Assembly (NCBI GenBank): GCA_016930235.1
Contig: JAFGHI010000047.1
Span: forward strand, 86,215 to 150,214
Reading direction: 5' to 3'
Length of the DNA: 64,000 nt
Source: Candidatus Omnitrophota bacterium
GTDB taxonomy: Bacteria > Omnitrophota > Omnitrophia > Omnitrophales > Aquincolibacteriaceae
Shown one piece after another: positions 1 through 64,000 of this stretch. How positions within the stretch are numbered: position 1 is the stretch's first letter; each line of letters opens with the position of its first letter. The notes below the pieces were generated by a model. That model was given only the letters and a program-made list of their open reading frames with translations, did not search any database and was not told the DNA's origin. Made by a program: the position numbers and the translations under genes.

Positions 1-392
1 CCTAATTTGGTAGCCATGGACGGAAAATCATCAAAAAGAATAAAAATAATTATTGACGAGAAAAAAAAGGGGGAAATGCCCGTAACAAAAATAAATCTGA
101 ATATTTTCTTCCAAAAGGACAATGTGAATAAAAGAAATAGCGGGATACCCCAAAGGGAAATGCGCCATAAAACCTTCTGAGCATAATCAAGATAATGCTG
201 GGCACCGTGCTGACCCTGTCCTGTAATCACTCGATTCAAAAAAGGAAGGCTCCTCCCTTCATAGGCATCCATCAGGATCTTTTCTCCAAAGGAGAAATAG
301 ATGCCCCATAAAAAACCAAGAGCGAACAGAAAGAAAAAAAGGGAAAAAATTATTGGGTGTTTTGCCCGCCTGAAAAATCCGATTTTTGGCAT
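1..392 (-). CDS. hypothetical integral membrane protein; start inside the window, 3' end runs off the window start. Same frame as, and immediately downstream of, the ClC channel stop codon
   Basis: Manual minus-strand translation: an unbroken frame runs from the ATG at 390-392 (MPKIGFFRRAKHPIIFSLFFFLFALGFLWGIYFSF...MDAYEGRSLPFLNRVITGQGQHGAQHYLDYAQKVLWRISLWGIPLFLLFTLSFWKKIFRFIFVTGISPFFFSSIIIFILF...) to position 1. It contains three helix-like hydrophobic segments. The strand is T-rich and A-poor, so a chance ORF is possible. It is absent from the ORF track because it is edge-truncated. Confidence 0.25.
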   Translation of the reverse strand, partial: MPKIGFFRRAKHPIIFSLFFFLFALGFLWGIYFSFGEKILMDAYEGRSLPFLNRVITGQGQHGAQHYLDYAQKVLWRISLWGIPLFLLFTLSFWKKIFRFIFVTGISPFFFSSIIIFILFDDFPSMATKL

Positions 393-404
393 ACGGTCTT
401 TATT

Positions 405-2435
405 TTACATCCTGGGGAAGAAAAACCGTTTGAGTTTTTTCTCGAGAAGCCATTTTCGGAAATCTTGTTCGCTTTTCGGATGAACAACGGCCCAGATTTT
501 ATCGCGGCCCATGAGCACCGTACCCCCTTCCGGAACATGTGTCGTATTTTTTCTCTCGATGGAAGTCAAAACAATTCCATCTGGTAAATCCAAATCACGA
601 ATAAGTTTTCCTGCAAGGCTTGAACGCTGGGGGATGGTAAACCGAACAGTCACCGTCCCATTGGCTGACTCTGTTTGATGCTCCATGCGGCCTACGAGCT
701 CATCGCGGTGGATCGTCGCCCGCATGTAAGCTCTCAAAACATCATCATGCTTGAGTATCCCAACAATTTTCGAGGGGTCTGAGGGATCCATTACAGGAAG
801 ACGCGTTACTTTATGATCTGTCATCAAGCGAGCAACCTCGCTCAGAGGTTCGTCCGGAAAACACGTTTCGGGTAAAGGTACCGCAACATCATCAGTGACA
901 ATAACCGATAGGTCTTTTTCAAGCAAAAGTTCTTGCACCTCTTCAGGTTTGATATACCCCACAATATTCCCCTGGATCCCCGCCACAAAAAAGGTTTTTT
1001 GTTCTTGATGTGACATTTTCTTAATAAGCTCTTTTGCCGGAAGTTTTTTGGGAAGAATTTCATAATCATGAGTCATGGCATCACGTACTTGGATCGCTCC
1101 TAAAATCTTTACCTCCTCAAGGGGGCCAATATCAATACCGCGATCTTTTAATTTAATTGTGTAAATTGACTCGCGACTGATTAATTGAGAAATGGATGTC
1201 GAAACCACGACAGCCACCATAATCGGAAGAATCATTCGATAATCTCCCGTCATTTCAAAAACAATCAGAATAGCCGTCACGGGAGCATGCGCTGCACCTG
1301 CAAAAACCGAAGCCATCCCAACAAGGGCATAAGCGCCGGGAGGAGCCACAAGAAAAGGCATGCGTCCATAAAAAAGTTTTCCGATGGTTCCTCCTAAGGC
1401 TGCCCCAATAAAAAGGGCTGGAGCAAAAACACCCCCTGAACTCCCTGAACCTAGAGATAAGGAAGTGGCAAGAACCTTCATAAGCACCAGCGACAAAAGA
1501 ATCATGAAACTCAGATTTCCATGCAAAGCATTTTCGATGAAATCCAATCCAGCACCAAAAACTTGTGGGAAATAAAGGCCGATTATTCCCACCCCTAAAC
1601 CTCCTAAAACGGGTTTAAGCCATTCCGGAAATTTCAAAGATTCAAACAATCTTTCCGACCCATGAAGCGTATAAATAAAAGAGAGGGCTACAAAGGCTGA
1701 TAAAACGCCTAAAAACAAATAAATTAATATCTCGAAGGGACTCCACAAACTATAAACCGGCGCGACAAAAGCCGGATTATCCCCCAAAAAAATACGGCTG
1801 ACGATACTCGCCGCGACAGAAGCAACAACAACAGTGCTTAAGGCTCTTGCCCCAAAATCTCTCAAAATCACTTCAAGGGCAAACATGACTCCTGCAATCG
1901 GTGTATTAAAAACACCCGATATCCCTGCTGCCGCTCCGCAAGCAACCAGATTTTTAATCTTTGTCTCGCTCAACTTAAATAATTGGCCGGCGGTCGAACC
2001 CAAAGCAGATCCTGCTTGGACGATCGGACCTTCCCGCCCAACGGAAGCTCCTGATCCTATCGCCAAAGCCGATGCTAATGCTTTGATAACGACGACAATA
2101 GGCCGAATACGGCCACCTTGAAGAGCAATAGCTTTCATCACTTCAGGAACGCCGTGCCCTTTCGCTTCAGGCGCGAAGTAAGTCACGAGAGGCCCTACAA
2201 AAACACCGCCGATGGCGGGAATCAAAATAATTGCAAAGACACCAAAAATGCTAAGCCAATCCTTAAGCTCGCCAAAAAAGAATCCCCGACAAATTTCAAT
2301 AAACCGGATGAATCCGACCACTACAAATCCCGTCCCGACACCTACCAAGCTAGCAACAAGGATAGGAATGACAAGCCGCGATCTTGAAAGATACATCGTA
2401 AAATGTTTTTTTAAACTAGAATGAAATGAGGCCAA
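405..2435 (-). CDS. ClC-family voltage-gated chloride channel / H+-Cl- antiporter with C-terminal CBS pair and TrkA-C domain
   Basis: GSGASVGREGPIVQ (ClC selectivity GREGP motif), GKEGP-like second motif and multiple TM helices. CBS-like segments follow (IQVRDAMTHDYEIL..., VARLMTDHKVTRLPV). A TrkA-C-like tail follows (GKLIRDLDLPDGIVLTSIERKNTTHVPEGGTVLMGRDKIW). Confidence 0.85.
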   Translation of the reverse strand: MASFHSSLKKHFTMYLSRSRLVIPILVASLVGVGTGFVVVGFIRFIEICRGFFFGELKDWLSIFGVFAIILIPAIGGVFVGPLVTYFAPEAKGHGVPEVMKAIALQGGRIRPIVVVIKALASALAIGSGASVGREGPIVQAGSALGSTAGQLFKLSETKIKNLVACGAAAGISGVFNTPIAGVMFALEVILRDFGARALSTVVVASVAASIVSRIFLGDNPAFVAPVYSLWSPFEILIYLFLGVLSAFVALSFIYTLHGSERLFESLKFPEWLKPVLGGLGVGIIGLYFPQVFGAGLDFIENALHGNLSFMILLSLVLMKVLATSLSLGSGSSGGVFAPALFIGAALGGTIGKLFYGRMPFLVAPPGAYALVGMASVFAGAAHAPVTAILIVFEMTGDYRMILPIMVAVVVSTSISQLISRESIYTIKLKDRGIDIGPLEEVKILGAIQVRDAMTHDYEILPKKLPAKELIKKMSHQEQKTFFVAGIQGNIVGYIKPEEVQELLLEKDLSVIVTDDVAVPLPETCFPDEPLSEVARLMTDHKVTRLPVMDPSDPSKIVGILKHDDVLRAYMRATIHRDELVGRMEHQTESANGTVTVRFTIPQRSSLAGKLIRDLDLPDGIVLTSIERKNTTHVPEGGTVLMGRDKIWAVVHPKSEQDFRKWLLEKKLKRFFFPRM

Positions 2436-2470
2436 ATGATTACCTCACAATACCTTTCTTTGAATAAATT

Positions 2471-2959
2471 TCAGTTCATAAGCCCCTGCAATTTCAATAA
2501 TGCATGCTTCGCTAACAAATACTCGGGGTTATCGCTTACTGCTTTTTCAAAACATTGAATCGCGCGTAGCCAATCTCCTTTTTTCTCCCATATCCGCCCC
2601 AAATTATAATAAGGATAGCAATAACTTTCATAACGTCTTGCGGTCGTTGCTTTTTCAAGCCATGGAATGGCTTCATCCATTTTCCCTGTCTCGATCAAAT
2701 AAGCCCCGATATCATTATAGGGGTTACCATATTCAGGATCTAAGGCAATTGCTTTTTGACATTCTTCAATCGCATGATCATAAAGATTCTGAAAGCTATA
2801 AGCCCAACCCAAAAATGTATGAGCTTCTGGCGTTGGGTGAATTTCTATCGACTTCCGATAGTGATCGATAGCCTCATGAAGGAGCCCTTGCATCTGTTTT
2901 TCATATCCTTCCTGAACATACCGCATCGCTTCCTGCTGATGAAAACTACCTTCATTCAT
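2471..2959 (-). CDS. TPR repeat protein
   Basis: Tandem 34-aa repeats with W-LG-Y / A-F-A-P spacing (AIDHYRKSIEIHP..., AIEECQKAIALDPEYGNPYNDIGAYL..., AIPWLEKA...). Confidence 0.7.
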   Translation of the reverse strand: MNEGSFHQQEAMRYVQEGYEKQMQGLLHEAIDHYRKSIEIHPTPEAHTFLGWAYSFQNLYDHAIEECQKAIALDPEYGNPYNDIGAYLIETGKMDEAIPWLEKATTARRYESYCYPYYNLGRIWEKKGDWLRAIQCFEKAVSDNPEYLLAKHALLKLQGLMN

Positions 2960-3266
2960 ACTCTGTCCCTTTTTGCTGATGATTTAATTTTACTATAGGA
3001 TTATATGAGAACGCTGTTCTGATTTAAAACCTCATATCCATATGTCTATCAATAAGTTATGATAATATCCTCCGGTTAAATGCTCTATTATATAATTCTT
3101 AGCGGGATGGAGAGAATACATACGCGAAGCTATTATATCACAAACCACCTCTTATGGAGGATTCGGCAAACAGACTCTTCTCCAGCCAACTATTCCAGTC
3201 TTTCTCAAGATAGTCCAAGTTTCGTCCAAGACCTTGAATAATAGCATCATGAATGGTTTTCCCCGA

Positions 3267-4475
3267 TTAAATATTTTTTAAAAATGAAAGAAGAGGATAA
3301 AAACGAAATTTATCTTTTATATACAGAACAAAAGATAAAGATTGCTCATAGGCAAGAGGCACAAACGACGGAGGAATTTTCTCTGCCGCCAAGGGATCAT
3401 TCAAAATTTCAAAAGGCAGATAGGATTGACTTTTATAAACTTGCGCTAAGTTCAGAAAATACCGACTGTCATACAACGAAACCCCACGGATCCGATCTTC
3501 CTCGTAACGAGCCAACCCCTCATGGAACCAAAAAGGGACCGGATATCCTGCTGATAGATCATTGATGACAGAATGTGTATATTCATGTGCCAACACAGCC
3601 TTGAATTGTTTTTCATTTTCAAGCCCACTTGAAAAAGGTATTTTGATCCTTCCATCATTTAAGGCAGCTGCCCAATCCGGGCCGCTATGGATCTGCTCAA
3701 ATTTCATTTGGTCAACAAGCACAAAAACCAATCGATGTTTAATCCAATACTCAAAATCTTCCCCCACAAAATCCGATACCTCCTGAATCAAATCAAAGAT
3801 CCTCTTTGGATCGACGCCCATCAAATCTTCCTGAAACCTCAAAATCCAGTTACCATGCCTAATTTCTCGTGTTTGTTTTTCGATTTCCATCTCCCTAAAA
3901 AACTGCATCTTTTGTTCCCGGAAACTCTCATCCGGATTTCCTTTCAAACCTTCTTCCAGCAATCCGTTGGCTTCCTGAGTCGAGCCTTCCATGCGGTAGA
4001 CAATTTGAGAGAGCATAATTTTTAATTTGGAATTTTGAGGATCATAGCGAAGAGCTTTTTCAAAGTCAGCGCGGGCCTTTTTTAAGTCGTTAAGCCGATA
4101 AGCTTCATCCCCCCGCCAAGCGAGCACCGATGCCAGACTTTTATTAATATTTTCGTTTTCCGGTTCGAGCTTCCTGGCTTTTTGAAGGAATTTTTCAGCC
4201 GTCGTCCACTTTTGTTCATCAGCTTTCAAAAGTCCGCAATTATGGTAAATAATCGCAAGCTGTTCACGATAGTTATCCGAGGGGTTTTTGCGGTAAAAAG
4301 ATTCCCACTCTTTGACTAAAGCGCAGGAATCATCCGCTGCAAAAGGCTTAGTAGCCCTTCCTAAGAGCGAGGAAATCAGAAAGAGAACTATACTGATAGT
4401 AAGGATTGTTTCTTTTTTCATCCCCGATTGTCGAAGCTTTTTTTTCATCATAATTATGCCCTGGGAGAACAACAA
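3267..4475 (-). CDS. secreted or membrane-anchored TPR protein with C-terminal HExxH zincin-like domain (putative metallopeptidase)
   Basis: N-terminal hydrophobic signal/anchor (ILTISIVLFLISSLLG), TPR-like repeats, then AHEYTHSV...FWFHEGLARYEE (HExxH plus downstream E). The start may be the internal ATG at 4451 or 4421; the ORF overlaps the upstream MBL gene end. Confidence 0.5.
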   Translation of the reverse strand: MLFSQGIIMMKKKLRQSGMKKETILTISIVLFLISSLLGRATKPFAADDSCALVKEWESFYRKNPSDNYREQLAIIYHNCGLLKADEQKWTTAEKFLQKARKLEPENENINKSLASVLAWRGDEAYRLNDLKKARADFEKALRYDPQNSKLKIMLSQIVYRMEGSTQEANGLLEEGLKGNPDESFREQKMQFFREMEIEKQTREIRHGNWILRFQEDLMGVDPKRIFDLIQEVSDFVGEDFEYWIKHRLVFVLVDQMKFEQIHSGPDWAAALNDGRIKIPFSSGLENEKQFKAVLAHEYTHSVINDLSAGYPVPFWFHEGLARYEEDRIRGVSLYDSRYFLNLAQVYKSQSYLPFEILNDPLAAEKIPPSFVPLAYEQSLSFVLYIKDKFRFYPLLSFLKNI

Positions 4476-4995
4476 CCTGATCTCCGAGTTGTGCCAAACA
4501 TTTTAAGCTTTCATACATCTTCTCGGGATCGCCTCCTGCGATATCACATCGTCCACAGGCATTAATAAAAAGAGTGTCCCCCGAAAGCAGATGATTTTGA
4601 ACGAAGAAGCACAAACCTCCTGGGGTATGACCCGGCGTATGCAAACACTCAATCTCAATGTCCCCAATCCTAATTTTTTGTTTATCTCGCAACTTCTCGA
4701 TTCTATCCGGCTTCACTTTAATCATAGAGGCTTCATTTGCGTGAACATATATTTTGCCTTCCATCTTCTCTAAGAGTTCTTCGACACCGTTAGCATGGTC
4801 ATAATGCGTGTGCGTCAAAAGCCCTCCAACAATTTTCATCCCGTCACGGTGAGCTGTCTCAAGGAGCGCTGGGACATCCCAAGCAGGATCGACAACAAAG
4901 CATTCCCCTTTTTTTTGATCACCGACGAAATAGGAGAAATTCTGCATGGGCCCAATTTCGATTTGTTTCAAATATAATTTTGGTAAATTTTTCAT
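4348..4995 (-). CDS. MBL-fold metallo-hydrolase (glyoxalase II / hydroxyacylglutathione hydrolase-like)
   Basis: THTHYDHANG (HxHxDH zinc motif); GHTPG; downstream H and D ligands. ATGA overlap with folA upstream. Confidence 0.8.
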   Translation of the reverse strand: MKNLPKLYLKQIEIGPMQNFSYFVGDQKKGECFVVDPAWDVPALLETAHRDGMKIVGGLLTHTHYDHANGVEELLEKMEGKIYVHANEASMIKVKPDRIEKLRDKQKIRIGDIEIECLHTPGHTPGGLCFFVQNHLLSGDTLFINACGRCDIAGGDPEKMYESLKCLAQLGDQVVVLPGHNYDEKKASTIGDEKRNNPYYQYSSLSDFLALRKGY

Positions 4996-5477
4996 TTTAA
5001 ACCATTCTCCAAATATAGAAATTCAAGTCTCACACCCTTTTCTTCCGACACTTCTTTTTCTTTCAAGCAAAAAAAAGATGGGATCGGAGGATAGTAAGCA
5101 TCACCTTCGTAGAGAGCATGAATTTTTGTTACATAAAGCCCGTCGACATCATTGAACGTCTGCTTATAAAGGTCAGCCCCTCCAACAACAAAACATCTCT
5201 CTGTTTTAACGTTTTCGAAGGCCTCTTCGATTGACGAAAAAAAACAAACATTTTCAAAATTCCTCTTTGCTCGACTCAAAACGAAATTGACTCTGTTCGG
5301 CAGCGCTTTCCCAATACTCTCAAACGTTTTCCGGCCCATCAAGACAGTGCTTCCGGTTGTCACTTGTTTAAACCGTTTCAAATCAGAAGAAAAGTGCCAG
5401 GGAAGCTGATTGGCTTTGCCAATCACCCCATTATCTGAAACCGCAACAATATGAAAAAGTTTAAACGCTCTATTCAT
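4992..5477 (-). CDS. folA: dihydrofolate reductase
   Basis: GVIGKANQLPWHFSSDLKRFKQVTTGSTVLMGRKTFESIG, VVGGADLY - canonical DHFR motifs, 161 aa. Confidence 0.9.
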   Translation of the reverse strand: MNRAFKLFHIVAVSDNGVIGKANQLPWHFSSDLKRFKQVTTGSTVLMGRKTFESIGKALPNRVNFVLSRAKRNFENVCFFSSIEEAFENVKTERCFVVGGADLYKQTFNDVDGLYVTKIHALYEGDAYYPPIPSFFCLKEKEVSEEKGVRLEFLYLENGLK

Positions 5478-5479
5478 TT

Positions 5480-6275
5480 TTAAACTGCAATAGGGGCTTT
5501 AATCGCCGGGTGAGGGTTGTAATTTTCGATTTTGAAATCCTCATATTGAAATTGGAATAAATTCTTTACATCGGGATTTAGAATTATTTGAGGCAGCGAT
5601 CTTGGTTCACGGCTAAGTTGAAGATGGACTTGTTCTAAGTGATTCTGATAGATGTGGACATCACCGAAGGTGTGGACAAATTCACCCGGCTTGAGTCCTG
5701 TTACCTGGGAAATCATCACTAAAAGCAAGGAATATGAAGCGATATTAAAAGGGACCCCCAGGAAAACATCCGCGCTTCTTTGATAAAGCTGACACGATAA
5801 TTTTCCCTTCTGAACATAGAACTGAAAAAGGCAATGACACGGCGGTAAAGCCATCCGTTCAATTTCTCCAACATTCCAGGCGCTTAACATTAACCGGCGG
5901 CTATCGGGATTCGTTTTAATCTGTTCGACCAAGTTTGCCATCTGATCAACGGTTCGGCCATCCGGTTTTGTCCAAGATCTCCATTGCTTCCCGTAAACAG
6001 GGCCCAAATCCCCTTTTTCATCGGCCCATTCATCCCAAATTGTCACCCCGTGATCATGAAGGTACTGGATATTCGTATCCCCTCTTAGAAACCAAAGGAG
6101 TTCATAAATGACAGACTTTAAATGGACTTTTTTGGTGGTCACGAGCGGGAATCCCGCTTCTAGATCAAAGCGCATTTGATACCCAAAGGTGCTGACCGTC
6201 CCAACGCCGGTCCGGTCCTCTTTTGCGATCCCCGAAGATAAAATATGCCGAAGAAGATCCAAATATTGTTTCACT
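5480..6275 (-). CDS. thyA: thymidylate synthase (ThyA type)
   Basis: YLDLLRHIL...DRTGVGT...[12 protein letters not shown] (catalytic Cys), 264 aa from a GTG at 6275 (VKQYLDLL). AAGGAA Shine-Dalgarno 8 nt upstream. The ORF-track ATG at 6436 would add about 54 non-conserved residues and overlap the radical SAM gene. Confidence 0.9.
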
Positions 6276-6362
6276 GAGGTTCCTTTGTTTTTCCAGGAGA
6301 TATGACTTTTAGAGGATTTATTATACGTGATCCGGCGGGAAATTGCATCTTCCCCTTTTCCC

Positions 6363-7472
6363 TTATTTCTTGAACCAAAAACCAGGAACGAAGGTCTGAC
6401 AGCGTAAACATTGCCCCTTTCTAGGGGACAATTCATCTTTCAAAATCTGAAACCCAAATCTCTCAATCAAACATTCCCCGCAATGATGGCAATAGGTATT
6501 TTCCCCTTCTCGGACCCTGCCGGGGAGATTGCCGGCATAAATATAATTCAGGCCGGCTTTTTTACCTATTTCATAAGCATGCAAAAGATCTTGCGGTGAA
6601 GTATTCCGAGGCCCTATCATTTTATAATCACGGTGAAATGCCGTCACATGCCATGGAATATCCGGTGAAACGGAAACCAAAAAATCCGCAAGCTTTGACA
6701 ATTCATCTTTTGAGTCATTGTAACCGGGGATTAGCAACGTCACGACTTCCATCCAAAACCCCATGCGGGAAACCTGTCGAATGGTTTGACAAATTGTCTC
6801 GAGTTTTCCTCCAAGCTCACGGTAATGTTTGTCATCAAAACATTTAAGATCAATCTTGAACAAATCAAGCCATGGCCTCAAATAATCCAAGACTTCCTGG
6901 CTGGCATTTCCGTTAGAAACATAAGCTGTTATAAAACCTTCTGCTTTTGCCAGCTTAAAGATCTCAACAGCCCATTCGGATGTAATCAAAGGTTCGTTAT
7001 AAGTACTCGTGATCACCTGGCATTTCTGCTCAATTCCATATCGAATGATTTCTCTCGGAGAAATCTTAGTAATCGAAGAGCTTGCTTGGAAATCCCGAAG
7101 GGCCTGGCTTGAAATCCAATTTTGACAGAAGGAGCAATGAAAATCGCATCCGAGCATGCCAAAACTCAAAGCCCTGGCACCGGGAAGGGCATGATAAAAA
7201 GGTTTTTTTTCGATCGGATCGTCCTGTAACCCGGCTACATAACCCCATGGAACAAAAAGTTCCCCCCCTTGATTAAAGCGGACTTTGCATATGCCTTGGC
7301 GGTCATCAGCCATGACACAATAATGCCCGCAGCAATAACAACGCAACTCTCGATCAGCAAGCTTTTCATAGAGAGTCCCCTTGCGGGTCTGTCTGGCTAA
7401 TATCCCTGCTAGACCGCCATTTTCCATGAGCTTATTATACACCGCCTTGGATTCAGCCGTCACCTCAAGCAT
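6363..7472 (-). CDS. AmmeMemoRadiSam-system-type radical SAM enzyme (AmrS-like; PFL-activase-related)
   Basis: [11 protein letters not shown] (CxxxCxxC), N-terminal Cys cluster [11 protein letters not shown]-terminal CHHCGECL...CLRCQ. Overall resemblance to the AmrS family is from memory. Confidence 0.65.
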
Positions 7473-7483
7473 GATAGATCAAA

Positions 7484-7513
7484 TTCCAAAAACTTGACCC
7501 TGTACGCTCTTCC
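7484..7513 (+). promoter_or_regulatory. sigma70-like promoter for mutY (TTGACC - 18 nt - TATGAT); short or leaderless 5' UTR
   Basis: cTTGACCctgtacgctcttcccccTTATGATaaaccATG read directly; -10 ends about 15 nt before the ATG at 7529. Confidence 0.45.
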
Positions 7514-7528
7514 CCCTTATGATAAACC

Positions 7529-8593
7529 ATGCCCATAGCAAGGACGGTTTTGTTTCAAAAATATTTACTGCGCTGGTACAAAAGAAACGCCCGCCAACTA
7601 CCCTGGCGCAAGACAAAAAACCCTTACAAGATTTGGGTCTCCGAAATCATGCTTCAACAAACACAGGTCGAAACAGTTATCCCCTTCTACAAAAAATGGT
7701 GCCAAACATTCCCAAGCGTTCGAACACTTGCGAATACCCCTGCTCACAAAGTGATGAGGCTTTGGGCCGGGCTGGGATACTACCGAAGAGCCCGGGCACT
7801 TCACCAAACAGCAAAAATAATTGTTGAAAAGCACAAAAGCAAACTTCCAGTCTCCGTGAAAGATTTGATGAAACTTCCAGGGATCGGAAGATATACCGCC
7901 GGAGCCATAGCCAGCATCGCTTTTGGCAAAACGGCACCTGTTCTGGATGGCAATGTGATACGCGTCCTAACCCGCCTTCATGCGATTTCCAACCCGATCG
8001 ATTCTCCCATGACCATTCGAAAGCTATGGGAGATGGCGGAGAGCATGGTTCCCAAGAACCATGCCGGAGATTTCAACCAAGCCATGATGGAACTTGGAGC
8101 CATGATTTGCCGCCCGGATTCCCCAAAATGCGGCATTTGTCCTGTCTCAAAGTTTTGTTCGGCTTATCGAAAAAATATGACGAAAAAAATACCTTACCGT
8201 CTCAAGAAGGAAAGAATAAAAAAAATAACCTCCGCGGCGCTCATTTTTCAAAGAGATGGGAAAGTCCTAGTTCAAAAACAGCCGAGGGACGGCAGGTGGG
8301 GCAGTTTATGGATGTTCCCCTTTTGGGAAAACAAAAAAGATTTCTTGAAGGAGGCCGGATCCGGTCCGAAAAATATCAGGCACAAATTTACAATCCGTCA
8401 TGGTTTTACGAAATATTCCATTAATCTTCAAGTCTTCTCTAGCAGGACTTTCCGGCCCTTGTCCCTGTGGGCTAAGCCGTTGGAGAAAAAAAATCAATGG
8501 GTATCCATCCGGAATCTCGGAAAACTGGCTTTCCCATCGCCTCACAGAAAAATCGCAGAGTTTCTTTTGGAAGAGTCTTTCAAGGAACAATAA
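7529..8593 (+). CDS. mutY: A/G-specific adenine DNA glycosylase
   Basis: LLRWYKRNARQLPWR, HhH-GPD (LPGIGRYTAGAIASIAFG), 4Fe-4S cluster loop CRPDSPKCGICPVSKFC, C-terminal NUDIX-like domain. Confidence 0.9.
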   Translation: MPIARTVLFQKYLLRWYKRNARQLPWRKTKNPYKIWVSEIMLQQTQVETVIPFYKKWCQTFPSVRTLANTPAHKVMRLWAGLGYYRRARALHQTAKIIVEKHKSKLPVSVKDLMKLPGIGRYTAGAIASIAFGKTAPVLDGNVIRVLTRLHAISNPIDSPMTIRKLWEMAESMVPKNHAGDFNQAMMELGAMICRPDSPKCGICPVSKFCSAYRKNMTKKIPYRLKKERIKKITSAALIFQRDGKVLVQKQPRDGRWGSLWMFPFWENKKDFLKEAGSGPKNIRHKFTIRHGFTKYSINLQVFSSRTFRPLSLWAKPLEKKNQWVSIRNLGKLAFPSPHRKIAEFLLEESFKEQ

Positions 8594-8597
8594 GTTT

Positions 8598-10193
8598 TTA
8601 TAAGGCGGCGAGTTTCTTCCGGCAAAGGAGAAGACTTCCTGTGCGACTTACGGGCTCATAAGCTTCATAACCGCATGTCATCTCTTTGGTTTCCCACTCG
8701 GCAGAAGAATAGAAGGTATCAGGCGGGTAATCGTAAATTTTCCAATCGATCTGTTTCCCTTTTTCGAAAAGCGCTGATAGACCGTCTCGGTAAAATAAAT
8801 CCCATAAAAGATAAGAAGGTTCGTGAAGTCCCATGCTTTTCTCATGAACAATGTGTTTTCTAAAAGAGAAAAAAGGAATAAGGGGTTCCTCAGTAGAAAC
8901 AGAATCCGTAGAAGGGATAAGCTTAATCACTTCCTGAATGTCCTTGGTATGTAACGCCAACACCCGCTGGTAAAAGAACCCTGTTTTGAGCTGATAAAGA
9001 TGGTATCTTGCTCCCTGAAAAGCAGCTGTCCCAATAATGAATAGGATGACTCCAAGAAAAAAATTTTTTGCAGCGGCGGAAGAGCCGTCTAATAACCCGG
9101 ATAATCGAGTCCATCCGACCGCCCCTGCGGCCATGATAAAGGGATGAAGCATCACCGTATAATGATCATTAATCCCCACATGGACAGCCCCGAAATTGGA
9201 AGCCAAGAAATTGAGCAATACAATGGGAGTAACGGCCAGCAACATCTCAAACCCAATAAAAGGCAAAAAAGCTAACGGGCCAAACCAGCTCCAAAAATAC
9301 CAAAAACCCACCGGATGGATCATTTGCATCAATACCGGGATCGGATTCTTCAGAAATCCAGTCAATGCTTCTTCTTTTGTGCTGCCCAAAGTCGAAAAAA
9401 GTCCGATATCGGACCAATTCGGCTCAAATATTTCCATGATCCAAAAGAAACTGACGACAAACCATAAAAGCCCACCAACAAACCATCCGATAAAATAAAT
9501 ATTCCTCCGGTGTTTTTCCGTCAAGCTTAAGTCCCCTTCGCGTCCCAACCACTGTTTGATTAACAACACAACTCCAAGCGCAGCCACACACAAACTAATA
9601 TATTCCTTAAACATACTCCCCAATAAAAACAATACCGTAGCCAGGCCATATTTTCGTTTGAATAGAAAATATAATCCGCCGGCCAAATATGGCGTTGCCC
9701 AATTCTCAAAATAAAAATGACTTAAAGGCGGTGTGTAAACAGTTAAATAGCAAAGTAAATAAATATAAGAGACCCAACTATTTTTAGTTATTTCACGAAC
9801 TAAGAGATAAACAAAAATACCCGCAATAAGAAAGGAGATGGCATGAATAAAAAGACCTGTCTCAAAAAACGGGAGGAATCGGAAAAAAAACCCGTAAAGG
9901 AACCCCATCGGCATGAAATGCTTGCCGAGAAAGAAATAAATTTCGCCCGGCTCCGCATAAGAAACGGGGATTTCAAAATGGCCGGCTTGCCATAAGGAGG
10001 TCAGGAGAATGCCCGTATCAGCCGCACCAAAGACATAATTGGAAAGCTTCGCCCAAGCAGAAAAAAAATACTGCAGAGAAAATAAGATAAGAATAGCTGT
10101 TAAAATCGGGTATTCTTTTTTTAAGATTTCATCTTTCAATTTCAATGAAAGGCATCTCCAATCTTGAAGAACTTTTAGGCGGGAAAATACCAA
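8598..10193 (-). CDS. polytopic membrane protein, DUF2079-like (last gene of the glycan operon)
   Basis: More than 10 hydrophobic helices, no soluble catalytic motif recognised. Family assignment is from memory of DUF2079 sequences. Converges with mutY (4-bp gap). Confidence 0.45.
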   Translation of the reverse strand: MVFSRLKVLQDWRCLSLKLKDEILKKEYPILTAILILFSLQYFFSAWAKLSNYVFGAADTGILLTSLWQAGHFEIPVSYAEPGEIYFFLGKHFMPMGFLYGFFFRFLPFFETGLFIHAISFLIAGIFVYLLVREITKNSWVSYIYLLCYLTVYTPPLSHFYFENWATPYLAGGLYFLFKRKYGLATVLFLLGSMFKEYISLCVAALGVVLLIKQWLGREGDLSLTEKHRRNIYFIGWFVGGLLWFVVSFFWIMEIFEPNWSDIGLFSTLGSTKEEALTGFLKNPIPVLMQMIHPVGFWYFWSWFGPLAFLPFIGFEMLLAVTPIVLLNFLASNFGAVHVGINDHYTVMLHPFIMAAGAVGWTRLSGLLDGSSAAAKNFFLGVILFIIGTAAFQGARYHLYQLKTGFFYQRVLALHTKDIQEVIKLIPSTDSVSTEEPLIPFFSFRKHIVHEKSMGLHEPSYLLWDLFYRDGLSALFEKGKQIDWKIYDYPPDTFYSSAEWETKEMTCGYEAYEPVSRTGSLLLCRKKLAAL

Positions 10194-12616
10194 GGCATAT
10201 ATTCCGGAACCATCGTTTTTATTTTTTCGATAACATCATCCCGACCAGCGCCTTGGCGAACGCTTGCCACTAACGACATAATCTGTTCATTAATATCAGA
10301 TGGCGGATCTTGTATCGACTTCCAAATCTTAATCTTCTTATGAGAGGTCGGCATAGCTTCTTCACTATGCATTTCGATCTCTTCATTCAATTTTTCCCCT
10401 GGCCGAAGCCCGATGTAACGGATAGGCACCGCTTCTCTGGGAAGTCCCATTAATTGAACAAGATCCTTTGCTAAATCAACGATCTTGACGGGTTCACCCA
10501 TATCTAAAATAAAAATTTCAGACTTGGATCCCATCGCTGTGGCCTGCAAGATCAGGAAAACAGCCTCGGAAATCTCCATGAAATACCGTTTAACATTGGG
10601 GTCTGTTATGGTGATCGGCCCCCCTTGCTCAATTTGTTTTCGAAAAAGCGGGACAACGCTCCCTTTACTATTGAAGACATTCCCAAATCGTACCGCCATA
10701 AAACGCGTCCCGCTATTCTTCAAGCTTTGAGTATAGAGTTCGGCAATCCTCTTCGTTGCGCCCATAATGCTCCTGGGACGAATGGCTTTGTCTGAGGAGA
10801 TGAGAACAAAACTCTCTGCCCCATGCTCTAACGCCAAGTCCGCCATAATCTTGGATCCGAGAATATTGTTAAAAACCCCCTCCATATAGTGAATCTCCAT
10901 CAACGGGACATGCTTGAAAGCTGCGGCGTGATAAATAACATGAGGTTTGTGGCGTGAAAATATTTTCTGCATCTCATCGTAATTCGTCACACTCCGCAAA
11001 TAGGCAGCAACGCTTGTTTCAGAGGCCTTATTCTGTAAATCCGTCTCAATTTCATAAAGATTGTTTTCGGAATTATCGATTAAAATGAGTTCTTGAGGAA
11101 AATTTTGATGGATAATCTTGCTTAATTCTGACCCGATGGATCCACCCGCTCCAGTAACTAGAATACGTTTATTTTTTAAAAAGTTCTGAATGCCCGTAAG
11201 ATCCGCCTGTACCAGCTCACGACCCAAAAGATCAGAAACTTCAATATTTCGTAAACGCAACGGCAATACCTGTGGAGACATCAAAGGTGATGCATGTGGA
11301 AGAATCCGGCAAATAATATCCAAAGAACGGCAAACCTTAATAATATTTCGAATTTCATCCCCCGAAGCTTCCGGAAGCGCAATAATCACCTCATCTGTTT
11401 TCGTCACCCGGATAACCTGCGCAAGCTGTGTAATCGTTCCGATAACTTTAACGCCATGAATTCTTACACCAATTTTCTGAGGATCATTGTCCACAAATCC
11501 AATCGGCCAATAGCCCAAATCCGGCCGCCGGATATACTCTCTGACCAAGAATTCTCCCGGGTCCTCGGCCCCGACAATAAGAACACGCTTGCGTAAATCA
11601 AACCGGGGCTTGCGCAATTTCTCTGCGGTAACTTTGAAAACAATCCGAAGCCCCCCGAGCGCCATAATCAGCATAAACCAATCAATAATCACAATGGACC
11701 GCGGAATCGGGATGATCTGCAAGAGAAAAGGAACAAGCGGTAACAATAGCGTTCCGACCGAAACAGCTTTAATGATCGAAATTAATTCTTGAATGCCAAG
11801 ATACTGCCATAAACTTTGATAGAGGCCGAAATAGATAAAGCAGGGCGCTCTTAATAAAAATACGAAAGGGATAAGAGTTTTTAAAATCATCATATCGGCA
11901 GGAGGAATATCCCCCTCAAACCGAAGCGCAAAAGCCACATAAAAACTGCCGGTGGAAATAATAAGATCAGCGATAAGAAAAGCAAACCTTCGCCGGCTTT
12001 CAAGGATATATCGAAACTTGATGGAACTTAAAAGAAGAGTTGCAACGCCGCCAAAAAGGAATTTCCAGTCTTTAAAAATATCTTTGTTTCTAACGTACGC
12101 TAAATCAGCCTCTATCTTTTTAGGCAGGATCTTCTTGATGTAAAACTCTTCGACATCCCCTTCCTCAGGAATCATGGATTCTTCATCCCGGTTCGTAATC
12201 TGGTTGGGCCCCATTAACCCAGGTTGTACTTTCAATATTTTTCGTTCCTCTAATGTATATGTCCCTACAATTTCAGGGACTTCCGGACGGGGGCCTACGA
12301 TACTCATTTCTCCTTTAAAAACGTTAATAAACTGGGGGAGTTCATCAATCTTTAGCCATCGCAGCAGCCCTCCGACCTGAGTCACTCTGGGATCATTCCG
12401 ACTTGTTATCTTTGCCCCAACCGTTTCCGCGCTCTCGATCATCGTCCTGAATTTTAGGATATAAAATACCTTACCGTCCTTACCGACTCTTTTCTGTTTA
12501 TAAATAATGGGCCCTGGGGAATCAGAGCGAATCATAATCGCAGCAACCAGCATAATCGGGCTGACCAATAAGAGGCACACAAGAGAGACAACAATATCAA
12601 ACAATCTTTTTGCCAT
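10175..12616 (-). CDS. bifunctional fusion: PglC-type small phosphoglycosyltransferase (N-terminus) + PglF/CapD-type membrane-anchored UDP-sugar 4,6-dehydratase (C-terminus)
   Basis: N-terminus: single TM then IIYKQKRVGKDGKVFYILKFRTM...DELPQFINVFKGEMSIVGPRPEVPE (bacterial sugar transferase signature). Then 4 TM helices. Then ILVTGAGGSIGSEL (Rossmann), HAAAFKHVPL / YxxxK region and GATKR, typical of CapD/PglF/WbpM. Confidence 0.8.
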   Translation of the reverse strand: MAKRLFDIVVSLVCLLLVSPIMLVAAIMIRSDSPGPIIYKQKRVGKDGKVFYILKFRTMIESAETVGAKITSRNDPRVTQVGGLLRWLKIDELPQFINVFKGEMSIVGPRPEVPEIVGTYTLEERKILKVQPGLMGPNQITNRDEESMIPEEGDVEEFYIKKILPKKIEADLAYVRNKDIFKDWKFLFGGVATLLLSSIKFRYILESRRRFAFLIADLIISTGSFYVAFALRFEGDIPPADMMILKTLIPFVFLLRAPCFIYFGLYQSLWQYLGIQELISIIKAVSVGTLLLPLVPFLLQIIPIPRSIVIIDWFMLIMALGGLRIVFKVTAEKLRKPRFDLRKRVLIVGAEDPGEFLVREYIRRPDLGYWPIGFVDNDPQKIGVRIHGVKVIGTITQLAQVIRVTKTDEVIIALPEASGDEIRNIIKVCRSLDIICRILPHASPLMSPQVLPLRLRNIEVSDLLGRELVQADLTGIQNFLKNKRILVTGAGGSIGSELSKIIHQNFPQELILIDNSENNLYEIETDLQNKASETSVAAYLRSVTNYDEMQKIFSRHKPHVIYHAAAFKHVPLMEIHYMEGVFNNILGSKIMADLALEHGAESFVLISSDKAIRPRSIMGATKRIAELYTQSLKNSGTRFMAVRFGNVFNSKGSVVPLFRKQIEQGGPITITDPNVKRYFMEISEAVFLILQATAMGSKSEIFILDMGEPVKIVDLAKDLVQLMGLPREAVPIRYIGLRPGEKLNEEIEMHSEEAMPTSHKKIKIWKSIQDPPSDINEQIMSLVASVRQGAGRDDVIEKIKTMVPEYMPWYFPA

Positions 12617-12640
12617 ATTAAAATTCGTCCCTTTGGTTCT

Positions 12641-13828
12641 TCATCGGCGAAAGCCCTTCACAATGTCACACACGGCAGAAACGACATCGTAAGCATCCTC
12701 GTCTGTCATCTTGGGGTATAGTGGCAATGAAATCATCCGTTGATATTCCTCATAAACCACAGGAAAGTCTTCTGGTTTAAACCCATAATTATTCCGATAA
12801 TAGGGATGCAAATGAATGGGAACGTAATGAACGCTGCTTCCGATATTCCTGCCCCGCAGCTCTTGAATAAATTGATCCCTCGAAAGAGAAAGTCGCTCCA
12901 AATTCAAGCGCAGGATATACAAGTGCCAGGCATGATCGACCCCTGTTTTTTCAGTCGGAATTTCAATTTCTCCAAGCTGAGAAAACGCCTGATGATAAAT
13001 TTTAACAATCTGTCTTCGGCGATCCATAAATTGAGGAAGTTTTCGCATTTGATGGATCCCGATCGCTGCTTGAAGGTCCATCATATTGTACTTAAACCCG
13101 GAAGCAATAACTTCATAATACCAGCTCCCTGTCTCAGAATAACGGTCCCAGGCATCGCGATCAATCCCGTGAAGGCTGTAAACTCTCGCTTTTTCAACCA
13201 AATCCCGACTCCCGGTTAACATCCCGCCTTCTCCGGTCGTCATATTTTTGGTAGCGTAAAAACTGAAGGCCGTCAAATCACCTATCGCTCCGATCATACG
13301 TCCATTGAATTTGGCTGGAATAGCATGAGCTGCATCTTCTAAGACGAACAACTGATACCGCTTGGCTAAATCCATAATTAAGTCCATATCACAAGGATGT
13401 CCAGCAAAATGGACAGGAAGAATTGCTTTAACTTTTTTATCTCTTGTTTTCCTAAGATTTTCTTCGATCTTGAAAGGGTCAATATTGAGAGTATCGCGCT
13501 GGATATCGACTAAAAGAGGAGTTGCACCCACCTGCTCGATTACGTGAACTCCTGAACAAAACGTCATGGGAGTCGTTATCACAACATCCCCTTGACCAAT
13601 TCCCATAGCTGCCAATGCAGTATGAAGCGCCCCGGTCCCGGAACTTAACCCCAACGCAGCTTGAGCTCCAACCAAACGGGCAAATTCTCCCTCAAATTTT
13701 TTAGTCCTCGGTCCGGTTGTGATCCAGTCGGATCGAAGAGTCTCGATCATTTCGATGATTTCCTCTTCCCCTAAAAGCGGAGGGGAAAAAGGCAGGAACG
13801 TTTGTCTTGGCTTCGTCTGGCCGCTCAT
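12641..13828 (-). CDS. DegT/DnrJ/EryC1/StrS-family PLP aminotransferase (PglE/WecE-like UDP-4-keto-6-deoxy-sugar aminotransferase)
   Basis: LPFSPPLLGEEEI...DWITTGPRTKKFEGEFARLVGA; SFYATKNMTTGEGG (PLP lysine region). Confidence 0.9.
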   Translation of the reverse strand: MSGQTKPRQTFLPFSPPLLGEEEIIEMIETLRSDWITTGPRTKKFEGEFARLVGAQAALGLSSGTGALHTALAAMGIGQGDVVITTPMTFCSGVHVIEQVGATPLLVDIQRDTLNIDPFKIEENLRKTRDKKVKAILPVHFAGHPCDMDLIMDLAKRYQLFVLEDAAHAIPAKFNGRMIGAIGDLTAFSFYATKNMTTGEGGMLTGSRDLVEKARVYSLHGIDRDAWDRYSETGSWYYEVIASGFKYNMMDLQAAIGIHQMRKLPQFMDRRRQIVKIYHQAFSQLGEIEIPTEKTGVDHAWHLYILRLNLERLSLSRDQFIQELRGRNIGSSVHYVPIHLHPYYRNNYGFKPEDFPVVYEEYQRMISLPLYPKMTDEDAYDVVSAVCDIVKGFRR

Positions 13829-14550
13829 TTTTTCTCCGGCAGTTGTTTGATAAAATAATACTTGAACAATGTCAGAACCGCAAAAAGAAAGTCTTTAGCC
13901 TTGATCTTTTTACCTTCCTTCGAGGTCCTGCCTTCATAAGAGATAGGCAGCTCCATAATCCGAATACCCTTCTTAGCTAAGAGCGCAGTCACTTCGGGCT
14001 CGAATGAAAAACGATTTGCCTTAAGGGCGAGATGTTTGACAATATCAGCTCTAAAGACCTTGTAGCAAGTCTCCATATCGGTCAATGGAAGTTTAAACAA
14101 TAAATTAGTCAGAAATGTCAAAAAACGGTTTGCCATCCAATTAGGCCAAGCCATTCCTTTGGGATAACAGCATCCGAGAAAACGGCTCCCATAAACGACG
14201 TCGGCTTCACCCTTTAAGATAGGGTCCAATAATTTTGGTATCTCCGACGGCTTATATTCAGTATCGGCATCTTGGATAACAATCAGTTCCCCATGCGCTT
14301 GGCGAATTCCCTTCCGGATCGAATAGCCTTTCCCGCGATTAATTCTATTTTTAAATAAACGGATATTATTGTCCTCGTGCCTATTCTTTAATCTGATCAT
14401 CGTTTCCTTTTCATAGGTTCTATCAATGGAGGCATCATCGACGATAATGATCTCATGCGCAATAGGATATTTGACCGATTGCACATAATGGATAAGCTGT
14501 GCAATGGTATTATGCTCATTATACGTAGGGATAATGATTGACAATTTCAT
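13825..14550 (-). CDS. glycosyltransferase family 2 (polyprenyl-phosphate sugar synthase-like)
   Basis: MKLSIIIPTYNEHNTIAQL...IIIVDDASIDRT...VIQDADTEY (DXD). Start taken at the internal ATG, which forms an ATGA overlap with the upstream gene; the ORF-track start is 14652. Confidence 0.85.
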   Translation of the reverse strand: MKLSIIIPTYNEHNTIAQLIHYVQSVKYPIAHEIIIVDDASIDRTYEKETMIRLKNRHEDNNIRLFKNRINRGKGYSIRKGIRQAHGELIVIQDADTEYKPSEIPKLLDPILKGEADVVYGSRFLGCCYPKGMAWPNWMANRFLTFLTNLLFKLPLTDMETCYKVFRADIVKHLALKANRFSFEPEVTALLAKKGIRIMELPISYEGRTSKEGKKIKAKDFLFAVLTLFKYYFIKQLPEKK

Positions 14551-15257
14551 CCTCGTTCCGGCTCCCACCGAATAAGCCCGACATAATGTGAATTCATGAA
14601 CGGTATTCTCGATAAGACCCTGCATACTCCCAAGAATTTGGGCGCTAACCATCTCGCAAGAAAGGGGATCAAAGTTGCCTTTTTTAGGATAACTTTAGCT
14701 CCCGGAAATAATTTTCGGATCTCGCTTCCAGTAATCCCTTTAACGTTTCTATTCTTTGGGTTGTCGTATCGGAAATCATACCACAAAATAACGCCATTCT
14801 CTTTTAATACACGCCTCATTTCGTGAGCAATTTTTTGTTTTAAACGAGGATCTAAAATCGATGTAAACATCGTTGATTGCAAAACCACGTCGAAAAACTT
14901 ATCCGGCCAGGGTAAATTTTCGGCGTTCCCAGGGGATAAATTCGCATTTGGCAATACGGCCTTGGCTTTCTCAATAAGATGCGTCTCTAAATCAAGACCG
15001 TAAAGATTTTTCTGAGGGACATCCCAATTTGAAAAATCCTCGAGCCAAATGCCGGATCCACACCCCACTTCCAGGATTTTTTTGTTTTCTAATGGCAAAA
15101 TTTTCGCCACCTTAAGGAGCTCCAACATTTTCTCTTTTCTTTGATCATACATCAATCGATTTCCGGGCTGTTTTAAGGAGTAGAATGCAACGGGAATTTC
15201 CCTGGCCCGGCGATCGTATTCTTTCTTGATCCTTTCGATTTCCTTATTCTCGGTCAT
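14547..15257 (-). CDS. class I SAM-dependent methyltransferase
   Basis: ILEVGCGSGIWLEDF (motif I), downstream acidic motif II. Confidence 0.8.
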   Translation of the reverse strand: MTENKEIERIKKEYDRRAREIPVAFYSLKQPGNRLMYDQRKEKMLELLKVAKILPLENKKILEVGCGSGIWLEDFSNWDVPQKNLYGLDLETHLIEKAKAVLPNANLSPGNAENLPWPDKFFDVVLQSTMFTSILDPRLKQKIAHEMRRVLKENGVILWYDFRYDNPKNRNVKGITGSEIRKLFPGAKVILKKATLIPFLARWLAPKFLGVCRVLSRIPFMNSHYVGLIRWEPERG

Positions 15258-15281
15258 CCGTTTTTACTTTGCCCTTCGCTA

Positions 15282-16319
15282 TTAAACTTCCTGGGAAACC
15301 CATCGGTTAAAAAATAGAGGAAATCCTGCCAAAAAACCCAAACCATATGCCAAATGAATGATAAGAAAAATCAACGGAAGAAAAAAAATGTGCCTCAGCC
15401 CGTTCCTTACTGCAATCGACGAAGAAGCCCCTAAATTTGCCGCCAGATACGCCAGAGCACATGTTTTAAAAAGAATTCTTGGAATGACCCAGCAACACCC
15501 GAGGAAACCCGCGATAATGAATGTGGCAACAAACAGAGCGGGAACGAATTGCCTCAGCTTCATTTGTCGCGGATGCTTCTGTAGCACGCGGACCTTCCAT
15601 GCCCCATACTGAAAATACTGGCGGAACAAATCCCAGATTTTAGAACGAACTCTATATTTAATCCTGATATTACTATCCAAATATATTTTCTTTCCTTGTT
15701 TAAGCATGCGGTAACTGAATTCATCGTCTTGATTTCGGACCATTTCTTCGTCAAATAATCCGATCTCATCAAAAAGAGATCGTTTCCAAACGCCTGGGAA
15801 AACAGTCTCAACCCAACCGCTGATATTTGAAGATCGAAACTGAGCGCCCCCCGTCCCAAACCAAGAATTCATAGCTAATGCTACGGAATTCCCAAAATTT
15901 TCGGTGCCGAAAGCTTCCGTCCGCCCCCCAACGCTATCTGCCTTCAAACGATATAACTCTTCTACGCACCTTCTCACATAATCAGGCCCCACTTCAGCAT
16001 GTCCGTCAAGTCGTACGATGACTTCCCCTTTGGATTCCCGGATGGCCATGTTGAGACCGGTCGCCACAATTCTTTTCTCATTCAAAATCATTTTGATATT
16101 AGAACGTTGTCGTTGTAGGGACGATACGATCTCCCGTGTCCCGTCGATAGAACCACCATCTGCAATAATAATCTCCATTTTTTCTTTGGGGTAATCCTGA
16201 GCCAGTAAACTCTCGAGACATTGTTTTATCGATAAAGCCTCGTTAAGAATAGGCAGGATGATAGAAACAAACGGATATGAGTTCATGAAACCCCTTGTCC
16301 GGGTACCGACACAACGCAT
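15282..16319 (-). CDS. glycosyltransferase family 2 with C-terminal TM segments
   Basis: FVSIILPILNEALSIKQCLESL...IIIADGGSIDGT...RLDGHAEV; C-terminal hydrophobic helices. Confidence 0.8.
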   Translation of the reverse strand: MRCVGTRTRGFMNSYPFVSIILPILNEALSIKQCLESLLAQDYPKEKMEIIIADGGSIDGTREIVSSLQRQRSNIKMILNEKRIVATGLNMAIRESKGEVIVRLDGHAEVGPDYVRRCVEELYRLKADSVGGRTEAFGTENFGNSVALAMNSWFGTGGAQFRSSNISGWVETVFPGVWKRSLFDEIGLFDEEMVRNQDDEFSYRMLKQGKKIYLDSNIRIKYRVRSKIWDLFRQYFQYGAWKVRVLQKHPRQMKLRQFVPALFVATFIIAGFLGCCWVIPRILFKTCALAYLAANLGASSSIAVRNGLRHIFFLPLIFLIIHLAYGLGFLAGFPLFFNRWVSQEV

Positions 16320-17428
16320 GCACCGAAGGGAAGTTGACGTGTTGGATAAGGAAATGAAAAATTATCATAGACCCTCTTGAAGTTTCGATCTCTTAATCCC
16401 GTCAAAAATATTTTCAGCAACGAAAAGACATCCGTAACTGCTATGTCTTGAATGCATTTCAAATGGTAAGGGCAATCGTCTGGAAATCCAGTTACGAATT
16501 GGTAACAAGGGCAGCACGAATAATTTGATTGAATGATCATCACGTGGTCTCCCAAAGCAGCTGTTCTCTCCGGAACCGTGTAGGCATACAAAATACATGT
16601 AGGGATCCCTATAATAGCCGCAAGATGGCAAAGGGCGGAATCCACCCCAATAAAAAGATTAACCTGCTTTAATTCCTCAATGACTTCGCTCCAAGGCAAG
16701 CCAATTTTCTGCTGTGCTTGGACCGGCAACATATCCGAAATCTTTTTTATCTCTTCCCTTTCCGAACACGCACCGAAAATACTAATTTCAAGTGAAAAAG
16801 ATTCCCCGAATCGTCGGATGAGCCCTTGAAAGTTCTCGGGCGCCCAACACTTGGAACGACAGTGGGAAGTTGCGTGGATACCTATTTTGAGCTTCCCCCC
16901 CTCCCCCCGGCAAACATCAGCCCCTAGATTGACTTTCTCCTTCAAGGCCAAAATCGCTTTTTGTACCTCTTCATCCAAGAGACCTGTTAACTTTTGATTC
17001 GATACCAAGTCATGATCTTTCTCATCCCAAAAGGGCATCTCCTTATCTCGAAAAGAAAGGAGCCTCATACTCTTGGAAGAACGCCAACCTTTTTTCTCTT
17101 TGGCACAGGCCAATCGAAGAAGGGCATTTCCCCGTCGCCCGGCAGGGCAAACAGCATAAGCAGAGTCATAGGAAAAGCGCCTGAAAGATGACGCCAACCT
17201 TAAAAGATTTTGCAACCACGACTTTTTTTCATGCCATAGAAAAATGCGGTCTGCGGCTTGGAAATAACTCGTCACTTCTTGAGACCCATTGTCCGACACG
17301 ACAACATCGATCTGCATTCCCCGTGCTTGATAAGCCAGAAAAACGGGCAATGCCAAAATGGTGTTTCCCACACCTTCGACGCTGATGAAAAGAATACGTT
17401 TCTTGTCTGATTTTTCTAATGGATTCAT
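16283..17428 (-). CDS. glycosyltransferase family 9 (heptosyltransferase-like) with Cys-rich C-terminal tail
   Basis: ILFISVEGVGNTILALPVF, GVDSALCHLAAIIGIPTCILY (GT9 donor-binding region). Tail CCPCYQFVTGFPDDCPYHLKC. Start set at the internal ATG (ATGA overlap); the ORF-track start is 17473. Confidence 0.65.
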   Translation of the reverse strand: MNPLEKSDKKRILFISVEGVGNTILALPVFLAYQARGMQIDVVVSDNGSQEVTSYFQAADRIFLWHEKKSWLQNLLRLASSFRRFSYDSAYAVCPAGRRGNALLRLACAKEKKGWRSSKSMRLLSFRDKEMPFWDEKDHDLVSNQKLTGLLDEEVQKAILALKEKVNLGADVCRGEGGKLKIGIHATSHCRSKCWAPENFQGLIRRFGESFSLEISIFGACSEREEIKKISDMLPVQAQQKIGLPWSEVIEELKQVNLFIGVDSALCHLAAIIGIPTCILYAYTVPERTAALGDHVMIIQSNYSCCPCYQFVTGFPDDCPYHLKCIQDIAVTDVFSLLKIFLTGLRDRNFKRVYDNFSFPYPTRQLPFGACVVSVPGQGVS

Positions 17429-18651
17429 TTTAGTTGACGGTGTGTGAACCCGCCAGCTTCCTCGAAAAGGCATACGTGCTCATAGACAAACCTTTCTCTA
17501 TTAAAAAGGTGCTGTAACCGAAGCCGGCCTGCTTCTCCCATTTGTTTCCTAATTTCTGGATGATCGACAAAAAATGTTATTGCTTCGGAAAGCTTATGAA
17601 TATCCCCCGCTGGGACTAAAAGCCCGGTTTTGTTATCCTCAATAATCTCAGGAGCGCCTCCTAATTTTGTCGCAATAAGGGCTTTTTCCATTGCCATCGC
17701 CTCAAAAAGAACCCGAGGACTTGGATCCGGCAAAATGGACGGAAGGACACACAAATCCATACTCGCAATGCACTCGGGAACATCTTTTCGAAATCCCGTA
17801 AAAATCACATCGTTTTGTATCCCCAATCGAGAGACGAGTTTCCTGAGTTCTTGCTCATAGCCTCTATCTTCAAAAATAGCGCCTCCGACAACCATAAATT
17901 TAACATTCGGATTCCTCTTTCTTAAGCTGGCTGCGGCTTGAAGAAATTCTCGGTGCCCCTTCCATGCTGCCAACCGACTAAAAATTCCAACCACAATATT
18001 CTCTGCCGATATTGAAAATTCATCCCGTAATCGCGGCGCTACCCGATTAACATTAAATATTTCAAGGTCCGCCGTATTGTATATCACCTTAACCTTCTCG
18101 ATAAATTCATCCCCTGGGAACATCGCGTCTTTAACGGCCTTTGACGGGACAATAATTTTATATGGAATAATCTTTGCCATCTGCCGTAAAAATCTGATGA
18201 CCCAGCCAAAAAAGAGATTCGGTTTTACAATGTCATCAAAGTGCCATAAACAGCCAACGTCGGAAATTTTAGAGGCCAGACCTCCATACAGATGAGCAAA
18301 CATACCATTTGTCATAACAGCATGGATTTTAAAACGTCGGAACACTCCTCCTAATTTAAAGGCCATCAGAAAAACGATAAAGATATCTATGAAAACAGCG
18401 AAAGGATTAAAAATCTGAATTCGCCCTATTCTTGAGCTCGTTGACATTAACGAGGGCATGCGAACGATTTCGACTGAAACACCTAGGCGCTTTAAAGCCT
18501 CGGTTAAGGGCCCTTCAGTGGGGCAAATGACGATCACCTCAAAGTGTGATCGGTCTATGGATTTCTGTAAATCGATATTGTTGAGCTGGGCTCCTCCTAA
18601 AGAGGAGGTTTCCTCGATGAAGGCAAGTCTTATTTTGTTTTCTTCTTCCAT
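17425..18651 (-). CDS. glycosyltransferase family 4
   Basis: GGAQLNNIDLQKSI..., C-terminal EAMAMEKALIATKLGGAPEIIEDNKTGLLV (GT4 E-x7-E region). Confidence 0.85.
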   Translation of the reverse strand: MEEENKIRLAFIEETSSLGGAQLNNIDLQKSIDRSHFEVIVICPTEGPLTEALKRLGVSVEIVRMPSLMSTSSRIGRIQIFNPFAVFIDIFIVFLMAFKLGGVFRRFKIHAVMTNGMFAHLYGGLASKISDVGCLWHFDDIVKPNLFFGWVIRFLRQMAKIIPYKIIVPSKAVKDAMFPGDEFIEKVKVIYNTADLEIFNVNRVAPRLRDEFSISAENIVVGIFSRLAAWKGHREFLQAAASLRKRNPNVKFMVVGGAIFEDRGYEQELRKLVSRLGIQNDVIFTGFRKDVPECIASMDLCVLPSILPDPSPRVLFEAMAMEKALIATKLGGAPEIIEDNKTGLLVPAGDIHKLSEAITFFVDHPEIRKQMGEAGRLRLQHLFNRERFVYEHVCLFEEAGGFTHRQLK

Positions 18652-19409
18652 TCAGTTTCCCACAACAAAACATACTTCAAAAAAACATATAAAGCCACAA
18701 GATGAGCATAGAAAAATCCATGCAATCCATCCCTGAATCCAGCTTTTAAAAAATATCGGTCAAGAAAAACAACGAAGGGCTTGATCACAATATCAATCCA
18801 ACAAAATTTTCGCCCGGCTTTTAAGAGTTCTCCGCATTCATACCGCATATATCTTTCATACTTGAAGAGGTAGGAACTTATTCCTTTAAAATCATTATGG
18901 ATAAAATGTGTTTCCATTCTCTTGACTCTCCCAGGGACAATGAGTCTTGCGTGGACCTCTTTTGTCTGGAATTTCCCCTTATCTCTCCTGAATAAACGAA
19001 CATGATAGTCTGGGTAAAGCCCTCCGTAACGCAGCCATTTGCCATAAAAAAGATTTTTGAACCGGAACTCATAAGCATCCACATCCTGTCCCTGGCACTT
19101 TAGAGCTTCCCGAATTTCTTTTTCACCTCCGAGGTCTAATACTTCATCCGTATCAACCTGCAATACCCATTCATATTCGCATTGGGGGATCGCCCTATTT
19201 TTTTGCGCCGCTGAATTGATGTAAGGATGCTGCAAGATACGATCTGTATATTCGCGGCAGATTTCCAATGTTTTGTCCGTACTAAACGAATCGACAACCA
19301 GAATTTCATCCGCCCATTTGATCGATTCCAAAGTTTCACGGATAGTCCCCTCAGCATTATAGCAAGGCAAAAGAACTGTTATTTTTATGTCCTGCCTTTC
19401 CTGTTTCAT
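18630..19409 (-). CDS. glycosyltransferase family 2 (LPS-core-type)
   Basis: KITVLLPCYNAEGTIRETLESI...ILVVDSFSTDKTLEI...LQVDTDEV. Confidence 0.8.
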   Translation of the reverse strand: MKQERQDIKITVLLPCYNAEGTIRETLESIKWADEILVVDSFSTDKTLEICREYTDRILQHPYINSAAQKNRAIPQCEYEWVLQVDTDEVLDLGGEKEIREALKCQGQDVDAYEFRFKNLFYGKWLRYGGLYPDYHVRLFRRDKGKFQTKEVHARLIVPGRVKRMETHFIHNDFKGISSYLFKYERYMRYECGELLKAGRKFCWIDIVIKPFVVFLDRYFLKAGFRDGLHGFFYAHLVALYVFLKYVLLWETEWKKKTK

Positions 19410-20194
19410 GTCTTCGCCTTTAAGAATTTTTCGGCAAGCGCCTTCATAGCATATTCCAGATCATAAGCTCCGCTCACTTTCCGTTGAAATACATCCAAAC
19501 CATCGCTTCCCAGTACCTTATCGCGATTAAGAAGATAAGGATTAGCATGATAACTATTCCCTCTAAACCCACCTACCCTAACAGCACATTGATAACCACT
19601 CTCTTCTACTGTCTTCAGCTCACGTTTACCGTAAAGCCCGCCGGGATAAGCAAAAGATTTGACCTCAACATTCAAATGGTTTTCAATAATTTTTTTGGAA
19701 CCCCCGATTTCTTCCTCCAAATTCTCATCCGATAATGTTCTTAAATCATTATGATGATTGCTGTGAGCACCTATCTCGGCACCTTCTTGGACTAAAAAAC
19801 GTAAATCTTCCCACGCAAGAAGCGGTTTATCCTGCCCATAACGGCTCCAATCGCTCACTCCCCCGATCTTCTTTGCAACAACAAAAATCGTTGCGGGGAA
19901 ATGATATTGCTCAAGAACCGGCCATGCATTATGCTTAAAATCCAGATACCCATCATCAAACGTAAGACAAAGGGTGTCTTTTAAATCCTCATGCCGAATT
20001 AATCGTTTTACGACTTCCGATAACGGTAAAACCCGGTAATGCGCTTTTGAAAGAATTTCCATTTGTGATTGAAATAATTCGGGCTGTACGGCTAGAGGAT
20101 TTTGGGGCTCTTTTGAAATGCTATGATACATGAGAATCCTAAAATGATTTCTCCCAAACATCTTAGCGAAATTATCAATCATCATGCTTTGCAT
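19406..20194 (-). CDS. polysaccharide deacetylase (NodB-homology, CE4)
   Basis: LCLTFDDGYLDFKHNAWPVLEQYHFPATIFV...GAHSNHHNDL (TFDDG and H-x-x-H motifs). Confidence 0.8.
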   Translation of the reverse strand: MQSMMIDNFAKMFGRNHFRILMYHSISKEPQNPLAVQPELFQSQMEILSKAHYRVLPLSEVVKRLIRHEDLKDTLCLTFDDGYLDFKHNAWPVLEQYHFPATIFVVAKKIGGVSDWSRYGQDKPLLAWEDLRFLVQEGAEIGAHSNHHNDLRTLSDENLEEEIGGSKKIIENHLNVEVKSFAYPGGLYGKRELKTVEESGYQCAVRVGGFRGNSYHANPYLLNRDKVLGSDGLDVFQRKVSGAYDLEYAMKALAEKFLKAKT

Positions 20195-20209
20195 CGTAAG
20201 AAACGAAAT

Positions 20210-21706
20210 CTAAATTTTTGTTCCCGGAGTTATCTTTCCAGCCATTTTATAAATCTCAAAAGCCGCTCTTTTTTCGGCAAGAACAACGCTAGCATAAAAA
20301 TAAGCCAAGGCCATCATGGCCCAAAAAGGCGCATATTGCTCCGGCAGATTAAAAAACGGTTGCACAGTTAAAATGGCCAACGCAGCAACTGTGCTCCCCA
20401 CAAAACCGCAAAAATACTCGCGCAGCATACGCGACTTCGTCTTCCTATATTGGGACCATAATCGCCGAACGTTCGATAAAAATAAACTTAAATAAGCAAG
20501 CATTCCAAATATCCCGACATCAGCCCAAATCTGTAAAATATCACTATGCACCAAACCGCTGGAACCCCATCCATTACCTAAAATAGGGCTGTTCTGAACT
20601 ACTGACCATGCATATTTTGCTCTCGCCTCCCTTTCTTTAGCGCTTGAATCCTGTTTCTCTCCATAAATGGTATGCATTCTATCTTTCGCAACTTGCGGTG
20701 CTAAATAATACAAACACATAAGACCAATGACCGCCATGACAAAAAAACGTATCCCTTTGACCGAAAAATATGCCACAAAAGAAATCACGGAAGGAACCCA
20801 AACTCCTCGATGCCCTGAGATATAGATGGCACCCGCCGTAAAGATAAAAGACAAAAACAAAAAGAACCGATGTGTGTTTGTTCTGGAATTTCTAAGTTCG
20901 GCGAAAATTAAGGGGAACCAAATCGCGAGAAATCCAGCCAGCATCGCATTCCCCCAAAAGGCTGCCCCCGCTCTTTTAAATCCTTCCTCTCCTATTGTTG
21001 TTACCTCTTGCAGATAACCACCAAAAATTTTAACATATCCAAGCCCCATATATTCGCTAATCGAAAGAATCGACAAAAAAAGACAAACGGTAGCCATAAT
21101 GGTCAATATATTTTGGACATGACTAACCTCATGAACCATCCTTCTCACGACAATGTAACAAGGGATCGCTATCCACATCATTTTGGCATAAAATAATGAC
21201 TGGTTAATTTCATCGGGCGTTGAATCGACATACCAACCATTCAACACCGCCCATGCAGAAGACAGTGCCAGGATATAAACTGCCTTGGGAATCTTCGCAC
21301 GAGTCGACTTTACCGGCAAACGAACAAATAAGGCAACAATGGCTAACGCCACAACCAATATTTCACAAGGAACAACTCTGAAATATTTTCCAAAAAACAT
21401 TGTCCTTTGGCCTATGGAGAAAGTAATGAAAAGATAGTACATGATAAAAAGATACGCCTTCCGCGTCCCCATCGCGTAAGCAAAAATAGGCGGCACAATA
21501 ATAATGGCCGCAAAAACAGCCTGGCCCTTAAATGAAAAACTAGCCATCATGAGCCCAACAAATAAAAATATCCCGATAAAATATTGGATTGTCCTGACAG
21601 CTTCTTTTGTTGAGCTCAGCTGACTGACAAGTATTTCACGCATTGTGCGTCGAACTCTAACTTTCGGGGCAATCTGGAATCCCGGCGGTGGAATATTTTC
21701 TGTCAT
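20210..21706 (-). CDS. O-antigen ligase / Wzy_C-family polytopic membrane protein (WaaL-like ligase, O-antigen polymerase or PglL-type O-oligosaccharyltransferase)
   Basis: More than 10 TM helices with a large periplasmic loop carrying ...RGVWVPSV...HNGWGSSGLVHSDILQIWADVGIFG, typical of the Wzy_C domain. Confidence 0.65.
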   Translation of the reverse strand: MTENIPPPGFQIAPKVRVRRTMREILVSQLSSTKEAVRTIQYFIGIFLFVGLMMASFSFKGQAVFAAIIIVPPIFAYAMGTRKAYLFIMYYLFITFSIGQRTMFFGKYFRVVPCEILVVALAIVALFVRLPVKSTRAKIPKAVYILALSSAWAVLNGWYVDSTPDEINQSLFYAKMMWIAIPCYIVVRRMVHEVSHVQNILTIMATVCLFLSILSISEYMGLGYVKIFGGYLQEVTTIGEEGFKRAGAAFWGNAMLAGFLAIWFPLIFAELRNSRTNTHRFFLFLSFIFTAGAIYISGHRGVWVPSVISFVAYFSVKGIRFFVMAVIGLMCLYYLAPQVAKDRMHTIYGEKQDSSAKEREARAKYAWSVVQNSPILGNGWGSSGLVHSDILQIWADVGIFGMLAYLSLFLSNVRRLWSQYRKTKSRMLREYFCGFVGSTVAALAILTVQPFFNLPEQYAPFWAMMALAYFYASVVLAEKRAAFEIYKMAGKITPGTKI

Positions 21707-21721
21707 AATTTCTCTGTATAT

Positions 21722-22588
21722 CTATCCATAAAGAAAAAACCCAAAAAGGATTAGCCAAAGAATGAATGTCCCAATCATCCCTTTATCTCGCAAGAAAATC
21801 CTGATAGGGTCTTCTCCCTTATTTTTTTCAATAACTAAAAACAAATACCGCATGACACCATAAATCACAAAGGGCACCGTAAAATAAAGTTTGTTGCCTG
21901 AATAATAGATTGCTTGTTCAGAAACAGTATACAGTATGTAGGTAAGAATTGCGGCCGAAGACATGATGACTAAACACAAATCCAAATAAGGTACGCTATA
22001 GCTTGATAATACCTTCCGTTGTTTGTTTGCTTTCTTCTGCATCAGCACAAGTTCGCTGCGTCTTTTACCAAACCCAACAAACATGGCCAATAATCCTGTA
22101 CAAATAATGACCCAATGAGAAAGAGCAACCTCCACCACAAGGGCCCCCGCTAGCAGTCGGAATATATAAAAAAGGCTGAAGCAAACAACATCAACGATGA
22201 CAACCTGTTTGAGATAACAAGAATAAAGCCAGTTAATAATAATCACAAAAATCATTAAAATACCTAATTGCACATTGATACAAAAAGCAAAGAAGAGAGA
22301 AATCAACGCGAGGATGAGAACCGCCGCCCAACCTTTACGGAAAGACAACTGACCGGATGCAATGGGTCTTAGTTTTTTAATGGGGTGAAGCCTATCATTC
22401 TCGTAATCTAAGATATCATTGAAAATATAAACAGCGCCCATCATCGCCGTGTAAGTCAAAAAGACCAAAATAGAGCTGATTGCGAGATCTATCCTAAGAA
22501 GACGTAAACCGAAAACAAGCGGGACAAAAACAACAATATTTTTCACCCACTGCCTTGGTCTCATGCTAAGCAATATGGCTTGTATCAT
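21722..22588 (-). CDS. UbiA-family prenyltransferase, decaprenyl-phosphate 5-phosphoribosyltransferase-like (polyprenyl-P + PRPP)
   Basis: RPRQWVKNIVVFVPLVFG; YIFNDILDYENDRLHP (NDxxDxxxD); second Asp-rich motif; 8-9 TM helices; 288 aa. Confidence 0.7.
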   Translation of the reverse strand: MIQAILLSMRPRQWVKNIVVFVPLVFGLRLLRIDLAISSILVFLTYTAMMGAVYIFNDILDYENDRLHPIKKLRPIASGQLSFRKGWAAVLILALISLFFAFCINVQLGILMIFVIIINWLYSCYLKQVVIVDVVCFSLFYIFRLLAGALVVEVALSHWVIICTGLLAMFVGFGKRRSELVLMQKKANKQRKVLSSYSVPYLDLCLVIMSSAAILTYILYTVSEQAIYYSGNKLYFTVPFVIYGVMRYLFLVIEKNKGEDPIRIFLRDKGMIGTFILWLILFGFFLYG

Positions 22589-22839
22589 TTTATCCTTTGA
22601 CTAAAGCTTGAAAAAGACGACCCCATAACTTCTAAATATATTTTCCACGCTGATTCTTGATGCCCAACCGCCGACAGATGAATCCCGTCACAAAAAAATT
22701 CCTCTACTCTATTATTTAGTATCGGCTCCAAATCTAAAATCGACACCCCATCTCGTCGACATAAAACCTTAACAGAGTTCATAGCGCAGATCTCTAACAT
22801 ATTTGATATAAAGCAGTTAACGCAATTCTTGCTTTGCAC
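22585..22839 (-). pseudogene. possible remnant of an SGNH/GDSL hydrolase C-terminus (84-codon ORF) between a methyltransferase and the UbiA gene
   Basis: FFCDGIHLSAVGHQ resembles SGNH block V (DGxHxxxxG). No block I Ser-containing N-terminal part. A 93-codon signal-peptide-like ORF (22817..23098) overlaps the methyltransferase 3' end in another frame. Confidence 0.25.
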
Positions 22840-22844
22840 AAAAG

Positions 22845-23690
22845 CTATGCCTTTTTTGTCGCTTTAACAACCAGGTTAATGAATCGACGATTCGAATTAG
22901 ATGGTTCCGAAGCTTTCCCAAACCACTGAAATATTTTTGTCCCCAAGAATATGGGATTCCAAAGGGATATTTTCCCTTCGCCGAAACGAATCTTTCGGGC
23001 GAGTTTCCCTTGATCACCGGATAGCCCCCTTCCGATTCTGTAAATAAAGAAATGAGCGAAAGGAAAGCAAGAAGCTGAGGATAAAGAAACTTTTTCAACG
23101 CGAAATCCGGCTTGATAACATTTCTTTTCTATCGATCCCCGGGCATAAAGCCTTTCGTGATTTGTCCATGCGCCGGAAAAAACTCCCTTCCGCCACGGCG
23201 TTAACCCAAAAAATTCTCGGATTTTATTCAAGGGATCCCAGCAGAAGGGATAATCTTTATAAGGCACAGAGATTGATAGGACTCCTCCGGGCTTGAGAAC
23301 GCGGAATAATTCTTGAAGCGCTAAGAAGTCATCCTCAAGATGCTCCAGCAATTCAGAACAAATAATTTTGTCAAAACTCGCATCTAAAAAAGGAAGTTTT
23401 AAAACGGATCCTTGTACAAATCGATTACCCGCCCCCGCAACATCCTTCGCTGTTTTTAATCGCATGCTATCAAAATCAAGACCTATAAGAGATAACGACG
23501 GGTCAATTTTTTTGACTAAAGCCATCATCGTTCCAAGCCCGCACCCGCAATCCAAAACCTTCTCATTCTTTTGAAAATTCAAATCCTCCATTATTTGAGT
23601 CACACGTTCACAGTAAGCGACATCAGGCTCGTACTGGAGGTAGTGTTTAATCACAGCCTGAGAAGAAGAAAGATTTGTTTGAGCATCCAT
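22845..23690 (-). CDS. class I SAM-dependent methyltransferase
   Basis: VLDCGCGLGTMMALV (motif I), FDKIICSELLEHLED, LKPGGVLSISVP. Confidence 0.8.
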   Translation of the reverse strand: MDAQTNLSSSQAVIKHYLQYEPDVAYCERVTQIMEDLNFQKNEKVLDCGCGLGTMMALVKKIDPSLSLIGLDFDSMRLKTAKDVAGAGNRFVQGSVLKLPFLDASFDKIICSELLEHLEDDFLALQELFRVLKPGGVLSISVPYKDYPFCWDPLNKIREFFGLTPWRKGVFSGAWTNHERLYARGSIEKKCYQAGFRVEKVSLSSASCFPFAHFFIYRIGRGLSGDQGKLARKIRFGEGKISLWNPIFLGTKIFQWFGKASEPSNSNRRFINLVVKATKKA

Positions 23691-24847
23691 TATGATCTCG
23701 CGATAATCTCTTTGAACAACGATTCATATTCCTCGATAGTTTTTTTATAGCTATAGCATTGTTCAACGGCTTCTCTCGTCTTGATATAAGCAGAAGGATT
23801 ATGAACAATCCGCTCAACAGCTTGGGCAAGCATTAGAGGGTTATCGCATTGAACCACCTCTCCCATTCCTGTAACCCGGACGGCTTCACGCCCTCCAGGG
23901 ATATTGTTCACAATCACCGGGGTTCCACATAACATGGCCTCGACTTGAACAAGCCCCAAGCATTCCGTTTCGCTTGGAAGAACAAGCACGTCACAAGCAG
24001 AATAGAAATCCGCAACATCTTGCTCATTAAGAAGCATTCCCAAAAAAAGAATATCCTTCTCATGCTTCTCGATTAATTCTTTGCATCTTTCGAAGTAATT
24101 TTCGTAAAAGAGTTTGTGTGACCCAGCAAACACAAGCTTAACGGGGCCAATTCTTTCTTTGATCAGAGGAATCGCGCGGATGAGTCGATCCGGCCTCTTC
24201 TCTTCAACAAAACGTCCAGCATAACCCAGGATTATCTGCCCCTCTGCCCCCCACTTCTTTTTTAATCTGACTTTAGCATCCGAGCTTGGAACAGGAATCA
24301 CTGCTGGAGGATAAATCTTAACCGTCTTATTTTGAACGCGCCGCAAAAAACGAGACTGTTCAATATAGTCATGACTATATCCTGTAATTTTTCTTGCGAA
24401 TCGAGCTGCCAAAAAAGAAAGCCAATAAACGGCAGGTTCGACAAACAAACTAACGATTTTATCCTTCGGGAGCGTTAAATCGCCATGATGAGTAATAACA
24501 AATGGCTTACGCATAATTCGGCAAATGGGCGCTGTCCATATCATTTCAAGCGAAGGGCTATGGAGACTTACAGCATCGGCCCATTTAAGCCATGAAAATA
24601 CCTTGAAAAAGAAAGAAGGCGCAATAACACCGCGACTAATCCGAAAAAGAGGTTTGAAACGAATAATCCGCACTCCATCAACCCATTCCTCTTTTGGCTT
24701 CGCACGATCATGCCAGGCTGCCAATACAATCACCTCATGCCCCTTCTGCGCCATGCCACGTGCCATCCGTTCAATATGAAGAGTCATTCCCGTTCGGTGA
24801 GGCAAATAATAAGTCGTGATAATCAATAATTTCATAGGATACCCCAA
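23690..24847 (-). CDS. glycosyltransferase family 4
   Basis: MKLLIITTYYLPHRTGMTLHIERMARGMAQKGHEV...; C-terminal VEAMLCGTPVIVNNIPGGREAV. Confidence 0.85.
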   Translation of the reverse strand: MGYPMKLLIITTYYLPHRTGMTLHIERMARGMAQKGHEVIVLAAWHDRAKPKEEWVDGVRIIRFKPLFRISRGVIAPSFFFKVFSWLKWADAVSLHSPSLEMIWTAPICRIMRKPFVITHHGDLTLPKDKIVSLFVEPAVYWLSFLAARFARKITGYSHDYIEQSRFLRRVQNKTVKIYPPAVIPVPSSDAKVRLKKKWGAEGQIILGYAGRFVEEKRPDRLIRAIPLIKERIGPVKLVFAGSHKLFYENYFERCKELIEKHEKDILFLGMLLNEQDVADFYSACDVLVLPSETECLGLVQVEAMLCGTPVIVNNIPGGREAVRVTGMGEVVQCDNPLMLAQAVERIVHNPSAYIKTREAVEQCYSYKKTIEEYESLFKEIIARS

Positions 24848-26829
24848 ACTCGAAGTTCAACGCCGGGCTCAAACACCTCGAATTCGATTGATTCAATTTT
24901 AACTTCATCCTCCAAACCGTATTCGTAACTATAAATTTTAGCTTCGAAATCGCGCCAGCTTCCCGAGTAGGCTCTTTTCCCGGCCATATGAATTCTCTTT
25001 CTCCAGGAAAATACGGGCTCCGCGGTTTTACCCTTCCGCAATAAATCTTCTTCCATCCAGGAATGGGTTTCCTCCCCCTTAACAATGGGTAGATCCAAAC
25101 GCCCCTCTTTTGAAATAATTCTAATCCGTCCAATCATGACACCATCCGGAATACTCACCGACCCCGTAAGATTCGAAAGAAGGGTAAGATGTTTCGTTGA
25201 AAAATCGTTTTGATAATGAACCTTCTTGATTAATTCGTCGGTGATTGTCAGCGGACCGAGAATCTCAATTTCTTGCCCTTGAACCGACAAGTTGAATGGA
25301 AAATCTAGATCCATAAATTCCATACCCAACAATTCTTGCGGCAAAGGTTTCTGAATCGAAGGGGGCGCCGAATCATTATTTTTTTCATAGATCAACGCGG
25401 TCAAAGGCGGACGGACGATTTTCCTTTTTAAGGTGTATTCATTCTCGACATTCCGTAAAATATTATTTAATTCCTGATGCATCTCTTTTCTGAAATCAAA
25501 GAAAACCAATAATATCCTCGATAAATCTTCCTCTTGTTTCTCAATATTTAATAAATCCCAAGCCGAATGCATATTTTGAAAATCAGAAAAGTAATATCGG
25601 AAATATGGTTCCGCCCGCCCGCCGTAAAATACAGGCAAATCGGTTGTTTCATTTTCCAGAAAAACTTCCATATCATGCCACGATACGCGTTTGCCCGAAA
25701 AGGACCAGTCGCCCTTGAAGTAGCAGAACGAGGCGCCCAGATTAATGAGGATGAGCGCGGTTGAAAATACCAGTGCCCACCTACCTGAAAAACGGCTCAC
25801 TCCAAAACAAAGCGCAAGATAATACACCGGTAATAAAAAGAGAAGGTATCGAAATTGAACACCTGTGGTTTTGGGCGCAAAAGAGTCAAGCCCCAGGACA
25901 ATAAATATGAGAGTAAAAAAGGAAACACCCATAATGGCCTTTAATAATCGATTCTCCTTCATCCTTTGTATAGCGATGAAAAGGAGAACCGCATGGATTG
26001 AAAAAGCAGGAATAACAAGGAACCACAGCATGGGATAAACCGAATTACCGAGCACAAACTGATAAATCGTTATCGCAAGCTTCCCTAGATTAACAATCCC
26101 AAATCCCCTTGACTCGATATATCCGTGAACAGTTACCGCATGAGCATAATGCTGAAGCATATCATGGGCTTTTTCACGAAAAACATAAGCAAACACCAAA
26201 AGGATAAAGACCCCTAATCCGCAAATAATAATCTTCCATAAGCGCCGACGCTTCGAAAGAAAAAATAAGACAAGAAACTGAATGGCCACCAAAAATATCC
26301 CGAAACCATGAGACAAAATACAGAAGATGTCAGCGACACCCCACAAAAGACCTGCTCGAAGACTGCGTTGGAAGTAAAAATACGCAAAGGCCAACCAAGC
26401 AAATGTCGAATTCATCAAAAAGAAACTATAAAATCTTAGAGATTGTGAATGATAAAGAGCCAAGGGAGAAGTCGCAAGAAGGAGCCCGAGCAAAAACCCC
26501 ATTCTTGCATTGATCAAAAGGGAACCCAACATATAGATCAAACAACATGCAAATGCTCCAAAAAGAACAGAAGCAAATCGAAGCCATATCTCCGACGTTC
26601 CAAAAAAAGTCCAAACCTTCATGAACAAAAAATACAGTAAAGAATGGATATTCAATCCGAAGTATTTAATCTCTTCGACCGTATGGAATTCATCTCCGGA
26701 CAAAGTGCAGCGATTTAACCCGACAAGGCGAAATGCCAGAGAGAAAACAAAGAGACCGGCAAAAACAAAAAATAAATTTGTCCTGTTTATCCCCCAGCCC
26801 ACAGAGCTTAATGGAGACCGTAATTTCAT
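24832..26829 (-). CDS. GT-C fold membrane glycosyltransferase (ArnT/PMT, GT39/83-like) with C-terminal periplasmic domain
   Basis: About 12 TM helices; first-loop SGDEFHT (DE motif of GT-C enzymes); about 270-aa soluble C-terminal domain. Start set at the ATG giving an ATGA overlap with the upstream gene; the ORF-track start is 26907. Confidence 0.6.
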   Translation of the reverse strand: MKLRSPLSSVGWGINRTNLFFVFAGLFVFSLAFRLVGLNRCTLSGDEFHTVEEIKYFGLNIHSLLYFLFMKVWTFFGTSEIWLRFASVLFGAFACCLIYMLGSLLINARMGFLLGLLLATSPLALYHSQSLRFYSFFLMNSTFAWLAFAYFYFQRSLRAGLLWGVADIFCILSHGFGIFLVAIQFLVLFFLSKRRRLWKIIICGLGVFILLVFAYVFREKAHDMLQHYAHAVTVHGYIESRGFGIVNLGKLAITIYQFVLGNSVYPMLWFLVIPAFSIHAVLLFIAIQRMKENRLLKAIMGVSFFTLIFIVLGLDSFAPKTTGVQFRYLLFLLPVYYLALCFGVSRFSGRWALVFSTALILINLGASFCYFKGDWSFSGKRVSWHDMEVFLENETTDLPVFYGGRAEPYFRYYFSDFQNMHSAWDLLNIEKQEEDLSRILLVFFDFRKEMHQELNNILRNVENEYTLKRKIVRPPLTALIYEKNNDSAPPSIQKPLPQELLGMEFMDLDFPFNLSVQGQEIEILGPLTITDELIKKVHYQNDFSTKHLTLLSNLTGSVSIPDGVMIGRIRIISKEGRLDLPIVKGEETHSWMEEDLLRKGKTAEPVFSWRKRIHMAGKRAYSGSWRDFEAKIYSYEYGLEDEVKIESIEFEVFEPGVELRVWGIL

Positions 26830-28106
26830 GGCCGCCGTTGACCCTTTAAACGATTTGGCTTTGGCCTCTCTTTGCAGAAACGACTGCGAAAAAAACAGGA
26901 CAGCCAAAAAAGAGCGACAACGATATATGGAAAGATATAAGGTTTAAACGGAGCTAAGTAACGGGGTTCGACATGAAAAGGAATATGTAAAACGGTCATA
27001 TAAATAAAGGAAAACCAAAAAACGGACAAATCCTTTCCCTGTTTGCGGGTAAGAAATAAACCGACAATGAAAAACACCAATAAAGCCGAATCAAAAATAA
27101 CGACCGTCTCGCGCACGGCCGGCCCAGACCGGCTTGGATAACTTATCCACAGCCGGAGCACTCTCACCCCACAGCCCTTGAGATACTCAAGAGGACTCTC
27201 CGTAATACGACTTAAGGTTTCCCGAATATAAAGCGCTTCCAAATCGAGCGAAGGATCTTGTTGATAGGCCGTTTCTAATTTGCGATGGATCTCGTCAAGT
27301 TCGCGTCTTCTCGGATCTTCCGGATCATCCAACCAAAACCCCCAATGCCATAAATCATACTTCTGATCGACTGTCGCAAGAATCAAATTATGTCCCATAT
27401 TCCCTTTTGACAAAGGAATCCATTCGCGAAAGATTAGATAATTGCGAACCGTCCAAGGAGCGAGAACTATAACCATGGACATCACGAGCAAAACTGTGCC
27501 CCAAAACCATTCTTTCCCGCGTATCCCCTGCCAAAACAAATGCATAAGGATGACAGCCGGGAACAACAGCATGATGGGTTTACATAAAACAAGAAGCCCC
27601 AGGGAAAAACCGGTTGCGGTCAAAAAGAACTTTCTGCGGGTTTTGCCATACTGGATCCAGAACAACACCATGAGGGCTGTCAAAAAGATGCTCAAAATCT
27701 CCGTCAAAATACCCGAGGCATAATAGGCCAATGGAAAATAAAGCGCTAAACCAAGACTTGCCCCCAAGCTCACCTTCTCATCAAAAAAATGACGGGTAAT
27801 ATAAAACAATAAAACGCAACACCCTGAAAATATGAACGATTGAAAAATCAAAACGATCATAGGTTGATGCCCAAAAAAGAAATACAAAACGCCCAGGAAA
27901 AGAGGGTAAAGCGGCGGCTTGAGAATTAAAGGGCCTTTAGGCCCTACCAATCCTTTTCCATTTGCGAAATTCCACGCAAAGGTATCATACCAAGAACCGT
28001 CGGCACTCAAAGGCTGCCGATAATGAAAAACATAAATAAACATCAAGGCATGGAGGAGCGCTATGAACGCAATCGCAATAAGTATCATGTTTCTCTTACT
28101 CAGCAT
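26826..28106 (-). CDS. GT-C fold membrane glycosyltransferase (ArnT-like)
   Basis: FANGKGLVGPKGPLILKPPLYPLFLGVLYFFFG (KPPL signature region of ArnT/GT83-type enzymes), 10+ TM helices. Confidence 0.55.
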   Translation of the reverse strand: MLSKRNMILIAIAFIALLHALMFIYVFHYRQPLSADGSWYDTFAWNFANGKGLVGPKGPLILKPPLYPLFLGVLYFFFGHQPMIVLIFQSFIFSGCCVLLFYITRHFFDEKVSLGASLGLALYFPLAYYASGILTEILSIFLTALMVLFWIQYGKTRRKFFLTATGFSLGLLVLCKPIMLLFPAVILMHLFWQGIRGKEWFWGTVLLVMSMVIVLAPWTVRNYLIFREWIPLSKGNMGHNLILATVDQKYDLWHWGFWLDDPEDPRRRELDEIHRKLETAYQQDPSLDLEALYIRETLSRITESPLEYLKGCGVRVLRLWISYPSRSGPAVRETVVIFDSALLVFFIVGLFLTRKQGKDLSVFWFSFIYMTVLHIPFHVEPRYLAPFKPYIFPYIVVALFWLSCFFRSRFCKERPKPNRLKGQRRP

Positions 28107-28911
28107 GTTCTTTCCTAAAAATGCCGAAAAGACTTGTTCCCCATGGAAGGCAGATATTTATCTTCATAATGAGAAAATTTTCCAGCCGAAGGAGGCGAAA
28201 TAGAATCCAGTTAAGCCCGTAGGGTAGTTTATCAATATCGGAAAGCGGCCTGCCTTGAATCTGCCAAAAGACAACTTTCCGAATAATTCTAATGATCGCA
28301 ATGGGTAAAAATGCAAAGAAATTCCAATGCGTCAAACGGACTCTTTTTAATTTTATCCCTGAAAACAATCGAAGAAATGATTTTCTGCTGTAACGCCTGA
28401 CGTGGCCGAGAAAACGGTCATGCGTGCTGTAAAGAAATGGATGCGCGGGAACAGAAAAAACGATATACCCCCCTGTTTTCAAAACCCGCGTCAATTCCTT
28501 CACGGCCTTCTCATGTTCTTGGATGTGCTCTAAAACGTCGAGACAAATAATAAGGTCAAAAGCTTCACTCGCTAAAGGAAGTTGGATAATATCAGCCTGC
28601 ATGCGATTCTCAGGAATTTGACTAACGGCCTTACGGCTGAAATCGATAGCTAAAAATTTCCCATATTGCTCTAAACCGCCCAAATCATCTCCCGTCCCAC
28701 AGCCAGCGTCCAAGCAAAGAATATGTCTGGGCAACTTGAAAGACGCGAGAAGGGCCAAAATCAACTCTTTCCTGCCTCGAAACCACCAGTAGGATCGATA
28801 AATACCAAACGTCCGATAATTATGCAGACTCTCGAAAATATAACGGCTGAGCCTTTCGAAAAGTGTCTCTCGATCGTTCTTCCGTATTTTGATGTGATCT
28901 TTATTGTCCAT
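28096..28911 (-). CDS. class I SAM-dependent methyltransferase
   Basis: ILCLDAGCGTGDDLGG (motif I), FDLIICLDVLEHIQE, LKTGGYIVFSVP. Confidence 0.8.
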   Translation of the reverse strand: MDNKDHIKIRKNDRETLFERLSRYIFESLHNYRTFGIYRSYWWFRGRKELILALLASFKLPRHILCLDAGCGTGDDLGGLEQYGKFLAIDFSRKAVSQIPENRMQADIIQLPLASEAFDLIICLDVLEHIQEHEKAVKELTRVLKTGGYIVFSVPAHPFLYSTHDRFLGHVRRYSRKSFLRLFSGIKLKRVRLTHWNFFAFLPIAIIRIIRKVVFWQIQGRPLSDIDKLPYGLNWILFRLLRLENFLIMKINICLPWGTSLFGIFRKEHAE

Positions 28912-29011
28912 GGAATAAGCTCAAAAAGTCTTCTTTTAAATTATCAGGGCTATAACGGCTTATTACATCGAAACCCAAAAGAATTTTAGAACGATCATTC
29001 ATTATCGGATT

Positions 29012-30169
29012 TTACTTAGCCTTATAGATATCGATATATTTTTGACACGTCCTCTGCCAAGAATAATTTGCAACCGTCATCTTATTTTTAGATCCAATTT
29101 CATCACGCCCAGGACCTAGTCTCATCATGCGTCGAATCCCTTCGGCAATATCTTCTTTCGTCGCGCGAACGCATATATTGTTCACAGGATCCAAAAATTC
29201 TGAAAGCCCCCCTGTATTTGTGAAAACAACGGCTTTACCAGCAGCCATCGCCTCTAACCCTACGATCCCGAAGGGTTCATAACGTGAAGGGATAACAACA
29301 AATTCACAATGCTTAAGCAATCTAGCAACATCCTTATCCGTTAAGCGGCCTGCAAAATGGATCCGACTACCCATCCCTTTCAAATTGACTAATTTCTCCA
29401 ACCTTGATTTTCCCTCACCTTCTCCCGCAAGAACAAGGTGGATTTCTGGGAAATCGCTTGAAACTTCCGAAAAAGCCTCCAAGAGAAGATCGAAACCTTT
29501 CTTATGCACCATACGACCATATGCGAAAAGATATCGAAAAGAAAAGGGGGAATTTGAATCCACAGCTTTAAACATTCCTGCATCAACGCCATTATGAATC
29601 GCGTGGATTTTGTTTTTAAGAGACGGCATCAGCGCTAAAATTTTTTGCGCCAAATATTGTGAACAGGCCGTAACCGCATCTGCTCTTTTCAAAATACGAA
29701 CCCATTCCTTCGACGGTCCTTCTTCCCGCTTAATCTCGCTTCCCGGCTTGAACCATCTTTCAGTATCGTCCCCATGTAACGACACGATCAATCGAAATCC
29801 TTGTTTGTCTTTTAGCTTAGATGCAAAGTATATTTGGTTATCGGGAAAATGAACATTAACAATATCCGGCTGAAATTCGCGAATCATACGATCTGCCTTT
29901 CCCCTTGAGTCCGGACAATAATATAAAGATGCAAGAAATAGATCCATCCTCCCACGAAAAAGATACGTTAACTTTGGTTTTAAAAAAAGTAATCGCCGGA
30001 CAGAAACGTTATCGATCTCTTCGTGAGAAGGTAATGACCGTGGATATCTTTGAGTTAAAACTAACACTTGATGGTTCTCTGCTATAAGATGTTGGGCCAA
30101 TTGGCGGCAGACCTCTTGGAGCCCTCCCAGTACAGGCACATAGGAACTTGGCCATAAGAGAATACGCAT
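29012..30169 (-). CDS. glycosyltransferase family 4
   Basis: C-terminal LEAMAAGKAVVFTNTGGLSEFLDPVNN...; start set at MRILLW (ATGA overlap); the ORF-track start is 30292. Confidence 0.85.
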   Translation of the reverse strand: MRILLWPSSYVPVLGGLQEVCRQLAQHLIAENHQVLVLTQRYPRSLPSHEEIDNVSVRRLLFLKPKLTYLFRGRMDLFLASLYYCPDSRGKADRMIREFQPDIVNVHFPDNQIYFASKLKDKQGFRLIVSLHGDDTERWFKPGSEIKREEGPSKEWVRILKRADAVTACSQYLAQKILALMPSLKNKIHAIHNGVDAGMFKAVDSNSPFSFRYLFAYGRMVHKKGFDLLLEAFSEVSSDFPEIHLVLAGEGEGKSRLEKLVNLKGMGSRIHFAGRLTDKDVARLLKHCEFVVIPSRYEPFGIVGLEAMAAGKAVVFTNTGGLSEFLDPVNNICVRATKEDIAEGIRRMMRLGPGRDEIGSKNKMTVANYSWQRTCQKYIDIYKAK

Positions 30170-30171
30170 GA

Positions 30172-31098
30172 TTAACTCCGGAAGTTTGAGCCCTTCGTTT
30201 GCATCAATTCCCATTTTTGTTTTAAAATCCCGCATCGCCATGCTCCAACGGCCAAAAAAATTATGGGGATACCCCATAAACGATTTTTCCATCCAACAAT
30301 CTTTCGGGCATTTGTCAAAGGCTCATAAATCATTCCCGCAATAAAATTAAAGATCTTGAGGAAATCTTTTATGCAACGCAAACCGTGGGGGAAAATGGAG
30401 TACATAGTTTTCCATTTCTTTCGAACAAGGTAATAGGCCTTGCCATACATATAATATTGATGCAAGAAAGATTTTAAGGTTGCCCGATGATGATGGTAGA
30501 CCTTGATTTCGGGATCGTAGTAGACTTTGTACCCTAGATTTTGAACCCTCCAGCAGAAATCAACATCTTCCCCTCGAAATAATTTCTCATCTTGCTGACC
30601 AACTTTATCGATAATTTCTCGTTTAAAAGAACTATTCACCCCAGGAACGACGCGGACGTACCGTGGGGAAGGCCAGGCTGGAAATGTTAATGCATCAGAA
30701 ACCTTACCTACGATTGCGTCCACATTAGTTCCAATAACAACTCCTCCAACAGCACCGGCTTCCGGATGGTCTTCGTGAGTTTTTTTCATCCGGGTAACCC
30801 AATCAGGGAAAACTTCAGCATCATCATCGGTCAAAGCAATGATATCTCCGCAACAATAAGGAAGCCCAACATTTCGGCTTGTTGCAAGATTTTTATTCTG
30901 TGTTTTGATGAGCCGGATTTTTATAGCGGTTTTTTTTATGAATTGTTCAACAACTTCATCCGCTCTCTCATCTCCCCCATTAACAACAATAATTTCATCC
31001 GGTTTCTCGTCCGTATGCTCAACGAGCGAACACAAGGATTTCCTTAATAACTCATGCCGTTGATAAGTGCAAATTAAGACTGAAAAAGTTTTATTCAT
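30172..31098 (-). CDS. glycosyltransferase family 2
   Basis: FSVLICTYQRHELLRKSLCSL...IIVVNGGDER...ALTDDDAEV (DXD). Confidence 0.85.
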   Translation of the reverse strand: MNKTFSVLICTYQRHELLRKSLCSLVEHTDEKPDEIIVVNGGDERADEVVEQFIKKTAIKIRLIKTQNKNLATSRNVGLPYCCGDIIALTDDDAEVFPDWVTRMKKTHEDHPEAGAVGGVVIGTNVDAIVGKVSDALTFPAWPSPRYVRVVPGVNSSFKREIIDKVGQQDEKLFRGEDVDFCWRVQNLGYKVYYDPEIKVYHHHRATLKSFLHQYYMYGKAYYLVRKKWKTMYSIFPHGLRCIKDFLKIFNFIAGMIYEPLTNARKIVGWKNRLWGIPIIFLAVGAWRCGILKQKWELMQTKGSNFRS

Positions 31099-32203
31099 TT
31101 TTTGATGGTTTTTGAGTTAGATAGCCCAAAAATCTGTCAGCAGCATGATCCCATGTCGAATTTTTCTGCACATAAACTCGGCCCGCTTGCCCCATTCTAT
31201 TTCTAAGATCAGCATCCGTAGCAAGACGAATGATTGCCTGATCGATCTCATTTTCATGAGCCGGGTTGATCAATAACCCTGCCTCTTGCGGAACTGTCTC
31301 TATAAAGCCCTCGGTATTCGAAACAATCACGGGAAGACCGCAACTCATAGCTTCATGACAAGCCACCGAATTGCCTTCGTCATCAGGTAACATCATAAAA
31401 ATATCCGCCATATTGTAGTAATCCGCTAAACTTACGGTTTCCCCTCCAAAATAAATTTTGTCTTCTAACTGAAAATCTAAGACGGCACGGCGAAGATCAG
31501 GCTCGTTCTTCCCTTTACCCAAAATAAAATATCGCAGGCGGGGGATAGATTGACTAAGTCTTTGAACTGCCTTGATTCCTTTCCACGTCCCCTTCCGATC
31601 CTCCAAAGCGGAAACATGAATTACCACAATGTCGTTATCTGAAAAACCGAATTTCTGCCGCAACATTTTCCGTGTCAGCGGGTTCGGAGAAAAATAATCC
31701 GGGTCGGTACCGACCGGCAAGACAGAAACCGAACGTCGGAAAAATCCTTGGGCTTCGTCGGCAATCCAAGTTGCGTCAGCAAGGATACGCTTCGCCACTG
31801 CTCCCCATCCATATTTTCGAAACGAGTGATAGCGATGGGGCACCGATGAATAGGGATAACAAAGGTACAATGTCAGAGGTAGCTCTTTAAAATGGCTTAC
31901 AAATTTCCATGTAGGGCCTTCTCCGTAATCCGCGAAAAACACGACTATGTGGTCATAAGAATGCTTTAAGAAATGTTGCCCGTAAAAAGGTAAAACCGTC
32001 AAATATTTGAAATACCGCCCTGTTGGATAAGTATAGACTTTGACCGCTGGGGCAGGCTGTATAAGGGGTTCCATAAATTTAGACGCTGAAATGATGGATG
32101 CTTCATGCCCCTTTTTGACAAGTGAATTTGAAAGACTGATAATCAGTGTTTCAATGCCACGCCTTAAACGAAAAGTGTGGAAGTGCCAAAACGCAATCTT
32201 CAT
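31091..32203 (-). CDS. glycosyltransferase family 4
   Basis: MKIAFWHFHTFRLRRGIETLIISL...; HEAMSCGLPVIVSNTEGFIETV. Confidence 0.8.
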   Translation of the reverse strand: MKIAFWHFHTFRLRRGIETLIISLSNSLVKKGHEASIISASKFMEPLIQPAPAVKVYTYPTGRYFKYLTVLPFYGQHFLKHSYDHIVVFFADYGEGPTWKFVSHFKELPLTLYLCYPYSSVPHRYHSFRKYGWGAVAKRILADATWIADEAQGFFRRSVSVLPVGTDPDYFSPNPLTRKMLRQKFGFSDNDIVVIHVSALEDRKGTWKGIKAVQRLSQSIPRLRYFILGKGKNEPDLRRAVLDFQLEDKIYFGGETVSLADYYNMADIFMMLPDDEGNSVACHEAMSCGLPVIVSNTEGFIETVPQEAGLLINPAHENEIDQAIIRLATDADLRNRMGQAGRVYVQKNSTWDHAADRFLGYLTQKPSKNE

Positions 32204-33024
32204 TTTTTGACTCCGACACCCAGAATTTGAAGCGATATCTTTTTTCGAATCGTTCGAGGGACTGGAACCATTCGATGGAAAAACTGCCCCAATAGGTAGA
32301 TCATTTCACTCGTCCATGAATAACGCCGGTACCAAGGCGGCCAAAAAAAGAGTGTCTTCCATGGATAAATGCCGTCCAGGACAACGTTTTGAAGTCCCGA
32401 ATCACTCATTTCTTCAGCTAAAATGTCTGCTGTCATGGCATCCACCGGAGGTTGATCTGTATAACCTGGCCATCCCAATTTTTCCCAATAAGCCTTCCAC
32501 GGATGAGCTGTATGCTGAACAATAATAGCTACATGTCCTCCCGGCTTGGTCACCCTAACCATTTCGTCAATAGCTCTTTTTCTCTGATCCTTTTGCGTAA
32601 AATATTCCAAGACTGCCTGGTTGAAGACCAAATCATAGGTATCTGAGGGAATTCCCATTTGTAGAAGGTTCCCCCGGGTAAAACGAATCCGTTGAGCTTC
32701 CCCTTCGGTCTGCACTTTGGCCCACAAACCCTTCCCGATCGAAATTGCCTCCTCATTGTAATCGAAGGCATCAACACGAAACCCAAGCAAAGCCAATGAA
32801 ACGGCGAACATGCCCGTACCGCAACCAGCTTCCAAAACGCGAGTTTTCGAACCCGGATGCCGAACCGTTTGTTTCAACATCCGGCTAATCCATTCGGACT
32901 TTCCATACCGCAAGAGATTCTCTCGGTTCATCGCAGTCGGATCAAACCATGAAAGATCTCCGCGTTGATAGAATGGCCTCCATCGTTCACCGGCTTCGCT
33001 TTTAAGGCCATTGACTACTGCCAT
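32200..33024 (-). CDS. class I SAM-dependent methyltransferase
   Basis: VLEAGCGTGMFAVSLALLG (motif I), YDLVFNQAVLEYF, TKPGGHVAIIV. Confidence 0.8.
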   Translation of the reverse strand: MAVVNGLKSEAGERWRPFYQRGDLSWFDPTAMNRENLLRYGKSEWISRMLKQTVRHPGSKTRVLEAGCGTGMFAVSLALLGFRVDAFDYNEEAISIGKGLWAKVQTEGEAQRIRFTRGNLLQMGIPSDTYDLVFNQAVLEYFTQKDQRKRAIDEMVRVTKPGGHVAIIVQHTAHPWKAYWEKLGWPGYTDQPPVDAMTADILAEEMSDSGLQNVVLDGIYPWKTLFFWPPWYRRYSWTSEMIYLLGQFFHRMVPVPRTIRKKISLQILGVGVKK

Positions 33025-33057
33025 GACTCACTCCTTTTCAATAAACTCTTTTTGAAC

Positions 33058-36000
33058 CTAAGCATCCGCTTTCGTACAAATATAAATCCAATCTGCTCCT
33101 TTTGTTGAGCCTATCACATAATTATGGGCTTCTACTTTGAACCCCGCCTGTTCAAGACAAAGGAAGAAATCACGGCCGAATTTCATAATCGGTGTTCCTG
33201 TGATCACTTTTCGAGGATCTTTTTTTTCGGTTTTCTGCAATTCTCTATCGCTAAATTCCGAAAGGATCAAAATTCCACCTTTTTTCAAGCACCGATATAA
33301 TTCTTTAATGGCCTTTTCCCAGCCCTCAACGTATTCAAGGACATGGAAACAGATAACGAGATCAAAAGCCTCATCTCGAATACCTAAATGGCATACGTCC
33401 ATAACACTATCTGCCGGTATGAACCCTCGATCAATCGTCACGCAAGAAACTCCTGCCTCCAATAAATATTTCTTCAATCCTAACCAAGGCCCTATATCTA
33501 AACATTTCATCCCCTTTCTTAATAGGCGCCTATCTTCAAATAGCTGGACAAGCCCACGATGCCTTTCCAAACTACGGCATTTTGGACACTGAGCCCCTGG
33601 CCGATAAGCCCAAGGAGAAACAACGGGGAAAAACTCAACCCCCTTCCAACCGCAAATGCTACAAACTTTACCCTTAAAACTTTGGGGGACTATTGCATTC
33701 ACGACCGATAACCCAAATTTGACTAAAAGCCCCTTCGCCCATTGAAGAAACTGTCCGCTTTTGATCCATTGCCGTAATTTCACTATAAAATTTTTTGTTG
33801 TTCGCTCATCGCCTAATTTGGAAATCTGACCATAAAATAAATCTATATATTTTTCAGCGATCGTTCCCCAGCAATATTTCTCTTCAACAACGATTCTCCC
33901 GGTTCTCCCCATTTCTTTCCTTAAATTTTGAGAGTTTAAAAGTTTTTTGATGGCTCTGCCGAGTTCTTCAGCATTGGTTTCATCCACCAGGAAACCCGTT
34001 TCCTTTGTCACTAAATCAGGGTAAGGCACATGCCTGGAGACAATCACCGGAAGCTCCATCGCAAAAGCCTCTAAGATCACATTAGGAAATCCCTCGCCTT
34101 TGGACAAAAGGATGAAAATATCCGCCAAGGCATAGTAAGGGAGAATATCTACCCCTTCCGTCACAAAATGAACATGCGAATTAAGATTTAGTTTCTGAAC
34201 TAAACGATGCAACTTTGAATAATAGGGCCCGGCCCCGACTATCCAATACCGAACAGGAATATTCTCATCAACCATTTTCCGGACAGCCCTAATGACATGC
34301 TGGATACCTTTGCGTACCTCAAGAGCCGAAACAGTAAGCAAAACGCATTCGTTTTCATAAATTCCGAACATTTTTCGGATATTGTTTCTATTGTGATCTT
34401 GCGGTTTGAATTTTTGATGATCAATCCCATTAGGAATAACCTGCACCTTCCTTCCAAAAAAGGAGGCAACACCTTGAGCCATCGGACCCGTTTTTACAAC
34501 AATCCCATCAATTGCTTTATCGAACCTTAAAAACTTGAATTTCTTGAACCGGTGCGACGTATGCTCAAAAGGATACCCAACGATAAAATTAATTTTGGTT
34601 TTTTTAATATACCGTAGGATTTTAAGCGGAAGGGCCTCGCCACAATCCGAAAAGTAAATATTGACGGCATCATAATCATTTTTCAGGAACCAATAAAGAT
34701 AGAACGGGATAACAAGAATAGCTTGAAAATACCTGAAACGCGGACTTTTGATTAGTTTCACTTCCGGAGAAACTGCTGTTACGGAACACCCTAGGTCACC
34801 GCTCCATGTATAGAGATCGACCTTGTGTCCGCGCGCCGCCAATTCATTCGCCAAATGAATGCTTGAACGTTCAATCCCTCGAAAATATCGGAACAAAAAC
34901 GGAGAAATGATCGCTATTTTTAAAGGACGTTTCCTTATCCCCTGCCATTCTTCTTTTCCCAAGTCGAAACAATCACGAAAAAGCTTGAGATATTCATTGG
35001 CAATAACACTCCAGGCATATTTTTTAACGGCCTGTTCACGGTTTGCTTTCCCCATTTGCAAACGCTTATCAGAAGAATCAAGAAGGTCGGAAACAACCTG
35101 GCACACTTTACCAATTTCTTCCCGTTTGACATAATGAGCTCCATTCTGAGCAGCCATTTGATTTAGCGGAGGATTGTCTGCAAGCACAAGCGGTAGTCCG
35201 GAAGACATTGCTTCCAACAAAGCTAAAGGTGACCCTTCCCCTTTGGAAAGAAATAAGAAAATATCGGAGGCAAGATAATAATCTGAAGTATTTGTAACCG
35301 CGCCTCCAAACTTAACATGTTTTTCAAGGCGGTGCATTTCAACATGTTTTTTTAACTTTTTGGCCTCCGGGCCATCTCCCAAAACAAGATACAAAACATC
35401 CGGATGACTTTGGCGAACCTGATCAATAACATCAATGCAATAATCTATCCCTTTACGCTTTTCAAATGCGGCAATCGTAAGAATAATTTTCATATCTAAA
35501 GGAAGGCCTAACTTCGCCCTTAAATCTTTTTTGTTCGTATTCTTTGCGAGACAAAACTCCTCGGGATTAACACCGCTTGAAATCACCGGGATTTTCCTGT
35601 TCAGCAAAAACGCCGCCTGCTCAGCGACATAATCGCTGACCCCAACAATGACTTTTGCATGCTTCACTAAAAAACATTTTTCCATCATACGGTAACGGTG
35701 TGGAACTTGTTCGGCAGGATAATGAAGAATCAAACAAGTCGAAGCTAGAAATTCAGGCGCCAATCGAAAAGCAATATTCTCGCCATGCCATGCAAACAAA
35801 ATGCATGTTACATCGGGTCGCAATTTTCTTAAAATAAAAGGATAAATAATGCCTGCGAAAAAGCTGCGGAAATATTTGGGCAAGCAAACAGTATGAAGGT
35901 GCACATTTGTCTCTAACGGTCCCCAAGGCCATGCCTTATTTTCTTTCCACGTAATAATGTGAACATCAACACCTTGTTTTGAAAAAGAATTAGCCACCTC

Positions 36001-36066
36001 AACCGTAAAACGTTCGATCCCTCGAAGGTGACGAAATAAAAAAGGTGATATTAAAACAATCTTCAC
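33058..36066 (-). CDS. tri-domain enzyme: GT4 - GT4 - SAM methyltransferase (1002 aa)
   Basis: Two full GT4 units (MKIVLISPFLFRHLRGIERF...EAMSSGLPLVLADNPPL; then LKIAIISPFLFRYFRGIERSS...LEAFAMELPVIVSRHVPY). Then a zinc-ribbon-like CSICGW...CPKCRS and the methyltransferase core MKCLDIGPWLG...FDLVICFHVLEYVEG...LKKGGILILSE. Confidence 0.8.
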   Translation of the reverse strand: MKIVLISPFLFRHLRGIERFTVEVANSFSKQGVDVHIITWKENKAWPWGPLETNVHLHTVCLPKYFRSFFAGIIYPFILRKLRPDVTCILFAWHGENIAFRLAPEFLASTCLILHYPAEQVPHRYRMMEKCFLVKHAKVIVGVSDYVAEQAAFLLNRKIPVISSGVNPEEFCLAKNTNKKDLRAKLGLPLDMKIILTIAAFEKRKGIDYCIDVIDQVRQSHPDVLYLVLGDGPEAKKLKKHVEMHRLEKHVKFGGAVTNTSDYYLASDIFLFLSKGEGSPLALLEAMSSGLPLVLADNPPLNQMAAQNGAHYVKREEIGKVCQVVSDLLDSSDKRLQMGKANREQAVKKYAWSVIANEYLKLFRDCFDLGKEEWQGIRKRPLKIAIISPFLFRYFRGIERSSIHLANELAARGHKVDLYTWSGDLGCSVTAVSPEVKLIKSPRFRYFQAILVIPFYLYWFLKNDYDAVNIYFSDCGEALPLKILRYIKKTKINFIVGYPFEHTSHRFKKFKFLRFDKAIDGIVVKTGPMAQGVASFFGRKVQVIPNGIDHQKFKPQDHNRNNIRKMFGIYENECVLLTVSALEVRKGIQHVIRAVRKMVDENIPVRYWIVGAGPYYSKLHRLVQKLNLNSHVHFVTEGVDILPYYALADIFILLSKGEGFPNVILEAFAMELPVIVSRHVPYPDLVTKETGFLVDETNAEELGRAIKKLLNSQNLRKEMGRTGRIVVEEKYCWGTIAEKYIDLFYGQISKLGDERTTKNFIVKLRQWIKSGQFLQWAKGLLVKFGLSVVNAIVPQSFKGKVCSICGWKGVEFFPVVSPWAYRPGAQCPKCRSLERHRGLVQLFEDRRLLRKGMKCLDIGPWLGLKKYLLEAGVSCVTIDRGFIPADSVMDVCHLGIRDEAFDLVICFHVLEYVEGWEKAIKELYRCLKKGGILILSEFSDRELQKTEKKDPRKVITGTPIMKFGRDFFLCLEQAGFKVEAHNYVIGSTKGADWIYICTKADA

Positions 36067-38561
36067 AGCGAATAGTCTCTGTGGGTTTTCGCCCTGTTCA
36101 TTTTCATGCTTGTTTGTTCCACAACTTCAAGAATCGCATCGGCAGTTTTCTCCCACGTGAAGGACTTAGCTCGAGCTAAACCGAGATCTCTTTGCTTCTG
36201 CTTCCAGCCTTGACCTTGTTGACTCATTCTCCAGATCGCATCAGAAATGGATTCGGCATCGTTTGGATCAAAAGGCAATCCAACATTACCTGCGACTTCC
36301 GGCAATGTTGTCGCCGAAGAGTAAAGGACAAGACATTGGCATGCCATCGCTTCAAATAACACCAAACCAAACCCTTCGAAAATTGAAGGGTAAATCATCG
36401 CCTCGGCACCGGAATATAAAACCGGCAATTCCCGGGGTAGCACTTCACCCAATATCACGACATTCTCTGATAAACCCAATTCTCTCATCCCGCTTTTGAT
36501 TTTTTCGGCCGATTCCTTCCATTCCAACGACCCGCTTAACACTAATTGATAGGGCCATTGATCTTTCTTTTTAAGTATTGCTACGGCCTCAAATAATTTT
36601 CTGTGGTTCTTATGGGGCCAAAATCCAGCCGGATAAAATAAATAAGGTTTGTGGATTTTGTATTTTGAGCGAATCGGGAGGACTTCATCCTCCGATTTTC
36701 TTGTAAAGAACCCGCTATCAACCCCGTAGGGGACGACATAAATTTTATTTCCTTCAATCCCGTATGTTTCCATAATTGTCTTTTTAGTGTGGTCGGCCGG
36801 GGCAATGATGGCATCGGCATGGGTTACGGCTTCTCGGTATTGCTTACGCTTAGCATGCCTCGTTTTAAACTCGTCAATATATTCATAAATCAAATCATGG
36901 ACGACGACAATCGAGGGCAAACAAATCGACCGATCGATATCCGGAGAAGGATATAATACAGCGCCGATGGATGAATCTTTTTCGATCATCTTCGCCACGG
37001 ATTCCTCTCGAGCGAATCCTCTCAATAATTTCTTCACCGCTCGTTTCCAAAGAGGGGCGGGTTCCCATGTCGGGATAACTGTTAGTTTCATACGATGATC
37101 CAAAAAAGGCTTCCACAAATGCCCATTTTGATTTGATGCCATAATGACAGACTCAAAGGGCTTCTTCATCTCGGCAAACCCCTTCATAATTCCCTGCGAA
37201 AATGTTTTCCCTCCATACAACTTATATGCAGGAACATCAAGCATAGAAATTGCAAATTTGAATCTCGACGCTGTTTCATTATCAACTCGACCCCGGACTT
37301 CTGTTTTAAGAGAAACAACTTCCGTCACGAAATCAAGATAATCATCCGCTACTTTATTGTGATCATAGAGCCGGCTCATTCTTTCAAAACCAGCTACGCC
37401 CATGTTTTTAAGCATTTTTGCATCGCTTGCAAGCCGGATAATCGCTTCGGACAATTCAATGCCATGATCAGGTTTCACGAGTATTCCCGTTACTTGATCC
37501 TCTACTGTTTCGGCGATTCCCCCAATCCGGGATGCAACCACCGGAATACCCATCGCCGCCGCTTGAGCGCATGTATAAGAAAAACTCTCATAGATGAGCG
37601 ATGGAACAACCGCAAGATCAGCTCTTCTGTACCATTGTAGAAGTGTCTCCTGATCAACAAAACCCACGCAGGTAACCTGTGCTTCTAGCCCAGCATTTTT
37701 AAAATATTGTTTCATTCTCTGACCTTGAGTTTGCTTTTCTCCGTAATATCTGTCTTCACCAATGATCACAAAATGAATATTTTTGACATCCGCGCACACT
37801 TTCGATATGGCATTTTTAAGAACCTCAATCCCCTTCACCCTCTCAAGCCGTCCGACATACAGGACAATCTTTTTGCCAGTAAGCTTACCTTCCGGATCTA
37901 CCTTTGAATATTCAGTTTTGTCTTGAGTTAACCGGGCGGTTTCAAACATCTTCAAATCTAACGAATTGGGAATGACCTTCTTTATGGAATTCTTCGATGA
38001 GCAAACGCTCAGTATGACCCTCATCATATCTCCCGAGGGCGCTGTAATTCCATCTGCGCGACAAATACAATATTTCTCCATCCACTCAATTACGGCTGTG
38101 GAAAAAGGCATCTCGGAAGGGGCATAATACTTTTTTAAAATAAAAATAGGCGTATGACAACGGACAAGAACAGGATGTCTCTTTTTTCTTAATAGATGAA
38201 AAAAACCTTCGCCCTCAACCTCTGCAAATTCAATACAATCAATGGGAATGGTTCTTTCAAGCTTTTTTAACTTTTGGGAAACTTTAAAGCTGTAAAAGAG
38301 TTGATTCGCGGTACGGAAAAACCGGCCCACCAGAAACAATCGTGTCGGCCAATAGGGAGAAGCATGATAAATTCGATGAACTGCTATCCCTTCTCTTTCT
38401 TCAATCTCCGGGATTTCTTTAGTACAACGAGAAGCAACGATCGTCACACGATGACCTTTCTTCACTAATGCTTTTGAAAGATAGTAATTACACATAGCAA
38501 TCCCGCCATATCCGCTGTGCGGCGGAAACCAGCGATTGACCAAAACGATGCTATAGCTCAT
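36063..38561 (-). CDS. tandem GT4 - GT4 glycosyltransferase (about 830 aa)
   Basis: MSYSIVLVNRWFPPHSGYGGIAMCNYYLSKAL... with AQAAAMGIPVVASRIGGIAETVEDQVTGILV. A second unit follows, ending ...FEAMACQCLVLYSSATTLPEV. Start set at the ATG with ATGA overlap; the ORF-track start is 38606. Confidence 0.8.
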   Translation of the reverse strand: MSYSIVLVNRWFPPHSGYGGIAMCNYYLSKALVKKGHRVTIVASRCTKEIPEIEEREGIAVHRIYHASPYWPTRLFLVGRFFRTANQLFYSFKVSQKLKKLERTIPIDCIEFAEVEGEGFFHLLRKKRHPVLVRCHTPIFILKKYYAPSEMPFSTAVIEWMEKYCICRADGITAPSGDMMRVILSVCSSKNSIKKVIPNSLDLKMFETARLTQDKTEYSKVDPEGKLTGKKIVLYVGRLERVKGIEVLKNAISKVCADVKNIHFVIIGEDRYYGEKQTQGQRMKQYFKNAGLEAQVTCVGFVDQETLLQWYRRADLAVVPSLIYESFSYTCAQAAAMGIPVVASRIGGIAETVEDQVTGILVKPDHGIELSEAIIRLASDAKMLKNMGVAGFERMSRLYDHNKVADDYLDFVTEVVSLKTEVRGRVDNETASRFKFAISMLDVPAYKLYGGKTFSQGIMKGFAEMKKPFESVIMASNQNGHLWKPFLDHRMKLTVIPTWEPAPLWKRAVKKLLRGFAREESVAKMIEKDSSIGAVLYPSPDIDRSICLPSIVVVHDLIYEYIDEFKTRHAKRKQYREAVTHADAIIAPADHTKKTIMETYGIEGNKIYVVPYGVDSGFFTRKSEDEVLPIRSKYKIHKPYLFYPAGFWPHKNHRKLFEAVAILKKKDQWPYQLVLSGSLEWKESAEKIKSGMRELGLSENVVILGEVLPRELPVLYSGAEAMIYPSIFEGFGLVLFEAMACQCLVLYSSATTLPEVAGNVGLPFDPNDAESISDAIWRMSQQGQGWKQKQRDLGLARAKSFTWEKTADAILEVVEQTSMKMNRAKTHRDYSL

Positions 38562-40657
38562 ACGCCTGATTTCTCCTTTAAATGCCGACAATGGATTAAA
38601 GGACAATCGATATAGCCGGGATAAAGAATATTCACTGAATGGTACCGCCTTTGAAGGCTGTCCACCAATTGATCGAAAGAGTAACGATGATCACGCGGGG
38701 GGTTATGTACCTCCATCCAAATTTCTTCAATCGGTATCTTAAAGAAATTTGGATCTTCTAAAATTACATTATATTCCCCCCCTTCAATATCCATTTTAAA
38801 AAGATCGACTTTTGTTATCCCGTTATCTTGGCAAAATTGAGAAAAACTCTTGCTTTGAACTTCAACCTTCTCATCTGGAAACTCCGCGTTATAAGGATAG
38901 AGAGAGGAGAAACCGGACATTTTAGATATATAAAAATCTGTAAGCGTTCCTGGCTGAGACTGGATTGCAAAGTGATAAGGATAAATTTTCCCTTTAAAAC
39001 ATTCTTGCCGCGCGGTCCTCTCCAACACCTCATAAACATAAGGATTGGCTTCTATGGCATGAACTTCCGAATTTGGCATCTTCATATGGGCCAAAAGGGA
39101 GAAAAGGCCGATATGAGCACCGACATCAACAACTATTTTTTTATTCCGACCATATCGAATTCGGTAATTCTCCGTAACAAATATTTCGTCAAAAACCCTC
39201 CAACTAGTAAAACTATCATAAACTTTGACCCTGGCGCCGCATCGGAACAAAAACTCCCGAATTTCGACTTTGTCAGTTCGTGCCGCTAAATACTGCCTCC
39301 AATTCTTAAGATAAAAAAATGCTTTAAACCGGACCATCCAATAAGCAGGCCGCCAAGCGAAATAACGCTTCCACAAATCATCAACCCTTGCGCTAAAATC
39401 AGCCCTTTCAACCGTGATGGATCTTTCCAATATCTTTTCAAAATTCCTGGAGGCTATTTCCCAATTCCATTTATCACGAACATATTGTTTCCCTTTTTGA
39501 GACATCGATTTCCAAAGATCCTCTTCTTTAATAAGCTTCAGCACTTTTGAAGCAAATTCCTGGGGATCAAAATCGGAAAGAAACCCTACTTCTCCATCCA
39601 ATACGGTTTCCCGAACACCCCCCGACTTAACGGCTACCACAGGAAGGCCCATAGCCATCGCTTCGAGCGGCGCCATTCCAAAGGGCTCTAGTCTTGAGCC
39701 GTAGACGAAAACTTTGGCTGTGCCATAAAGTTCGCATAATTCTTTCTCTGAAACCCTTTCTCTAATTTCTACTTGAACCTCTAAGTTTTCACAAAGCCGA
39801 ATAAGGTTCTTGCGACGCTCTTCGCGACAGCAATCAACAACAACCACCCATCGGGGGCGTTTGTCTTTGGGAATCAAACTCAAAGCTCTTACGACAAAGG
39901 CATGCCCTTTATTTGCCGTCAAGGACCCCACTGTTAAAACAAAGTTTCCGCGTTCCGGTCCCGTAGGCGCCATCACGAATCGCTCTAAATCAATGGCCGG
40001 ATAAAAAACTTTCGCTTCATAACCATAAGCCATAAAGATTTTCTCAGCTGAGAAATAAGAGTTTGCTAATACCGTCCCGTGACAGCATCTCGGAAAATTT
40101 TTATCGGCCTCCTTTTTCCACAAATAATGAAATAGAGCAATTGCTGGTTTATACCAAATCGAGACTATCTTGGAAACTAGCGGCTTGGCTTCCCCATCGT
40201 TTTCCAGCTCATCATGAAAAAGTGCCGGCGGGTCATAAAAAAGGCGTTCCGGTTCCTGAAGGTAAAGAAAAAAACGTGTTTTAAGATACCGGGTTAAATG
40301 GGGAATTTTGACATATTGATCAATCCCGATAAAAACGAAATCGTAATTTTTCCGGTCTATTTCTTTCGCTAATATTTTTGCGGTTTGATCCAGGGATCTG
40401 AGATTTCTCCAAAAAAAGTATGCATTAACATACTCACGAATGATCGGACAATGCCCAGAAATACGCGGCTTTAAAAAAACAGGGATTTCATAGCACTCAT
40501 CAGCCATGGATGATAGAGGAGAAAAATCTTCCCCAGCTTTGTTAAACCGATAGAGATCTAAGTGATACCCCATCGCTTTCAACATCTTCATGACACCATG
40601 GAGTAAAACAACCGCTCCGCCGAGATGATGGTGATTAAAGACGGCTACCTTTTTCAT
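38558..40657 (-). CDS. GT4 glycosyltransferase fused to a C-terminal FkbM-family methyltransferase
   Basis: N-terminus MKKVAVFNHHHLGGAVVLLHGVMKM...LEAMAMGLPVVAVKSGGVRETVLDGEVGFL (GT4). C-terminus IVVDVGAHIGLFSLLAHMKMPNSEVHAIEANPYVYEVLER (FkbM-type motif). The first in-window start codon is TTG at 40681; the ATG at 40657 is preferred. Confidence 0.8.
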   Translation of the reverse strand: MKKVAVFNHHHLGGAVVLLHGVMKMLKAMGYHLDLYRFNKAGEDFSPLSSMADECYEIPVFLKPRISGHCPIIREYVNAYFFWRNLRSLDQTAKILAKEIDRKNYDFVFIGIDQYVKIPHLTRYLKTRFFLYLQEPERLFYDPPALFHDELENDGEAKPLVSKIVSIWYKPAIALFHYLWKKEADKNFPRCCHGTVLANSYFSAEKIFMAYGYEAKVFYPAIDLERFVMAPTGPERGNFVLTVGSLTANKGHAFVVRALSLIPKDKRPRWVVVVDCCREERRKNLIRLCENLEVQVEIRERVSEKELCELYGTAKVFVYGSRLEPFGMAPLEAMAMGLPVVAVKSGGVRETVLDGEVGFLSDFDPQEFASKVLKLIKEEDLWKSMSQKGKQYVRDKWNWEIASRNFEKILERSITVERADFSARVDDLWKRYFAWRPAYWMVRFKAFFYLKNWRQYLAARTDKVEIREFLFRCGARVKVYDSFTSWRVFDEIFVTENYRIRYGRNKKIVVDVGAHIGLFSLLAHMKMPNSEVHAIEANPYVYEVLERTARQECFKGKIYPYHFAIQSQPGTLTDFYISKMSGFSSLYPYNAEFPDEKVEVQSKSFSQFCQDNGITKVDLFKMDIEGGEYNVILEDPNFFKIPIEEIWMEVHNPPRDHRYSFDQLVDSLQRRYHSVNILYPGYIDCPLIHCRHLKEKSGV

Positions 40658-40691
40658 GAATAATTTTTCTTTATCATTCAAAGAACATGCG

Positions 40692-42572
40692 TTAAAAGAA
40701 TTTTTGCTCTTCCCAATATTGGTAAAACTTACCTTTCTTTTCTATCAACTCATTAAGCATACCTTCCTCAGCCAAACTCCCGTTTTCAATCACAAGGATC
40801 TTGTCAGCATGTTTAACGGTTGATAACCGGTGCGCAATCACGATAGAGGTTCTTCCCTTGACAGCTACATCGATTGCTGTCTGAATTAATCGCTCGGTTC
40901 GCGAATCAAGTGCGCTTGTGGCTTCATCTAAAATAAGTATTTCTGCTTCTTTAAGAAGGGCCCTTGCAATAGCCACCCGTTGTTTTTCACCGCCTGAGAG
41001 CCTGACACCACGGTCACCTATCATGGTATCGAGCTTCTCCGGTAACCGACTGACAAACTCACTCAGTTGCGCTTTGGCAATGGCTTCATAAATTTTTTCT
41101 TCCGGGCACTTCCCCTCTAATCCATAGGTAATATTTGCTCTGAGCGTATCATTAAACAGCAATACGTCCTGACTGATAAAAGAGATGTGCTGTCTTAACG
41201 ATTGAAAAGTAAATTCCCTGATATCTGCTCCATCAACTAATATTGTCCCCGGGGGACAGTCATAAAAGCGCATGAGTAAGTTGATGATCGTTGTTTTCCC
41301 TGCTCCCGTAGGACCGACTATCGCAATCATCTTTCCTTTCTCGATGCTGAAACTTAGATCTTTTAATATGGGCGTATTCTTAAAATAAGAAAAACTCATG
41401 CCCTTAAATTGAATCTCTTTTTCAAGTCCATTGAATTGAACCGCACCTTCGATGACAAAATATTTATCCTTATCATCACGCATCTGCATAATTTTTGAAA
41501 TAGGGCCGCTCGTCCTAGCCAAAGCCAACCTCATTCGATTAAGAACGCCGAATGACCCCATCGCACGCCGAATGACAAAAAAGAACACCAAAAGACTAGA
41601 AATTTCCGCTGCTTGTTCCTTGACGATCACAAAAGCCATCGAGCCCACCAAGATCAGCAGTGCTGCTAAAGTAATAATTTCATGAAGCGGCTGGATAAGA
41701 AACTGCTTTTTAGTCATGCTCACCTGAATCTCTGCAATTAAATCACTGGCCTTTGCAAATTTCTTTTTTTCATCTTCCTCTTTGGTGTAGGCTTTCACCA
41801 AAGGGATGCAAGACAAGATATTAAAAATATCTTCGCTGAGGCTCTGGCTCGCTTGTGCGAAATAGCTTGAGGTTCTTCTCATGTTCTTAACCAGCCAGCT
41901 CAGCGAATAATGCAAGATGGGAAAAACAATTAGACTGAAGATGGTCAATTTCCATGAAAGGAAAAGCATCAAGGCCAAGTAGATAAAAAGAAGGAAGACT
42001 TCAGACAGAAGGGCATGCGCTTCCCGGATCATATACCCTAATTCATGAGTAAACCCTCCCAGCACGGTATGGAGATATCCGGTATTATTCCTGTCAAAAA
42101 ACATCTTGCCGAAGCTTAAATAACGCTCGAAGATTAATTTTCTCAAATTACTGCAAAATTTTTCAATTTGATAGGCAAGCAAAACCGTCGAGCCATACAT
42201 CAAAACATTCTTCGTGACACTCGCAAAGAAAATGACCGCAATAATTAACAAAAAGGTATAGGCGTTCGGTCTTTCATATATGACCTCTGGCATCATATTA
42301 ACAAGATTCCCAAGGATGGGCATCTCGCGAATAAAGCTATAGTCTCTCTCAATCATTCCCTTCATCATGGGGACAAGAAGACCTATGCTAATACCCTCAA
42401 AGACAGCTCCAAGTAACGAAAGAATTGCCGGGATCACTAACAGAATGGGTTTCGCATCCAACCCTCGCATAAAATCTCGCAAGTACCTGAAGGTAAGATA
42501 AATCCTTGCGTTTTGGAGCTTTTCTTTGAGGATCCTTTTACTCTCTCGTTTTTTTTCTGTCCAATAACTCAT
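40692..42572 (-). CDS. ABC exporter, fused TMD-NBD half-transporter (MsbA/PglK-like lipid-linked glycan or lipid flippase)
   Basis: 6 TM helices, then GPTGAGKTTIINLL (Walker A), LSGGEKQRVAIARAL (signature), ILILDEATSALD (Walker B), IVIAHRLSTV (H-loop). Confidence 0.9.
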   Translation of the reverse strand: MSYWTEKKRESKRILKEKLQNARIYLTFRYLRDFMRGLDAKPILLVIPAILSLLGAVFEGISIGLLVPMMKGMIERDYSFIREMPILGNLVNMMPEVIYERPNAYTFLLIIAVIFFASVTKNVLMYGSTVLLAYQIEKFCSNLRKLIFERYLSFGKMFFDRNNTGYLHTVLGGFTHELGYMIREAHALLSEVFLLFIYLALMLFLSWKLTIFSLIVFPILHYSLSWLVKNMRRTSSYFAQASQSLSEDIFNILSCIPLVKAYTKEEDEKKKFAKASDLIAEIQVSMTKKQFLIQPLHEIITLAALLILVGSMAFVIVKEQAAEISSLLVFFFVIRRAMGSFGVLNRMRLALARTSGPISKIMQMRDDKDKYFVIEGAVQFNGLEKEIQFKGMSFSYFKNTPILKDLSFSIEKGKMIAIVGPTGAGKTTIINLLMRFYDCPPGTILVDGADIREFTFQSLRQHISFISQDVLLFNDTLRANITYGLEGKCPEEKIYEAIAKAQLSEFVSRLPEKLDTMIGDRGVRLSGGEKQRVAIARALLKEAEILILDEATSALDSRTERLIQTAIDVAVKGRTSIVIAHRLSTVKHADKILVIENGSLAEEGMLNELIEKKGKFYQYWEEQKFF

Positions 42573-42693
42573 GATGGGGTCCGACTTTCCTTGTTCCCGT
42601 TTGGGTGTTTAGCTACAGCTTCGCCCTCTCAGTCCCAAATATCCTTCATGGAACCTACGAGGTCATATCCAACTAACAAGTTACTAGCTTTCT

Positions 42694-43323
42694 TTAAAGC
42701 GGTTGAACACAAGCTTCGTCCACTTGGACTGACACCGATTGCATTAATAAATCAAGCGAGATGACCAAACGGCAGTGCCGATCCTTGCGGACGATATACC
42801 CTTCCGTTCCTTTAAAAGGACCTGTTGAAATATAAACCCGGGCGCCTTCTTTTAAGTAAGGGAACGGATCCAAAGGTATTTCCTCCTCGACAAATTTTCG
42901 AAGACTTACAATATCCTTCTCGGGAACTTCGATCGGATTCGACGGCTTAGGCCCTACAAATCGAACAGCGCCGGCAGTATTTAGCACCTGCCATCTTTCC
43001 TTGAAAGGAATACGAACGAAAAGATACCCTTTGAACAAAGGCTCCTCGATCAATTTTTTGCGATCGGACCATTGCCGTGAAATTCGTCTCATGGGCAGAA
43101 AGGTTTCGATCCCTTTCTTTTGTAATTCCCGATCCGTTAACTTTTCATGCCGGCTCTTGGCATAAAGTGCAAACCAACGTACCTGGTTCCACTTCTTCTT
43201 GATTCCCTCATCCCAAGAAACAGCATTCCAAGATTCTTGCGACTCTTGAATCATGGGATAATCCCCCGTGAAGACAGTTAGAAAACACGGAAATTTATAC
43301 TCATTCTCCCGCGTCTTCCTCAA
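42694..43323 (-). CDS. NusG-family paralog (NGN + KOW), operon-specific transcription antiterminator of the RfaH/UpxY/LoaP type
   Basis: NGN: VRWFALYAKSRHEKLTDRELQKKGIETFLPM...EEPLFKGYLFVRIPF. KOW: EGARVYISTGPFKGTEGYIVRKD. About 40 N-terminal residues fall outside the NGN fold. The ORF-track start is TTG at 43323; an internal ATG lies at about 43254 (MIQESQ). Confidence 0.75.
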   Translation of the reverse strand: MRKTRENEYKFPCFLTVFTGDYPMIQESQESWNAVSWDEGIKKKWNQVRWFALYAKSRHEKLTDRELQKKGIETFLPMRRISRQWSDRKKLIEEPLFKGYLFVRIPFKERWQVLNTAGAVRFVGPKPSNPIEVPEKDIVSLRKFVEEEIPLDPFPYLKEGARVYISTGPFKGTEGYIVRKDRHCRLVISLDLLMQSVSVQVDEACVQPL

Positions 43324-43358
43324 TCTCCATTTAATTCAACGGTGAACTAGGAAGAGGG

Positions 43359-43577
43359 CTACGAATTGTTCATTCGGTTAAGGAGCCAGGCATCTAAAAC
43401 ATCTTTCTTAAAACGCCATTGCCCGCCTATTTTAGTAGCCGGAATCTCCTGTTTTTTCAAAAGGCGGTATATCGTCACCAAGTGAAAACCAAGATATTTG
43501 GCCGCTTCCTTTGGCGTCATGATTTGGGTTCTCTCATGCCTGCGTCTTTCTGGGTGTTCTGACTTCTGGGGATCCAT
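43359..43577 (-). CDS. excisionase-family helix-turn-helix DNA-binding protein (MerR-superfamily HTH_17), first gene of the operon
   Basis: MTPKEAAKYLGFHLVTIYRLLKKQEIPATKIGGQWRFKKDVLDAWL, 72 aa. ATG at 43577 is preceded by AAGGAG 7 nt upstream. Confidence 0.7.
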   Translation of the reverse strand: MDPQKSEHPERRRHERTQIMTPKEAAKYLGFHLVTIYRLLKKQEIPATKIGGQWRFKKDVLDAWLLNRMNNS

Positions 43578-43906
43578 AATCTTACTCCTTCTTTTTATGC
43601 GTTGCTTGTTTTTGTTGTACTAAAGTTATAATTCTTTACACTCTTTTATTGAAGATACAGTCAATATTATAAGGTGTCAAGTATTGATAGTTGATACTAT
43701 ACGCTATGGAGAACCTAACCTTTTGATTTAAAGTAACTTAGGTAAATTTGAGCCAAACAAGAATTTCATTGATTCTATAGGCTAAATATACTAAGCTTAA
43801 GGGGAAATGCGTAAGGCAAGAAAGAGCGCCTACTAGCAATGTGATGCAATGAGTAACACCAAAAATACCCGATTTTTAATGCTGTCGGTGCTTCTATAGA
43901 TGGTAT

Positions 43907-43936
43907 TTGACGAAGAGGCTATTTTAAAAATACAAT
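43907..43936 (+). promoter_or_regulatory. sigma70-like promoter (TTGACG - 18 nt - TACAAT) for the plus-strand secreted-protein gene
   Basis: tTTGACGaagaggctattttaaaaaTACAATagg read directly. About 45 nt upstream of the ATG at 43984, which has AAAGGAGA 8 nt upstream. Confidence 0.5.
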
Positions 43937-43983
43937 AGGCCTCGTAAACAAACGCAATCGTATCTCAAAAAGGAGACGAAACT

Positions 43984-44493
43984 ATGAAGAAACTCTTTCC
44001 CCTGTTTCTGGTGGTACTTGCTTTATTGATGGCCCCCATAGCTTTTGCTGGCGATGTTTGGGAAATGGCCGAATCTGACCAATACGGAACCAAATTGGGC
44101 GGGATGTTAGGCCGAGGCGGCATTAATATTGCAACGTGCTTTGTCGATGTCATTGTTCACACCGTTGAAGGAACACAAGAAGGCCCTGCTTTTGTGGGGA
44201 CTCTAGGAGGCCTTGGCAGCGGTATTGCTTGCACAGCCTTGAGAGTTACTTCCGGAGCTTTGGATGTTGTCACTTCGTGGGTTCCTGGATTCAACGGTTT
44301 CCCAGTTTCAAAATCTTACTCGGATTGTTTGGATTTTGGAGGAACCTCTTCGTATTCTTCTTCAACTTCCGGATATTCGGCTCCAGCTTATTCGTCTTCA
44401 AGCACGTCAACATACGCAGCACCTGCTCAATCATCATCCTCAAAGACAAAAGCCGTCGAAGAACACGACCCGATGAAATATGTAAAGAAATAG
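43984..44493 (+). CDS. small secreted protein with Ser/Thr/Ala/Pro-rich C-terminal tail; paralog of 47742..48113
   Basis: Signal peptide MKKLFPLFLVVLALLMAPIAFA. Conserved core KLGGMLGRGGINIATCFVDVIVHTVEGTQEGPAFVGTLGGLGSGIACTALRVTSGALDVVTSWVP shares the K-x-G-R-G-x-x-N-x-x-T ... P-V/F-x-G ... pattern with the 47742 protein. Tail SSYSSSTSGYSAPAYSSSSTSTYAAPAQSSSS. Confidence 0.6.
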   Translation: MKKLFPLFLVVLALLMAPIAFAGDVWEMAESDQYGTKLGGMLGRGGINIATCFVDVIVHTVEGTQEGPAFVGTLGGLGSGIACTALRVTSGALDVVTSWVPGFNGFPVSKSYSDCLDFGGTSSYSSSTSGYSAPAYSSSSTSTYAAPAQSSSSKTKAVEEHDPMKYVKK

Positions 44494-44500
44494 TTCGAAG

Positions 44501-44539
44501 AAAAAAACGCCCCGTCAATATTGACGGGGCGTTTTTTTA
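44501..44539. terminator. bidirectional rho-independent terminator shared by convergent genes 43984..44493 (+) and pyrE (-)
   Basis: AAAAAAACGCCCCGTCAAtaTTGACGGGGCGTTTTTTT: perfect 12-bp GC-rich stem, 2-nt loop, T-tract on the plus strand and A-tract (T-tract on the minus strand). Confidence 0.85.
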
Positions 44540-44550
44540 TGTCTTGACTC

Positions 44551-45096
44551 TTACAAACCTAAATCGGCAAGCGAAAACATCGGTGAGTAATTATAGGGCG
44601 CCAAGGCCTCACGAGCCCCTTCATTACGATCCACTAAACAAATCACTTTGACAATCCTGGCCTTGAGTTTTTCCACCTCTTGAATAGCCGTTAGAACGGA
44701 CCCCCCTGTCGTAATCACGTCTTCAACCATGACAACGCGATCTCCTTCTTCTATAGGAGGTCCTTCAATCACTCTCTGCATCCCATGCTCCTTAACGCTC
44801 TTACGCACAATAAAGGCTTTAATAGGGTGTCCCGTCTGAGAGCTAAGAAGAGCTACGGCGGCAGCGATTGGATCTGCGCCGATCGTCGGCCCGCCTATAG
44901 CATCGACTTCCTGTCCATGGAGCATTGAAAGGACACTTTTCGCTACCATGAGTATCCCCTGAGGATCCAAAGTGACTTGCTTGCCATCAATATAGAAATT
45001 TGCCTTTTTCCCTGAAGCAAGTGTCCGCTCCCCTTTGATAACTGCCTTCTCTTTGATTGTCTTAAGCAAATCCTCGCGGAGTTTATTTTCGTCCAT
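44551..45096 (-). CDS. pyrE: orotate phosphoribosyltransferase
   Basis: GERTLASGKKANFYIDGKQVTLDPQG..., PRPP-binding VMVEDVITTGGSVLTAIQ. Confidence 0.9.
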   Translation of the reverse strand: MDENKLREDLLKTIKEKAVIKGERTLASGKKANFYIDGKQVTLDPQGILMVAKSVLSMLHGQEVDAIGGPTIGADPIAAAVALLSSQTGHPIKAFIVRKSVKEHGMQRVIEGPPIEEGDRVVMVEDVITTGGSVLTAIQEVEKLKARIVKVICLVDRNEGAREALAPYNYSPMFSLADLGL

Positions 45097-45189
45097 GGTC
45101 TATCCCCTCGTCATAAAATCACAAACTCGCAGGCCATATTCTACTCGCGAAAAGGAGCCAGAGCCAAATGAAATTTTGGGCTTCTTCAT

Positions 45190-45930
45190 TTATAGAGTTG
45201 AGACTTTTTCTTGAATCCTTCGTGATAACCCTTTAATCATTTGGGCTTCGCTATGAATCAAACCGCTTCTTTTTAAGATACCGTGAAAGGTGGCAACAAT
45301 ACGTTCTAGCGTATCATTCCCTTCCCTTTCATAACCCAAGGCATAAAGAGAACTTTTGAAACGTTCAAGAGCTTCATGAAACTCCTTTTTCGAAACATAA
45401 GGCAGCAAAAAATCTTCACCGCCTTCTCCTTGATCCCAAGCCCCTCCGGACAAGCTAAACACGATAATCATCACAGCTTGCGCTAAATTAATCGAAGGAT
45501 AGGCACTGGATGTAGGGATCGAAATACCCCAATCACAAAGATCTAACGCAGCATTATCAAGCCCTTTCGACTCCTTCCCAAATAAGATGGCCACCCGGCA
45601 TTTTGAAGCTTTCCGTACAATCCCAGAAATCGCTACATGAAAATCCTTGAAGTTCTGCCATTTTTTTCTTCTTCTCCGGGTTGTCCCGACAACAAGGGTC
45701 ATGTCGCAAATCGCTTCCTCGAGGGTTTGATATACCTGGGCTTTCTCAAGCTGGTCAACCGCCGACATGGCAAGTTTTCGGCCTTTCTTTTTCCAATTTG
45801 AAGGTGGCCTAACCAACCGTAAATCTAAAAACCCCATATTCTTCATGGCACGAGCTGTTGACCCAATATTATCCGGATTCTCCGGCTCAACAAGAACCAC
45901 CGCAATATTCGTTTTTTTAAAGGGGCTCAT
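45190..45930 (-). CDS. SpoU/TrmH-family RNA 2'-O-methyltransferase (TrmJ-like)
   Basis: NIAVVLVEPENPDNIGSTARAMKNMGF (SPOUT motif 1), ...ILFGKESKGL..., LNLAQAVMIIVF (motif 3), 246 aa. Confidence 0.8.
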   Translation of the reverse strand: MSPFKKTNIAVVLVEPENPDNIGSTARAMKNMGFLDLRLVRPPSNWKKKGRKLAMSAVDQLEKAQVYQTLEEAICDMTLVVGTTRRRRKKWQNFKDFHVAISGIVRKASKCRVAILFGKESKGLDNAALDLCDWGISIPTSSAYPSINLAQAVMIIVFSLSGGAWDQGEGGEDFLLPYVSKKEFHEALERFKSSLYALGYEREGNDTLERIVATFHGILKRSGLIHSEAQMIKGLSRRIQEKVSTL

Positions 45931-45988
45931 AAATATTAAATGCTGCGTTTACTTCAAATTTCGTGTTATTCTTTCTTTCAAGATTACA

Positions 45989-46810
45989 ATGAACGGGCCT
46001 TCTATGTCTAGCAAATTACCCCTCATCATCGCTCACCGCGGGTCATCCGCTTATTTACCTGAGAACACGATCCCTGCCTTTAAGCTTGCTTTTGAAGAGC
46101 ACCACGCGGATATGATTGAATTTGATATTCGATGGACAAAAGAAGGTATCCCTGTCGTCTTTCATGACGAAAATCTTGAAAGGACAACGAATGCTCAAGG
46201 GAAGGTTTCAGACTATTCTTTAGAAGAGTTACGAAAATTTGATTCGGGATATCGCTTTGATCCTGTTGGGAATCAACAGTACCCCTGCCGGGGGAAGGGA
46301 TTTCAAATACCGCTTTTTGAGGAACTTCTCGATCACTTTAATCAAAAACCTCTTGCCATTGAAATCAAAGAAAATTCCGTTGAGTTGACCCATTTGCTCA
46401 TGAAACTTATCGCCAAACATAAAAACCATAAAAATACCGTGATAGGTTCTGAATATGCCTGCGTCAGCAAAACGCTTCGAAAATTCTACCCGGATCAAAA
46501 ACGCTTTTATTCTAAATGCGAAATAACGATGACATTGCTCGAAAAATATTGGCCTTTGGGTCCCCCCAAAAAAGATCCCTTTGGCGTTGCATCTGTCCCC
46601 ATTCACTACCGAGGAATACGTTTCGATACTTTATCCTGGATTCGTCATCTGCATCGTAAGAATTCGAAAGCTTTTTTTTGGACCATCGATAATGCTGAAA
46701 TGATTCGAAAACTTGCTGGATTGGGAGCGGACGGCATTGTAACCAATGACCCCGCCAAAACACGAAATATCCTCACGAAGAAGACCGAAACTGTTCCCAA
46801 AGACGCTTAA
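45989..46810 (+). CDS. glycerophosphodiester phosphodiesterase (GDPD/UgpQ family)
   Basis: LPLIIAHRGSSAYLPENTIPAFKLAFEEHHADMIEFDIRWTKEGIPVVFHDENLERTTN (HRG...E.D...H catalytic motifs). Start moved to the ATG at 45989 (MNGPSM); the ORF-track start 45767 overlaps the divergent trmJ-like gene. Confidence 0.85.
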   Translation: MNGPSMSSKLPLIIAHRGSSAYLPENTIPAFKLAFEEHHADMIEFDIRWTKEGIPVVFHDENLERTTNAQGKVSDYSLEELRKFDSGYRFDPVGNQQYPCRGKGFQIPLFEELLDHFNQKPLAIEIKENSVELTHLLMKLIAKHKNHKNTVIGSEYACVSKTLRKFYPDQKRFYSKCEITMTLLEKYWPLGPPKKDPFGVASVPIHYRGIRFDTLSWIRHLHRKNSKAFFWTIDNAEMIRKLAGLGADGIVTNDPAKTRNILTKKTETVPKDA

Positions 46811-47135
46811 ATCTTGCCTCATAGATCATACGGTAAGTGGAAAGTTTATCTGGAAACAAATGCCTGACTTTTTCTTCGAGATTTCTTTTGGCAATCTCAA
46901 TATCAACGGCAAGACATCCCTCATCCAGAATCATGCGGCATATCTTCTCGGACTCCCGCTGGATTACCTTTGCTTTTTTTCTTTCCTCTTCGCTTTCACA
47001 AAACCTTAAAAAATCGTCGATGCTTTGAATGAGTGATATATCAAGAGAATAGCCGCATCGGCAGACCCCTTTGACATTGTTTTCTAGCATTGCGGCGTCA
47101 TGTTGGAGTCCGCATTGAGGGCAGCGAATAGCCAT
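46773..47135 (-). CDS. small zinc-ribbon protein
   Basis: MAIRCPQCGLQHD...GVCRCGYSL (CPxCG...CxCG), helical acidic/basic C-terminus. Its 3' end overlaps the convergent GDPD gene by about 38 nt. Confidence 0.45.
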   Translation of the reverse strand: MAIRCPQCGLQHDAAMLENNVKGVCRCGYSLDISLIQSIDDFLRFCESEEERKKAKVIQRESEKICRMILDEGCLAVDIEIAKRNLEEKVRHLFPDKLSTYRMIYEARFKRLWEQFRSSS

Positions 47136-47156
47136 AAATAATAATTTTCGAATCGA

Positions 47157-47738
47157 TTAAAACTCGATCCCTTTTTGGGCTGAAACTCCGTCCCGGAAAT
47201 GATGCTTAAGACATTTCATTTCTGTAACAAGGTCCGCGATCCCAATAATTTCAGCGGGTGCTTTATCGCCCGTAAGAATAACATGCTTCATCGGGGGCTT
47301 CTTCTTCAAGGCTTGGACAACTTTGGAGACAGGGAGGAAATGATAATGCATCGCGTAGTTAATCTCATCAAAGACAACGACCTCATGAATATCATCATGA
47401 AGAATCTGGCAACACTTTTCCCAAGCCTTTTCGGCTGTTTTAACATCTTGATCAAAATCTTTCGACTCCCAGGTAAAACCATCTCCAAAACAGTAAAAGC
47501 TAAATTCTCCTGAAAATTTCTCTGCAATTTCGGCTTCGCCCGTTTTCCATTTTCCTTTCAAGAATTGAATGACAGCTACTTTCATCCCGTGTCCTAAAGC
47601 CCTGAAGGCTGCCCCAAAAGCAGCTGTGGATTTTCCCTTCCCATCCCCTGTATAGACAATGATTAAACCTTTCTTTTTATTCGAAGGCCCCCTCTTCGGA
47701 CAAGACCGAGGTGCTTGATCCCTTCTATTATTCGCCAT
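47157..47738 (-). CDS. cobO: ATP:cob(I)alamin adenosyltransferase (CobA/CobO/BtuR family)
   Basis: GLIIVYTGDGKGKSTAAFGAAFRALGHGMKVAVIQFLKG (P-loop variant typical of CobO), VVFDEINYA, ILTGDKAPAEII. Confidence 0.85.
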   Translation of the reverse strand: MANNRRDQAPRSCPKRGPSNKKKGLIIVYTGDGKGKSTAAFGAAFRALGHGMKVAVIQFLKGKWKTGEAEIAEKFSGEFSFYCFGDGFTWESKDFDQDVKTAEKAWEKCCQILHDDIHEVVVFDEINYAMHYHFLPVSKVVQALKKKPPMKHVILTGDKAPAEIIGIADLVTEMKCLKHHFRDGVSAQKGIEF

Positions 47739-47741
47739 TGT

Positions 47742-48113
47742 TTATTCTGTCTGCCAAGGATATTCCGGCAATCCCATAGGCTCTGTCCACGGACGGACAT
47801 CATCCGTAACAAGAGAGACCCAAGGAAACAAGGTAATATCATTCGCTGCCGAGGCCGAACGCACACTTAGGTTATAAACAAACCGTGGGATCCCCGTCAC
47901 AGGCCAAAGTCTTGAATGATCTCCTGATTCCCGTTTGAACGTCATTGGAATTTCAGCCGGCAGCGTAAGGGCATTGACAAGTCCGCGTTTCATCACCGTG
48001 CCCCACCGAGCAAGAGGACTTTTCTCAGTTTGTCTTTCAACGGCGGCATAGCCGGTTGTCAATCCTATCCCTAAAATAACGGTTAAGAAAATAAATGTTT
48101 TTTTCATACGCAT
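47742..48113 (-). CDS. small secreted protein or lipoprotein, paralog of 43984..44493
   Basis: MRMKKTFIFLTVILGIGLTTGYA signal. Core MKRGLVNALTLPAEIPMTFKRESGD...PVTGIPRFVYNLSVRSASAANDITLFPWV aligns with the K-x-GRG-x-N..T / PV-G / G-RV-G pattern of the 43984 protein. Confidence 0.5.
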   Translation of the reverse strand: MRMKKTFIFLTVILGIGLTTGYAAVERQTEKSPLARWGTVMKRGLVNALTLPAEIPMTFKRESGDHSRLWPVTGIPRFVYNLSVRSASAANDITLFPWVSLVTDDVRPWTEPMGLPEYPWQTE

Positions 48114-48194
48114 CTCCTTGTAACATGACCTCAAAAGCACCGCAATAACTTCTATAATACTAGAAGGAACACCCCGATAGCAAAAACTCTCCTC

Positions 48195-48255
48195 AAAAAA
48201 AAACAACCCGCGGCTTTAAAAGGCAATACCCTTTAAAACCGCGGGCTTCTTCTTT
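48195..48255 (-). terminator. probable intrinsic terminator downstream of gene 48280..48744
   Basis: Minus strand reads CCGCGG-n-CCGCGGG, an imperfect GC-rich hairpin followed by TTGTTTTTTTTTGAGGAG (T-run). Confidence 0.45.
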
Positions 48256-48279
48256 TTCGTTTCTGGGCGCGACGATTTC

Positions 48280-48744
48280 TTAATAAACCTGCTCACGCGC
48301 CTGAGCCATCCGCGTACGAACATCAGAACGCAAGGTTTCTTCTCTTTCAAAGCGGCGCTGGCGAGAAGTCTCCAAAGTCCTTTGGGCATCTGCCATCTGC
48401 TGTTGAGCAAGTACTTCTGTACGATACTTTTCTTGAGCGCTCTGATAAGCGTCCACGGAACTCCACGCGTGGTTGGCTATAAGAGGGCCCAGCCCTGCCC
48501 AAACAATCCCACCACCTACAAGTCCGCCGAGAATAGCAACGGTTGTGATCGCAGCGACTTCAACACCTGCCATAATCTTTGTCTTCCCACTGCCCAACTC
48601 ATCATTCATCGCCTGACCTGTTGTCGGGAGTAACATCGACGCGCTGGCTTCCTTCAGCCCATAGGCATATACCGATGGTGTGGTAAAAGCAAAGAGCATG
48701 AAAAAGGCCATCACAAGAGACAATGCTTTTGTTTTCATAGTCAA
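48280..48744 (-). CDS. secreted or membrane-anchored protein with glycine-zipper segment and coiled-coil tail
   Basis: Signal MTMKTKALSLVMAFFMLFAFTTPSVYA; AGVEVAAITTVAILGGLVGGGIVWAGLG (GxxxG zipper); Q/R/E-rich C-terminus. Confidence 0.45.
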   Translation of the reverse strand: MTMKTKALSLVMAFFMLFAFTTPSVYAYGLKEASASMLLPTTGQAMNDELGSGKTKIMAGVEVAAITTVAILGGLVGGGIVWAGLGPLIANHAWSSVDAYQSAQEKYRTEVLAQQQMADAQRTLETSRQRRFEREETLRSDVRTRMAQAREQVY

Positions 48745-48828
48745 ATCTCCTCCTGAATATATTTCGTTCCCAGGGTAATATAGTTAACGGCTCCTCAAGG
48801 GAGAATCTTTAACGGGTGAATCCTAACT

Positions 48829-50214
48829 TTATCTCACTTTCATGAAATAAAGTGTCCTACCGGTGGGTTCTAATTTGACTCTGTTTTCGATATGAAAATA
48901 CTGCGAAAATGCCTGCTCAAAACCGGCTTCGTTATATTGCGGGAAGATATCCTCTCTTACCGATAGCATCCTTTCAACTTGAATATCCTCCTTAGGGACA
49001 AATTCGATGACAAGGAACTTGCCTAAACGACTGAATAATTTGGCTAAATAATCAAGGGGTAAATTATTAGAAATCGCTAAATGGTGGACTAAAGCCAGCG
49101 CCAAAAGGAGATCGGCGGGCGGTCTTTCGAAAAACGATGCCCTTTCCCGAAGTTCCCATCCAATAGACGGCGTGGGATTACAAAGGTCAAGCACAAGGGG
49201 GAGGACATTCTTCTTCCCCTCTTTTCGGCACAAAGCATAATTCTTCTCCACAGCCGCCGGATCAACATCAAAAGAAATGACCTGATTCGAAACGTCGGAT
49301 GCAAGGCGGCTAAAAACGCCTGTGTTGGCCCCTAAATCCCATACAATCCCGGGTTTCTTTTCTTTGAGATACCCCCGGACAAACGCCTTCTTCTTCTCTA
49401 GACCTTCGGCATTACAGTCTGCCGTCCCATAATACTCCGCCCACTCGGTCCCGGAAGGTTTCCACCGAAGGCCAAGAACAATTTTTTCAAGACTGTCGAT
49501 AAGGCCAAGCATTGCCGATTTCGAAAACGCTCCACTTTCAACTTTCGAGGCAGCAACGAATTTCTTTCCGTAAAAACGCTGGCTCAAGGCATGCAAATGA
49601 ACATGAGCCAAATAAGAAGGCAAGAAATAGGTCCAAAAAGGGAGAAGTCTGCTTCCAAAATCCAAAGGGATGCCGTCCAAATGAATTTGAGAAAGCCTAT
49701 GGAAACGAACATCACAATGCACCATCAGCATTAAGGGCAGGAGAAAATGCTGACAAAATTGGCGGTAAGCAACCCATGGTTTCCCTTCCCGATACTTTTC
49801 GAATGACAAAGTATCAATCAAGACGGGGCACCCGTTGGAAAATTGTATGTTAAAGGCACTGCTATCCTTGAGGCACATACCCGCTTGAATGGCCATTTTT
49901 TGAATCTTAAGCGTCGCCAAGGCGGCTTCCTTCATTTGACTGAAACACCATTCATAAGGATATGAGATAAAGGCAATGGGCTCCGGAGCAATAACTTTGT
50001 AGCACTCCTTCGGGTTCTCTCCTGGACATTCTATCTCTTCGTGCGAAACCAGAAGGTTCTCTCCGACAAGAATCTCATAGAGACCGGAGGACATCAAGAG
50101 ATCATAATCCTGTTTGTAGCCCGGATTGATTTGACGATAGAGTTTTCCATTACGGATAAATAAGAAACCGCTTGGGTCGCGGAAAGAACTGACGATTTTG
50201 GATGAGTCTTTCAA
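48829..50214 (-). CDS. two-domain protein: about 250-aa N-terminal domain of unknown function + C-terminal class I SAM methyltransferase
   Basis: C-terminal VWDLGANTGVFSRLASD (motif I), ISFDVDP, LGKFLVIEFVPKED. The N-terminal domain has no motif I recognised. Confidence 0.65.
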   Translation of the reverse strand: MKDSSKIVSSFRDPSGFLFIRNGKLYRQINPGYKQDYDLLMSSGLYEILVGENLLVSHEEIECPGENPKECYKVIAPEPIAFISYPYEWCFSQMKEAALATLKIQKMAIQAGMCLKDSSAFNIQFSNGCPVLIDTLSFEKYREGKPWVAYRQFCQHFLLPLMLMVHCDVRFHRLSQIHLDGIPLDFGSRLLPFWTYFLPSYLAHVHLHALSQRFYGKKFVAASKVESGAFSKSAMLGLIDSLEKIVLGLRWKPSGTEWAEYYGTADCNAEGLEKKKAFVRGYLKEKKPGIVWDLGANTGVFSRLASDVSNQVISFDVDPAAVEKNYALCRKEGKKNVLPLVLDLCNPTPSIGWELRERASFFERPPADLLLALALVHHLAISNNLPLDYLAKLFSRLGKFLVIEFVPKEDIQVERMLSVREDIFPQYNEAGFEQAFSQYFHIENRVKLEPTGRTLYFMKVR

Positions 50215-50216
50215 TG

Positions 50217-50450
50217 CTACTTTTCCTTTGGCTTTCCCTTGGATAAGAGATTGCGGAAGAAATCCTTAACATTTTTCCAGAAGGCCTTAATCGTAAACGA
50301 TGCGGCTAAAAGTCCGGCGAGAATGATTTGTATCAGGTAGCTTCCGCTCCCAGGATCGAGATAAGCAAAAGCTTTTGCCTGCACAAGGACATTGACTAAA
50401 ACCATACCCGCGACAACAGCCAAGATTTTTTTACGATTAAGCTTAAACAT
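50217..50450 (-). CDS. 77-aa small membrane or signal-anchored protein, translationally coupled to the downstream methyltransferase
   Basis: KKILAVVAGMVLVNVLVQAKAFAYLDPGSGSYLIQIILAGLLAASFTIKAFW - two hydrophobic segments, basic tail. Its stop abuts the ATG of 48829..50214. Confidence 0.35.
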   Translation of the reverse strand: MFKLNRKKILAVVAGMVLVNVLVQAKAFAYLDPGSGSYLIQIILAGLLAASFTIKAFWKNVKDFFRNLLSKGKPKEK

Positions 50451-50471
50451 AAGCCCCCCTTCCTTAAATCC

Positions 50472-51971
50472 TTAACGCCAATTCGATAAAAGATTAGCCA
50501 AAATGCGTACCCCGACACCTGTCGCCCCTTTGGGGCAGTCAAAACGCGGTTGATCACACCAGGCAGTTCCCGCAATATCCAAATGGGCCCATGGGGTCTT
50601 TTCAGGAACAAACTCTTTCAAAAACATGGTCGCCGTAATCGTTCCTGCCCCGCCCGTGCCGATATTGTAAAGGTCTGAATGATGTCCTTTCATGACTTTG
50701 CCGTATTCTTCCCACATCGGAAGCTCCCAACAACGTTCACCCGTCACCTCACCCGCTTTTTTAATCTTGGAAAGCAACGGCTGGTTATTCCCCAACAATC
50801 CAATCGCTTTGTCACCAAAGGTGTAGGCACACGCTCCGGTTAGAGTTGCAAAATCGATGATTGCCTTCGGCTTGAATTTTTCAGTATAAGCTAAGGCATC
50901 CCCAAGAATCAAACGGCCTTCAGCATCGGTATTAAGGACTTCCACTGTTTTGCCATTGAACATTCGGATAATATCCCCCGGTCTCTGCGGATTTTCGGCT
51001 ACCATATTTTCGACCACCGCTGCCAAGCCCACAACATGAACAGGTAGTGACAGACTCGCAATGGTCTGCATCGCCGCAATCACCGTCGCAGCGCCTGCCA
51101 TATCGTACTTCATCTTTTCCATATCTTTAGAGGGCTTAATCGATATTCCGCCTGTATCAAAGGTCACGCCTTTGCCGACCAGACAAACCGTTCCCTTTTT
51201 CTTGTGACGTTCCCCATACTCCATCACAATCAAAGCCGGCGGTGTCTTGCTGCCTTGATTAACTGCAAGGATTCCGCCCATCTTCAGTTTCTTAAGTTCA
51301 CTTAGCCCCAGAACCTGGCATTTCAGCTTTGATTCCCTCGCCATTTCTTTTGCCGCTTGGGAGAGCGTTATGGAATTCATGATATTGCCCGGCTCATTGC
51401 ATAAGTTGCGCGCAAAATTAACGCCGTTTGCGATAATTTGCGCTTTAGCGATTTTCTGATTCACCACGGTTTCGCTTGCCTTTTTCCCCAAAAGATATTC
51501 AACGGTTGCGATCTCGGGGAGATTTTCCTCTTTTTTAGTTTTATACTTATCAAAAGAGTAAGATGCGAGCATGATTGTCTCGGTCATCATCTCTAAAACA
51601 TCCGGAAGCTTTATTCTCCCGTCTGTGAAACTTTCGGCTAAAATTCTCACGCGAACAGCTTTCTTGGCTTTGGCCATCTGGACAATTTTTCCAACGGCCT
51701 CCCTTAAAGAAATCTCACGGTATTTCTTCGGATCGCCAAGCCCTAAAGCAACGATTTCAGGGGCTTCCTGATAAGCCGTCTGGATGGAAGACAAAATTTC
51801 GCCTGCTTTCCCGATAAACCGTTCCTTCCGGGTCGCTGCCTGAAGCAGTTTTAAGAACTCCGGCTCCACGGACTCTACCAACTTTACATTTTTTACTTTC
51901 TGAAAACATCCGATGGCCAAAAGATCAGCGGGCGTTCTTTTTTTCGATGAGGAAAGTATTTGAAATTTCAT
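50472..51971 (-). CDS. pepA: leucyl aminopeptidase (M17 family)
   Basis: NTDAEGRLILGDAL (M17 signature), VGKGVTFDTGGISIKP, 499 aa. Confidence 0.9.
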   Translation of the reverse strand: MKFQILSSSKKRTPADLLAIGCFQKVKNVKLVESVEPEFLKLLQAATRKERFIGKAGEILSSIQTAYQEAPEIVALGLGDPKKYREISLREAVGKIVQMAKAKKAVRVRILAESFTDGRIKLPDVLEMMTETIMLASYSFDKYKTKKEENLPEIATVEYLLGKKASETVVNQKIAKAQIIANGVNFARNLCNEPGNIMNSITLSQAAKEMARESKLKCQVLGLSELKKLKMGGILAVNQGSKTPPALIVMEYGERHKKKGTVCLVGKGVTFDTGGISIKPSKDMEKMKYDMAGAATVIAAMQTIASLSLPVHVVGLAAVVENMVAENPQRPGDIIRMFNGKTVEVLNTDAEGRLILGDALAYTEKFKPKAIIDFATLTGACAYTFGDKAIGLLGNNQPLLSKIKKAGEVTGERCWELPMWEEYGKVMKGHHSDLYNIGTGGAGTITATMFLKEFVPEKTPWAHLDIAGTAWCDQPRFDCPKGATGVGVRILANLLSNWR

Positions 51972-52028
51972 AATAAGCCTCCTTCTATAACCTGTGATTA
52001 TACCACGGCATGCCCTGATTTAGATCCG

Positions 52029-53123
52029 CTAGTTCTCAGGGATCCATGGTTTTAAATATTCATAGAAAGCTTCTGCGATGAGCCGATTCCCTTCCCGTGT
52101 TTGATGGACATGATCTTCCATCGCAGATAAATCGGCAGGCACCTTTTTTGCTAAATCAAAAAATTCGGCCCCGGGGTTTTCTTCCGCCACTTCCTTTATT
52201 GCAGAATCTGCATAATCAAAGGAAGATAGAAGAAGTGCTTTCGGCATAAAATAAGTTATCAGCTCATCTTCTTTTTCAGAGGTCACCTCTTTAACCAACC
52301 GAACCTGCGTTGATAAAACAAGTTTGATGTCATACTTACCGCAAACAGCGGCTATCAGTTCTAAATTCCGCTTGTAAACCTTTTTCCCATACGCAAGGTC
52401 TTCCTCACTCAAAGCATCCAATCCGTCATGTAAATAATCGAAAGGTTCTTGCGTTCCTGTTTTTGAAAGTAAAACGGCCCGAAGTTTCCCATAGACGGCA
52501 TAAATAAATCTTATAAAATACGATCCCTTCGAAATCTCCCTTATCATACTCGGCGGATTTTTGATAACAGCGGACCAGTGATGGTAAACCGGGTTGTCGG
52601 GAGACACAAAATGCCAATATTTCATATCATTCCACGTTTGATTTACAATCACAAGATCGGGATTTAAATCTAAAATTCTCGTGATAAGTAAAATTAAGGA
52701 ATGATAGGTGGTATATCCTGCTACTCCAGCGTTAATCACCTCGACAAAAGGGTAGCCGCCATCGTGAAAACGCTTTTCCAGCTGTGCCGGCCAACTTTCT
52801 TCGTCATTGAGTCTGTAACCGAAAACCGAGGATCCTCCCAAACAAACAATCCGGAATGTCTTTTCCGGTTTCTCGGCAGAAAAATCCTTTCCGCGAAAGC
52901 CGAGCCGGTTAACGGATATTGCCATGAGGGGATGATTCAGTTTGAAATTCGGAGTAAGCTCATACCCCAAAAATGCAACCGGGCGATACAGATAATCCGG
53001 CAAGCCAAAGGCCTTGACGTCGCGCCCAGAAACGACAAAAAAAAGTCTGCTGGTCAGCTCGGCCAAAATAAGAAGCAATAAAATCCAAAGACTTAAGGAT
53101 ATGAACTTCTTTTGTTTCAACAT
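52029..53123 (-). CDS. SGNH/GDSL-family hydrolase, N-terminally membrane-anchored
   Basis: N-terminal TM (ISLSLWILLLLILAELT), FRIVCLGGSSVFG (block I, Ser nucleophile), ...DHVHQTREG (block V D-x-x-H). Confidence 0.7.
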   Translation of the reverse strand: MLKQKKFISLSLWILLLLILAELTSRLFFVVSGRDVKAFGLPDYLYRPVAFLGYELTPNFKLNHPLMAISVNRLGFRGKDFSAEKPEKTFRIVCLGGSSVFGYRLNDEESWPAQLEKRFHDGGYPFVEVINAGVAGYTTYHSLILLITRILDLNPDLVIVNQTWNDMKYWHFVSPDNPVYHHWSAVIKNPPSMIREISKGSYFIRFIYAVYGKLRAVLLSKTGTQEPFDYLHDGLDALSEEDLAYGKKVYKRNLELIAAVCGKYDIKLVLSTQVRLVKEVTSEKEDELITYFMPKALLLSSFDYADSAIKEVAEENPGAEFFDLAKKVPADLSAMEDHVHQTREGNRLIAEAFYEYLKPWIPEN

Positions 53124-53132
53124 CGTCCCTTT

Positions 53133-53492
53133 CTATTGAGCAAAAAACATTCTAAAAGACAAAATAAGCAGGCAAACAGCAAATAATCTCCGAAGCAGTA
53201 CCCCGCTTAACTCCAGGGATATCCCGGCACCGATCCACGCCCCGACAATTGCGAAAACGGCTAAAATTCCGGCCGTCTTCCAATCGGTCATTCCCGCAAG
53301 GCTGTGACGCGAAAGCGCGACGATAGTCGTGGGGACAATAACGGCCAAAGAAGTTGCTATTGCTTGATGGGGACCCAGATAACGGAAAAGCACCAGAAGA
53401 GGAATAAAGACAACGCCGCCGCCAACCCCGAACGTCCCGCTGACGACTCCCCCAAGCATTCCAACCGCTGCTAAAAAAACAAATGTTCCCAT
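53133..53492 (-). CDS. TauE/SafE (TSUP) family small membrane protein, half-size
   Basis: MGTFVFLAAVGMLGGVVSGTFGVGGGVVFIPLLVLF, 4 TM helices, 119 aa. Confidence 0.55.
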   Translation of the reverse strand: MGTFVFLAAVGMLGGVVSGTFGVGGGVVFIPLLVLFRYLGPHQAIATSLAVIVPTTIVALSRHSLAGMTDWKTAGILAVFAIVGAWIGAGISLELSGVLLRRLFAVCLLILSFRMFFAQ

Positions 53493-53520
53493 AGTTAATT
53501 CTTCCTTTCTAATTCGTCCT

Positions 53521-53937
53521 TTAATGCCCTGCTAAATTAAGCGCCTCATTGACCATTTTATCAACTTTTTTGATATTCGCATGCGTCCTCGGGACATGGC
53601 AAAAAACAACCCGTCGAAAACGGCTCGACTGTTCCCTGACTTTTTGAAAGAGTGTCAGAATATGCGGCGCTTTGACGCGATATTGCCCTGACAATTGTTT
53701 TGCGACTAGTTCACTGTCCACAAAATAATCGATCTCCTGAATGCCAAGGCCCCTCGCCAGCTCAAGCCCCACCATCACTGCCGTATACTCGGCAACATTA
53801 TTGGTCGCCTCCCCTATAACTTCCTGATGTTCCTGAAGAGGTTCTCCTTGCTCGGAGCAGATGAGGACTCCAATGGCTGCAGGCCCAGGATTTCCCCGAG
53901 CACCGCCATCAGAATAAATTTTCGCTTTTTTTAACAT
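53521..53937 (-). CDS. rnhA: ribonuclease HI
   Basis: KIYSDGGARGNPGPAAIGVLI (DEDD Asp1), VAEYTAVMVGLELA (Glu), ...FCHVPRTHANIKKVDKM. Confidence 0.9.
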   Translation of the reverse strand: MLKKAKIYSDGGARGNPGPAAIGVLICSEQGEPLQEHQEVIGEATNNVAEYTAVMVGLELARGLGIQEIDYFVDSELVAKQLSGQYRVKAPHILTLFQKVREQSSRFRRVVFCHVPRTHANIKKVDKMVNEALNLAGH

Positions 53938-53962
53938 CGAAATTGGGTTCCCGGTATGAGGC

Positions 53963-54649
53963 TTAAGAAGATGGGTGATCTTTCTTTCCCTGATGAAATG
54001 TTTTTACCTGTTCTTCAACCGTCTCTATTTCCTTTTGCAGGGAGCGGACACGATTTTTGAGGGCCTTCAGCGGATCGGGAAGATCCCCGTGATCCAAATC
54101 GATTTCAGAAACCTTTTTTCCTTCTTTTCTGACAATTTCAGCAGGAACACCCACTACGGTGCACTGATCCGGAACAGAATGTATCACTACGGAACCAGCT
54201 CCTACCTTGACATAATTGCCAAGGCAGATATTGCCCAAAACCTTAGCGCCCGCACCAATCACAACATTATTCCCAAGAGTAGGATGCCTTTTCCCCCGTT
54301 GAATACCCGTTCCGCCTAAGGTCACACCCTGATAAAGCGTTACATTTTCTCCGGTTTCGGTCGTTTCCCCTATCACAACCCCCATGCCGTGATCAATGAA
54401 AAATCCGGGCCCAATTTTAGCGCCGGGATGAATCTCGATACCCGTCAGAAATCTCGCAAGCTGTGACATAAGCCTCGGGATAAAAGGTATCTTCAGACAA
54501 TACAAAAAATGAGAAAAACGATGAATAAGAAGCGCATGAAACCCTGAATAAAGGAATATGACTTCTAAAAATCCCAGAAGGGTCCTCGCAGCAGGATCCC
54601 GTTCAAAGCAAGCCTTAAAGTCGCGGTAAATAGTATAAAAAGGATTCAT
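53963..54649 (-). CDS. cysE: serine O-acetyltransferase
   Basis: Hexapeptide repeats [44 protein letters not shown]; N-terminal SAT helical domain ([12 protein letters not shown]...). The ORF-track start is TTG at 54670; the in-frame ATG at 54649 (MNPFYTIY) is preferred. Confidence 0.9.
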
Positions 54650-54988
54650 AAAGGATTCATTATTCCACAATTACAGCGTTTGTCAATTGGACAAGCATAA
54701 CCCCTGAAACCGCTTCGACCACCGCGGCCGTGGCCGTTTTTTAGACCCCAGACAGACTAGACACTTTTCTCGTTGTCTTCAAGAGGAGTTAAGAGACGCC
54801 ATTCTCAATGGAATGGGGAATGGCGGATCGCAACAGTGAGGACCACTCAAACCGGCGTTCATTTTTCGCGGTCCGAACGATCCTCGAAAAGACAAGGAGA
54901 AAAGGGGCTTGCCTGCCTAACAAGATGTCGGGCAAGCGTCCCATGTTAGGAATGATTGAAAAGGCCACCTACGCGGTGGGCGAAGCGG

Positions 54989-57900
54989 TTACGCCATTTG
55001 GGCGAGGTATTCGGCAACCTGCTGCTGGGTGTAGATCCACTCCAGCGCATCACGGGTGATTTCAAGGCTGGTTCCGTTATACCGAACGGCTCCGCCAAAG
55101 ACTTCGGGAATCTTCTCCAAAAGCTCCGCTGTTATTGCTGATTCGGAAGCAAAAACAGAAGACAACACCATCGCTACAGGAAATGCCGAAATCGACCGGA
55201 TATCCCGTAAATGGACAAACCGTAAGAGATACTCAGCAGAAACGTCATACGAGGGAATCCCGTAGACCAAAGCATTTGGGTTCTTCTCAAAATATCTCGC
55301 AAGATGAAGGGCCGTCGTTTGAGGATCTAAGACGATCATTTTGGCGATGCCGGATTGACGAACCGTCTTTAAAAATTCCGCGTGCGCGGGATTCTCAACA
55401 TCCCGCGGTGTGACAAAAACACGGATATCCGCTTGGACACGGGACCCATAATCCATCCTGAGTTTTTGAATCTTCTCCAAATAGGTCAAAAGCCATGCTT
55501 TGATTTGTTCGAGCTCATCACTCGTCTCATCTAAAGGAAACCCGAAGGCAAAATTGAGTTTTTCTGCGGGATGCTCTGAAAGAAACTGGTCATAGAGATT
55601 AAAGACTTCTGCCATCTTCCCTTGGACAAAATCCTCAGTCTTAGCCTCATCCCAGGCATGGACAACTTCACCAGCAACAACCTCCCCCGATTGCCTCAGG
55701 ATGTATTCGGGATTCAGAGCTTCAACGCGTACCGCCTCACGAACTGCATCGAAATTGCTACGAGTCTGATCTGCCAAAGCCCCGGCTGCTTCTTCGGCCA
55801 AGACAGTTTCAATTCCCGCTAAAGCATTCAAGGCCTGATGAGCGAGATCTTTCAAATCAAACCTGAGTGGTTGGGACATCAACCGCAATTCTGATTTTCC
55901 TTTCAATTCGCGCAATTCGCGGCTAATTAAAACCTGCGCTATTCCTAAGACCCGAAACTCAATATTTTTATCATGCTCTGTTATATCAACGATCGGAGAT
56001 TTTGAAAAAACCCGCTTGACGGTTTTAAGTTGTTCCAAGAGTTCCTCGAGATTCAAATCCTCCTCAAACCGAATCAACGCCCCGTCAACTTTTGCTTTTC
56101 GCAAGTCCTCTAAATTTATCGAGTCAGGATTTGCTATGGCCGGATAAGACGTTCGTAAATAATACTTACTATAAACGTCAAGATGCTGCTGAACGATTTT
56201 AAGGATTTCTGACCGCGTTAACGCAGCATTCTCGCCGGTTTGAAGTGCCTGGATCATTTCATCAATGAATTGCTTAGGCATTGCTAACGAATCCTCTTCC
56301 CGGAGTTCCGAGCGCTTAGCATCTCTTGTCTTCATTTTGATTGTCCAAGCAATCGGATTTTCTCCATCATAAAGGGTACCCACTTCAACATTTTCAAATC
56401 CATGCCCTTCCATTAGAGCCTGAATACCCGCTTCATCTTGAAACTTTTCAGCCGCCTGAATCGTATCCTTCCACCCGAGCTCCTTGATATCCCAGTAGGT
56501 TTTTGATTTAGCTGCCAACTCAATGGCCTTGTCTCCGTTTTCTGTCATCACACTTGCCAACTGATCTAAAATGGCTACGCCGATTTCATCACCTTGAAAC
56601 TCACCCACTGAAACTTTCAATTGCTCAGCTATTTTTTGTCTCAGCGTTTCAATGCGCTCAGCGATTTGCTTTTTTAGCAAATTCCGCCTACGAACACTCT
56701 TTGCGCTTGTCGTACTGAAAGATTGAACCAGCCCAAAAAGACCGCTCTCATCAATCCACGACTTCTGCTTAAGCCCTCGAACCATTGTCTGGACACGTTC
56801 CGAAAGAGGATGGGTGATCACAAACATAAGGATTCCGCCGGGCGCAAGGACGCGATCAATCTCAGCCAAGGATTTATTCATATCCGTAAACTCTAAGGCC
56901 TTTGTTCCGATGACCACATCAAAAACCTCGTCGCCAAAAGTCATATTTTCCGCTGACATTTGCTTAAATGTAACTGTCTCGGATCCCGTGAATTGTCTGG
57001 GTGAAAACTTGGCAAAATCAATCCCTGTCAATTCAAAATCTGCTGATAAACCGCGAGCCGCTTCCAGGGCATCTAAATCCGGCCCTGTCCCTATCTCTAG
57101 AACTCTCGCATGGGGCTCTGCTTGTTTGAGCGAAGAGAAAAATTCCTCCCAATAAGAATTAATCTGAGCGCTGCCCTCACGATTGGCCCCGGCCTGCTCA
57201 TCTCTCTTCTTCCAAAAATAATCCCACATGAGCTTACGTGACTGCGACAACATCGAAACGGTTTGTTCACCTTTCATCTGAAGAATACCCGCTGTCGAAT
57301 TGCGCAGCTCAGATCTTTCGATTTCATCCGAGCGAAAATCGGGGCGGCGGGCATCGAATCTTCGACTGAGACGAACTGCCGCTTTCAACATGGGAAAAAC
57401 ATCCCGGAAATTCGTATTAGAACCCCTTCCCGAATCAATCCAGGCAATCCCTCTTTGAGTAAATTCGTAGGGCGTATATTTCAAGAAGGCCAAAAGCAAT
57501 TCGAGGTCAAATGCGTATCCCGTCTCCGTAAGATTTCCCCGCAATATTTCGTAGATGTTTCTCGGCAGAACCTTGAGCGCAATCTGGGTATCGCTTACGT
57601 TACGAAGTGCCGGGGCTATCTTATGGACGGCACCGACAAAAGTTTCGCTCCGGAGATTAGCATACGGGCTTCTCCCCAATGTAACAGAATCGATAAGGTG
57701 CCGTGAACCTATCGCCATCCCGGCCCCTTCCTCAATAAGGGGCTTGAGAACAATTCCGATCTGCCTTAAATCAATACTGAGATCAGCATCCGTATAAATA
57801 AGGTAATGAACCCCCATCTCCAAAAGTTTATCCAACCCCAAATGGATCGCACCGCCCTTACGGCTTTGATTTGCATAGGCCGCGCCTTTTTCTCTCGCGA

Positions 57901-60900
57901 GAAAATAGACGAAAACTTTTTTATTCAATAATGTTGGGTATTCACTTCTCAAAATTTCTTCCGCTTTCCGGCCGATAAAATGCGGGTCTCCGTCATCAAC
58001 AATCGCAAGCCGGTAATCGAGAACATCCGAATATTCTCCGAATAAATCATCCAGCTGAGCTAGTTTTACCCTTAAGAAATCCTCGCCCAATTTATGCTGC
58101 GAGGGCTTTAAAATCCTGTAATGTTCATTAAACATAGCAAAGGTAATGCCGATTAAAACTGGACCCTCTAAATCGCCGTGTTGTTTTTGAACTCTTATTT
58201 CCTCTGCCAGCGCAGCGATATAGTCTTTGGATAATTTGACCTTGCCGTTAACAGCCCGCAGCTCAGGACCCGTCAAATCGACTGTAAACGGGTTCAAAAG
58301 ATCCGGTGCGATTCTTAGTTCGGAGCGTTTCTGGGGCTGGTGATACACATAAGTTCCATCCGTAGTCTCCTGAATGCCCGGGAAATGGTCTTTATCTTCG
58401 ATCATTTCCTGAAGCACTCCGCGAATAGGGATAATCCTGTCTGCTTGCTCCTCTGGGCCGCTGCTCAAAACCGCATCAGAATTTCCTTCGATTACCTTCA
58501 TCTCGCCGTTTAATTTGCCCATAACATGAACGAGATTTCTCCACCACCAACTCCTATTGAGTCTCATTTGGATTTCATCCGCCGACAAAGCCCTTCCGGG
58601 TTTTAAAGCAAGCGTGCGGTAAAATGTCCGTTTGACTCCCCACATAATTTTATTGACCAAAATTTGACCTTCTGAAGATGTATCTTGCGTCTCACTTTCA
58701 ATTATACGATCCAGCTCCCGGATCTTCTCCCGCGCAAGAGGATCTAAAAAGATTGCGTTAACAATCTTTTCCCAGCTGTTTGTCATCAATTCCATGAAGC
58801 GGCCCCAAGTGATCAGCTGCAGCCACAACACAAAACTCCTCACCTTTTGGCTTTCAGAATGCAGGCGCGCTAAATAACCAATCCCGACAACCCCGAGGGC
58901 GGCAAAAAGAAGAAAATAAGGAAATTCGGCCTGCGCTAATAGAAGCCTCAATTCCGAGCGTTGATCCGCAACTTTTGTCATGATTTTCACGCGGCGGATA
59001 GCCTCAAGTACCGGCTTCCTTTGGTTTGGCCATTGCCACAGCCCGGGCTTCCTGGCCAGAAGATTGAACTTCATCCTCAACCTTGCAACATGCTGCTGGA
59101 GCGATTGATATTGGAGGTTCTCCTGGATCGCCTCCATGTAATAAGCGCGGTAAAGGAGATCCAGAAGCTCATAAGCTTCCCGGAACTGTCCTTCCTGAGC
59201 CAGGGCTTCGACTTCCAAAGCTGCGCGTCCGGTTTCTTCCAGACGAATCCGGTGGGCAAAGAAATCGGCGCGGTGTTTGACTCCTCCCTTTTTGGATTCT
59301 ATATCACGAAGTCTGTCTTTTAAGATTTGTCCAGCTCCTTCGAGAAGACCGAGTTCCTCGGTTATCTTCATCCTGCTCGTTTGAACCGCATCTTCAATTT
59401 TTGCCAGGGCCGTGACGATATTTTCCCCTGCTTTTCTTTTATGATCCTTTGTCCCCTTATTCAAAAGACCGCCCTCGCCGCCGCGCGTATGAAGGACCCA
59501 GCCAACCATTTCCGCAACTTCCTCTTTTAAATATTCAGGAAGATCGGGCCCGTATTCCCGGAAAATATCGGTGATATAATCAATCACAACGACGCGGTTA
59601 AGGATCTGCTCATAGTCCCGGTCCTGATTCACGAGCGTATGCACCTGACTTCTTAGGGCCGTATCCAAATCTTCAAGATGAATTTCCGTCGGACGAAGCA
59701 CATACGTGACAGAGCCGTCAGGCAATGTCTCTTTGACCCAACGATCGGATTTGATTATAACTTCGCTTTCCTCACCCTCCGCCAGCTTCGGCTTCTCAAA
59801 AATCCGGAACTGATGATAATCATAAACCGTGGATACCTGACCGTGGTGTCCGACAACTTCGATTTTAAGAACGTTGGCCCGGCTAATGGCCTTTCTCCAT
59901 CTCCAAGCAAATTGCCTCGCTAAACGCAGATAACTTAAATAAGCCCCGCTCATCAGAAGGGTTTCAATCGCAGTTTCATTGAGTGACTCCATTTCAAGGT
60001 GGGTCTTGGCTTGTAGCAATTGGGTTTTGACGCGCGCAAGATGAAGAGCGACAAACTGCCGGTTAAGATCCGTAAGCCGTTTAAAATTATCATCCTGATA
60101 AGCAAAATCCCAACCTTGGTTCAAGGATTTGATTTGCACAAGCATTTCTGCTGACTTTTTTCTTAGCGCTTTCGCTTTAGCCTGAATATTTAACGCCGGA
60201 TTCTTAGAAATCGCTTCGATTTCCGATAAAAGCTTCTGCTCCTCTTCAAACCGCGGGCTTCCGGCTTCTGGGCGGATGCGGACCGAAAACGCTTCCAATC
60301 TTTGAGCGTAATTGCGAATCTCCCCGAGTTTTTCCGCCGCCTTCTCACCCTTCCCATTATCGCGAAAACGGCGGTACTGGCTAAAGAGCACGATCAATTG
60401 CCGGGCATACTTAAACATTTCGGTTGCCCGCGCCCTTGCTTGTTCGCGTAATTCATACGCGTAATCAATCTGCCGCTGAATCGCTTCCTGTGCACCCTGA
60501 TTCTGATCAGCGCGCAGTTCCGAGCGCCGTCTTTGGCCATCCTCCGCAAGCAGCCCGATTTCCCGGTAGAGAAAGTTAAGGTGGTTCCCGCTTGCCCCTT
60601 TTTTGTCTATTACCGATTGCGGGACTTGATGAGTACTCAAAGTCTCAATCATCTTTTGCATCATGTTAGGATAACGGTAATAATAGATATTGCCCGCCAC
60701 AAGAATCAAAAGTTTCAATAAGCGATGATGGGAAAACTCTTCAAAAGGCAAATCCAGCCGGTTAATCAAGAATGTTTGGTAATCAAGAATAACTTGTTTT
60801 TCGACATTGCGGATCCTCCTCCAAACCTCCTTTTCCGGCATCTTTTTTAAATCGTTAAGTGATTCTATCTTCAGTGCTTTATGCGTCCAAGGATCGCGGT

Positions 60901-63900
60901 AATGGATTGCTGATTTGGGGTCATCCAAATAATCCGTTAAAATACCGGCCATTTCTTCGGCCTTTTCCGGAGGAAATCCGTCAATCGTAAACAGGGTTTC
61001 GAAAATGCCCTGGCGTTCACCCTTGGCAAAAAACTCAAATTCTCCGAGATCAAGATCTAACGCCCGATCCCCTTTCATCACTTCGATCGCCAATCGCGGG
61101 ATGACAATTTTGAGCAAGGCCTCATGAGCCTTCTCAACTTGTCCTTGTTCGGCATATACTTCCGCGATTTGCTTCCAAATCCCAAAAGGGAGCACGCCTC
61201 CTTCTCGAGCCGCATCTCTGTAATTTTCCAAGGCTTCTTCATAAAGCTCAATCGCCTCCTCCCTTTTGCCTTGTAAGCGCTTGATGGTTGCCAGTCTAAA
61301 AAGGGATCGCCCCATAAGACCAAAAACAAATTGGACCCCGGGAGCCGGTTCTATCCGATAGTTGGGATATTGGACTTTAAAAGACTCCACGGCTTCGACC
61401 GTGCCCGCAATCGCCTTTTTCGTCTCTTCCTCAACCTTCTCCCAGTTTACTCCGATTCGGTGAAGAGCCCACTTTGCCCATCCCCGGACCCTGGTATCTG
61501 TTTCATACGGGTCTGAAAGGACATCGAGTAAAATATTGACGGCACTGGGGTACCTCAAAAGCCCCATCCCTTTGGCCGCTTCCGCCCGGACACGGTGATA
61601 TTCCCCCTTACTCTGTAAGGGAACGCCCAATAATCCGACAATCGTTTCTTTTTCCTCCCCCGTTTCATATCTCGCCTGCCCTAAAAGAAAGGCGGCATTC
61701 CTTCTTCGCATTCTGTTCTCATCACCTTTTTTCACGAGGTCTTGTTTGGCTTGCTTGATATTCTCTTCGGTAATTGTTGAAGAATAAATCTCACTAAAAA
61801 TGGCCCTCTTCAAAGCCACAAGATACGGAAGGCTAATCTGATCATTATTCCCTCTCATCCTGCGGTAAATTTCCCGGATGACTCTTCGAACGCTTTCGTT
61901 CTTATGCGGATCCAAGGATCCTTGATTTAACCCGTCATAAATTGCGCGGACCGACTCGTTTAATTGATCTAATGTACTAGCCCGCGCCAGACCGGACGAA
62001 AGATTGTAAACAACGGCCGCAAGTTCATTGCGCTTGTATGTCGTTTCTTCGTTAAGCCCAGCAACAACCTCTGACAGGTAAACCCTCCCGGTTTGTCCCG
62101 GCACATTTTCCAATTCTCCGATAGCGAGAAGAATTTGTTCGTGTTTATCTAAAAGTTGGCGCTCTCTTGGATCCGGAGCATCAGGATGTTCCTGACTCCA
62201 AACTTTTTTTTGAGCCCGCACAAACACGGGATCCCGCTCAATTTCAAGGCGTAGGCGCTTTAAATCCTCTAATCGATTGGCCTCCTTCAGGTGATCCAAA
62301 ACATACCAAAGATTTCTTGTGGTATGCCCCGTAATTCCGTCAACAAGATGCCATTCTTCTTGGTACTGGGTTTCAGCTTGAGAAATCATGTTGGAAAATT
62401 CATGACGCGCAGTGTATGAAGCGCCGATATTGGCAGAACTATAAGGGACAAACAGAATCCCGATTTCATTTAAAAATTCAACGGCCCTGGGAGTAGCAGC
62501 GTTAGGATTGGCCTCCATCACAATTTTCACTTCGCTGGTCCTGAACCGCATCGCTTGTGAAGCCGTAAACGTGTAAGGAGGTGACGTAAGAAAAAGGATG
62601 TCGGTTGGGGGACTGAATATCTTCTCTTCCCCCTCCTGCGAGGATAAATATTGAACTCCGTGGCTGTTGAAAGCATCCGCCAAATCTCGAAAATCGGGTT
62701 TCTGACCATGATTAATCCTGCGCGACGCCTCGCGGATCAAGTTTCTGGGGAGATTACCTTCCTCGGAAAAAACCGCATCGTCTGCGTCCAAAACACCCGC
62801 AAACCGTATCCCGACTGAAGCTGGATAATCATGCAGGATCACGCTCGCGATCTCTGAAGCGATTTCGCCAAATCCATAGAAGCTGACATTAAAGGATTCC
62901 GGTTCTTTGCCTCCAAAATAGTTGTTTTGAACATAAGGATGCCGGACCACCGCCAGGGCCGCTGCGACAGGCCCCACACCGTGAACTTTCCACTGTTTTT
63001 TGGGAATTCCGTGTAAAGCCTCCTCTGTGACACCAACAGCCGGAGGCAAAAACATTTTAGAAATGGGTTGCCCTTTATTTCCCCACCTTTGTTGGTCATA
63101 ACCAAAAGCCCCGAATGTGACGTAATCCATATCTTCGGGTGACATGCGTGTACCGGGTGAAGCAATGTATTTTGAGCCCAGAATATTGACGCTGACCCAT
63201 GACTTGGCAAGAGTGTCGAGGACTTTGCGTTTGTCGGCGCCCGGTCTGGCCACAACCGCCCCGTGCGCCCCGTCAAAAAAACTGTGCCCTCGGTGTGATG
63301 AATCTGAGGTTTCGGCCTGTTTTGGAATTAGCGCGAATTCGTTGGCGACTTTTCTATCAAAATCTTTACTGCCACTTGTTTCTCGGACATCAAAATAATC
63401 AACCGGTCCTTCCGATAAAATAATTTCAAGGGATTCGATGCCGGCCCTGCCCCCATAGATTGCGAGCATCGCATCAAAATCTTTTGAGTAAGTGTAATAA
63501 ATCCGGTAAGGTTTTCCTTTGGGTTTAACCCGCTTCAGAAGCCTCTTCATAAAAGGAACCGGCATCAAAGTCAGCGTTACAGGAACTTTTTGCGCTATCC
63601 GGGCCGGGTCATTAAAATTGCTCTCTTCCCAGATAATCATGTTCCACAACTGGAAAAGATCCGGCCGCTTCCTGTCGCTAAAAACACCTTGGAGTCTCCT
63701 CAGGGCCCTGTAAAGTTCATACTCCCTGACCAGCCAATTCCAAAATTCCCTGAAAAGGTTGGCCGATTTCACTGATTGGAGCCGCCCGGCGCTGGGAGTT
63801 CCTTCATTAGGAGATTTTTCTGCCTGTCTTAATTCGGCGCGGCGTGATTCTTGCGGATACATCCAGGCAACAATTTCCCGCATAAAAGAAGGCAGATCTT

Positions 63901-64000
63901 TTTGATGCCGAAGTATGTAATCTTGCCAATTTTTGGGGAAATCATTCCACGGAAGGATATGCTGTTTAATATCCACAATATAGCGCTTGGCGGATGTCCC
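54989..64000 (-). CDS. giant multidomain protein (at least 2995 aa; ORF still open at window end, N-terminus not in window). Order: ELFV-dehydrogenase-like domain, HEAT/TPR repeats, about 900-aa coiled-coil-like region, hydrophobic hairpin, GT2 glycosyltransferase domain, class I SAM methyltransferase domain, C-terminal domain of unknown function
   Basis: GDH-like: YRIYYTYSKDFD..., VSFYGFGEIASEIASVILHDYPASVGIRFAGVLDADDAVF (Rossmann), MEANPNAATPRAVEFLNEIGILFVPYSSANIGASYTARHEFSNM (about 62300..63560). HEAT: NRMRRRNAAFLLGQARYETG...AVNILLDVLSDPYETDTRVRGWAKWALHRIG (about 61350..61720). TM hairpin FPYFLLFAALGVVGIGYLARL (58865..58930). GT2: DYRLAIVDDGDP...HYLIYTDADLS...GSR (about 57350..58050). MT: ARVLEIGTGPDLDALEAARGL...FDVVIGTKALEF...LAPGGILMFVI (about 56750..57130). 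The first in-window codon is GTG at 63976 and the frame remains open through 64000. Confidence 0.85.
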   Translation of the reverse strand, partial: GTSAKRYIVDIKQHILPWNDFPKNWQDYILRHQKDLPSFMREIVAWMYPQESRRAELRQAEKSPNEGTPSAGRLQSVKSANLFREFWNWLVREYELYRALRRLQGVFSDRKRPDLFQLWNMIIWEESNFNDPARIAQKVPVTLTLMPVPFMKRLLKRVKPKGKPYRIYYTYSKDFDAMLAIYGGRAGIESLEIILSEGPVDYFDVRETSGSKDFDRKVANEFALIPKQAETSDSSHRGHSFFDGAHGAVVARPGADKRKVLDTLAKSWVSVNILGSKYIASPGTRMSPEDMDYVTFGAFGYDQQRWGNKGQPISKMFLPPAVGVTEEALHGIPKKQWKVHGVGPVAAALAVVRHPYVQNNYFGGKEPESFNVSFYGFGEIASEIASVILHDYPASVGIRFAGVLDADDAVFSEEGNLPRNLIREASRRINHGQKPDFRDLADAFNSHGVQYLSSQEGEEKIFSPPTDILFLTSPPYTFTASQAMRFRTSEVKIVMEANPNAATPRAVEFLNEIGILFVPYSSANIGASYTARHEFSNMISQAETQYQEEWHLVDGITGHTTRNLWYVLDHLKEANRLEDLKRLRLEIERDPVFVRAQKKVWSQEHPDAPDPRERQLLDKHEQILLAIGELENVPGQTGRVYLSEVVAGLNEETTYKRNELAAVVYNLSSGLARASTLDQLNESVRAIYDGLNQGSLDPHKNESVRRVIREIYRRMRGNNDQISLPYLVALKRAIFSEIYSSTITEENIKQAKQDLVKKGDENRMRRRNAAFLLGQARYETGEEKETIVGLLGVPLQSKGEYHRVRAEAAKGMGLLRYPSAVNILLDVLSDPYETDTRVRGWAKWALHRIGVNWEKVEEETKKAIAGTVEAVESFKVQYPNYRIEPAPGVQFVFGLMGRSLFRLATIKRLQGKREEAIELYEEALENYRDAAREGGVLPFGIWKQIAEVYAEQGQVEKAHEALLKIVIPRLAIEVMKGDRALDLDLGEFEFFAKGERQGIFETLFTIDGFPPEKAEEMAGILTDYLDDPKSAIHYRDPWTHKALKIESLNDLKKMPEKEVWRRIRNVEKQVILDYQTFLINRLDLPFEEFSHHRLLKLLILVAGNIYYYRYPNMMQKMIETLSTHQVPQSVIDKKGASGNHLNFLYREIGLLAEDGQRRRSELRADQNQGAQEAIQRQIDYAYELREQARARATEMFKYARQLIVLFSQYRRFRDNGKGEKAAEKLGEIRNYAQRLEAFSVRIRPEAGSPRFEEEQKLLSEIEAISKNPALNIQAKAKALRKKSAEMLVQIKSLNQGWDFAYQDDNFKRLTDLNRQFVALHLARVKTQLLQAKTHLEMESLNETAIETLLMSGAYLSYLRLARQFAWRWRKAISRANVLKIEVVGHHGQVSTVYDYHQFRIFEKPKLAEGEESEVIIKSDRWVKETLPDGSVTYVLRPTEIHLEDLDTALRSQVHTLVNQDRDYEQILNRVVVIDYITDIFREYGPDLPEYLKEEVAEMVGWVLHTRGGEGGLLNKGTKDHKRKAGENIVTALAKIEDAVQTSRMKITEELGLLEGAGQILKDRLRDIESKKGGVKHRADFFAHRIRLEETGRAALEVEALAQEGQFREAYELLDLLYRAYYMEAIQENLQYQSLQQHVARLRMKFNLLARKPGLWQWPNQRKPVLEAIRRVKIMTKVADQRSELRLLLAQAEFPYFLLFAALGVVGIGYLARLHSESQKVRSFVLWLQLITWGRFMELMTNSWEKIVNAIFLDPLAREKIRELDRIIESETQDTSSEGQILVNKIMWGVKRTFYRTLALKPGRALSADEIQMRLNRSWWWRNLVHVMGKLNGEMKVIEGNSDAVLSSGPEEQADRIIPIRGVLQEMIEDKDHFPGIQETTDGTYVYHQPQKRSELRIAPDLLNPFTVDLTGPELRAVNGKVKLSKDYIAALAEEIRVQKQHGDLEGPVLIGITFAMFNEHYRILKPSQHKLGEDFLRVKLAQLDDLFGEYSDVLDYRLAIVDDGDPHFIGRKAEEILRSEYPTLLNKKVFVYFLAREKGAAYANQSRKGGAIHLGLDKLLEMGVHYLIYTDADLSIDLRQIGIVLKPLIEEGAGMAIGSRHLIDSVTLGRSPYANLRSETFVGAVHKIAPALRNVSDTQIALKVLPRNIYEILRGNLTETGYAFDLELLLAFLKYTPYEFTQRGIAWIDSGRGSNTNFRDVFPMLKAAVRLSRRFDARRPDFRSDEIERSELRNSTAGILQMKGEQTVSMLSQSRKLMWDYFWKKRDEQAGANREGSAQINSYWEEFFSSLKQAEPHARVLEIGTGPDLDALEAARGLSADFELTGIDFAKFSPRQFTGSETVTFKQMSAENMTFGDEVFDVVIGTKALEFTDMNKSLAEIDRVLAPGGILMFVITHPLSERVQTMVRGLKQKSWIDESGLFGLVQSFSTTSAKSVRRRNLLKKQIAERIETLRQKIAEQLKVSVGEFQGDEIGVAILDQLASVMTENGDKAIELAAKSKTYWDIKELGWKDTIQAAEKFQDEAGIQALMEGHGFENVEVGTLYDGENPIAWTIKMKTRDAKRSELREEDSLAMPKQFIDEMIQALQTGENAALTRSEILKIVQQHLDVYSKYYLRTSYPAIANPDSINLEDLRKAKVDGALIRFEEDLNLEELLEQLKTVKRVFSKSPIVDITEHDKNIEFRVLGIAQVLISRELRELKGKSELRLMSQPLRFDLKDLAHQALNALAGIETVLAEEAAGALADQTRSNFDAVREAVRVEALNPEYILRQSGEVVAGEVVHAWDEAKTEDFVQGKMAEVFNLYDQFLSEHPAEKLNFAFGFPLDETSDELEQIKAWLLTYLEKIQKLRMDYGSRVQADIRVFVTPRDVENPAHAEFLKTVRQSGIAKMIVLDPQTTALHLARYFEKNPNALVYGIPSYDVSAEYLLRFVHLRDIRSISAFPVAMVLSSVFASESAITAELLEKIPEVFGGAVRYNGTSLEITRDALEWIYTQQQVAEYLAQMA

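Follow-up and report, generated by a model that had tools for sequence, protein, structure and literature searches.

A nine-kilobase Omnitrophota gene built of motif-bounded modules: a putative exported polyprotein processed at R-S-E-x-R

The locus and its long open reading frame

The window analyzed here is a 64-kb stretch (64,000 nucleotides) of a contig belonging to an Omnitrophota metagenome-assembled genome (MAG). Its minus strand carries, flanked by cysE, rnhA, pepA and cobO-type genes, a frame-0 open reading frame (ORF) that runs from the window edge (position 64000) through 3003 stop-free codons to a stop (TAA/TAG) at 54989-54991. The remaining two minus-strand frames meet stops after 56 and 10 codons. 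Counted from the first in-frame GTG, the ORF listing gives 54989..63976 (2995 aa); because the frame is still open where the window ends, the gene must begin beyond it. At 44-49% G+C, a stop-free stretch of such length cannot be a product of chance. G+C, GC3 and codon usage are even across the ORF and resemble those of the adjacent genes, with per-segment codon-usage cosines of 0.86-0.94 against the latter; the exception is the 58-codon m0 fragment, at 0.78. Nothing in composition or codon usage points to a chimeric join. Homologues align in the same frame over several modules, and the 9-kb gene is confirmed as real. The long uninterrupted frame described in the sequence-only reading of this DNA is thereby borne out.

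The sole other assembly of the locus, the 10.5-kb Logan contig L001 reached through the neighboring cysE, matches window positions 44509-54974 at 100% identity and stops 15 nt short of the stop codon of the giant ORF; since it ends before the gene, it offers no independent confirmation of it. The genome contig collection contained no match to an exact 60-mer taken from the end of the window, and pattern searches with the NAD/HEAT module found none in the metagenome or genome contig collections. The features of the ORF are collected in Table 1.

Table 1. Modules, junctions and other features of the giant ORF, in window coordinates
Feature	Residues (aa)	Window positions	Strand	Remarks
Giant ORF	1-3003	54989..64000	-	3003 codons + stop; N-terminus outside window
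C-terminal end of upstream module	1-53	63842..64000	-	Truncated by window edge; no homologue found
Junction RAELR	54-58	63827..63841	-	R-A-E-x-R variant
Module 1	59-1158	60527..63826	-	NAD-binding domain + HEAT + TPR-like repeats
GDH-like NAD-binding domain (module 1)	363-541			Pfam
HEAT (module 1)	760-846			
TPR-like (module 1)	898-963			
Junction RSELR	1159-1163	60512..60526	-	
Module 2	1164-1680	58961..60511	-	Conserved helical-bundle 'CC' module, RSExR on both sides
Junction RSELR	1681-1685	58946..58960	-	
Module 3	1686-1891	58328..58945	-	Single clear TM helix
TM helix (module 3)	~1690-1712	58865-58933	-	
Junction RSELR	1892-1896	58313..58327	-	
Module 4	1897-2228	57317..58312	-	GT2/GT-A of DPM1 (polyprenyl-phosphate sugar synthase) type; VDDG + DAD
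Junction RSELR	2229-2233	57302..57316	-	
Module 5	2234-2562	56315..57301	-	Class I SAM-dependent methyltransferase; UbiE/ArsM-like core aa 2277-2396
Junction RSELR	2563-2567	56300..56314	-	
Module 6	2568-2701	55898..56299	-	No family detected
Junction KSELR	2702-2706	55883..55897	-	K variant
Tail module	2707-3003	54992..55882	-	C-terminus ...QQQVAEYLAQMA-COOH

Domain content of the modules

The two catalytic domains proposed for the C-terminal third are both genuine. The methyltransferase module matches Pfam Methyltransf_11 with an E-value of 2e-11 (44.8 bits against a cut-off of 21.2), as well as Methyltransf_25/31 and Ubie_methyltran, and its glycine-rich motif I reads LEIGTGPD at aa 2301-2308. 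As a single sequence, the GT2 module scores under the Pfam cut-off (16.8 vs 23.3); a profile built from the module together with 16 homologues finds dolichol-P-mannose synthase (5mlz) with an E-value of 4.7e-9. Residues VDD (D106, D107), DAD (D175-D177) and D241/Q243 are invariant in all 17 sequences.

The remaining assignments survive in part. For the proposed HEAT/TPR scaffold, HEAT repeats are supported by HEAT_2 (32.6 bits, cut-off 27.7) and by alphaRep/HEAT structures at E 2e-5, whereas the TPR models stay narrowly under their cut-offs (TPR_12, 27.5 vs 30.1). The region described as GDH-like does contain the NAD-binding domain PF00208 (28.3 vs 23.4 bits), and a two-sequence profile reaches GDH structures at E-values of 6e-4 to 1e-3. 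However, Pfam, NCBIfam and PDB searches find no GDH N-terminal catalytic/dimerization domain with the catalytic lysine, and this region of module 1 should be called a GDH-related NAD-binding domain only, not a GDH. The membrane hairpin is reduced to one strong TM helix (hydropathy 1.92), the proposed second helix scoring only 0.84. Finally, what had been taken for a coiled coil is a conserved 520-aa module that a structure model resolves into helical bundles and a small β unit, with pLDDT below 50 at both of its RSELR ends.

A pentapeptide at the module boundaries

The window protein holds five copies of RSELR, one of KSELR and one of RAELR, where 0.11 SELR cores are expected from composition. 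All copies sit at module boundaries, and the motif is absent from every other long ORF in the 64-kb window. Synonymous codons differ at all five motif positions (Ser TCN/AGT, Arg CGN/AGR, Leu CTN/TTR), so the constraint acts on the peptide and not on the DNA; a DNA- or RNA-level cause was rejected on the same ground. The junction motif does not figure in the sequence-only reading, and no description of RSELR, RSExR or its x variants was found in the searchable literature.

The motif in related proteins

A whole-protein word-index search gave a single homologue, and an exhaustive HMMER search was needed to reveal the family. The closest homologue, P0001, has nine RSELR copies and the gene next after it has five; aa 1197-2237 of P0001 are homologous to module 1 (34% identity). 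Over 22 related proteins RSExR occurs 180 times against 2.65 expected. RSE[LVMFI]R is absent from 135 of the 149 matches of the same search, a set that takes in all matches shorter than 600 aa save the fragment P0036. In 80 independent metagenome loci collected via the head domain described below, RSExR is found 298 times (5.08 expected; 1-11 in scrambled controls), an enrichment of about 60-fold, and ORFs of these loci contain a further 84 copies of RAExR. Among head ORFs of 700 aa or more the motif is present in 64 of 71, and it is repeated up to 22 times per protein. Four of its five residues are invariant, Ser and Glu included. The x residue is preferred per protein (L in 16/16 copies in P0029, V in 10/11 in P0031, seven A in P0032), which fits co-evolution with a cognate recognizer. 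The flanks of the motif are rich in P, A, G and S.

Homologous modules are bracketed by the motif and differ in order between proteins. The 'CC' module of the window protein (aa 1159-1685, motifs included) is 30-41% identical in P0001, P0028-P0034, P0037 and P0039, at positions ranging from aa 535 to aa 5467. For the window protein and 10 of 11 holders, its BLAST alignments begin on RSExR (offset 0 or 1), and most finish at the next RSExR. The median inter-motif segment, at 335 aa, is roughly as long as an ordinary protein. Some segments are recognizable as complete known proteins: P0016 has an entire CMP kinase (profile positions 3-209 of 217) between RSEMR and RSELR, HPr begins five residues past an RSELR in P0001, and P0029 carries methyltransferase (MT), GNAT and CheR-MT domains, one per segment. 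In P0001, one RSELR separates the two subdomains of the GDH-like module, so that the motif is not in every case a divider between autonomous proteins.

Head, cargo and tail

Complete relatives begin with a Sec signal peptide, followed by a conserved ~400-aa head, variable cargo modules and a tail; the family spans 0.9-8 kaa. The head has an EreA/ChaN/TraB/TIKI-like hydrolase fold, from whose superfamily it is set apart by a helical insertion of ~200 aa and by the failure of any Pfam or NCBIfam model to detect it. The head pattern reads IQDAH...EEG...GGFH, and the invariant D65, H67 and E95 together with the GGFH His (P0008 numbering) are its candidate active-site residues. No head homologue lies inside the window. 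The tails have only an extreme C-terminal signature in common, [hydrophobic]-x-x-[S/A]-A-COOH, with S/A at -2 in 48 of 49 complete members. The window protein ends in ...EYLAQMA, in which positions -5 (L), -4 (A) and -1 (A) fit and -2 (M) departs from S/A; its tail may be a diverged version of the C-terminus conserved in the family (hydrophobic -5, S/A -4, A -1). Searching module 6 and the tail (module 7) with phmmer against all collected relatives gave no match.

The window ORF is best explained as the C-terminal part (3003 residues) of a head-cargo-tail protein of Omnitrophota, as far as comparison with its relatives can tell, and we are highly confident of its family membership and motif-delimited modular build. 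It had been presented as an unprecedented architecture, a description at odds with its place in a family whose long multi-module proteins carry shuffled cargo. No conserved neighboring gene, in particular no protease gene, emerged when 1585 flank ORFs of the 80 loci were clustered: the largest real cluster, of response regulators, covers eight loci at most, and an apparent 61-locus cluster was rejected as antisense shadow ORFs of the head.

Possible processing of the chain

The best reading of these observations is, in our view, an exported polyprotein processed at RSExR, and we lean modestly towards cleavage at the motif. Neighboring modules are joined by R-S-E-x-R (rarely R-A-E-x-R or K-S-E-x-R) in small-residue, linker-like flanks, and the pentapeptide, on comparative grounds, would be a site-specific proteolytic processing signal at which the gene product is cut into separate proteins. 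The window would then yield a 1100-aa NAD-domain/HEAT/TPR scaffold, a helical module, a membrane-anchor piece, a DPM1-like glycosyltransferase, a SAM methyltransferase, a 134-aa piece of no detected family and the tail. More tentatively, the head may itself be the processing enzyme, since TIKI and RRSP, both site-specific endopeptidases, belong to its fold superfamily and since the head is the sole enzyme-like element constantly linked to the motif; we would call the putative protease a candidate with rather less than an even chance. Some points speak against processing, the P0001 copy between two subdomains among them. If the single TM helix is a stop-transfer anchor, RSELR copies lie on both sides of the membrane, which would place the sites flanking GT2 and MT out of reach of an exported head. 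In addition, the motif is stricter than many protease sites and could equally be a binding or modification motif. Self-cleavage by an N-to-O acyl shift at Ser, or a 2A-like translational skip, was set aside by reasoning alone, because the flanks are non-conserved and probably disordered, with no surrounding fold.

An uncleaved single-chain mega-protein on the membrane is possible, if not what we would expect. RSExR would then be a conserved inter-module linker with a non-proteolytic role, such as partner or module docking, a checkpoint in translocation of the long chain, or a site of Ser modification. The unusual strictness of the motif, invariant Ser and Glu among its residues, would suit such roles, as would its occurrence on both sides of the predicted TM helix and the P0001 copy between two subdomains of one enzyme-like module; Nielsen & Lui 2026 likewise view Omnitrophota long proteins as membrane-anchored single polypeptides (bioRxiv 10.64898/2026.06.07.730766). 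Against a single chain, the modules shuffle freely and equal complete stand-alone proteins (CMP kinase, HPr, GT2), and the lineage-specific x points to a cognate recognizer, although a binding partner would give the same pattern. To our knowledge, no uncleaved pentapeptide has been described that recurs as many as 22 times in one protein and serves as nothing more than a linker.

The sequence-only reading had instead proposed a membrane-anchored megasynthase, in which the HEAT/TPR and coiled-coil regions dock a substrate that the tethered GT2 and MT modify in cis, and had likened its content to the glycan-methylation theme of an upstream operon, to which its function would be linked. GT2 and MT are indeed genuine and adjacent, with one TM helix ahead of them, but the proposal is improbable. 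The GT2 module occurs without this MT in P0035 and P0036, and P0001 has the NAD/HEAT and helical modules with different partners and in another order. Because relatives combine these modules differently, there is no conserved GT2-MT-scaffold unit; their recurrence as independent RSExR-bounded cassettes argues against a fixed assembly line. The gene neighborhood is not conserved across the 80 loci, the operon lies 11 kb away and is tied to the gene by theme alone, and no orthologue with the same module order plus the glycan operon appears among the matches examined from 1.84 billion representatives or in the 80 head-domain loci. An artefact, whether an assembly chimera or genes fused via lost stop codons, is very unlikely indeed. 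The locus does come from a MAG, the only other assembly halts just outside the gene, and a protein database search did not return the full-length protein; set against this are 3003 sense codons in one frame with uniform composition and codon usage, and dozens of independent assemblies from other samples that share the multi-module single-ORF build and the in-frame junction peptide.

The polyprotein reading can be widened, speculatively, to Sec-exported cellular polyproteins as a widespread class, in which a TIKI/RRSP-like head peptidase would cut a lineage-tuned pentapeptide and the enzymes would act as effectors on host or prey. Other lineages might use other codes, possibly KPGSSDME, SGARL or PPARSAT. 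The released set would include kinases, HPr, methyltransferases, GNATs, glycosyltransferases and NAD-binding proteins, which could be effectors because they need cytoplasmic cofactors; the recipients would be host or prey cells of episymbiotic or predatory nanobacteria. We regard this wider picture as doubtful.

Comparison with known systems

Very long multi-enzyme proteins are already known in Omnitrophota, and the architecture described here is no one-off. Methyltransferase, acetyltransferase and glycosyltransferase content has been reported for the giants of this phylum, which likewise contradicts the label of unprecedented, and their post-translational cleavage has been suspected (bioRxiv 10.1101/2023.11.21.568195; 10.64898/2026.06.07.730766); West-Roberts et al. 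2023 state that the cleavage points are not known (bioRxiv 10.1101/2023.11.21.568195). The present family resembles these giants in phylum, in many-kiloresidue single ORFs with signal peptides or TM helices, and in cytoplasm-type enzyme domains (methyltransferase, GNAT, HATPase, glycosyltransferase); the genes around the window ORF carry the annotation Candidatus Omnitrophota bacterium. The published proteins are mainly of 10,000-147,000 aa and were classed by Pfam content and topology, whereas the family described here is shorter. We found no mention of a junction motif and no description of the head domain or C-terminal signature in West-Roberts et al. 2023 or Nielsen & Lui 2026.

Membership among the MARTX toxins was rejected, as Pfam and NCBIfam detect neither a C80 cysteine protease nor RTX/glycine-rich repeats in the window protein and P0001. 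The relatives have a Sec signal peptide where MARTX has a type I secretion signal, and the junction is a fixed pentapeptide rather than the loose X-Leu site of MARTX. Viral polyproteins (picorna-, poty- and flaviviruses) also place a short, strict junction peptide between unrelated mature proteins, and this sequence shifts by lineage together with the protease. Unlike these, the present gene is a cellular one on a bacterial chromosome, with a probably exported product and no protease fold of viral type. Among bacteria, the gingipain/HagA precursors of Porphyromonas are cut after Arg/Lys, and the P97/P102 adhesins of Mycoplasma hyopneumoniae at S/T-X-F|X-D/E. They too are exported chains with recurring short motifs, cleavage being putative in the Omnitrophota proteins, but they yield adhesin and protease domains of one system and not arrays of unrelated housekeeping-type enzymes, and they have no sequence or fold relation to the Omnitrophota family.

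Implications

The junction code makes it possible to test whether each very long Omnitrophota protein works as one chain or gives rise to many products. It predicts sites for neo-termini in metaproteomes and offers a rational way of splitting these proteins for structure prediction, and the motif-linked head names a candidate enzyme with candidate active-site residues for biochemistry. For annotation, it is better to regard such ORFs as several proteins strung together than as new domain architectures. If cleavage is real, it would supply a site-specific protease paired with its recognition sequence, possibly of use in biotechnology, and would represent a rare cellular polyprotein strategy in bacteria. 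Were the wider picture true as well, these proteins would form a bacterial counterpart to viral polyproteins and to MARTX toxins, one whose cargo cassettes are shuffled freely.

The giant reading frame

The minus-strand frame stays open for 3003 codons, from the window edge (base 64000) to a stop codon at 54989-54991, while the remaining two minus-strand frames reach stops within 56 and 10 codons. Since the frame is still open at base 64000, the true start must lie upstream, beyond the window. G+C content ranges from 0.42 to 0.49, and GC3 and codon usage are even throughout and resemble those of the neighbouring genes. The long open frame and its even composition confirm the single uninterrupted ORF described in the sequence-only reading, including its proposed check on codon-usage uniformity. 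The giant ORF is real, and an artefact is very unlikely. The sole other assembly of the locus found, Logan contig L001, is 100% identical to window 44509-54974. It ends 15 nt short of the stop codon, inside the 318-nt intergenic region (54671-54988) downstream of the gene, and because it ends outside the gene it gives no independent check of the ORF. Short-read assemblers may struggle at or within the giant gene.

Among nearby genes, a 119-aa ORF (53133-53492, minus strand) matches positions 1-110 alone of the 237-position TauE/SafE sulfite-exporter model and so resembles a transporter gene that is truncated or split. Pfam gives no match for three successive minus-strand ORFs of 461, 154, and 154 aa (47742-50214) that lie between pepA and cobO.

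Features of the giant ORF, its encoded protein and its neighbours (residues numbered from the window edge)
Feature	Position	Strand	Source and score
Giant ORF from first in-frame GTG	54989..63976	minus	ORF calling
ELFV_dehydrog (NAD-binding domain)	aa 363-541		Pfam, 28.3 bits vs 23.4 cut-off
HEAT_2	aa 760-846		Pfam, above cut-off
TPR models	aa 898-963		Pfam, slightly under cut-offs
Glycos_transf_2	aa 1994-2111		Pfam, 16.8 bits, under 23.3 cut-off
Methyltransf_11	aa 2301-2393		Pfam, E 2e-11
Neighbouring proteins (five, exact look-up)	NCBI accessions MBN1688974-86		MAG proteins, Candidatus Omnitrophota bacterium, 208-kb contig

Domain content

The domains proposed earlier fare unequally. Pfam supports the class I methyltransferase, for which NCBIfam adds generic similarity and nothing further. 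The GT2 glycosyltransferase falls short of the Pfam cut-off as a single sequence, but a profile of the window module aligned with 16 homologues matches the dolichol-phosphate-mannose synthase 5mlz (E 4.7e-9), and the VDD, DAD, and downstream D..Q motifs are invariant in the alignment. On these two grounds the GT2 call stands, with the module predicted to be of the DPM1-like polyprenyl-phosphate sugar synthase type. For the HEAT/TPR scaffold, the HEAT part holds and the TPR part remains marginal. For the GDH-like part, the NAD-binding domain alone is detectable in the window protein, and the catalytic N-terminal domain was not found. Hydropathy does not support the membrane hairpin, with one strong transmembrane helix at about aa 1690-1712 (1.92) and just 0.84 for the putative second.

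A recurrent junction motif

Translation places [R/K]-SELR at aa 1159, 1681, 1892, 2229, 2563, and 2702, with RAELR at aa 54; the sequence-only reading did not report the motif. Composition predicts 0.11 SELR cores in this protein. Every copy falls on a domain boundary, and the motif is absent from every other long ORF of the 64-kb window. Its codons vary between sites (Ser TCN and AGT, Arg CGN and AGR, Leu CTN and TTR), which points to selection on the peptide and rules out a DNA or RNA element.

A word-index protein search returned a single homologue, P0001 (3830 aa), which carries nine RSELR copies (0.2 expected); the gene that follows it there encodes 1819 aa and has five. BLAST identifies two modules common to P0001 and the window protein, in changed order. 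Window aa 98-1149 align to P0001 aa 1197-2237, and aa 1158-1685 align to aa 535-1059, the latter with RSELR at both ends in both proteins. Within the GDH-like module of P0001, RSELR at aa 1413-1417 separates the N-terminal part from the NAD-binding domain; the aligned window site (aa ~300-320) has no motif. P0001 (L002) also contains two HPr-like (PTS phosphocarrier) modules, aa 1064-1134 and ~3530-3620, each immediately after RSELR.

An exhaustive HMMER search with window aa 1158-2235 against 1.84 billion representatives gave 813 matches, the best being other proteins of 1920-7839 aa. Among them the motif broadens to R-S-E-x-R, which occurs 180 times in 22 proteins (2.65 expected), with L (53), V (35), A (31), M (28), T (14), I (8), and S (7) at x. 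The preference is protein-specific, with L at 16/16 sites in P0029 and V at 10/11 in P0031. RSE[LVMFI]R is absent from 135 of 149 matches, including all those shorter than 600 aa save the fragment P0036. The motif is the exact starting point for alignments of the conserved helical module, both in the window protein and in 10 of the 11 relatives having that module, and the alignments mostly finish on the next motif; the module itself is placed anywhere between residues 535 and 5467. Motif-to-motif segments have a median of 335 aa and correspond to whole known proteins in P0016, P0001, and P0029. P0016 has a complete CMP kinase bracketed by RSEMR and RSELR, and P0029 assigns separate segments to a CheR-type methyltransferase, a GNAT, and another methyltransferase. 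Motif flanks lack conserved residues but show an excess of P, A, G, and S, and the modelled module has pLDDT <50 at both ends.

Three long HMMER matches with signal-peptide-like N-termini and the GT2 module (P0089, P0172, and P0117) lack RSExR; P0172 also has the N-terminal head domain described below. Other peptides recur in them in exact copies, hundreds of residues apart and with non-conserved flanks: K-PGSSDME in P0089 (6-7 copies), SGARL in P0172 (4), and PP-ARSAT in P0117 (4). Junction codes may differ between lineages.

Conserved head and tail

P0001 and the product of the next gene resemble each other solely in an N-terminal domain of ~450 aa, which follows a classic signal peptide. 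This head is an EreA/ChaN/TraB/TIKI-like hydrolase fold, with D65, H67, Q73, E95, and E257 invariant and a GGFH motif conserved in the consensus. The word-index database contains 26 homologues of this domain; those with names come from 'Candidatus Omnitrophica/Omnitrophota' MAGs. Most RSExR-rich long proteins of the set carry it N-terminally, with 15 head matches among the HMMER-search proteins; P0035, P0080, and P0176 are without it and possibly truncated. Complete members typically end in QAYxVISxSA. Of 49 proteins, all have a hydrophobic residue at -5, 48 have S or A at -2, and 47 have A at -1. The window protein ending, ...QQQVAEYLAQMA, looks like a divergent but recognisable form, in which L at -5 and A at -1 agree with the pattern and M at -2 does not.

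As an independent test of the motif, a head-alignment search of JGI/ENA metagenome contigs yielded 80 loci. Their head-containing ORFs hold 298 RSExR copies (5.08 expected); counts for scrambled versions range from 1 to 11, and RAExR has 84 copies. Of the 71 head ORFs that reach 700 aa, 64 carry RSExR, as do 37 of 39 ORFs with a complete 3' end. Clustering of all ORFs flanking the 80 head loci found no conserved neighbour gene. At several loci a second putative polyprotein gene adjoins the first; such tandem head-cargo-tail genes, the second directly after the first, occur at L002:19355-24814 and at L009, L048, and L065, and in some cases the second has RAEAR junctions and a divergent head. 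Some genomes encode a 431-aa head without cargo (P0008, L003/L005:10001-11296), and such a free head could work in trans. One such gene has a divergently transcribed gene pair next to it, with a weak Peptidase_Mx match and an ATP-grasp match (L003:8872-9888).

Discussion

These comparisons establish that the giant ORF belongs to an Omnitrophota family with the layout signal peptide - head - (RSExR - cargo)n - tail, in which cargo cassettes are shuffled among proteins and RSExR marks their borders. The architecture that had been called unprecedented is a single example from a modular family, and the phylum was already noted for proteins of this kind. A megasynthase glycosylating and methylating a docked substrate is unlikely, as no combination of modules is conserved.

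We infer that RSExR is a processing site and the gene product a polyprotein, for which viral polyproteins and MARTX toxins would be the nearest functional analogies. Most tentatively, the head is a candidate for the protease that would cut the chain: TIKI and RRSP, both site-specific endopeptidases, belong to its superfamily, and no other enzyme-like element invariably accompanies the motif. Two observations are difficult for processing. The single transmembrane helix probably has RSELR sites to either side of it, and one P0001 site falls between subdomains of one module. The very high strictness of the motif makes a binding or modification role possible instead.

Omnitrophota are known for very long proteins that bear signal peptides or transmembrane helices, and it is puzzling that these also contain enzymes of cytoplasmic type. 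West-Roberts et al. 2023 (bioRxiv 10.1101/2023.11.21.568195) suggested proteolytic maturation and stated that the cleavage points are unknown. Nielsen & Lui 2026 (bioRxiv 10.64898/2026.06.07.730766) report modules for methyltransferase, HATPase, GNAT, and sugar metabolism, and mention neither cleavage nor motifs. We found no published description of an RSExR junction code with conserved head and tail in the searchable literature. It is this code, rather than the domain architecture, that is of main interest, and it bears directly on the question of whether the giant proteins of Omnitrophota are cut.

Follow-up and report, generated by a model that had tools for sequence, protein, structure and literature searches.

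A probable pseudo-dehydrogenase module of the glutamate dehydrogenase fold in a giant Omnitrophota protein

Glu/Leu/Phe/Val (ELFV) dehydrogenases assemble through domain I, and the L-GDH180 enzymes are active and retain their catalytic residues. HEAT and TPR solenoids are protein-binding surfaces. A catalytically inactive member of the ELFV family has been described in T. thermophilus, where GdhA is the regulatory subunit of a hetero-hexameric glutamate dehydrogenase (GDH) (PMC9570180). In the Omnitrophota, one preprint describes a “multi-enzyme metabolic cluster” class of giant proteins in which HEAT repeats form an internal scaffold (Nielsen & Lui 2026, 10.64898/2026.06.07.730766), and another states that it is not known where the giant proteins of this phylum are cleaved (West-Roberts et al. 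2023, 10.1101/2023.11.21.568195). In term searches the 2026 preprint gave no match for ELFV, PF00208, or pseudo- or inactive domains, the 2023 preprint gave none for dehydrogenase, and a recurrent junction motif turned up in neither.

The giant reading frame and its ELFV-like module

The DNA analyzed here is a stretch of 64,000 nucleotides from a Candidatus Omnitrophota bacterium, referred to as the window. One of its ORFs is very long and is tiled by unrelated domains (ELFV-like, HEAT_2, TPR, GT2-like, and methyltransferase), the pattern by which Omnitrophota giant proteins are recognized (Table 1). No in-frame stop occurs between the GTG codon and the window end and the frame is open to the last base, giving an intact reading frame of at least 3003 codons. 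The giant protein is thus probably longer than the 2995 residues counted, and its gene is probably cut at the 5' end by the window edge. The protein had no exact match in a database look-up, probably owing to a true start beyond the window edge. A 60-nt pattern taken from that edge had no exact occurrence in the JGI metagenomes, and neither a phage collection (megablast) nor a plasmid collection (tblastn) gave a match.

Beyond the ELFV-like module the ORF also carries a GT2-like module and a SAM methyltransferase (Pfam match aa 2269-2388), and its one predicted transmembrane helix spans aa 1685-1705 (window 58862-58924). The C-terminal module is homologous to the C terminus of one of the relatives found below, P0002, and in both proteins it is preceded by a copy of a short junction motif (at 3941 in P0002). 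In PDB sequence searches the HEAT/TPR part gave weak TPR-repeat matches alone (E of at least 0.006), and the module that follows it gave no match. Elsewhere the window contains ordinary bacterial genes plus a large glycan-synthesis cluster downstream.

Table 1 Features of the giant ORF, with positions in the window and residue numbers counted from the GTG
Feature	Window positions	Strand	Residues and remarks
Giant ORF	54989..64000	-	2995 aa counted from GTG at 63976; Pfam: ELFV_dehydrog, HEAT_2, TPR, weak GT2, SAM methyltransferase
Whole cassette	60527..63826	-	aa 51-1150, between two junction motifs; HEAT_2 aa 752-838, TPR aa 890-955
Putative pseudo-dehydrogenase module	62252..63724	-	aa ~85-575; N-terminal helical extension, ELFV domain I, Rossmann-type domain II
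Glu189 codon	63410..63412	-	Side-chain-carboxylate-binding Lys position (E. coli K92, motif GPxKGG)
Ser227 codon	63296..63298	-	Alpha-carboxylate-binding Lys position (E. coli K116, motif T-F-K-N-A)
His238 codon	63263..63265	-	Catalytic Lys position (E. coli GdhA K128, motif GGGK); MAFFT and HMMER alignments
Gly275 codon	63152..63154	-	Catalytic Asp position (E. coli GdhA D168)
Glycine-rich turn, retained	62858..62875	-	G368-F-G-E-I-A373 (GxGxxA); E. coli GdhA GSGNVA
Acidic residue ending next strand, retained	62786-62788	-	D397; E. coli GdhA ASD
Altered cleft motifs	62408..62515	-	E488-A-N-P-N492 for EGANN; N516-I-G-A-S-Y-T-A523 for NxGGVxxS
RAELR	63827..63841	-	aa 46-50; upstream of cassette
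RSELR	60512..60526	-	aa 1151-1155; cassette end
RSELR	58946..58960	-	aa 1673-1677; only predicted transmembrane helix follows directly
RSELR	58313..58327	-	aa 1884-1888; before GT2-like module
RSELR	57302..57316	-	aa 2221-2225; before SAM-methyltransferase module
RSELR	56300..56314	-	aa 2555-2559
KSELR	55883..55897	-	aa 2694-2698; before C-terminal module

A sequence-only reading of the window had proposed that the module resembles ELFV dehydrogenases, and this similarity is far beyond chance. Of the two Pfam profiles that it named, PF00208 matched aa 355-533 above its gathering score (28.3 bits vs. a cut-off of 23.4, E=1.7e-6), whereas PF02812 gave no match to the window sequence even at E<=10 (aa 1-620 and aa 101-350). 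Used alone against PDB sequences, the window sequence gave weak matches to GDHs (E=0.02, NAD domain only). A word-indexed homologue search returned nothing with the single sequence and nothing with a 5-sequence alignment, and thus an exhaustive HMMER search was needed. This search, run over 1.84 billion protein representatives, yielded 32 relatives (19 with E<=1e-10). They cover query aa ~85-575, reside mostly within very long proteins (up to 4822 aa) and show identities of 20-43% among themselves. A MAFFT alignment of 23 family domains (alignment A1) was the source of the family profile. The locus scan was run with a 5-sequence alignment (A2), A1 being too divergent.

Against PDB proteins the 23-member profile aligned with both domains of GDHs (E~1e-24) and also matched leucine, phenylalanine, and tryptophan dehydrogenases (1e-10 to 1e-12). 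When the members were scanned singly with Pfam, PF00208 was found in 16 of 23 and PF02812 in 6 of 23. AlphaFold2 supplied with the 23-sequence alignment gave a confident model (pLDDT 87.8, pTM 0.87); the single-sequence run on aa 101-590 gave a pLDDT of 34.5. Comparison of such a model with glutamate and leucine dehydrogenases had been suggested, and in Foldseek GDHs came out on top: the 50 highest-ranking PDB matches were all of the GDH family, the best of them reaching E~1e-18 and TM-scores, normalised to the target, of 0.67-0.70. The PF00208 match, the family profile, the AlphaFold2 model, and the Foldseek matches together indicate a complete two-domain ELFV fold. The N-terminal ELFV domain is predicted to be present, being recognized through the family profile and the modeled fold rather than through PF02812.

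The strings cited in the sequence-only reading were all found in the ORF translation: FFDGAHGAVVARPG at aa 233-246 (window 63239-63280), YGFGEIAS at aa 367-374, EANPNAAT at aa 488-495, and SANIGAS at aa 514-520. The span that it gave, 62300-63560, does correspond to aa ~140-560, although the actual domain is slightly larger (Table 1). Its placement of the domain in the N-terminal part of the giant protein holds for the visible part only and not overall, since the frame is open to the window end.

Catalytic residues and two branches of relatives

A table of motifs divided the 23 aligned members into two classes. The seven members of class A keep all of the canonical motifs (GKGG(I/C)R, (D/A)KNP, DGGKT, AGPDMGM, QGFGDVG, EGANNA, and ANGGG), whereas in the 16 members of class B, the window copy among them, these motifs are lost. 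Column statistics showed that the residue losses occur together, and a neighbor-joining tree placed the two classes apart. Those relatives that bear a name are called “hypothetical” or “HEAT repeat” in the databases and are attributed to Candidatus Omnitrophica or Omnitrophota (Candidatus Omnitrophica in the case of P0005 and P0006). Among genomes, the best relative is an ORF of more than 7181 aa in Omnitrophica bacterium RIFCSPLOWO2_12_FULL_44_17 (39% identity). Domain fusions among the relatives include an HPr domain directly upstream in P0001 and a GGDEF domain in the class A member P0023.

In the window copy all five residues that serve catalysis and substrate binding in the family are replaced (E. 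coli GdhA numbering first): K92 by E189, K116 by S227, K128 by H238, D168 by G275, and S380, the specificity Ser, by A523. The sequence-only reading had reported the catalytic Lys to be absent, which is correct given H238 in its column but understates the case, in that the entire catalytic and substrate-binding set is gone. A Lys/Asp pair was looked for at the catalytic positions, which were found to hold H238 and G275. The Asp site reads S-P-G-T in the window vs. G-P-D-M in the motif-retaining relatives. Assignment of H238 to the catalytic Lys and of G275 to the catalytic Asp of P-x-x-D-(I/M)-G was the same in two independent alignments, one made by MAFFT with canonical-motif relatives and the other by HMMER with the family profile and PDB 8qf0. 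In the latter the class B consensus “Gah” falls on “GAK” and “pg” falls on “PD”. As E. coli GdhA could be aligned with the family profile in domain II only (hmmalign), the domain I positions are those of the 8qf0 alignment and the motif comparison. The E. coli GdhA motifs were read directly (GPYK92GG, TFK116NA, GGGK128GG, PAGD168IG, GSGNVA, EGANMP, and NAGGVATS380). Note that K249 and K251 (PGADKRK), which come directly after the motif, were considered as stand-ins for the catalytic Lys and rejected, as K249 is also conserved in class A, whose members have the canonical Lys.

Within class B the Lys column contains His in 8 of 16 members, including the window copy and its closest relatives, and F, Y, A, or C in the others. 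The Asp column contains Gly in 14 of 16, vs. Asp in all seven class A members. Class B has near-invariant residues of its own, P491 (15/16) and I517 (13/16), and its conserved set further includes the Gly at the Asp site and an L-P-R-x-L-I-R motif. EGANN has become EAxPN and NGGG has become NIGx in nearly all members, which alters the nicotinamide side of the cleft. The window copy has the dinucleotide turn GxGxx(G/A) and, following the second strand, the acidic residue; its closest relatives, P0002-P0006, keep the turn in the form GxGxx(A/G/S). The turn is degenerate in about half of class B, having been destroyed in P0007, P0008, P0010, P0011, P0016, P0017, P0024, and P0032, and thus nucleotide binding is no general property of the branch. 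The cleft residues E488, N516, and G236 are still conserved, which could reflect ligand binding instead of pure scaffolding. Judged by these residues, class B is a previously unannotated branch of a textbook enzyme family and has apparently lost catalysis altogether.

The cassette and its junction motifs

HEAT_2 repeats lie C-terminal to the ELFV domain in both class A and class B. The cassette of aa 51-1150 aligns as one unit with an ORF of an Omnitrophica MAG (L002, 3339-4417) and with P0001, P0002, and P0003, among others. Stand-alone complete genes of the cassette extent are also found (P0004, 1284 aa; P0008, 1090 aa), the class B cassette of ~1,100 aa being encoded either on its own in this way or as part of a giant multi-enzyme ORF. 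Cassettes have been shuffled, as seen in aa 1156-1677 of the window ORF, the homologue of which in P0001 (553-1020) is upstream of the GDH cassette.

The motif [RK]-[SA]-E-[LIVM]-R occurs seven times in the window ORF vs. 0.09 occurrences expected from shuffles, and is absent from the remaining ORFs of the window (16,361 aa). Its codons differ among the copies, indicating that the constraint is on the peptide; a DNA-level repeat was rejected on the same grounds. Seven giant ORFs contained 55 instances with flanks that are not conserved. Normal-size ORFs of the same loci lacked the motif, except for one antisense stop-to-stop frame in locus L004, and the stand-alone cassette proteins had no copies. 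The motif is found at conserved cassette ends (1151 in the window ORF, equivalent to 4425 in L002 and 1925 in P0003), and in P0030 it brackets whole enzymes: a formyltransferase (between copies at 586 and 951), an acyltransferase (between copies at 3138 and 3456), and several methyltransferases. Another lineage (L010/L011, with an ORF of more than 6500 aa, P0011, and P0017) is without the RSELR-type motif and has G-[TA]-R-L, which was observed 12 times in L011 vs. 0.58 expected. One G-[TA]-R-L copy is located just before the first helix of the cassette, where P0002 and P0003 have RSE[IL]R. In the literature, “RSELR” gave no match other than the R package varSelRF.

These junction peptides may be processing sites, since lineage-specific and sharply defined junction peptides resemble protease sites. 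We tentatively put forward, as a possibility that we would stop short of calling probable, that the giant ORFs are polyproteins or strings of cassettes with a junction signal (R-[SA]-E-[LIV]-R or G-[TA]-R-L) at which a lineage-specific protease or other machinery separates them. The pseudo-dehydrogenase plus HEAT unit would then be set free as a protein of ~1,100 aa that corresponds to the stand-alone homologues. Two observations speak against cleavage: no protease was identified, and the P0001 pseudo-dehydrogenase has a motif copy (aa 1413) within a surface insertion, where cutting would nick the domain. If the junction motifs are processing sites, the question of whether giant bacterial proteins work as one chain or as many products is directly testable by proteomics, and if the polyprotein reading is true it supplies the cleavage points that are missing according to West-Roberts et al. 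The junction motifs are potentially more important than the pseudo-dehydrogenase itself.

Function of the module and comparison with known systems

The module of aa ~85-575 is, in our judgment, quite probably a catalytically dead member of the ELFV fold, a pseudo-dehydrogenase. A pseudo-enzyme or binding module was among the readings offered from the sequence alone, and it has become the best supported of them: the five residues for catalysis and substrate binding (E. coli K92, K116, K128, D168, and S380) are gone and the fold and the branch-specific residues are kept. From its residues, the module would be unable to carry out oxidative deamination. It would have been kept as a structural part, most likely an oligomerization or scaffolding hub, a role favored because domain I mediates assembly in ELFV enzymes and HEAT/TPR solenoids provide surfaces for partner proteins. 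The GT2-like and methyltransferase modules of the giant protein would be organized by such a hub. NAD(P)(H) binding may be kept as a possible extra in the sub-branch of the window, given that the GxGxxA turn and the following acidic residue are intact in the window copy. Counting against a dead enzyme, half of class B (8 of 16 members) has His at the H238 position, and a role of this residue as acid or base is conceivable.

It is conceivable, although on the unlikely side, that the module is a regulatory sensor of NAD(P)(H) or another ligand that would perform no turnover and would pass redox or metabolic state to the HEAT solenoid and the enzyme modules, an explanation that overlaps in part with the pseudo-dehydrogenase. 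The window copy keeps G368-A373 and D397 much as E. coli GdhA has GSGNVA...ASD, and its closest relatives keep the turn. The fusions to HPr (P0001) and GGDEF (P0023) are of a signaling or regulatory kind, and T. thermophilus GdhA provides a precedent for an inactive regulatory ELFV subunit (PMC9570180). However, the turn is destroyed in eight class B members and the EAxPN and NIGx changes alter the nicotinamide side in nearly all of the branch. A catalyst re-purposed for another substrate, with His238 as the catalytic residue in place of Lys, would fit the His found at that position in half of class B (the window copy and its closest relatives included) and the branch's own conserved cleft residues (G275, P491, N516, and I517). 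This reading, also raised at the outset, is weak and we consider it improbable, because the candidate His is not conserved within class B: the remaining members have F, Y, A, or C at the position. Moreover, the branch has lost the Asp that acts as general base, the two Lys that bind the carboxylates, and the Ser that sets specificity, and in about half of it the nucleotide turn is degenerate.

Loss of all of the functional residues together with the high divergence among relatives (20-43% identity) would also be expected of a decaying relic, an unselected domain carried along within a fused gene. This is very improbable given an intact frame of at least 3003 codons, 16 divergent class B members that keep the fold and share branch-specific positions, a confident AlphaFold2 model, and a cassette that is conserved as a unit and is found also as stand-alone genes. 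Finally, the sequence-only reading had allowed for a mis-alignment, and a chance match or a generic Rossmann fold lacking the ELFV substrate domain belongs to the same class of explanation. The weak single-sequence match to the PDB (NAD domain only), the unmatched PF02812 and the poor single-sequence AlphaFold2 model (pLDDT 34) would be in keeping with it. But the profile aligned across both domains at E~1e-24, and relatives with the canonical motifs serve as a bridge. The predicted structure agrees with the profile alignment and with the alignment through those relatives, and mis-alignment can be considered excluded.

The preferred pseudo-dehydrogenase reading has a practical consequence, in that PF00208 matches in Omnitrophota giant genes are not to be counted as glutamate/leucine dehydrogenase capacity. 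Moreover, since the sister branch keeps the catalytic motifs, classes A and B form a clean natural pair in which to study the conversion of a dehydrogenase into a structural or regulatory component.

Compared with the ELFV dehydrogenases (PF00208 plus PF02812; PDB 1euz, 8qf0, 4fcc, and the leucine dehydrogenase 7vid), the window module has its catalytic and substrate residues replaced and gives no PF02812 match. It also adds an N-terminal helical extension of ~50 aa and a HEAT/TPR tail, within a protein of ~3,000 aa or more. The 180-kDa L-GDH180 enzymes (PDB 7a1d) are structurally less similar to the module than are the small GDHs, and Bac_GDH (PF05088) gave no match in the Pfam scan of the giant ORF. 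T. thermophilus GdhA (PDB 3aoe) is a free subunit of ~420 aa that senses leucine and has an active paralogue as its partner, whereas the window module is fused to HEAT repeats in a giant protein, with no active partner identified. At ~3 kaa the window ORF is short relative to the giants of at least 10 kaa described in the 2026 preprint (10.64898/2026.06.07.730766), but shares with the Omnitrophota giant multi-enzyme proteins the tandem arrangement of unrelated enzyme domains and the internal HEAT/TPR scaffolding.

A recurrent pentapeptide at cassette borders

The giant ORF of the window contains seven copies of the pentapeptide R/K-[SA]-E-[LIV]-R (RSELR type) vs 0.09 expected. The pentapeptide is present also in four of the loci that carry relatives (L001, L002, L003, and L005), and seven giant ORFs together hold 55 copies. 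The normal-size ORFs of the same loci lack it, the single exception being an antisense-frame match in L004. The copies are encoded by differing codons and their flanks lack conservation.

The pentapeptide is positioned at the borders of whole-enzyme cassettes and such cassettes are shuffled between proteins. RSELR possibly serves as a signal for processing or as a junction mark, and the literature searched yielded no description of it. In P0001, the L001 relative, one RSELR (aa 1413-1417) lies within the pseudo-dehydrogenase (the module having its catalytic residues replaced), in the variable insertion separating domain I from domain II. If RSELR were a cleavage site, this pseudo-dehydrogenase would be nicked. 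The internal copy argues against all RSELR copies dividing independent proteins.

The sole transmembrane helix predicted in the visible giant protein (aa 1685-1705; window 58862-58924, minus strand) is directly C-terminal of the RSELR at aa 1673-1677. The helix is flanked on both sides by cytoplasmic-type enzyme modules.

The giant ORF frame remains open up to the window edge (63977-64000, minus strand), with GTSAKRYI encoded upstream of the GTG, and aa 46-50 form an RAELR junction. Hence, the gene probably starts outside the window, with at least one further cassette upstream.

Shuffled cassettes in the relatives

In the relatives P0001, P0011, P0023, and P0019, the (pseudo-)dehydrogenase cassette is fused to regulatory or signaling domains; the last two are class A proteins, which retain the canonical catalytic motifs. 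A segment of about 50 residues adjoins the C-terminal end of the pseudo-dehydrogenase in the giant ORF (aa 569-619; window 62120-62270, minus strand). It shares 55% identity with aa 509-559 of P0030, a giant protein of 4822 aa in which RSELR motifs occur but a dehydrogenase-like domain is absent.

A different giant-ORF lineage (L010, L011, P0011, and P0017) carries the same pseudo-dehydrogenase cassette without RSELR. In this lineage the motif G-[TA]-R-L(A) recurs in its stead (12 observed vs 0.58 expected in L011), and one copy lies immediately upstream of the first helix of the cassette, the site of RSE[IL]R in P0002 and P0003.

Coordinates of features in the window and in relatives of the giant ORF
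Feature	Location	Strand	Remark
Junction pentapeptide copies	window 63827-63841, 60512-60526, 58946-58960, 58313-58327, 57302-57316, 56300-56314, 55883-55897	minus	
Large glycan-biosynthesis cluster	window ~23000-43400	minus	downstream of giant ORF, same strand
NusG-family paralogue	window 42694-43323	minus	within glycan cluster
Giant ORF of L011	2-19516		>6500 aa
HPr domain	P0001 aa 1064-1134		directly upstream of cassette
LOG/lysine-decarboxylase-like domain	P0011 aa 1358-1437		upstream of cassette
GGDEF domains	P0023 aa 1496-1614		class A
Kdo/WaaP-type kinase domain	P0019 aa 3196-3251		class A

Neighboring glycan-biosynthesis genes

The glycan cluster encodes several GT4 glycosyltransferases, some with a methyltransferase fusion (707-1002 aa), together with an ABC exporter. 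Taken with the giant ORF's own GT2-like and methyltransferase modules, the cluster suggests a connection to cell-envelope glycans.
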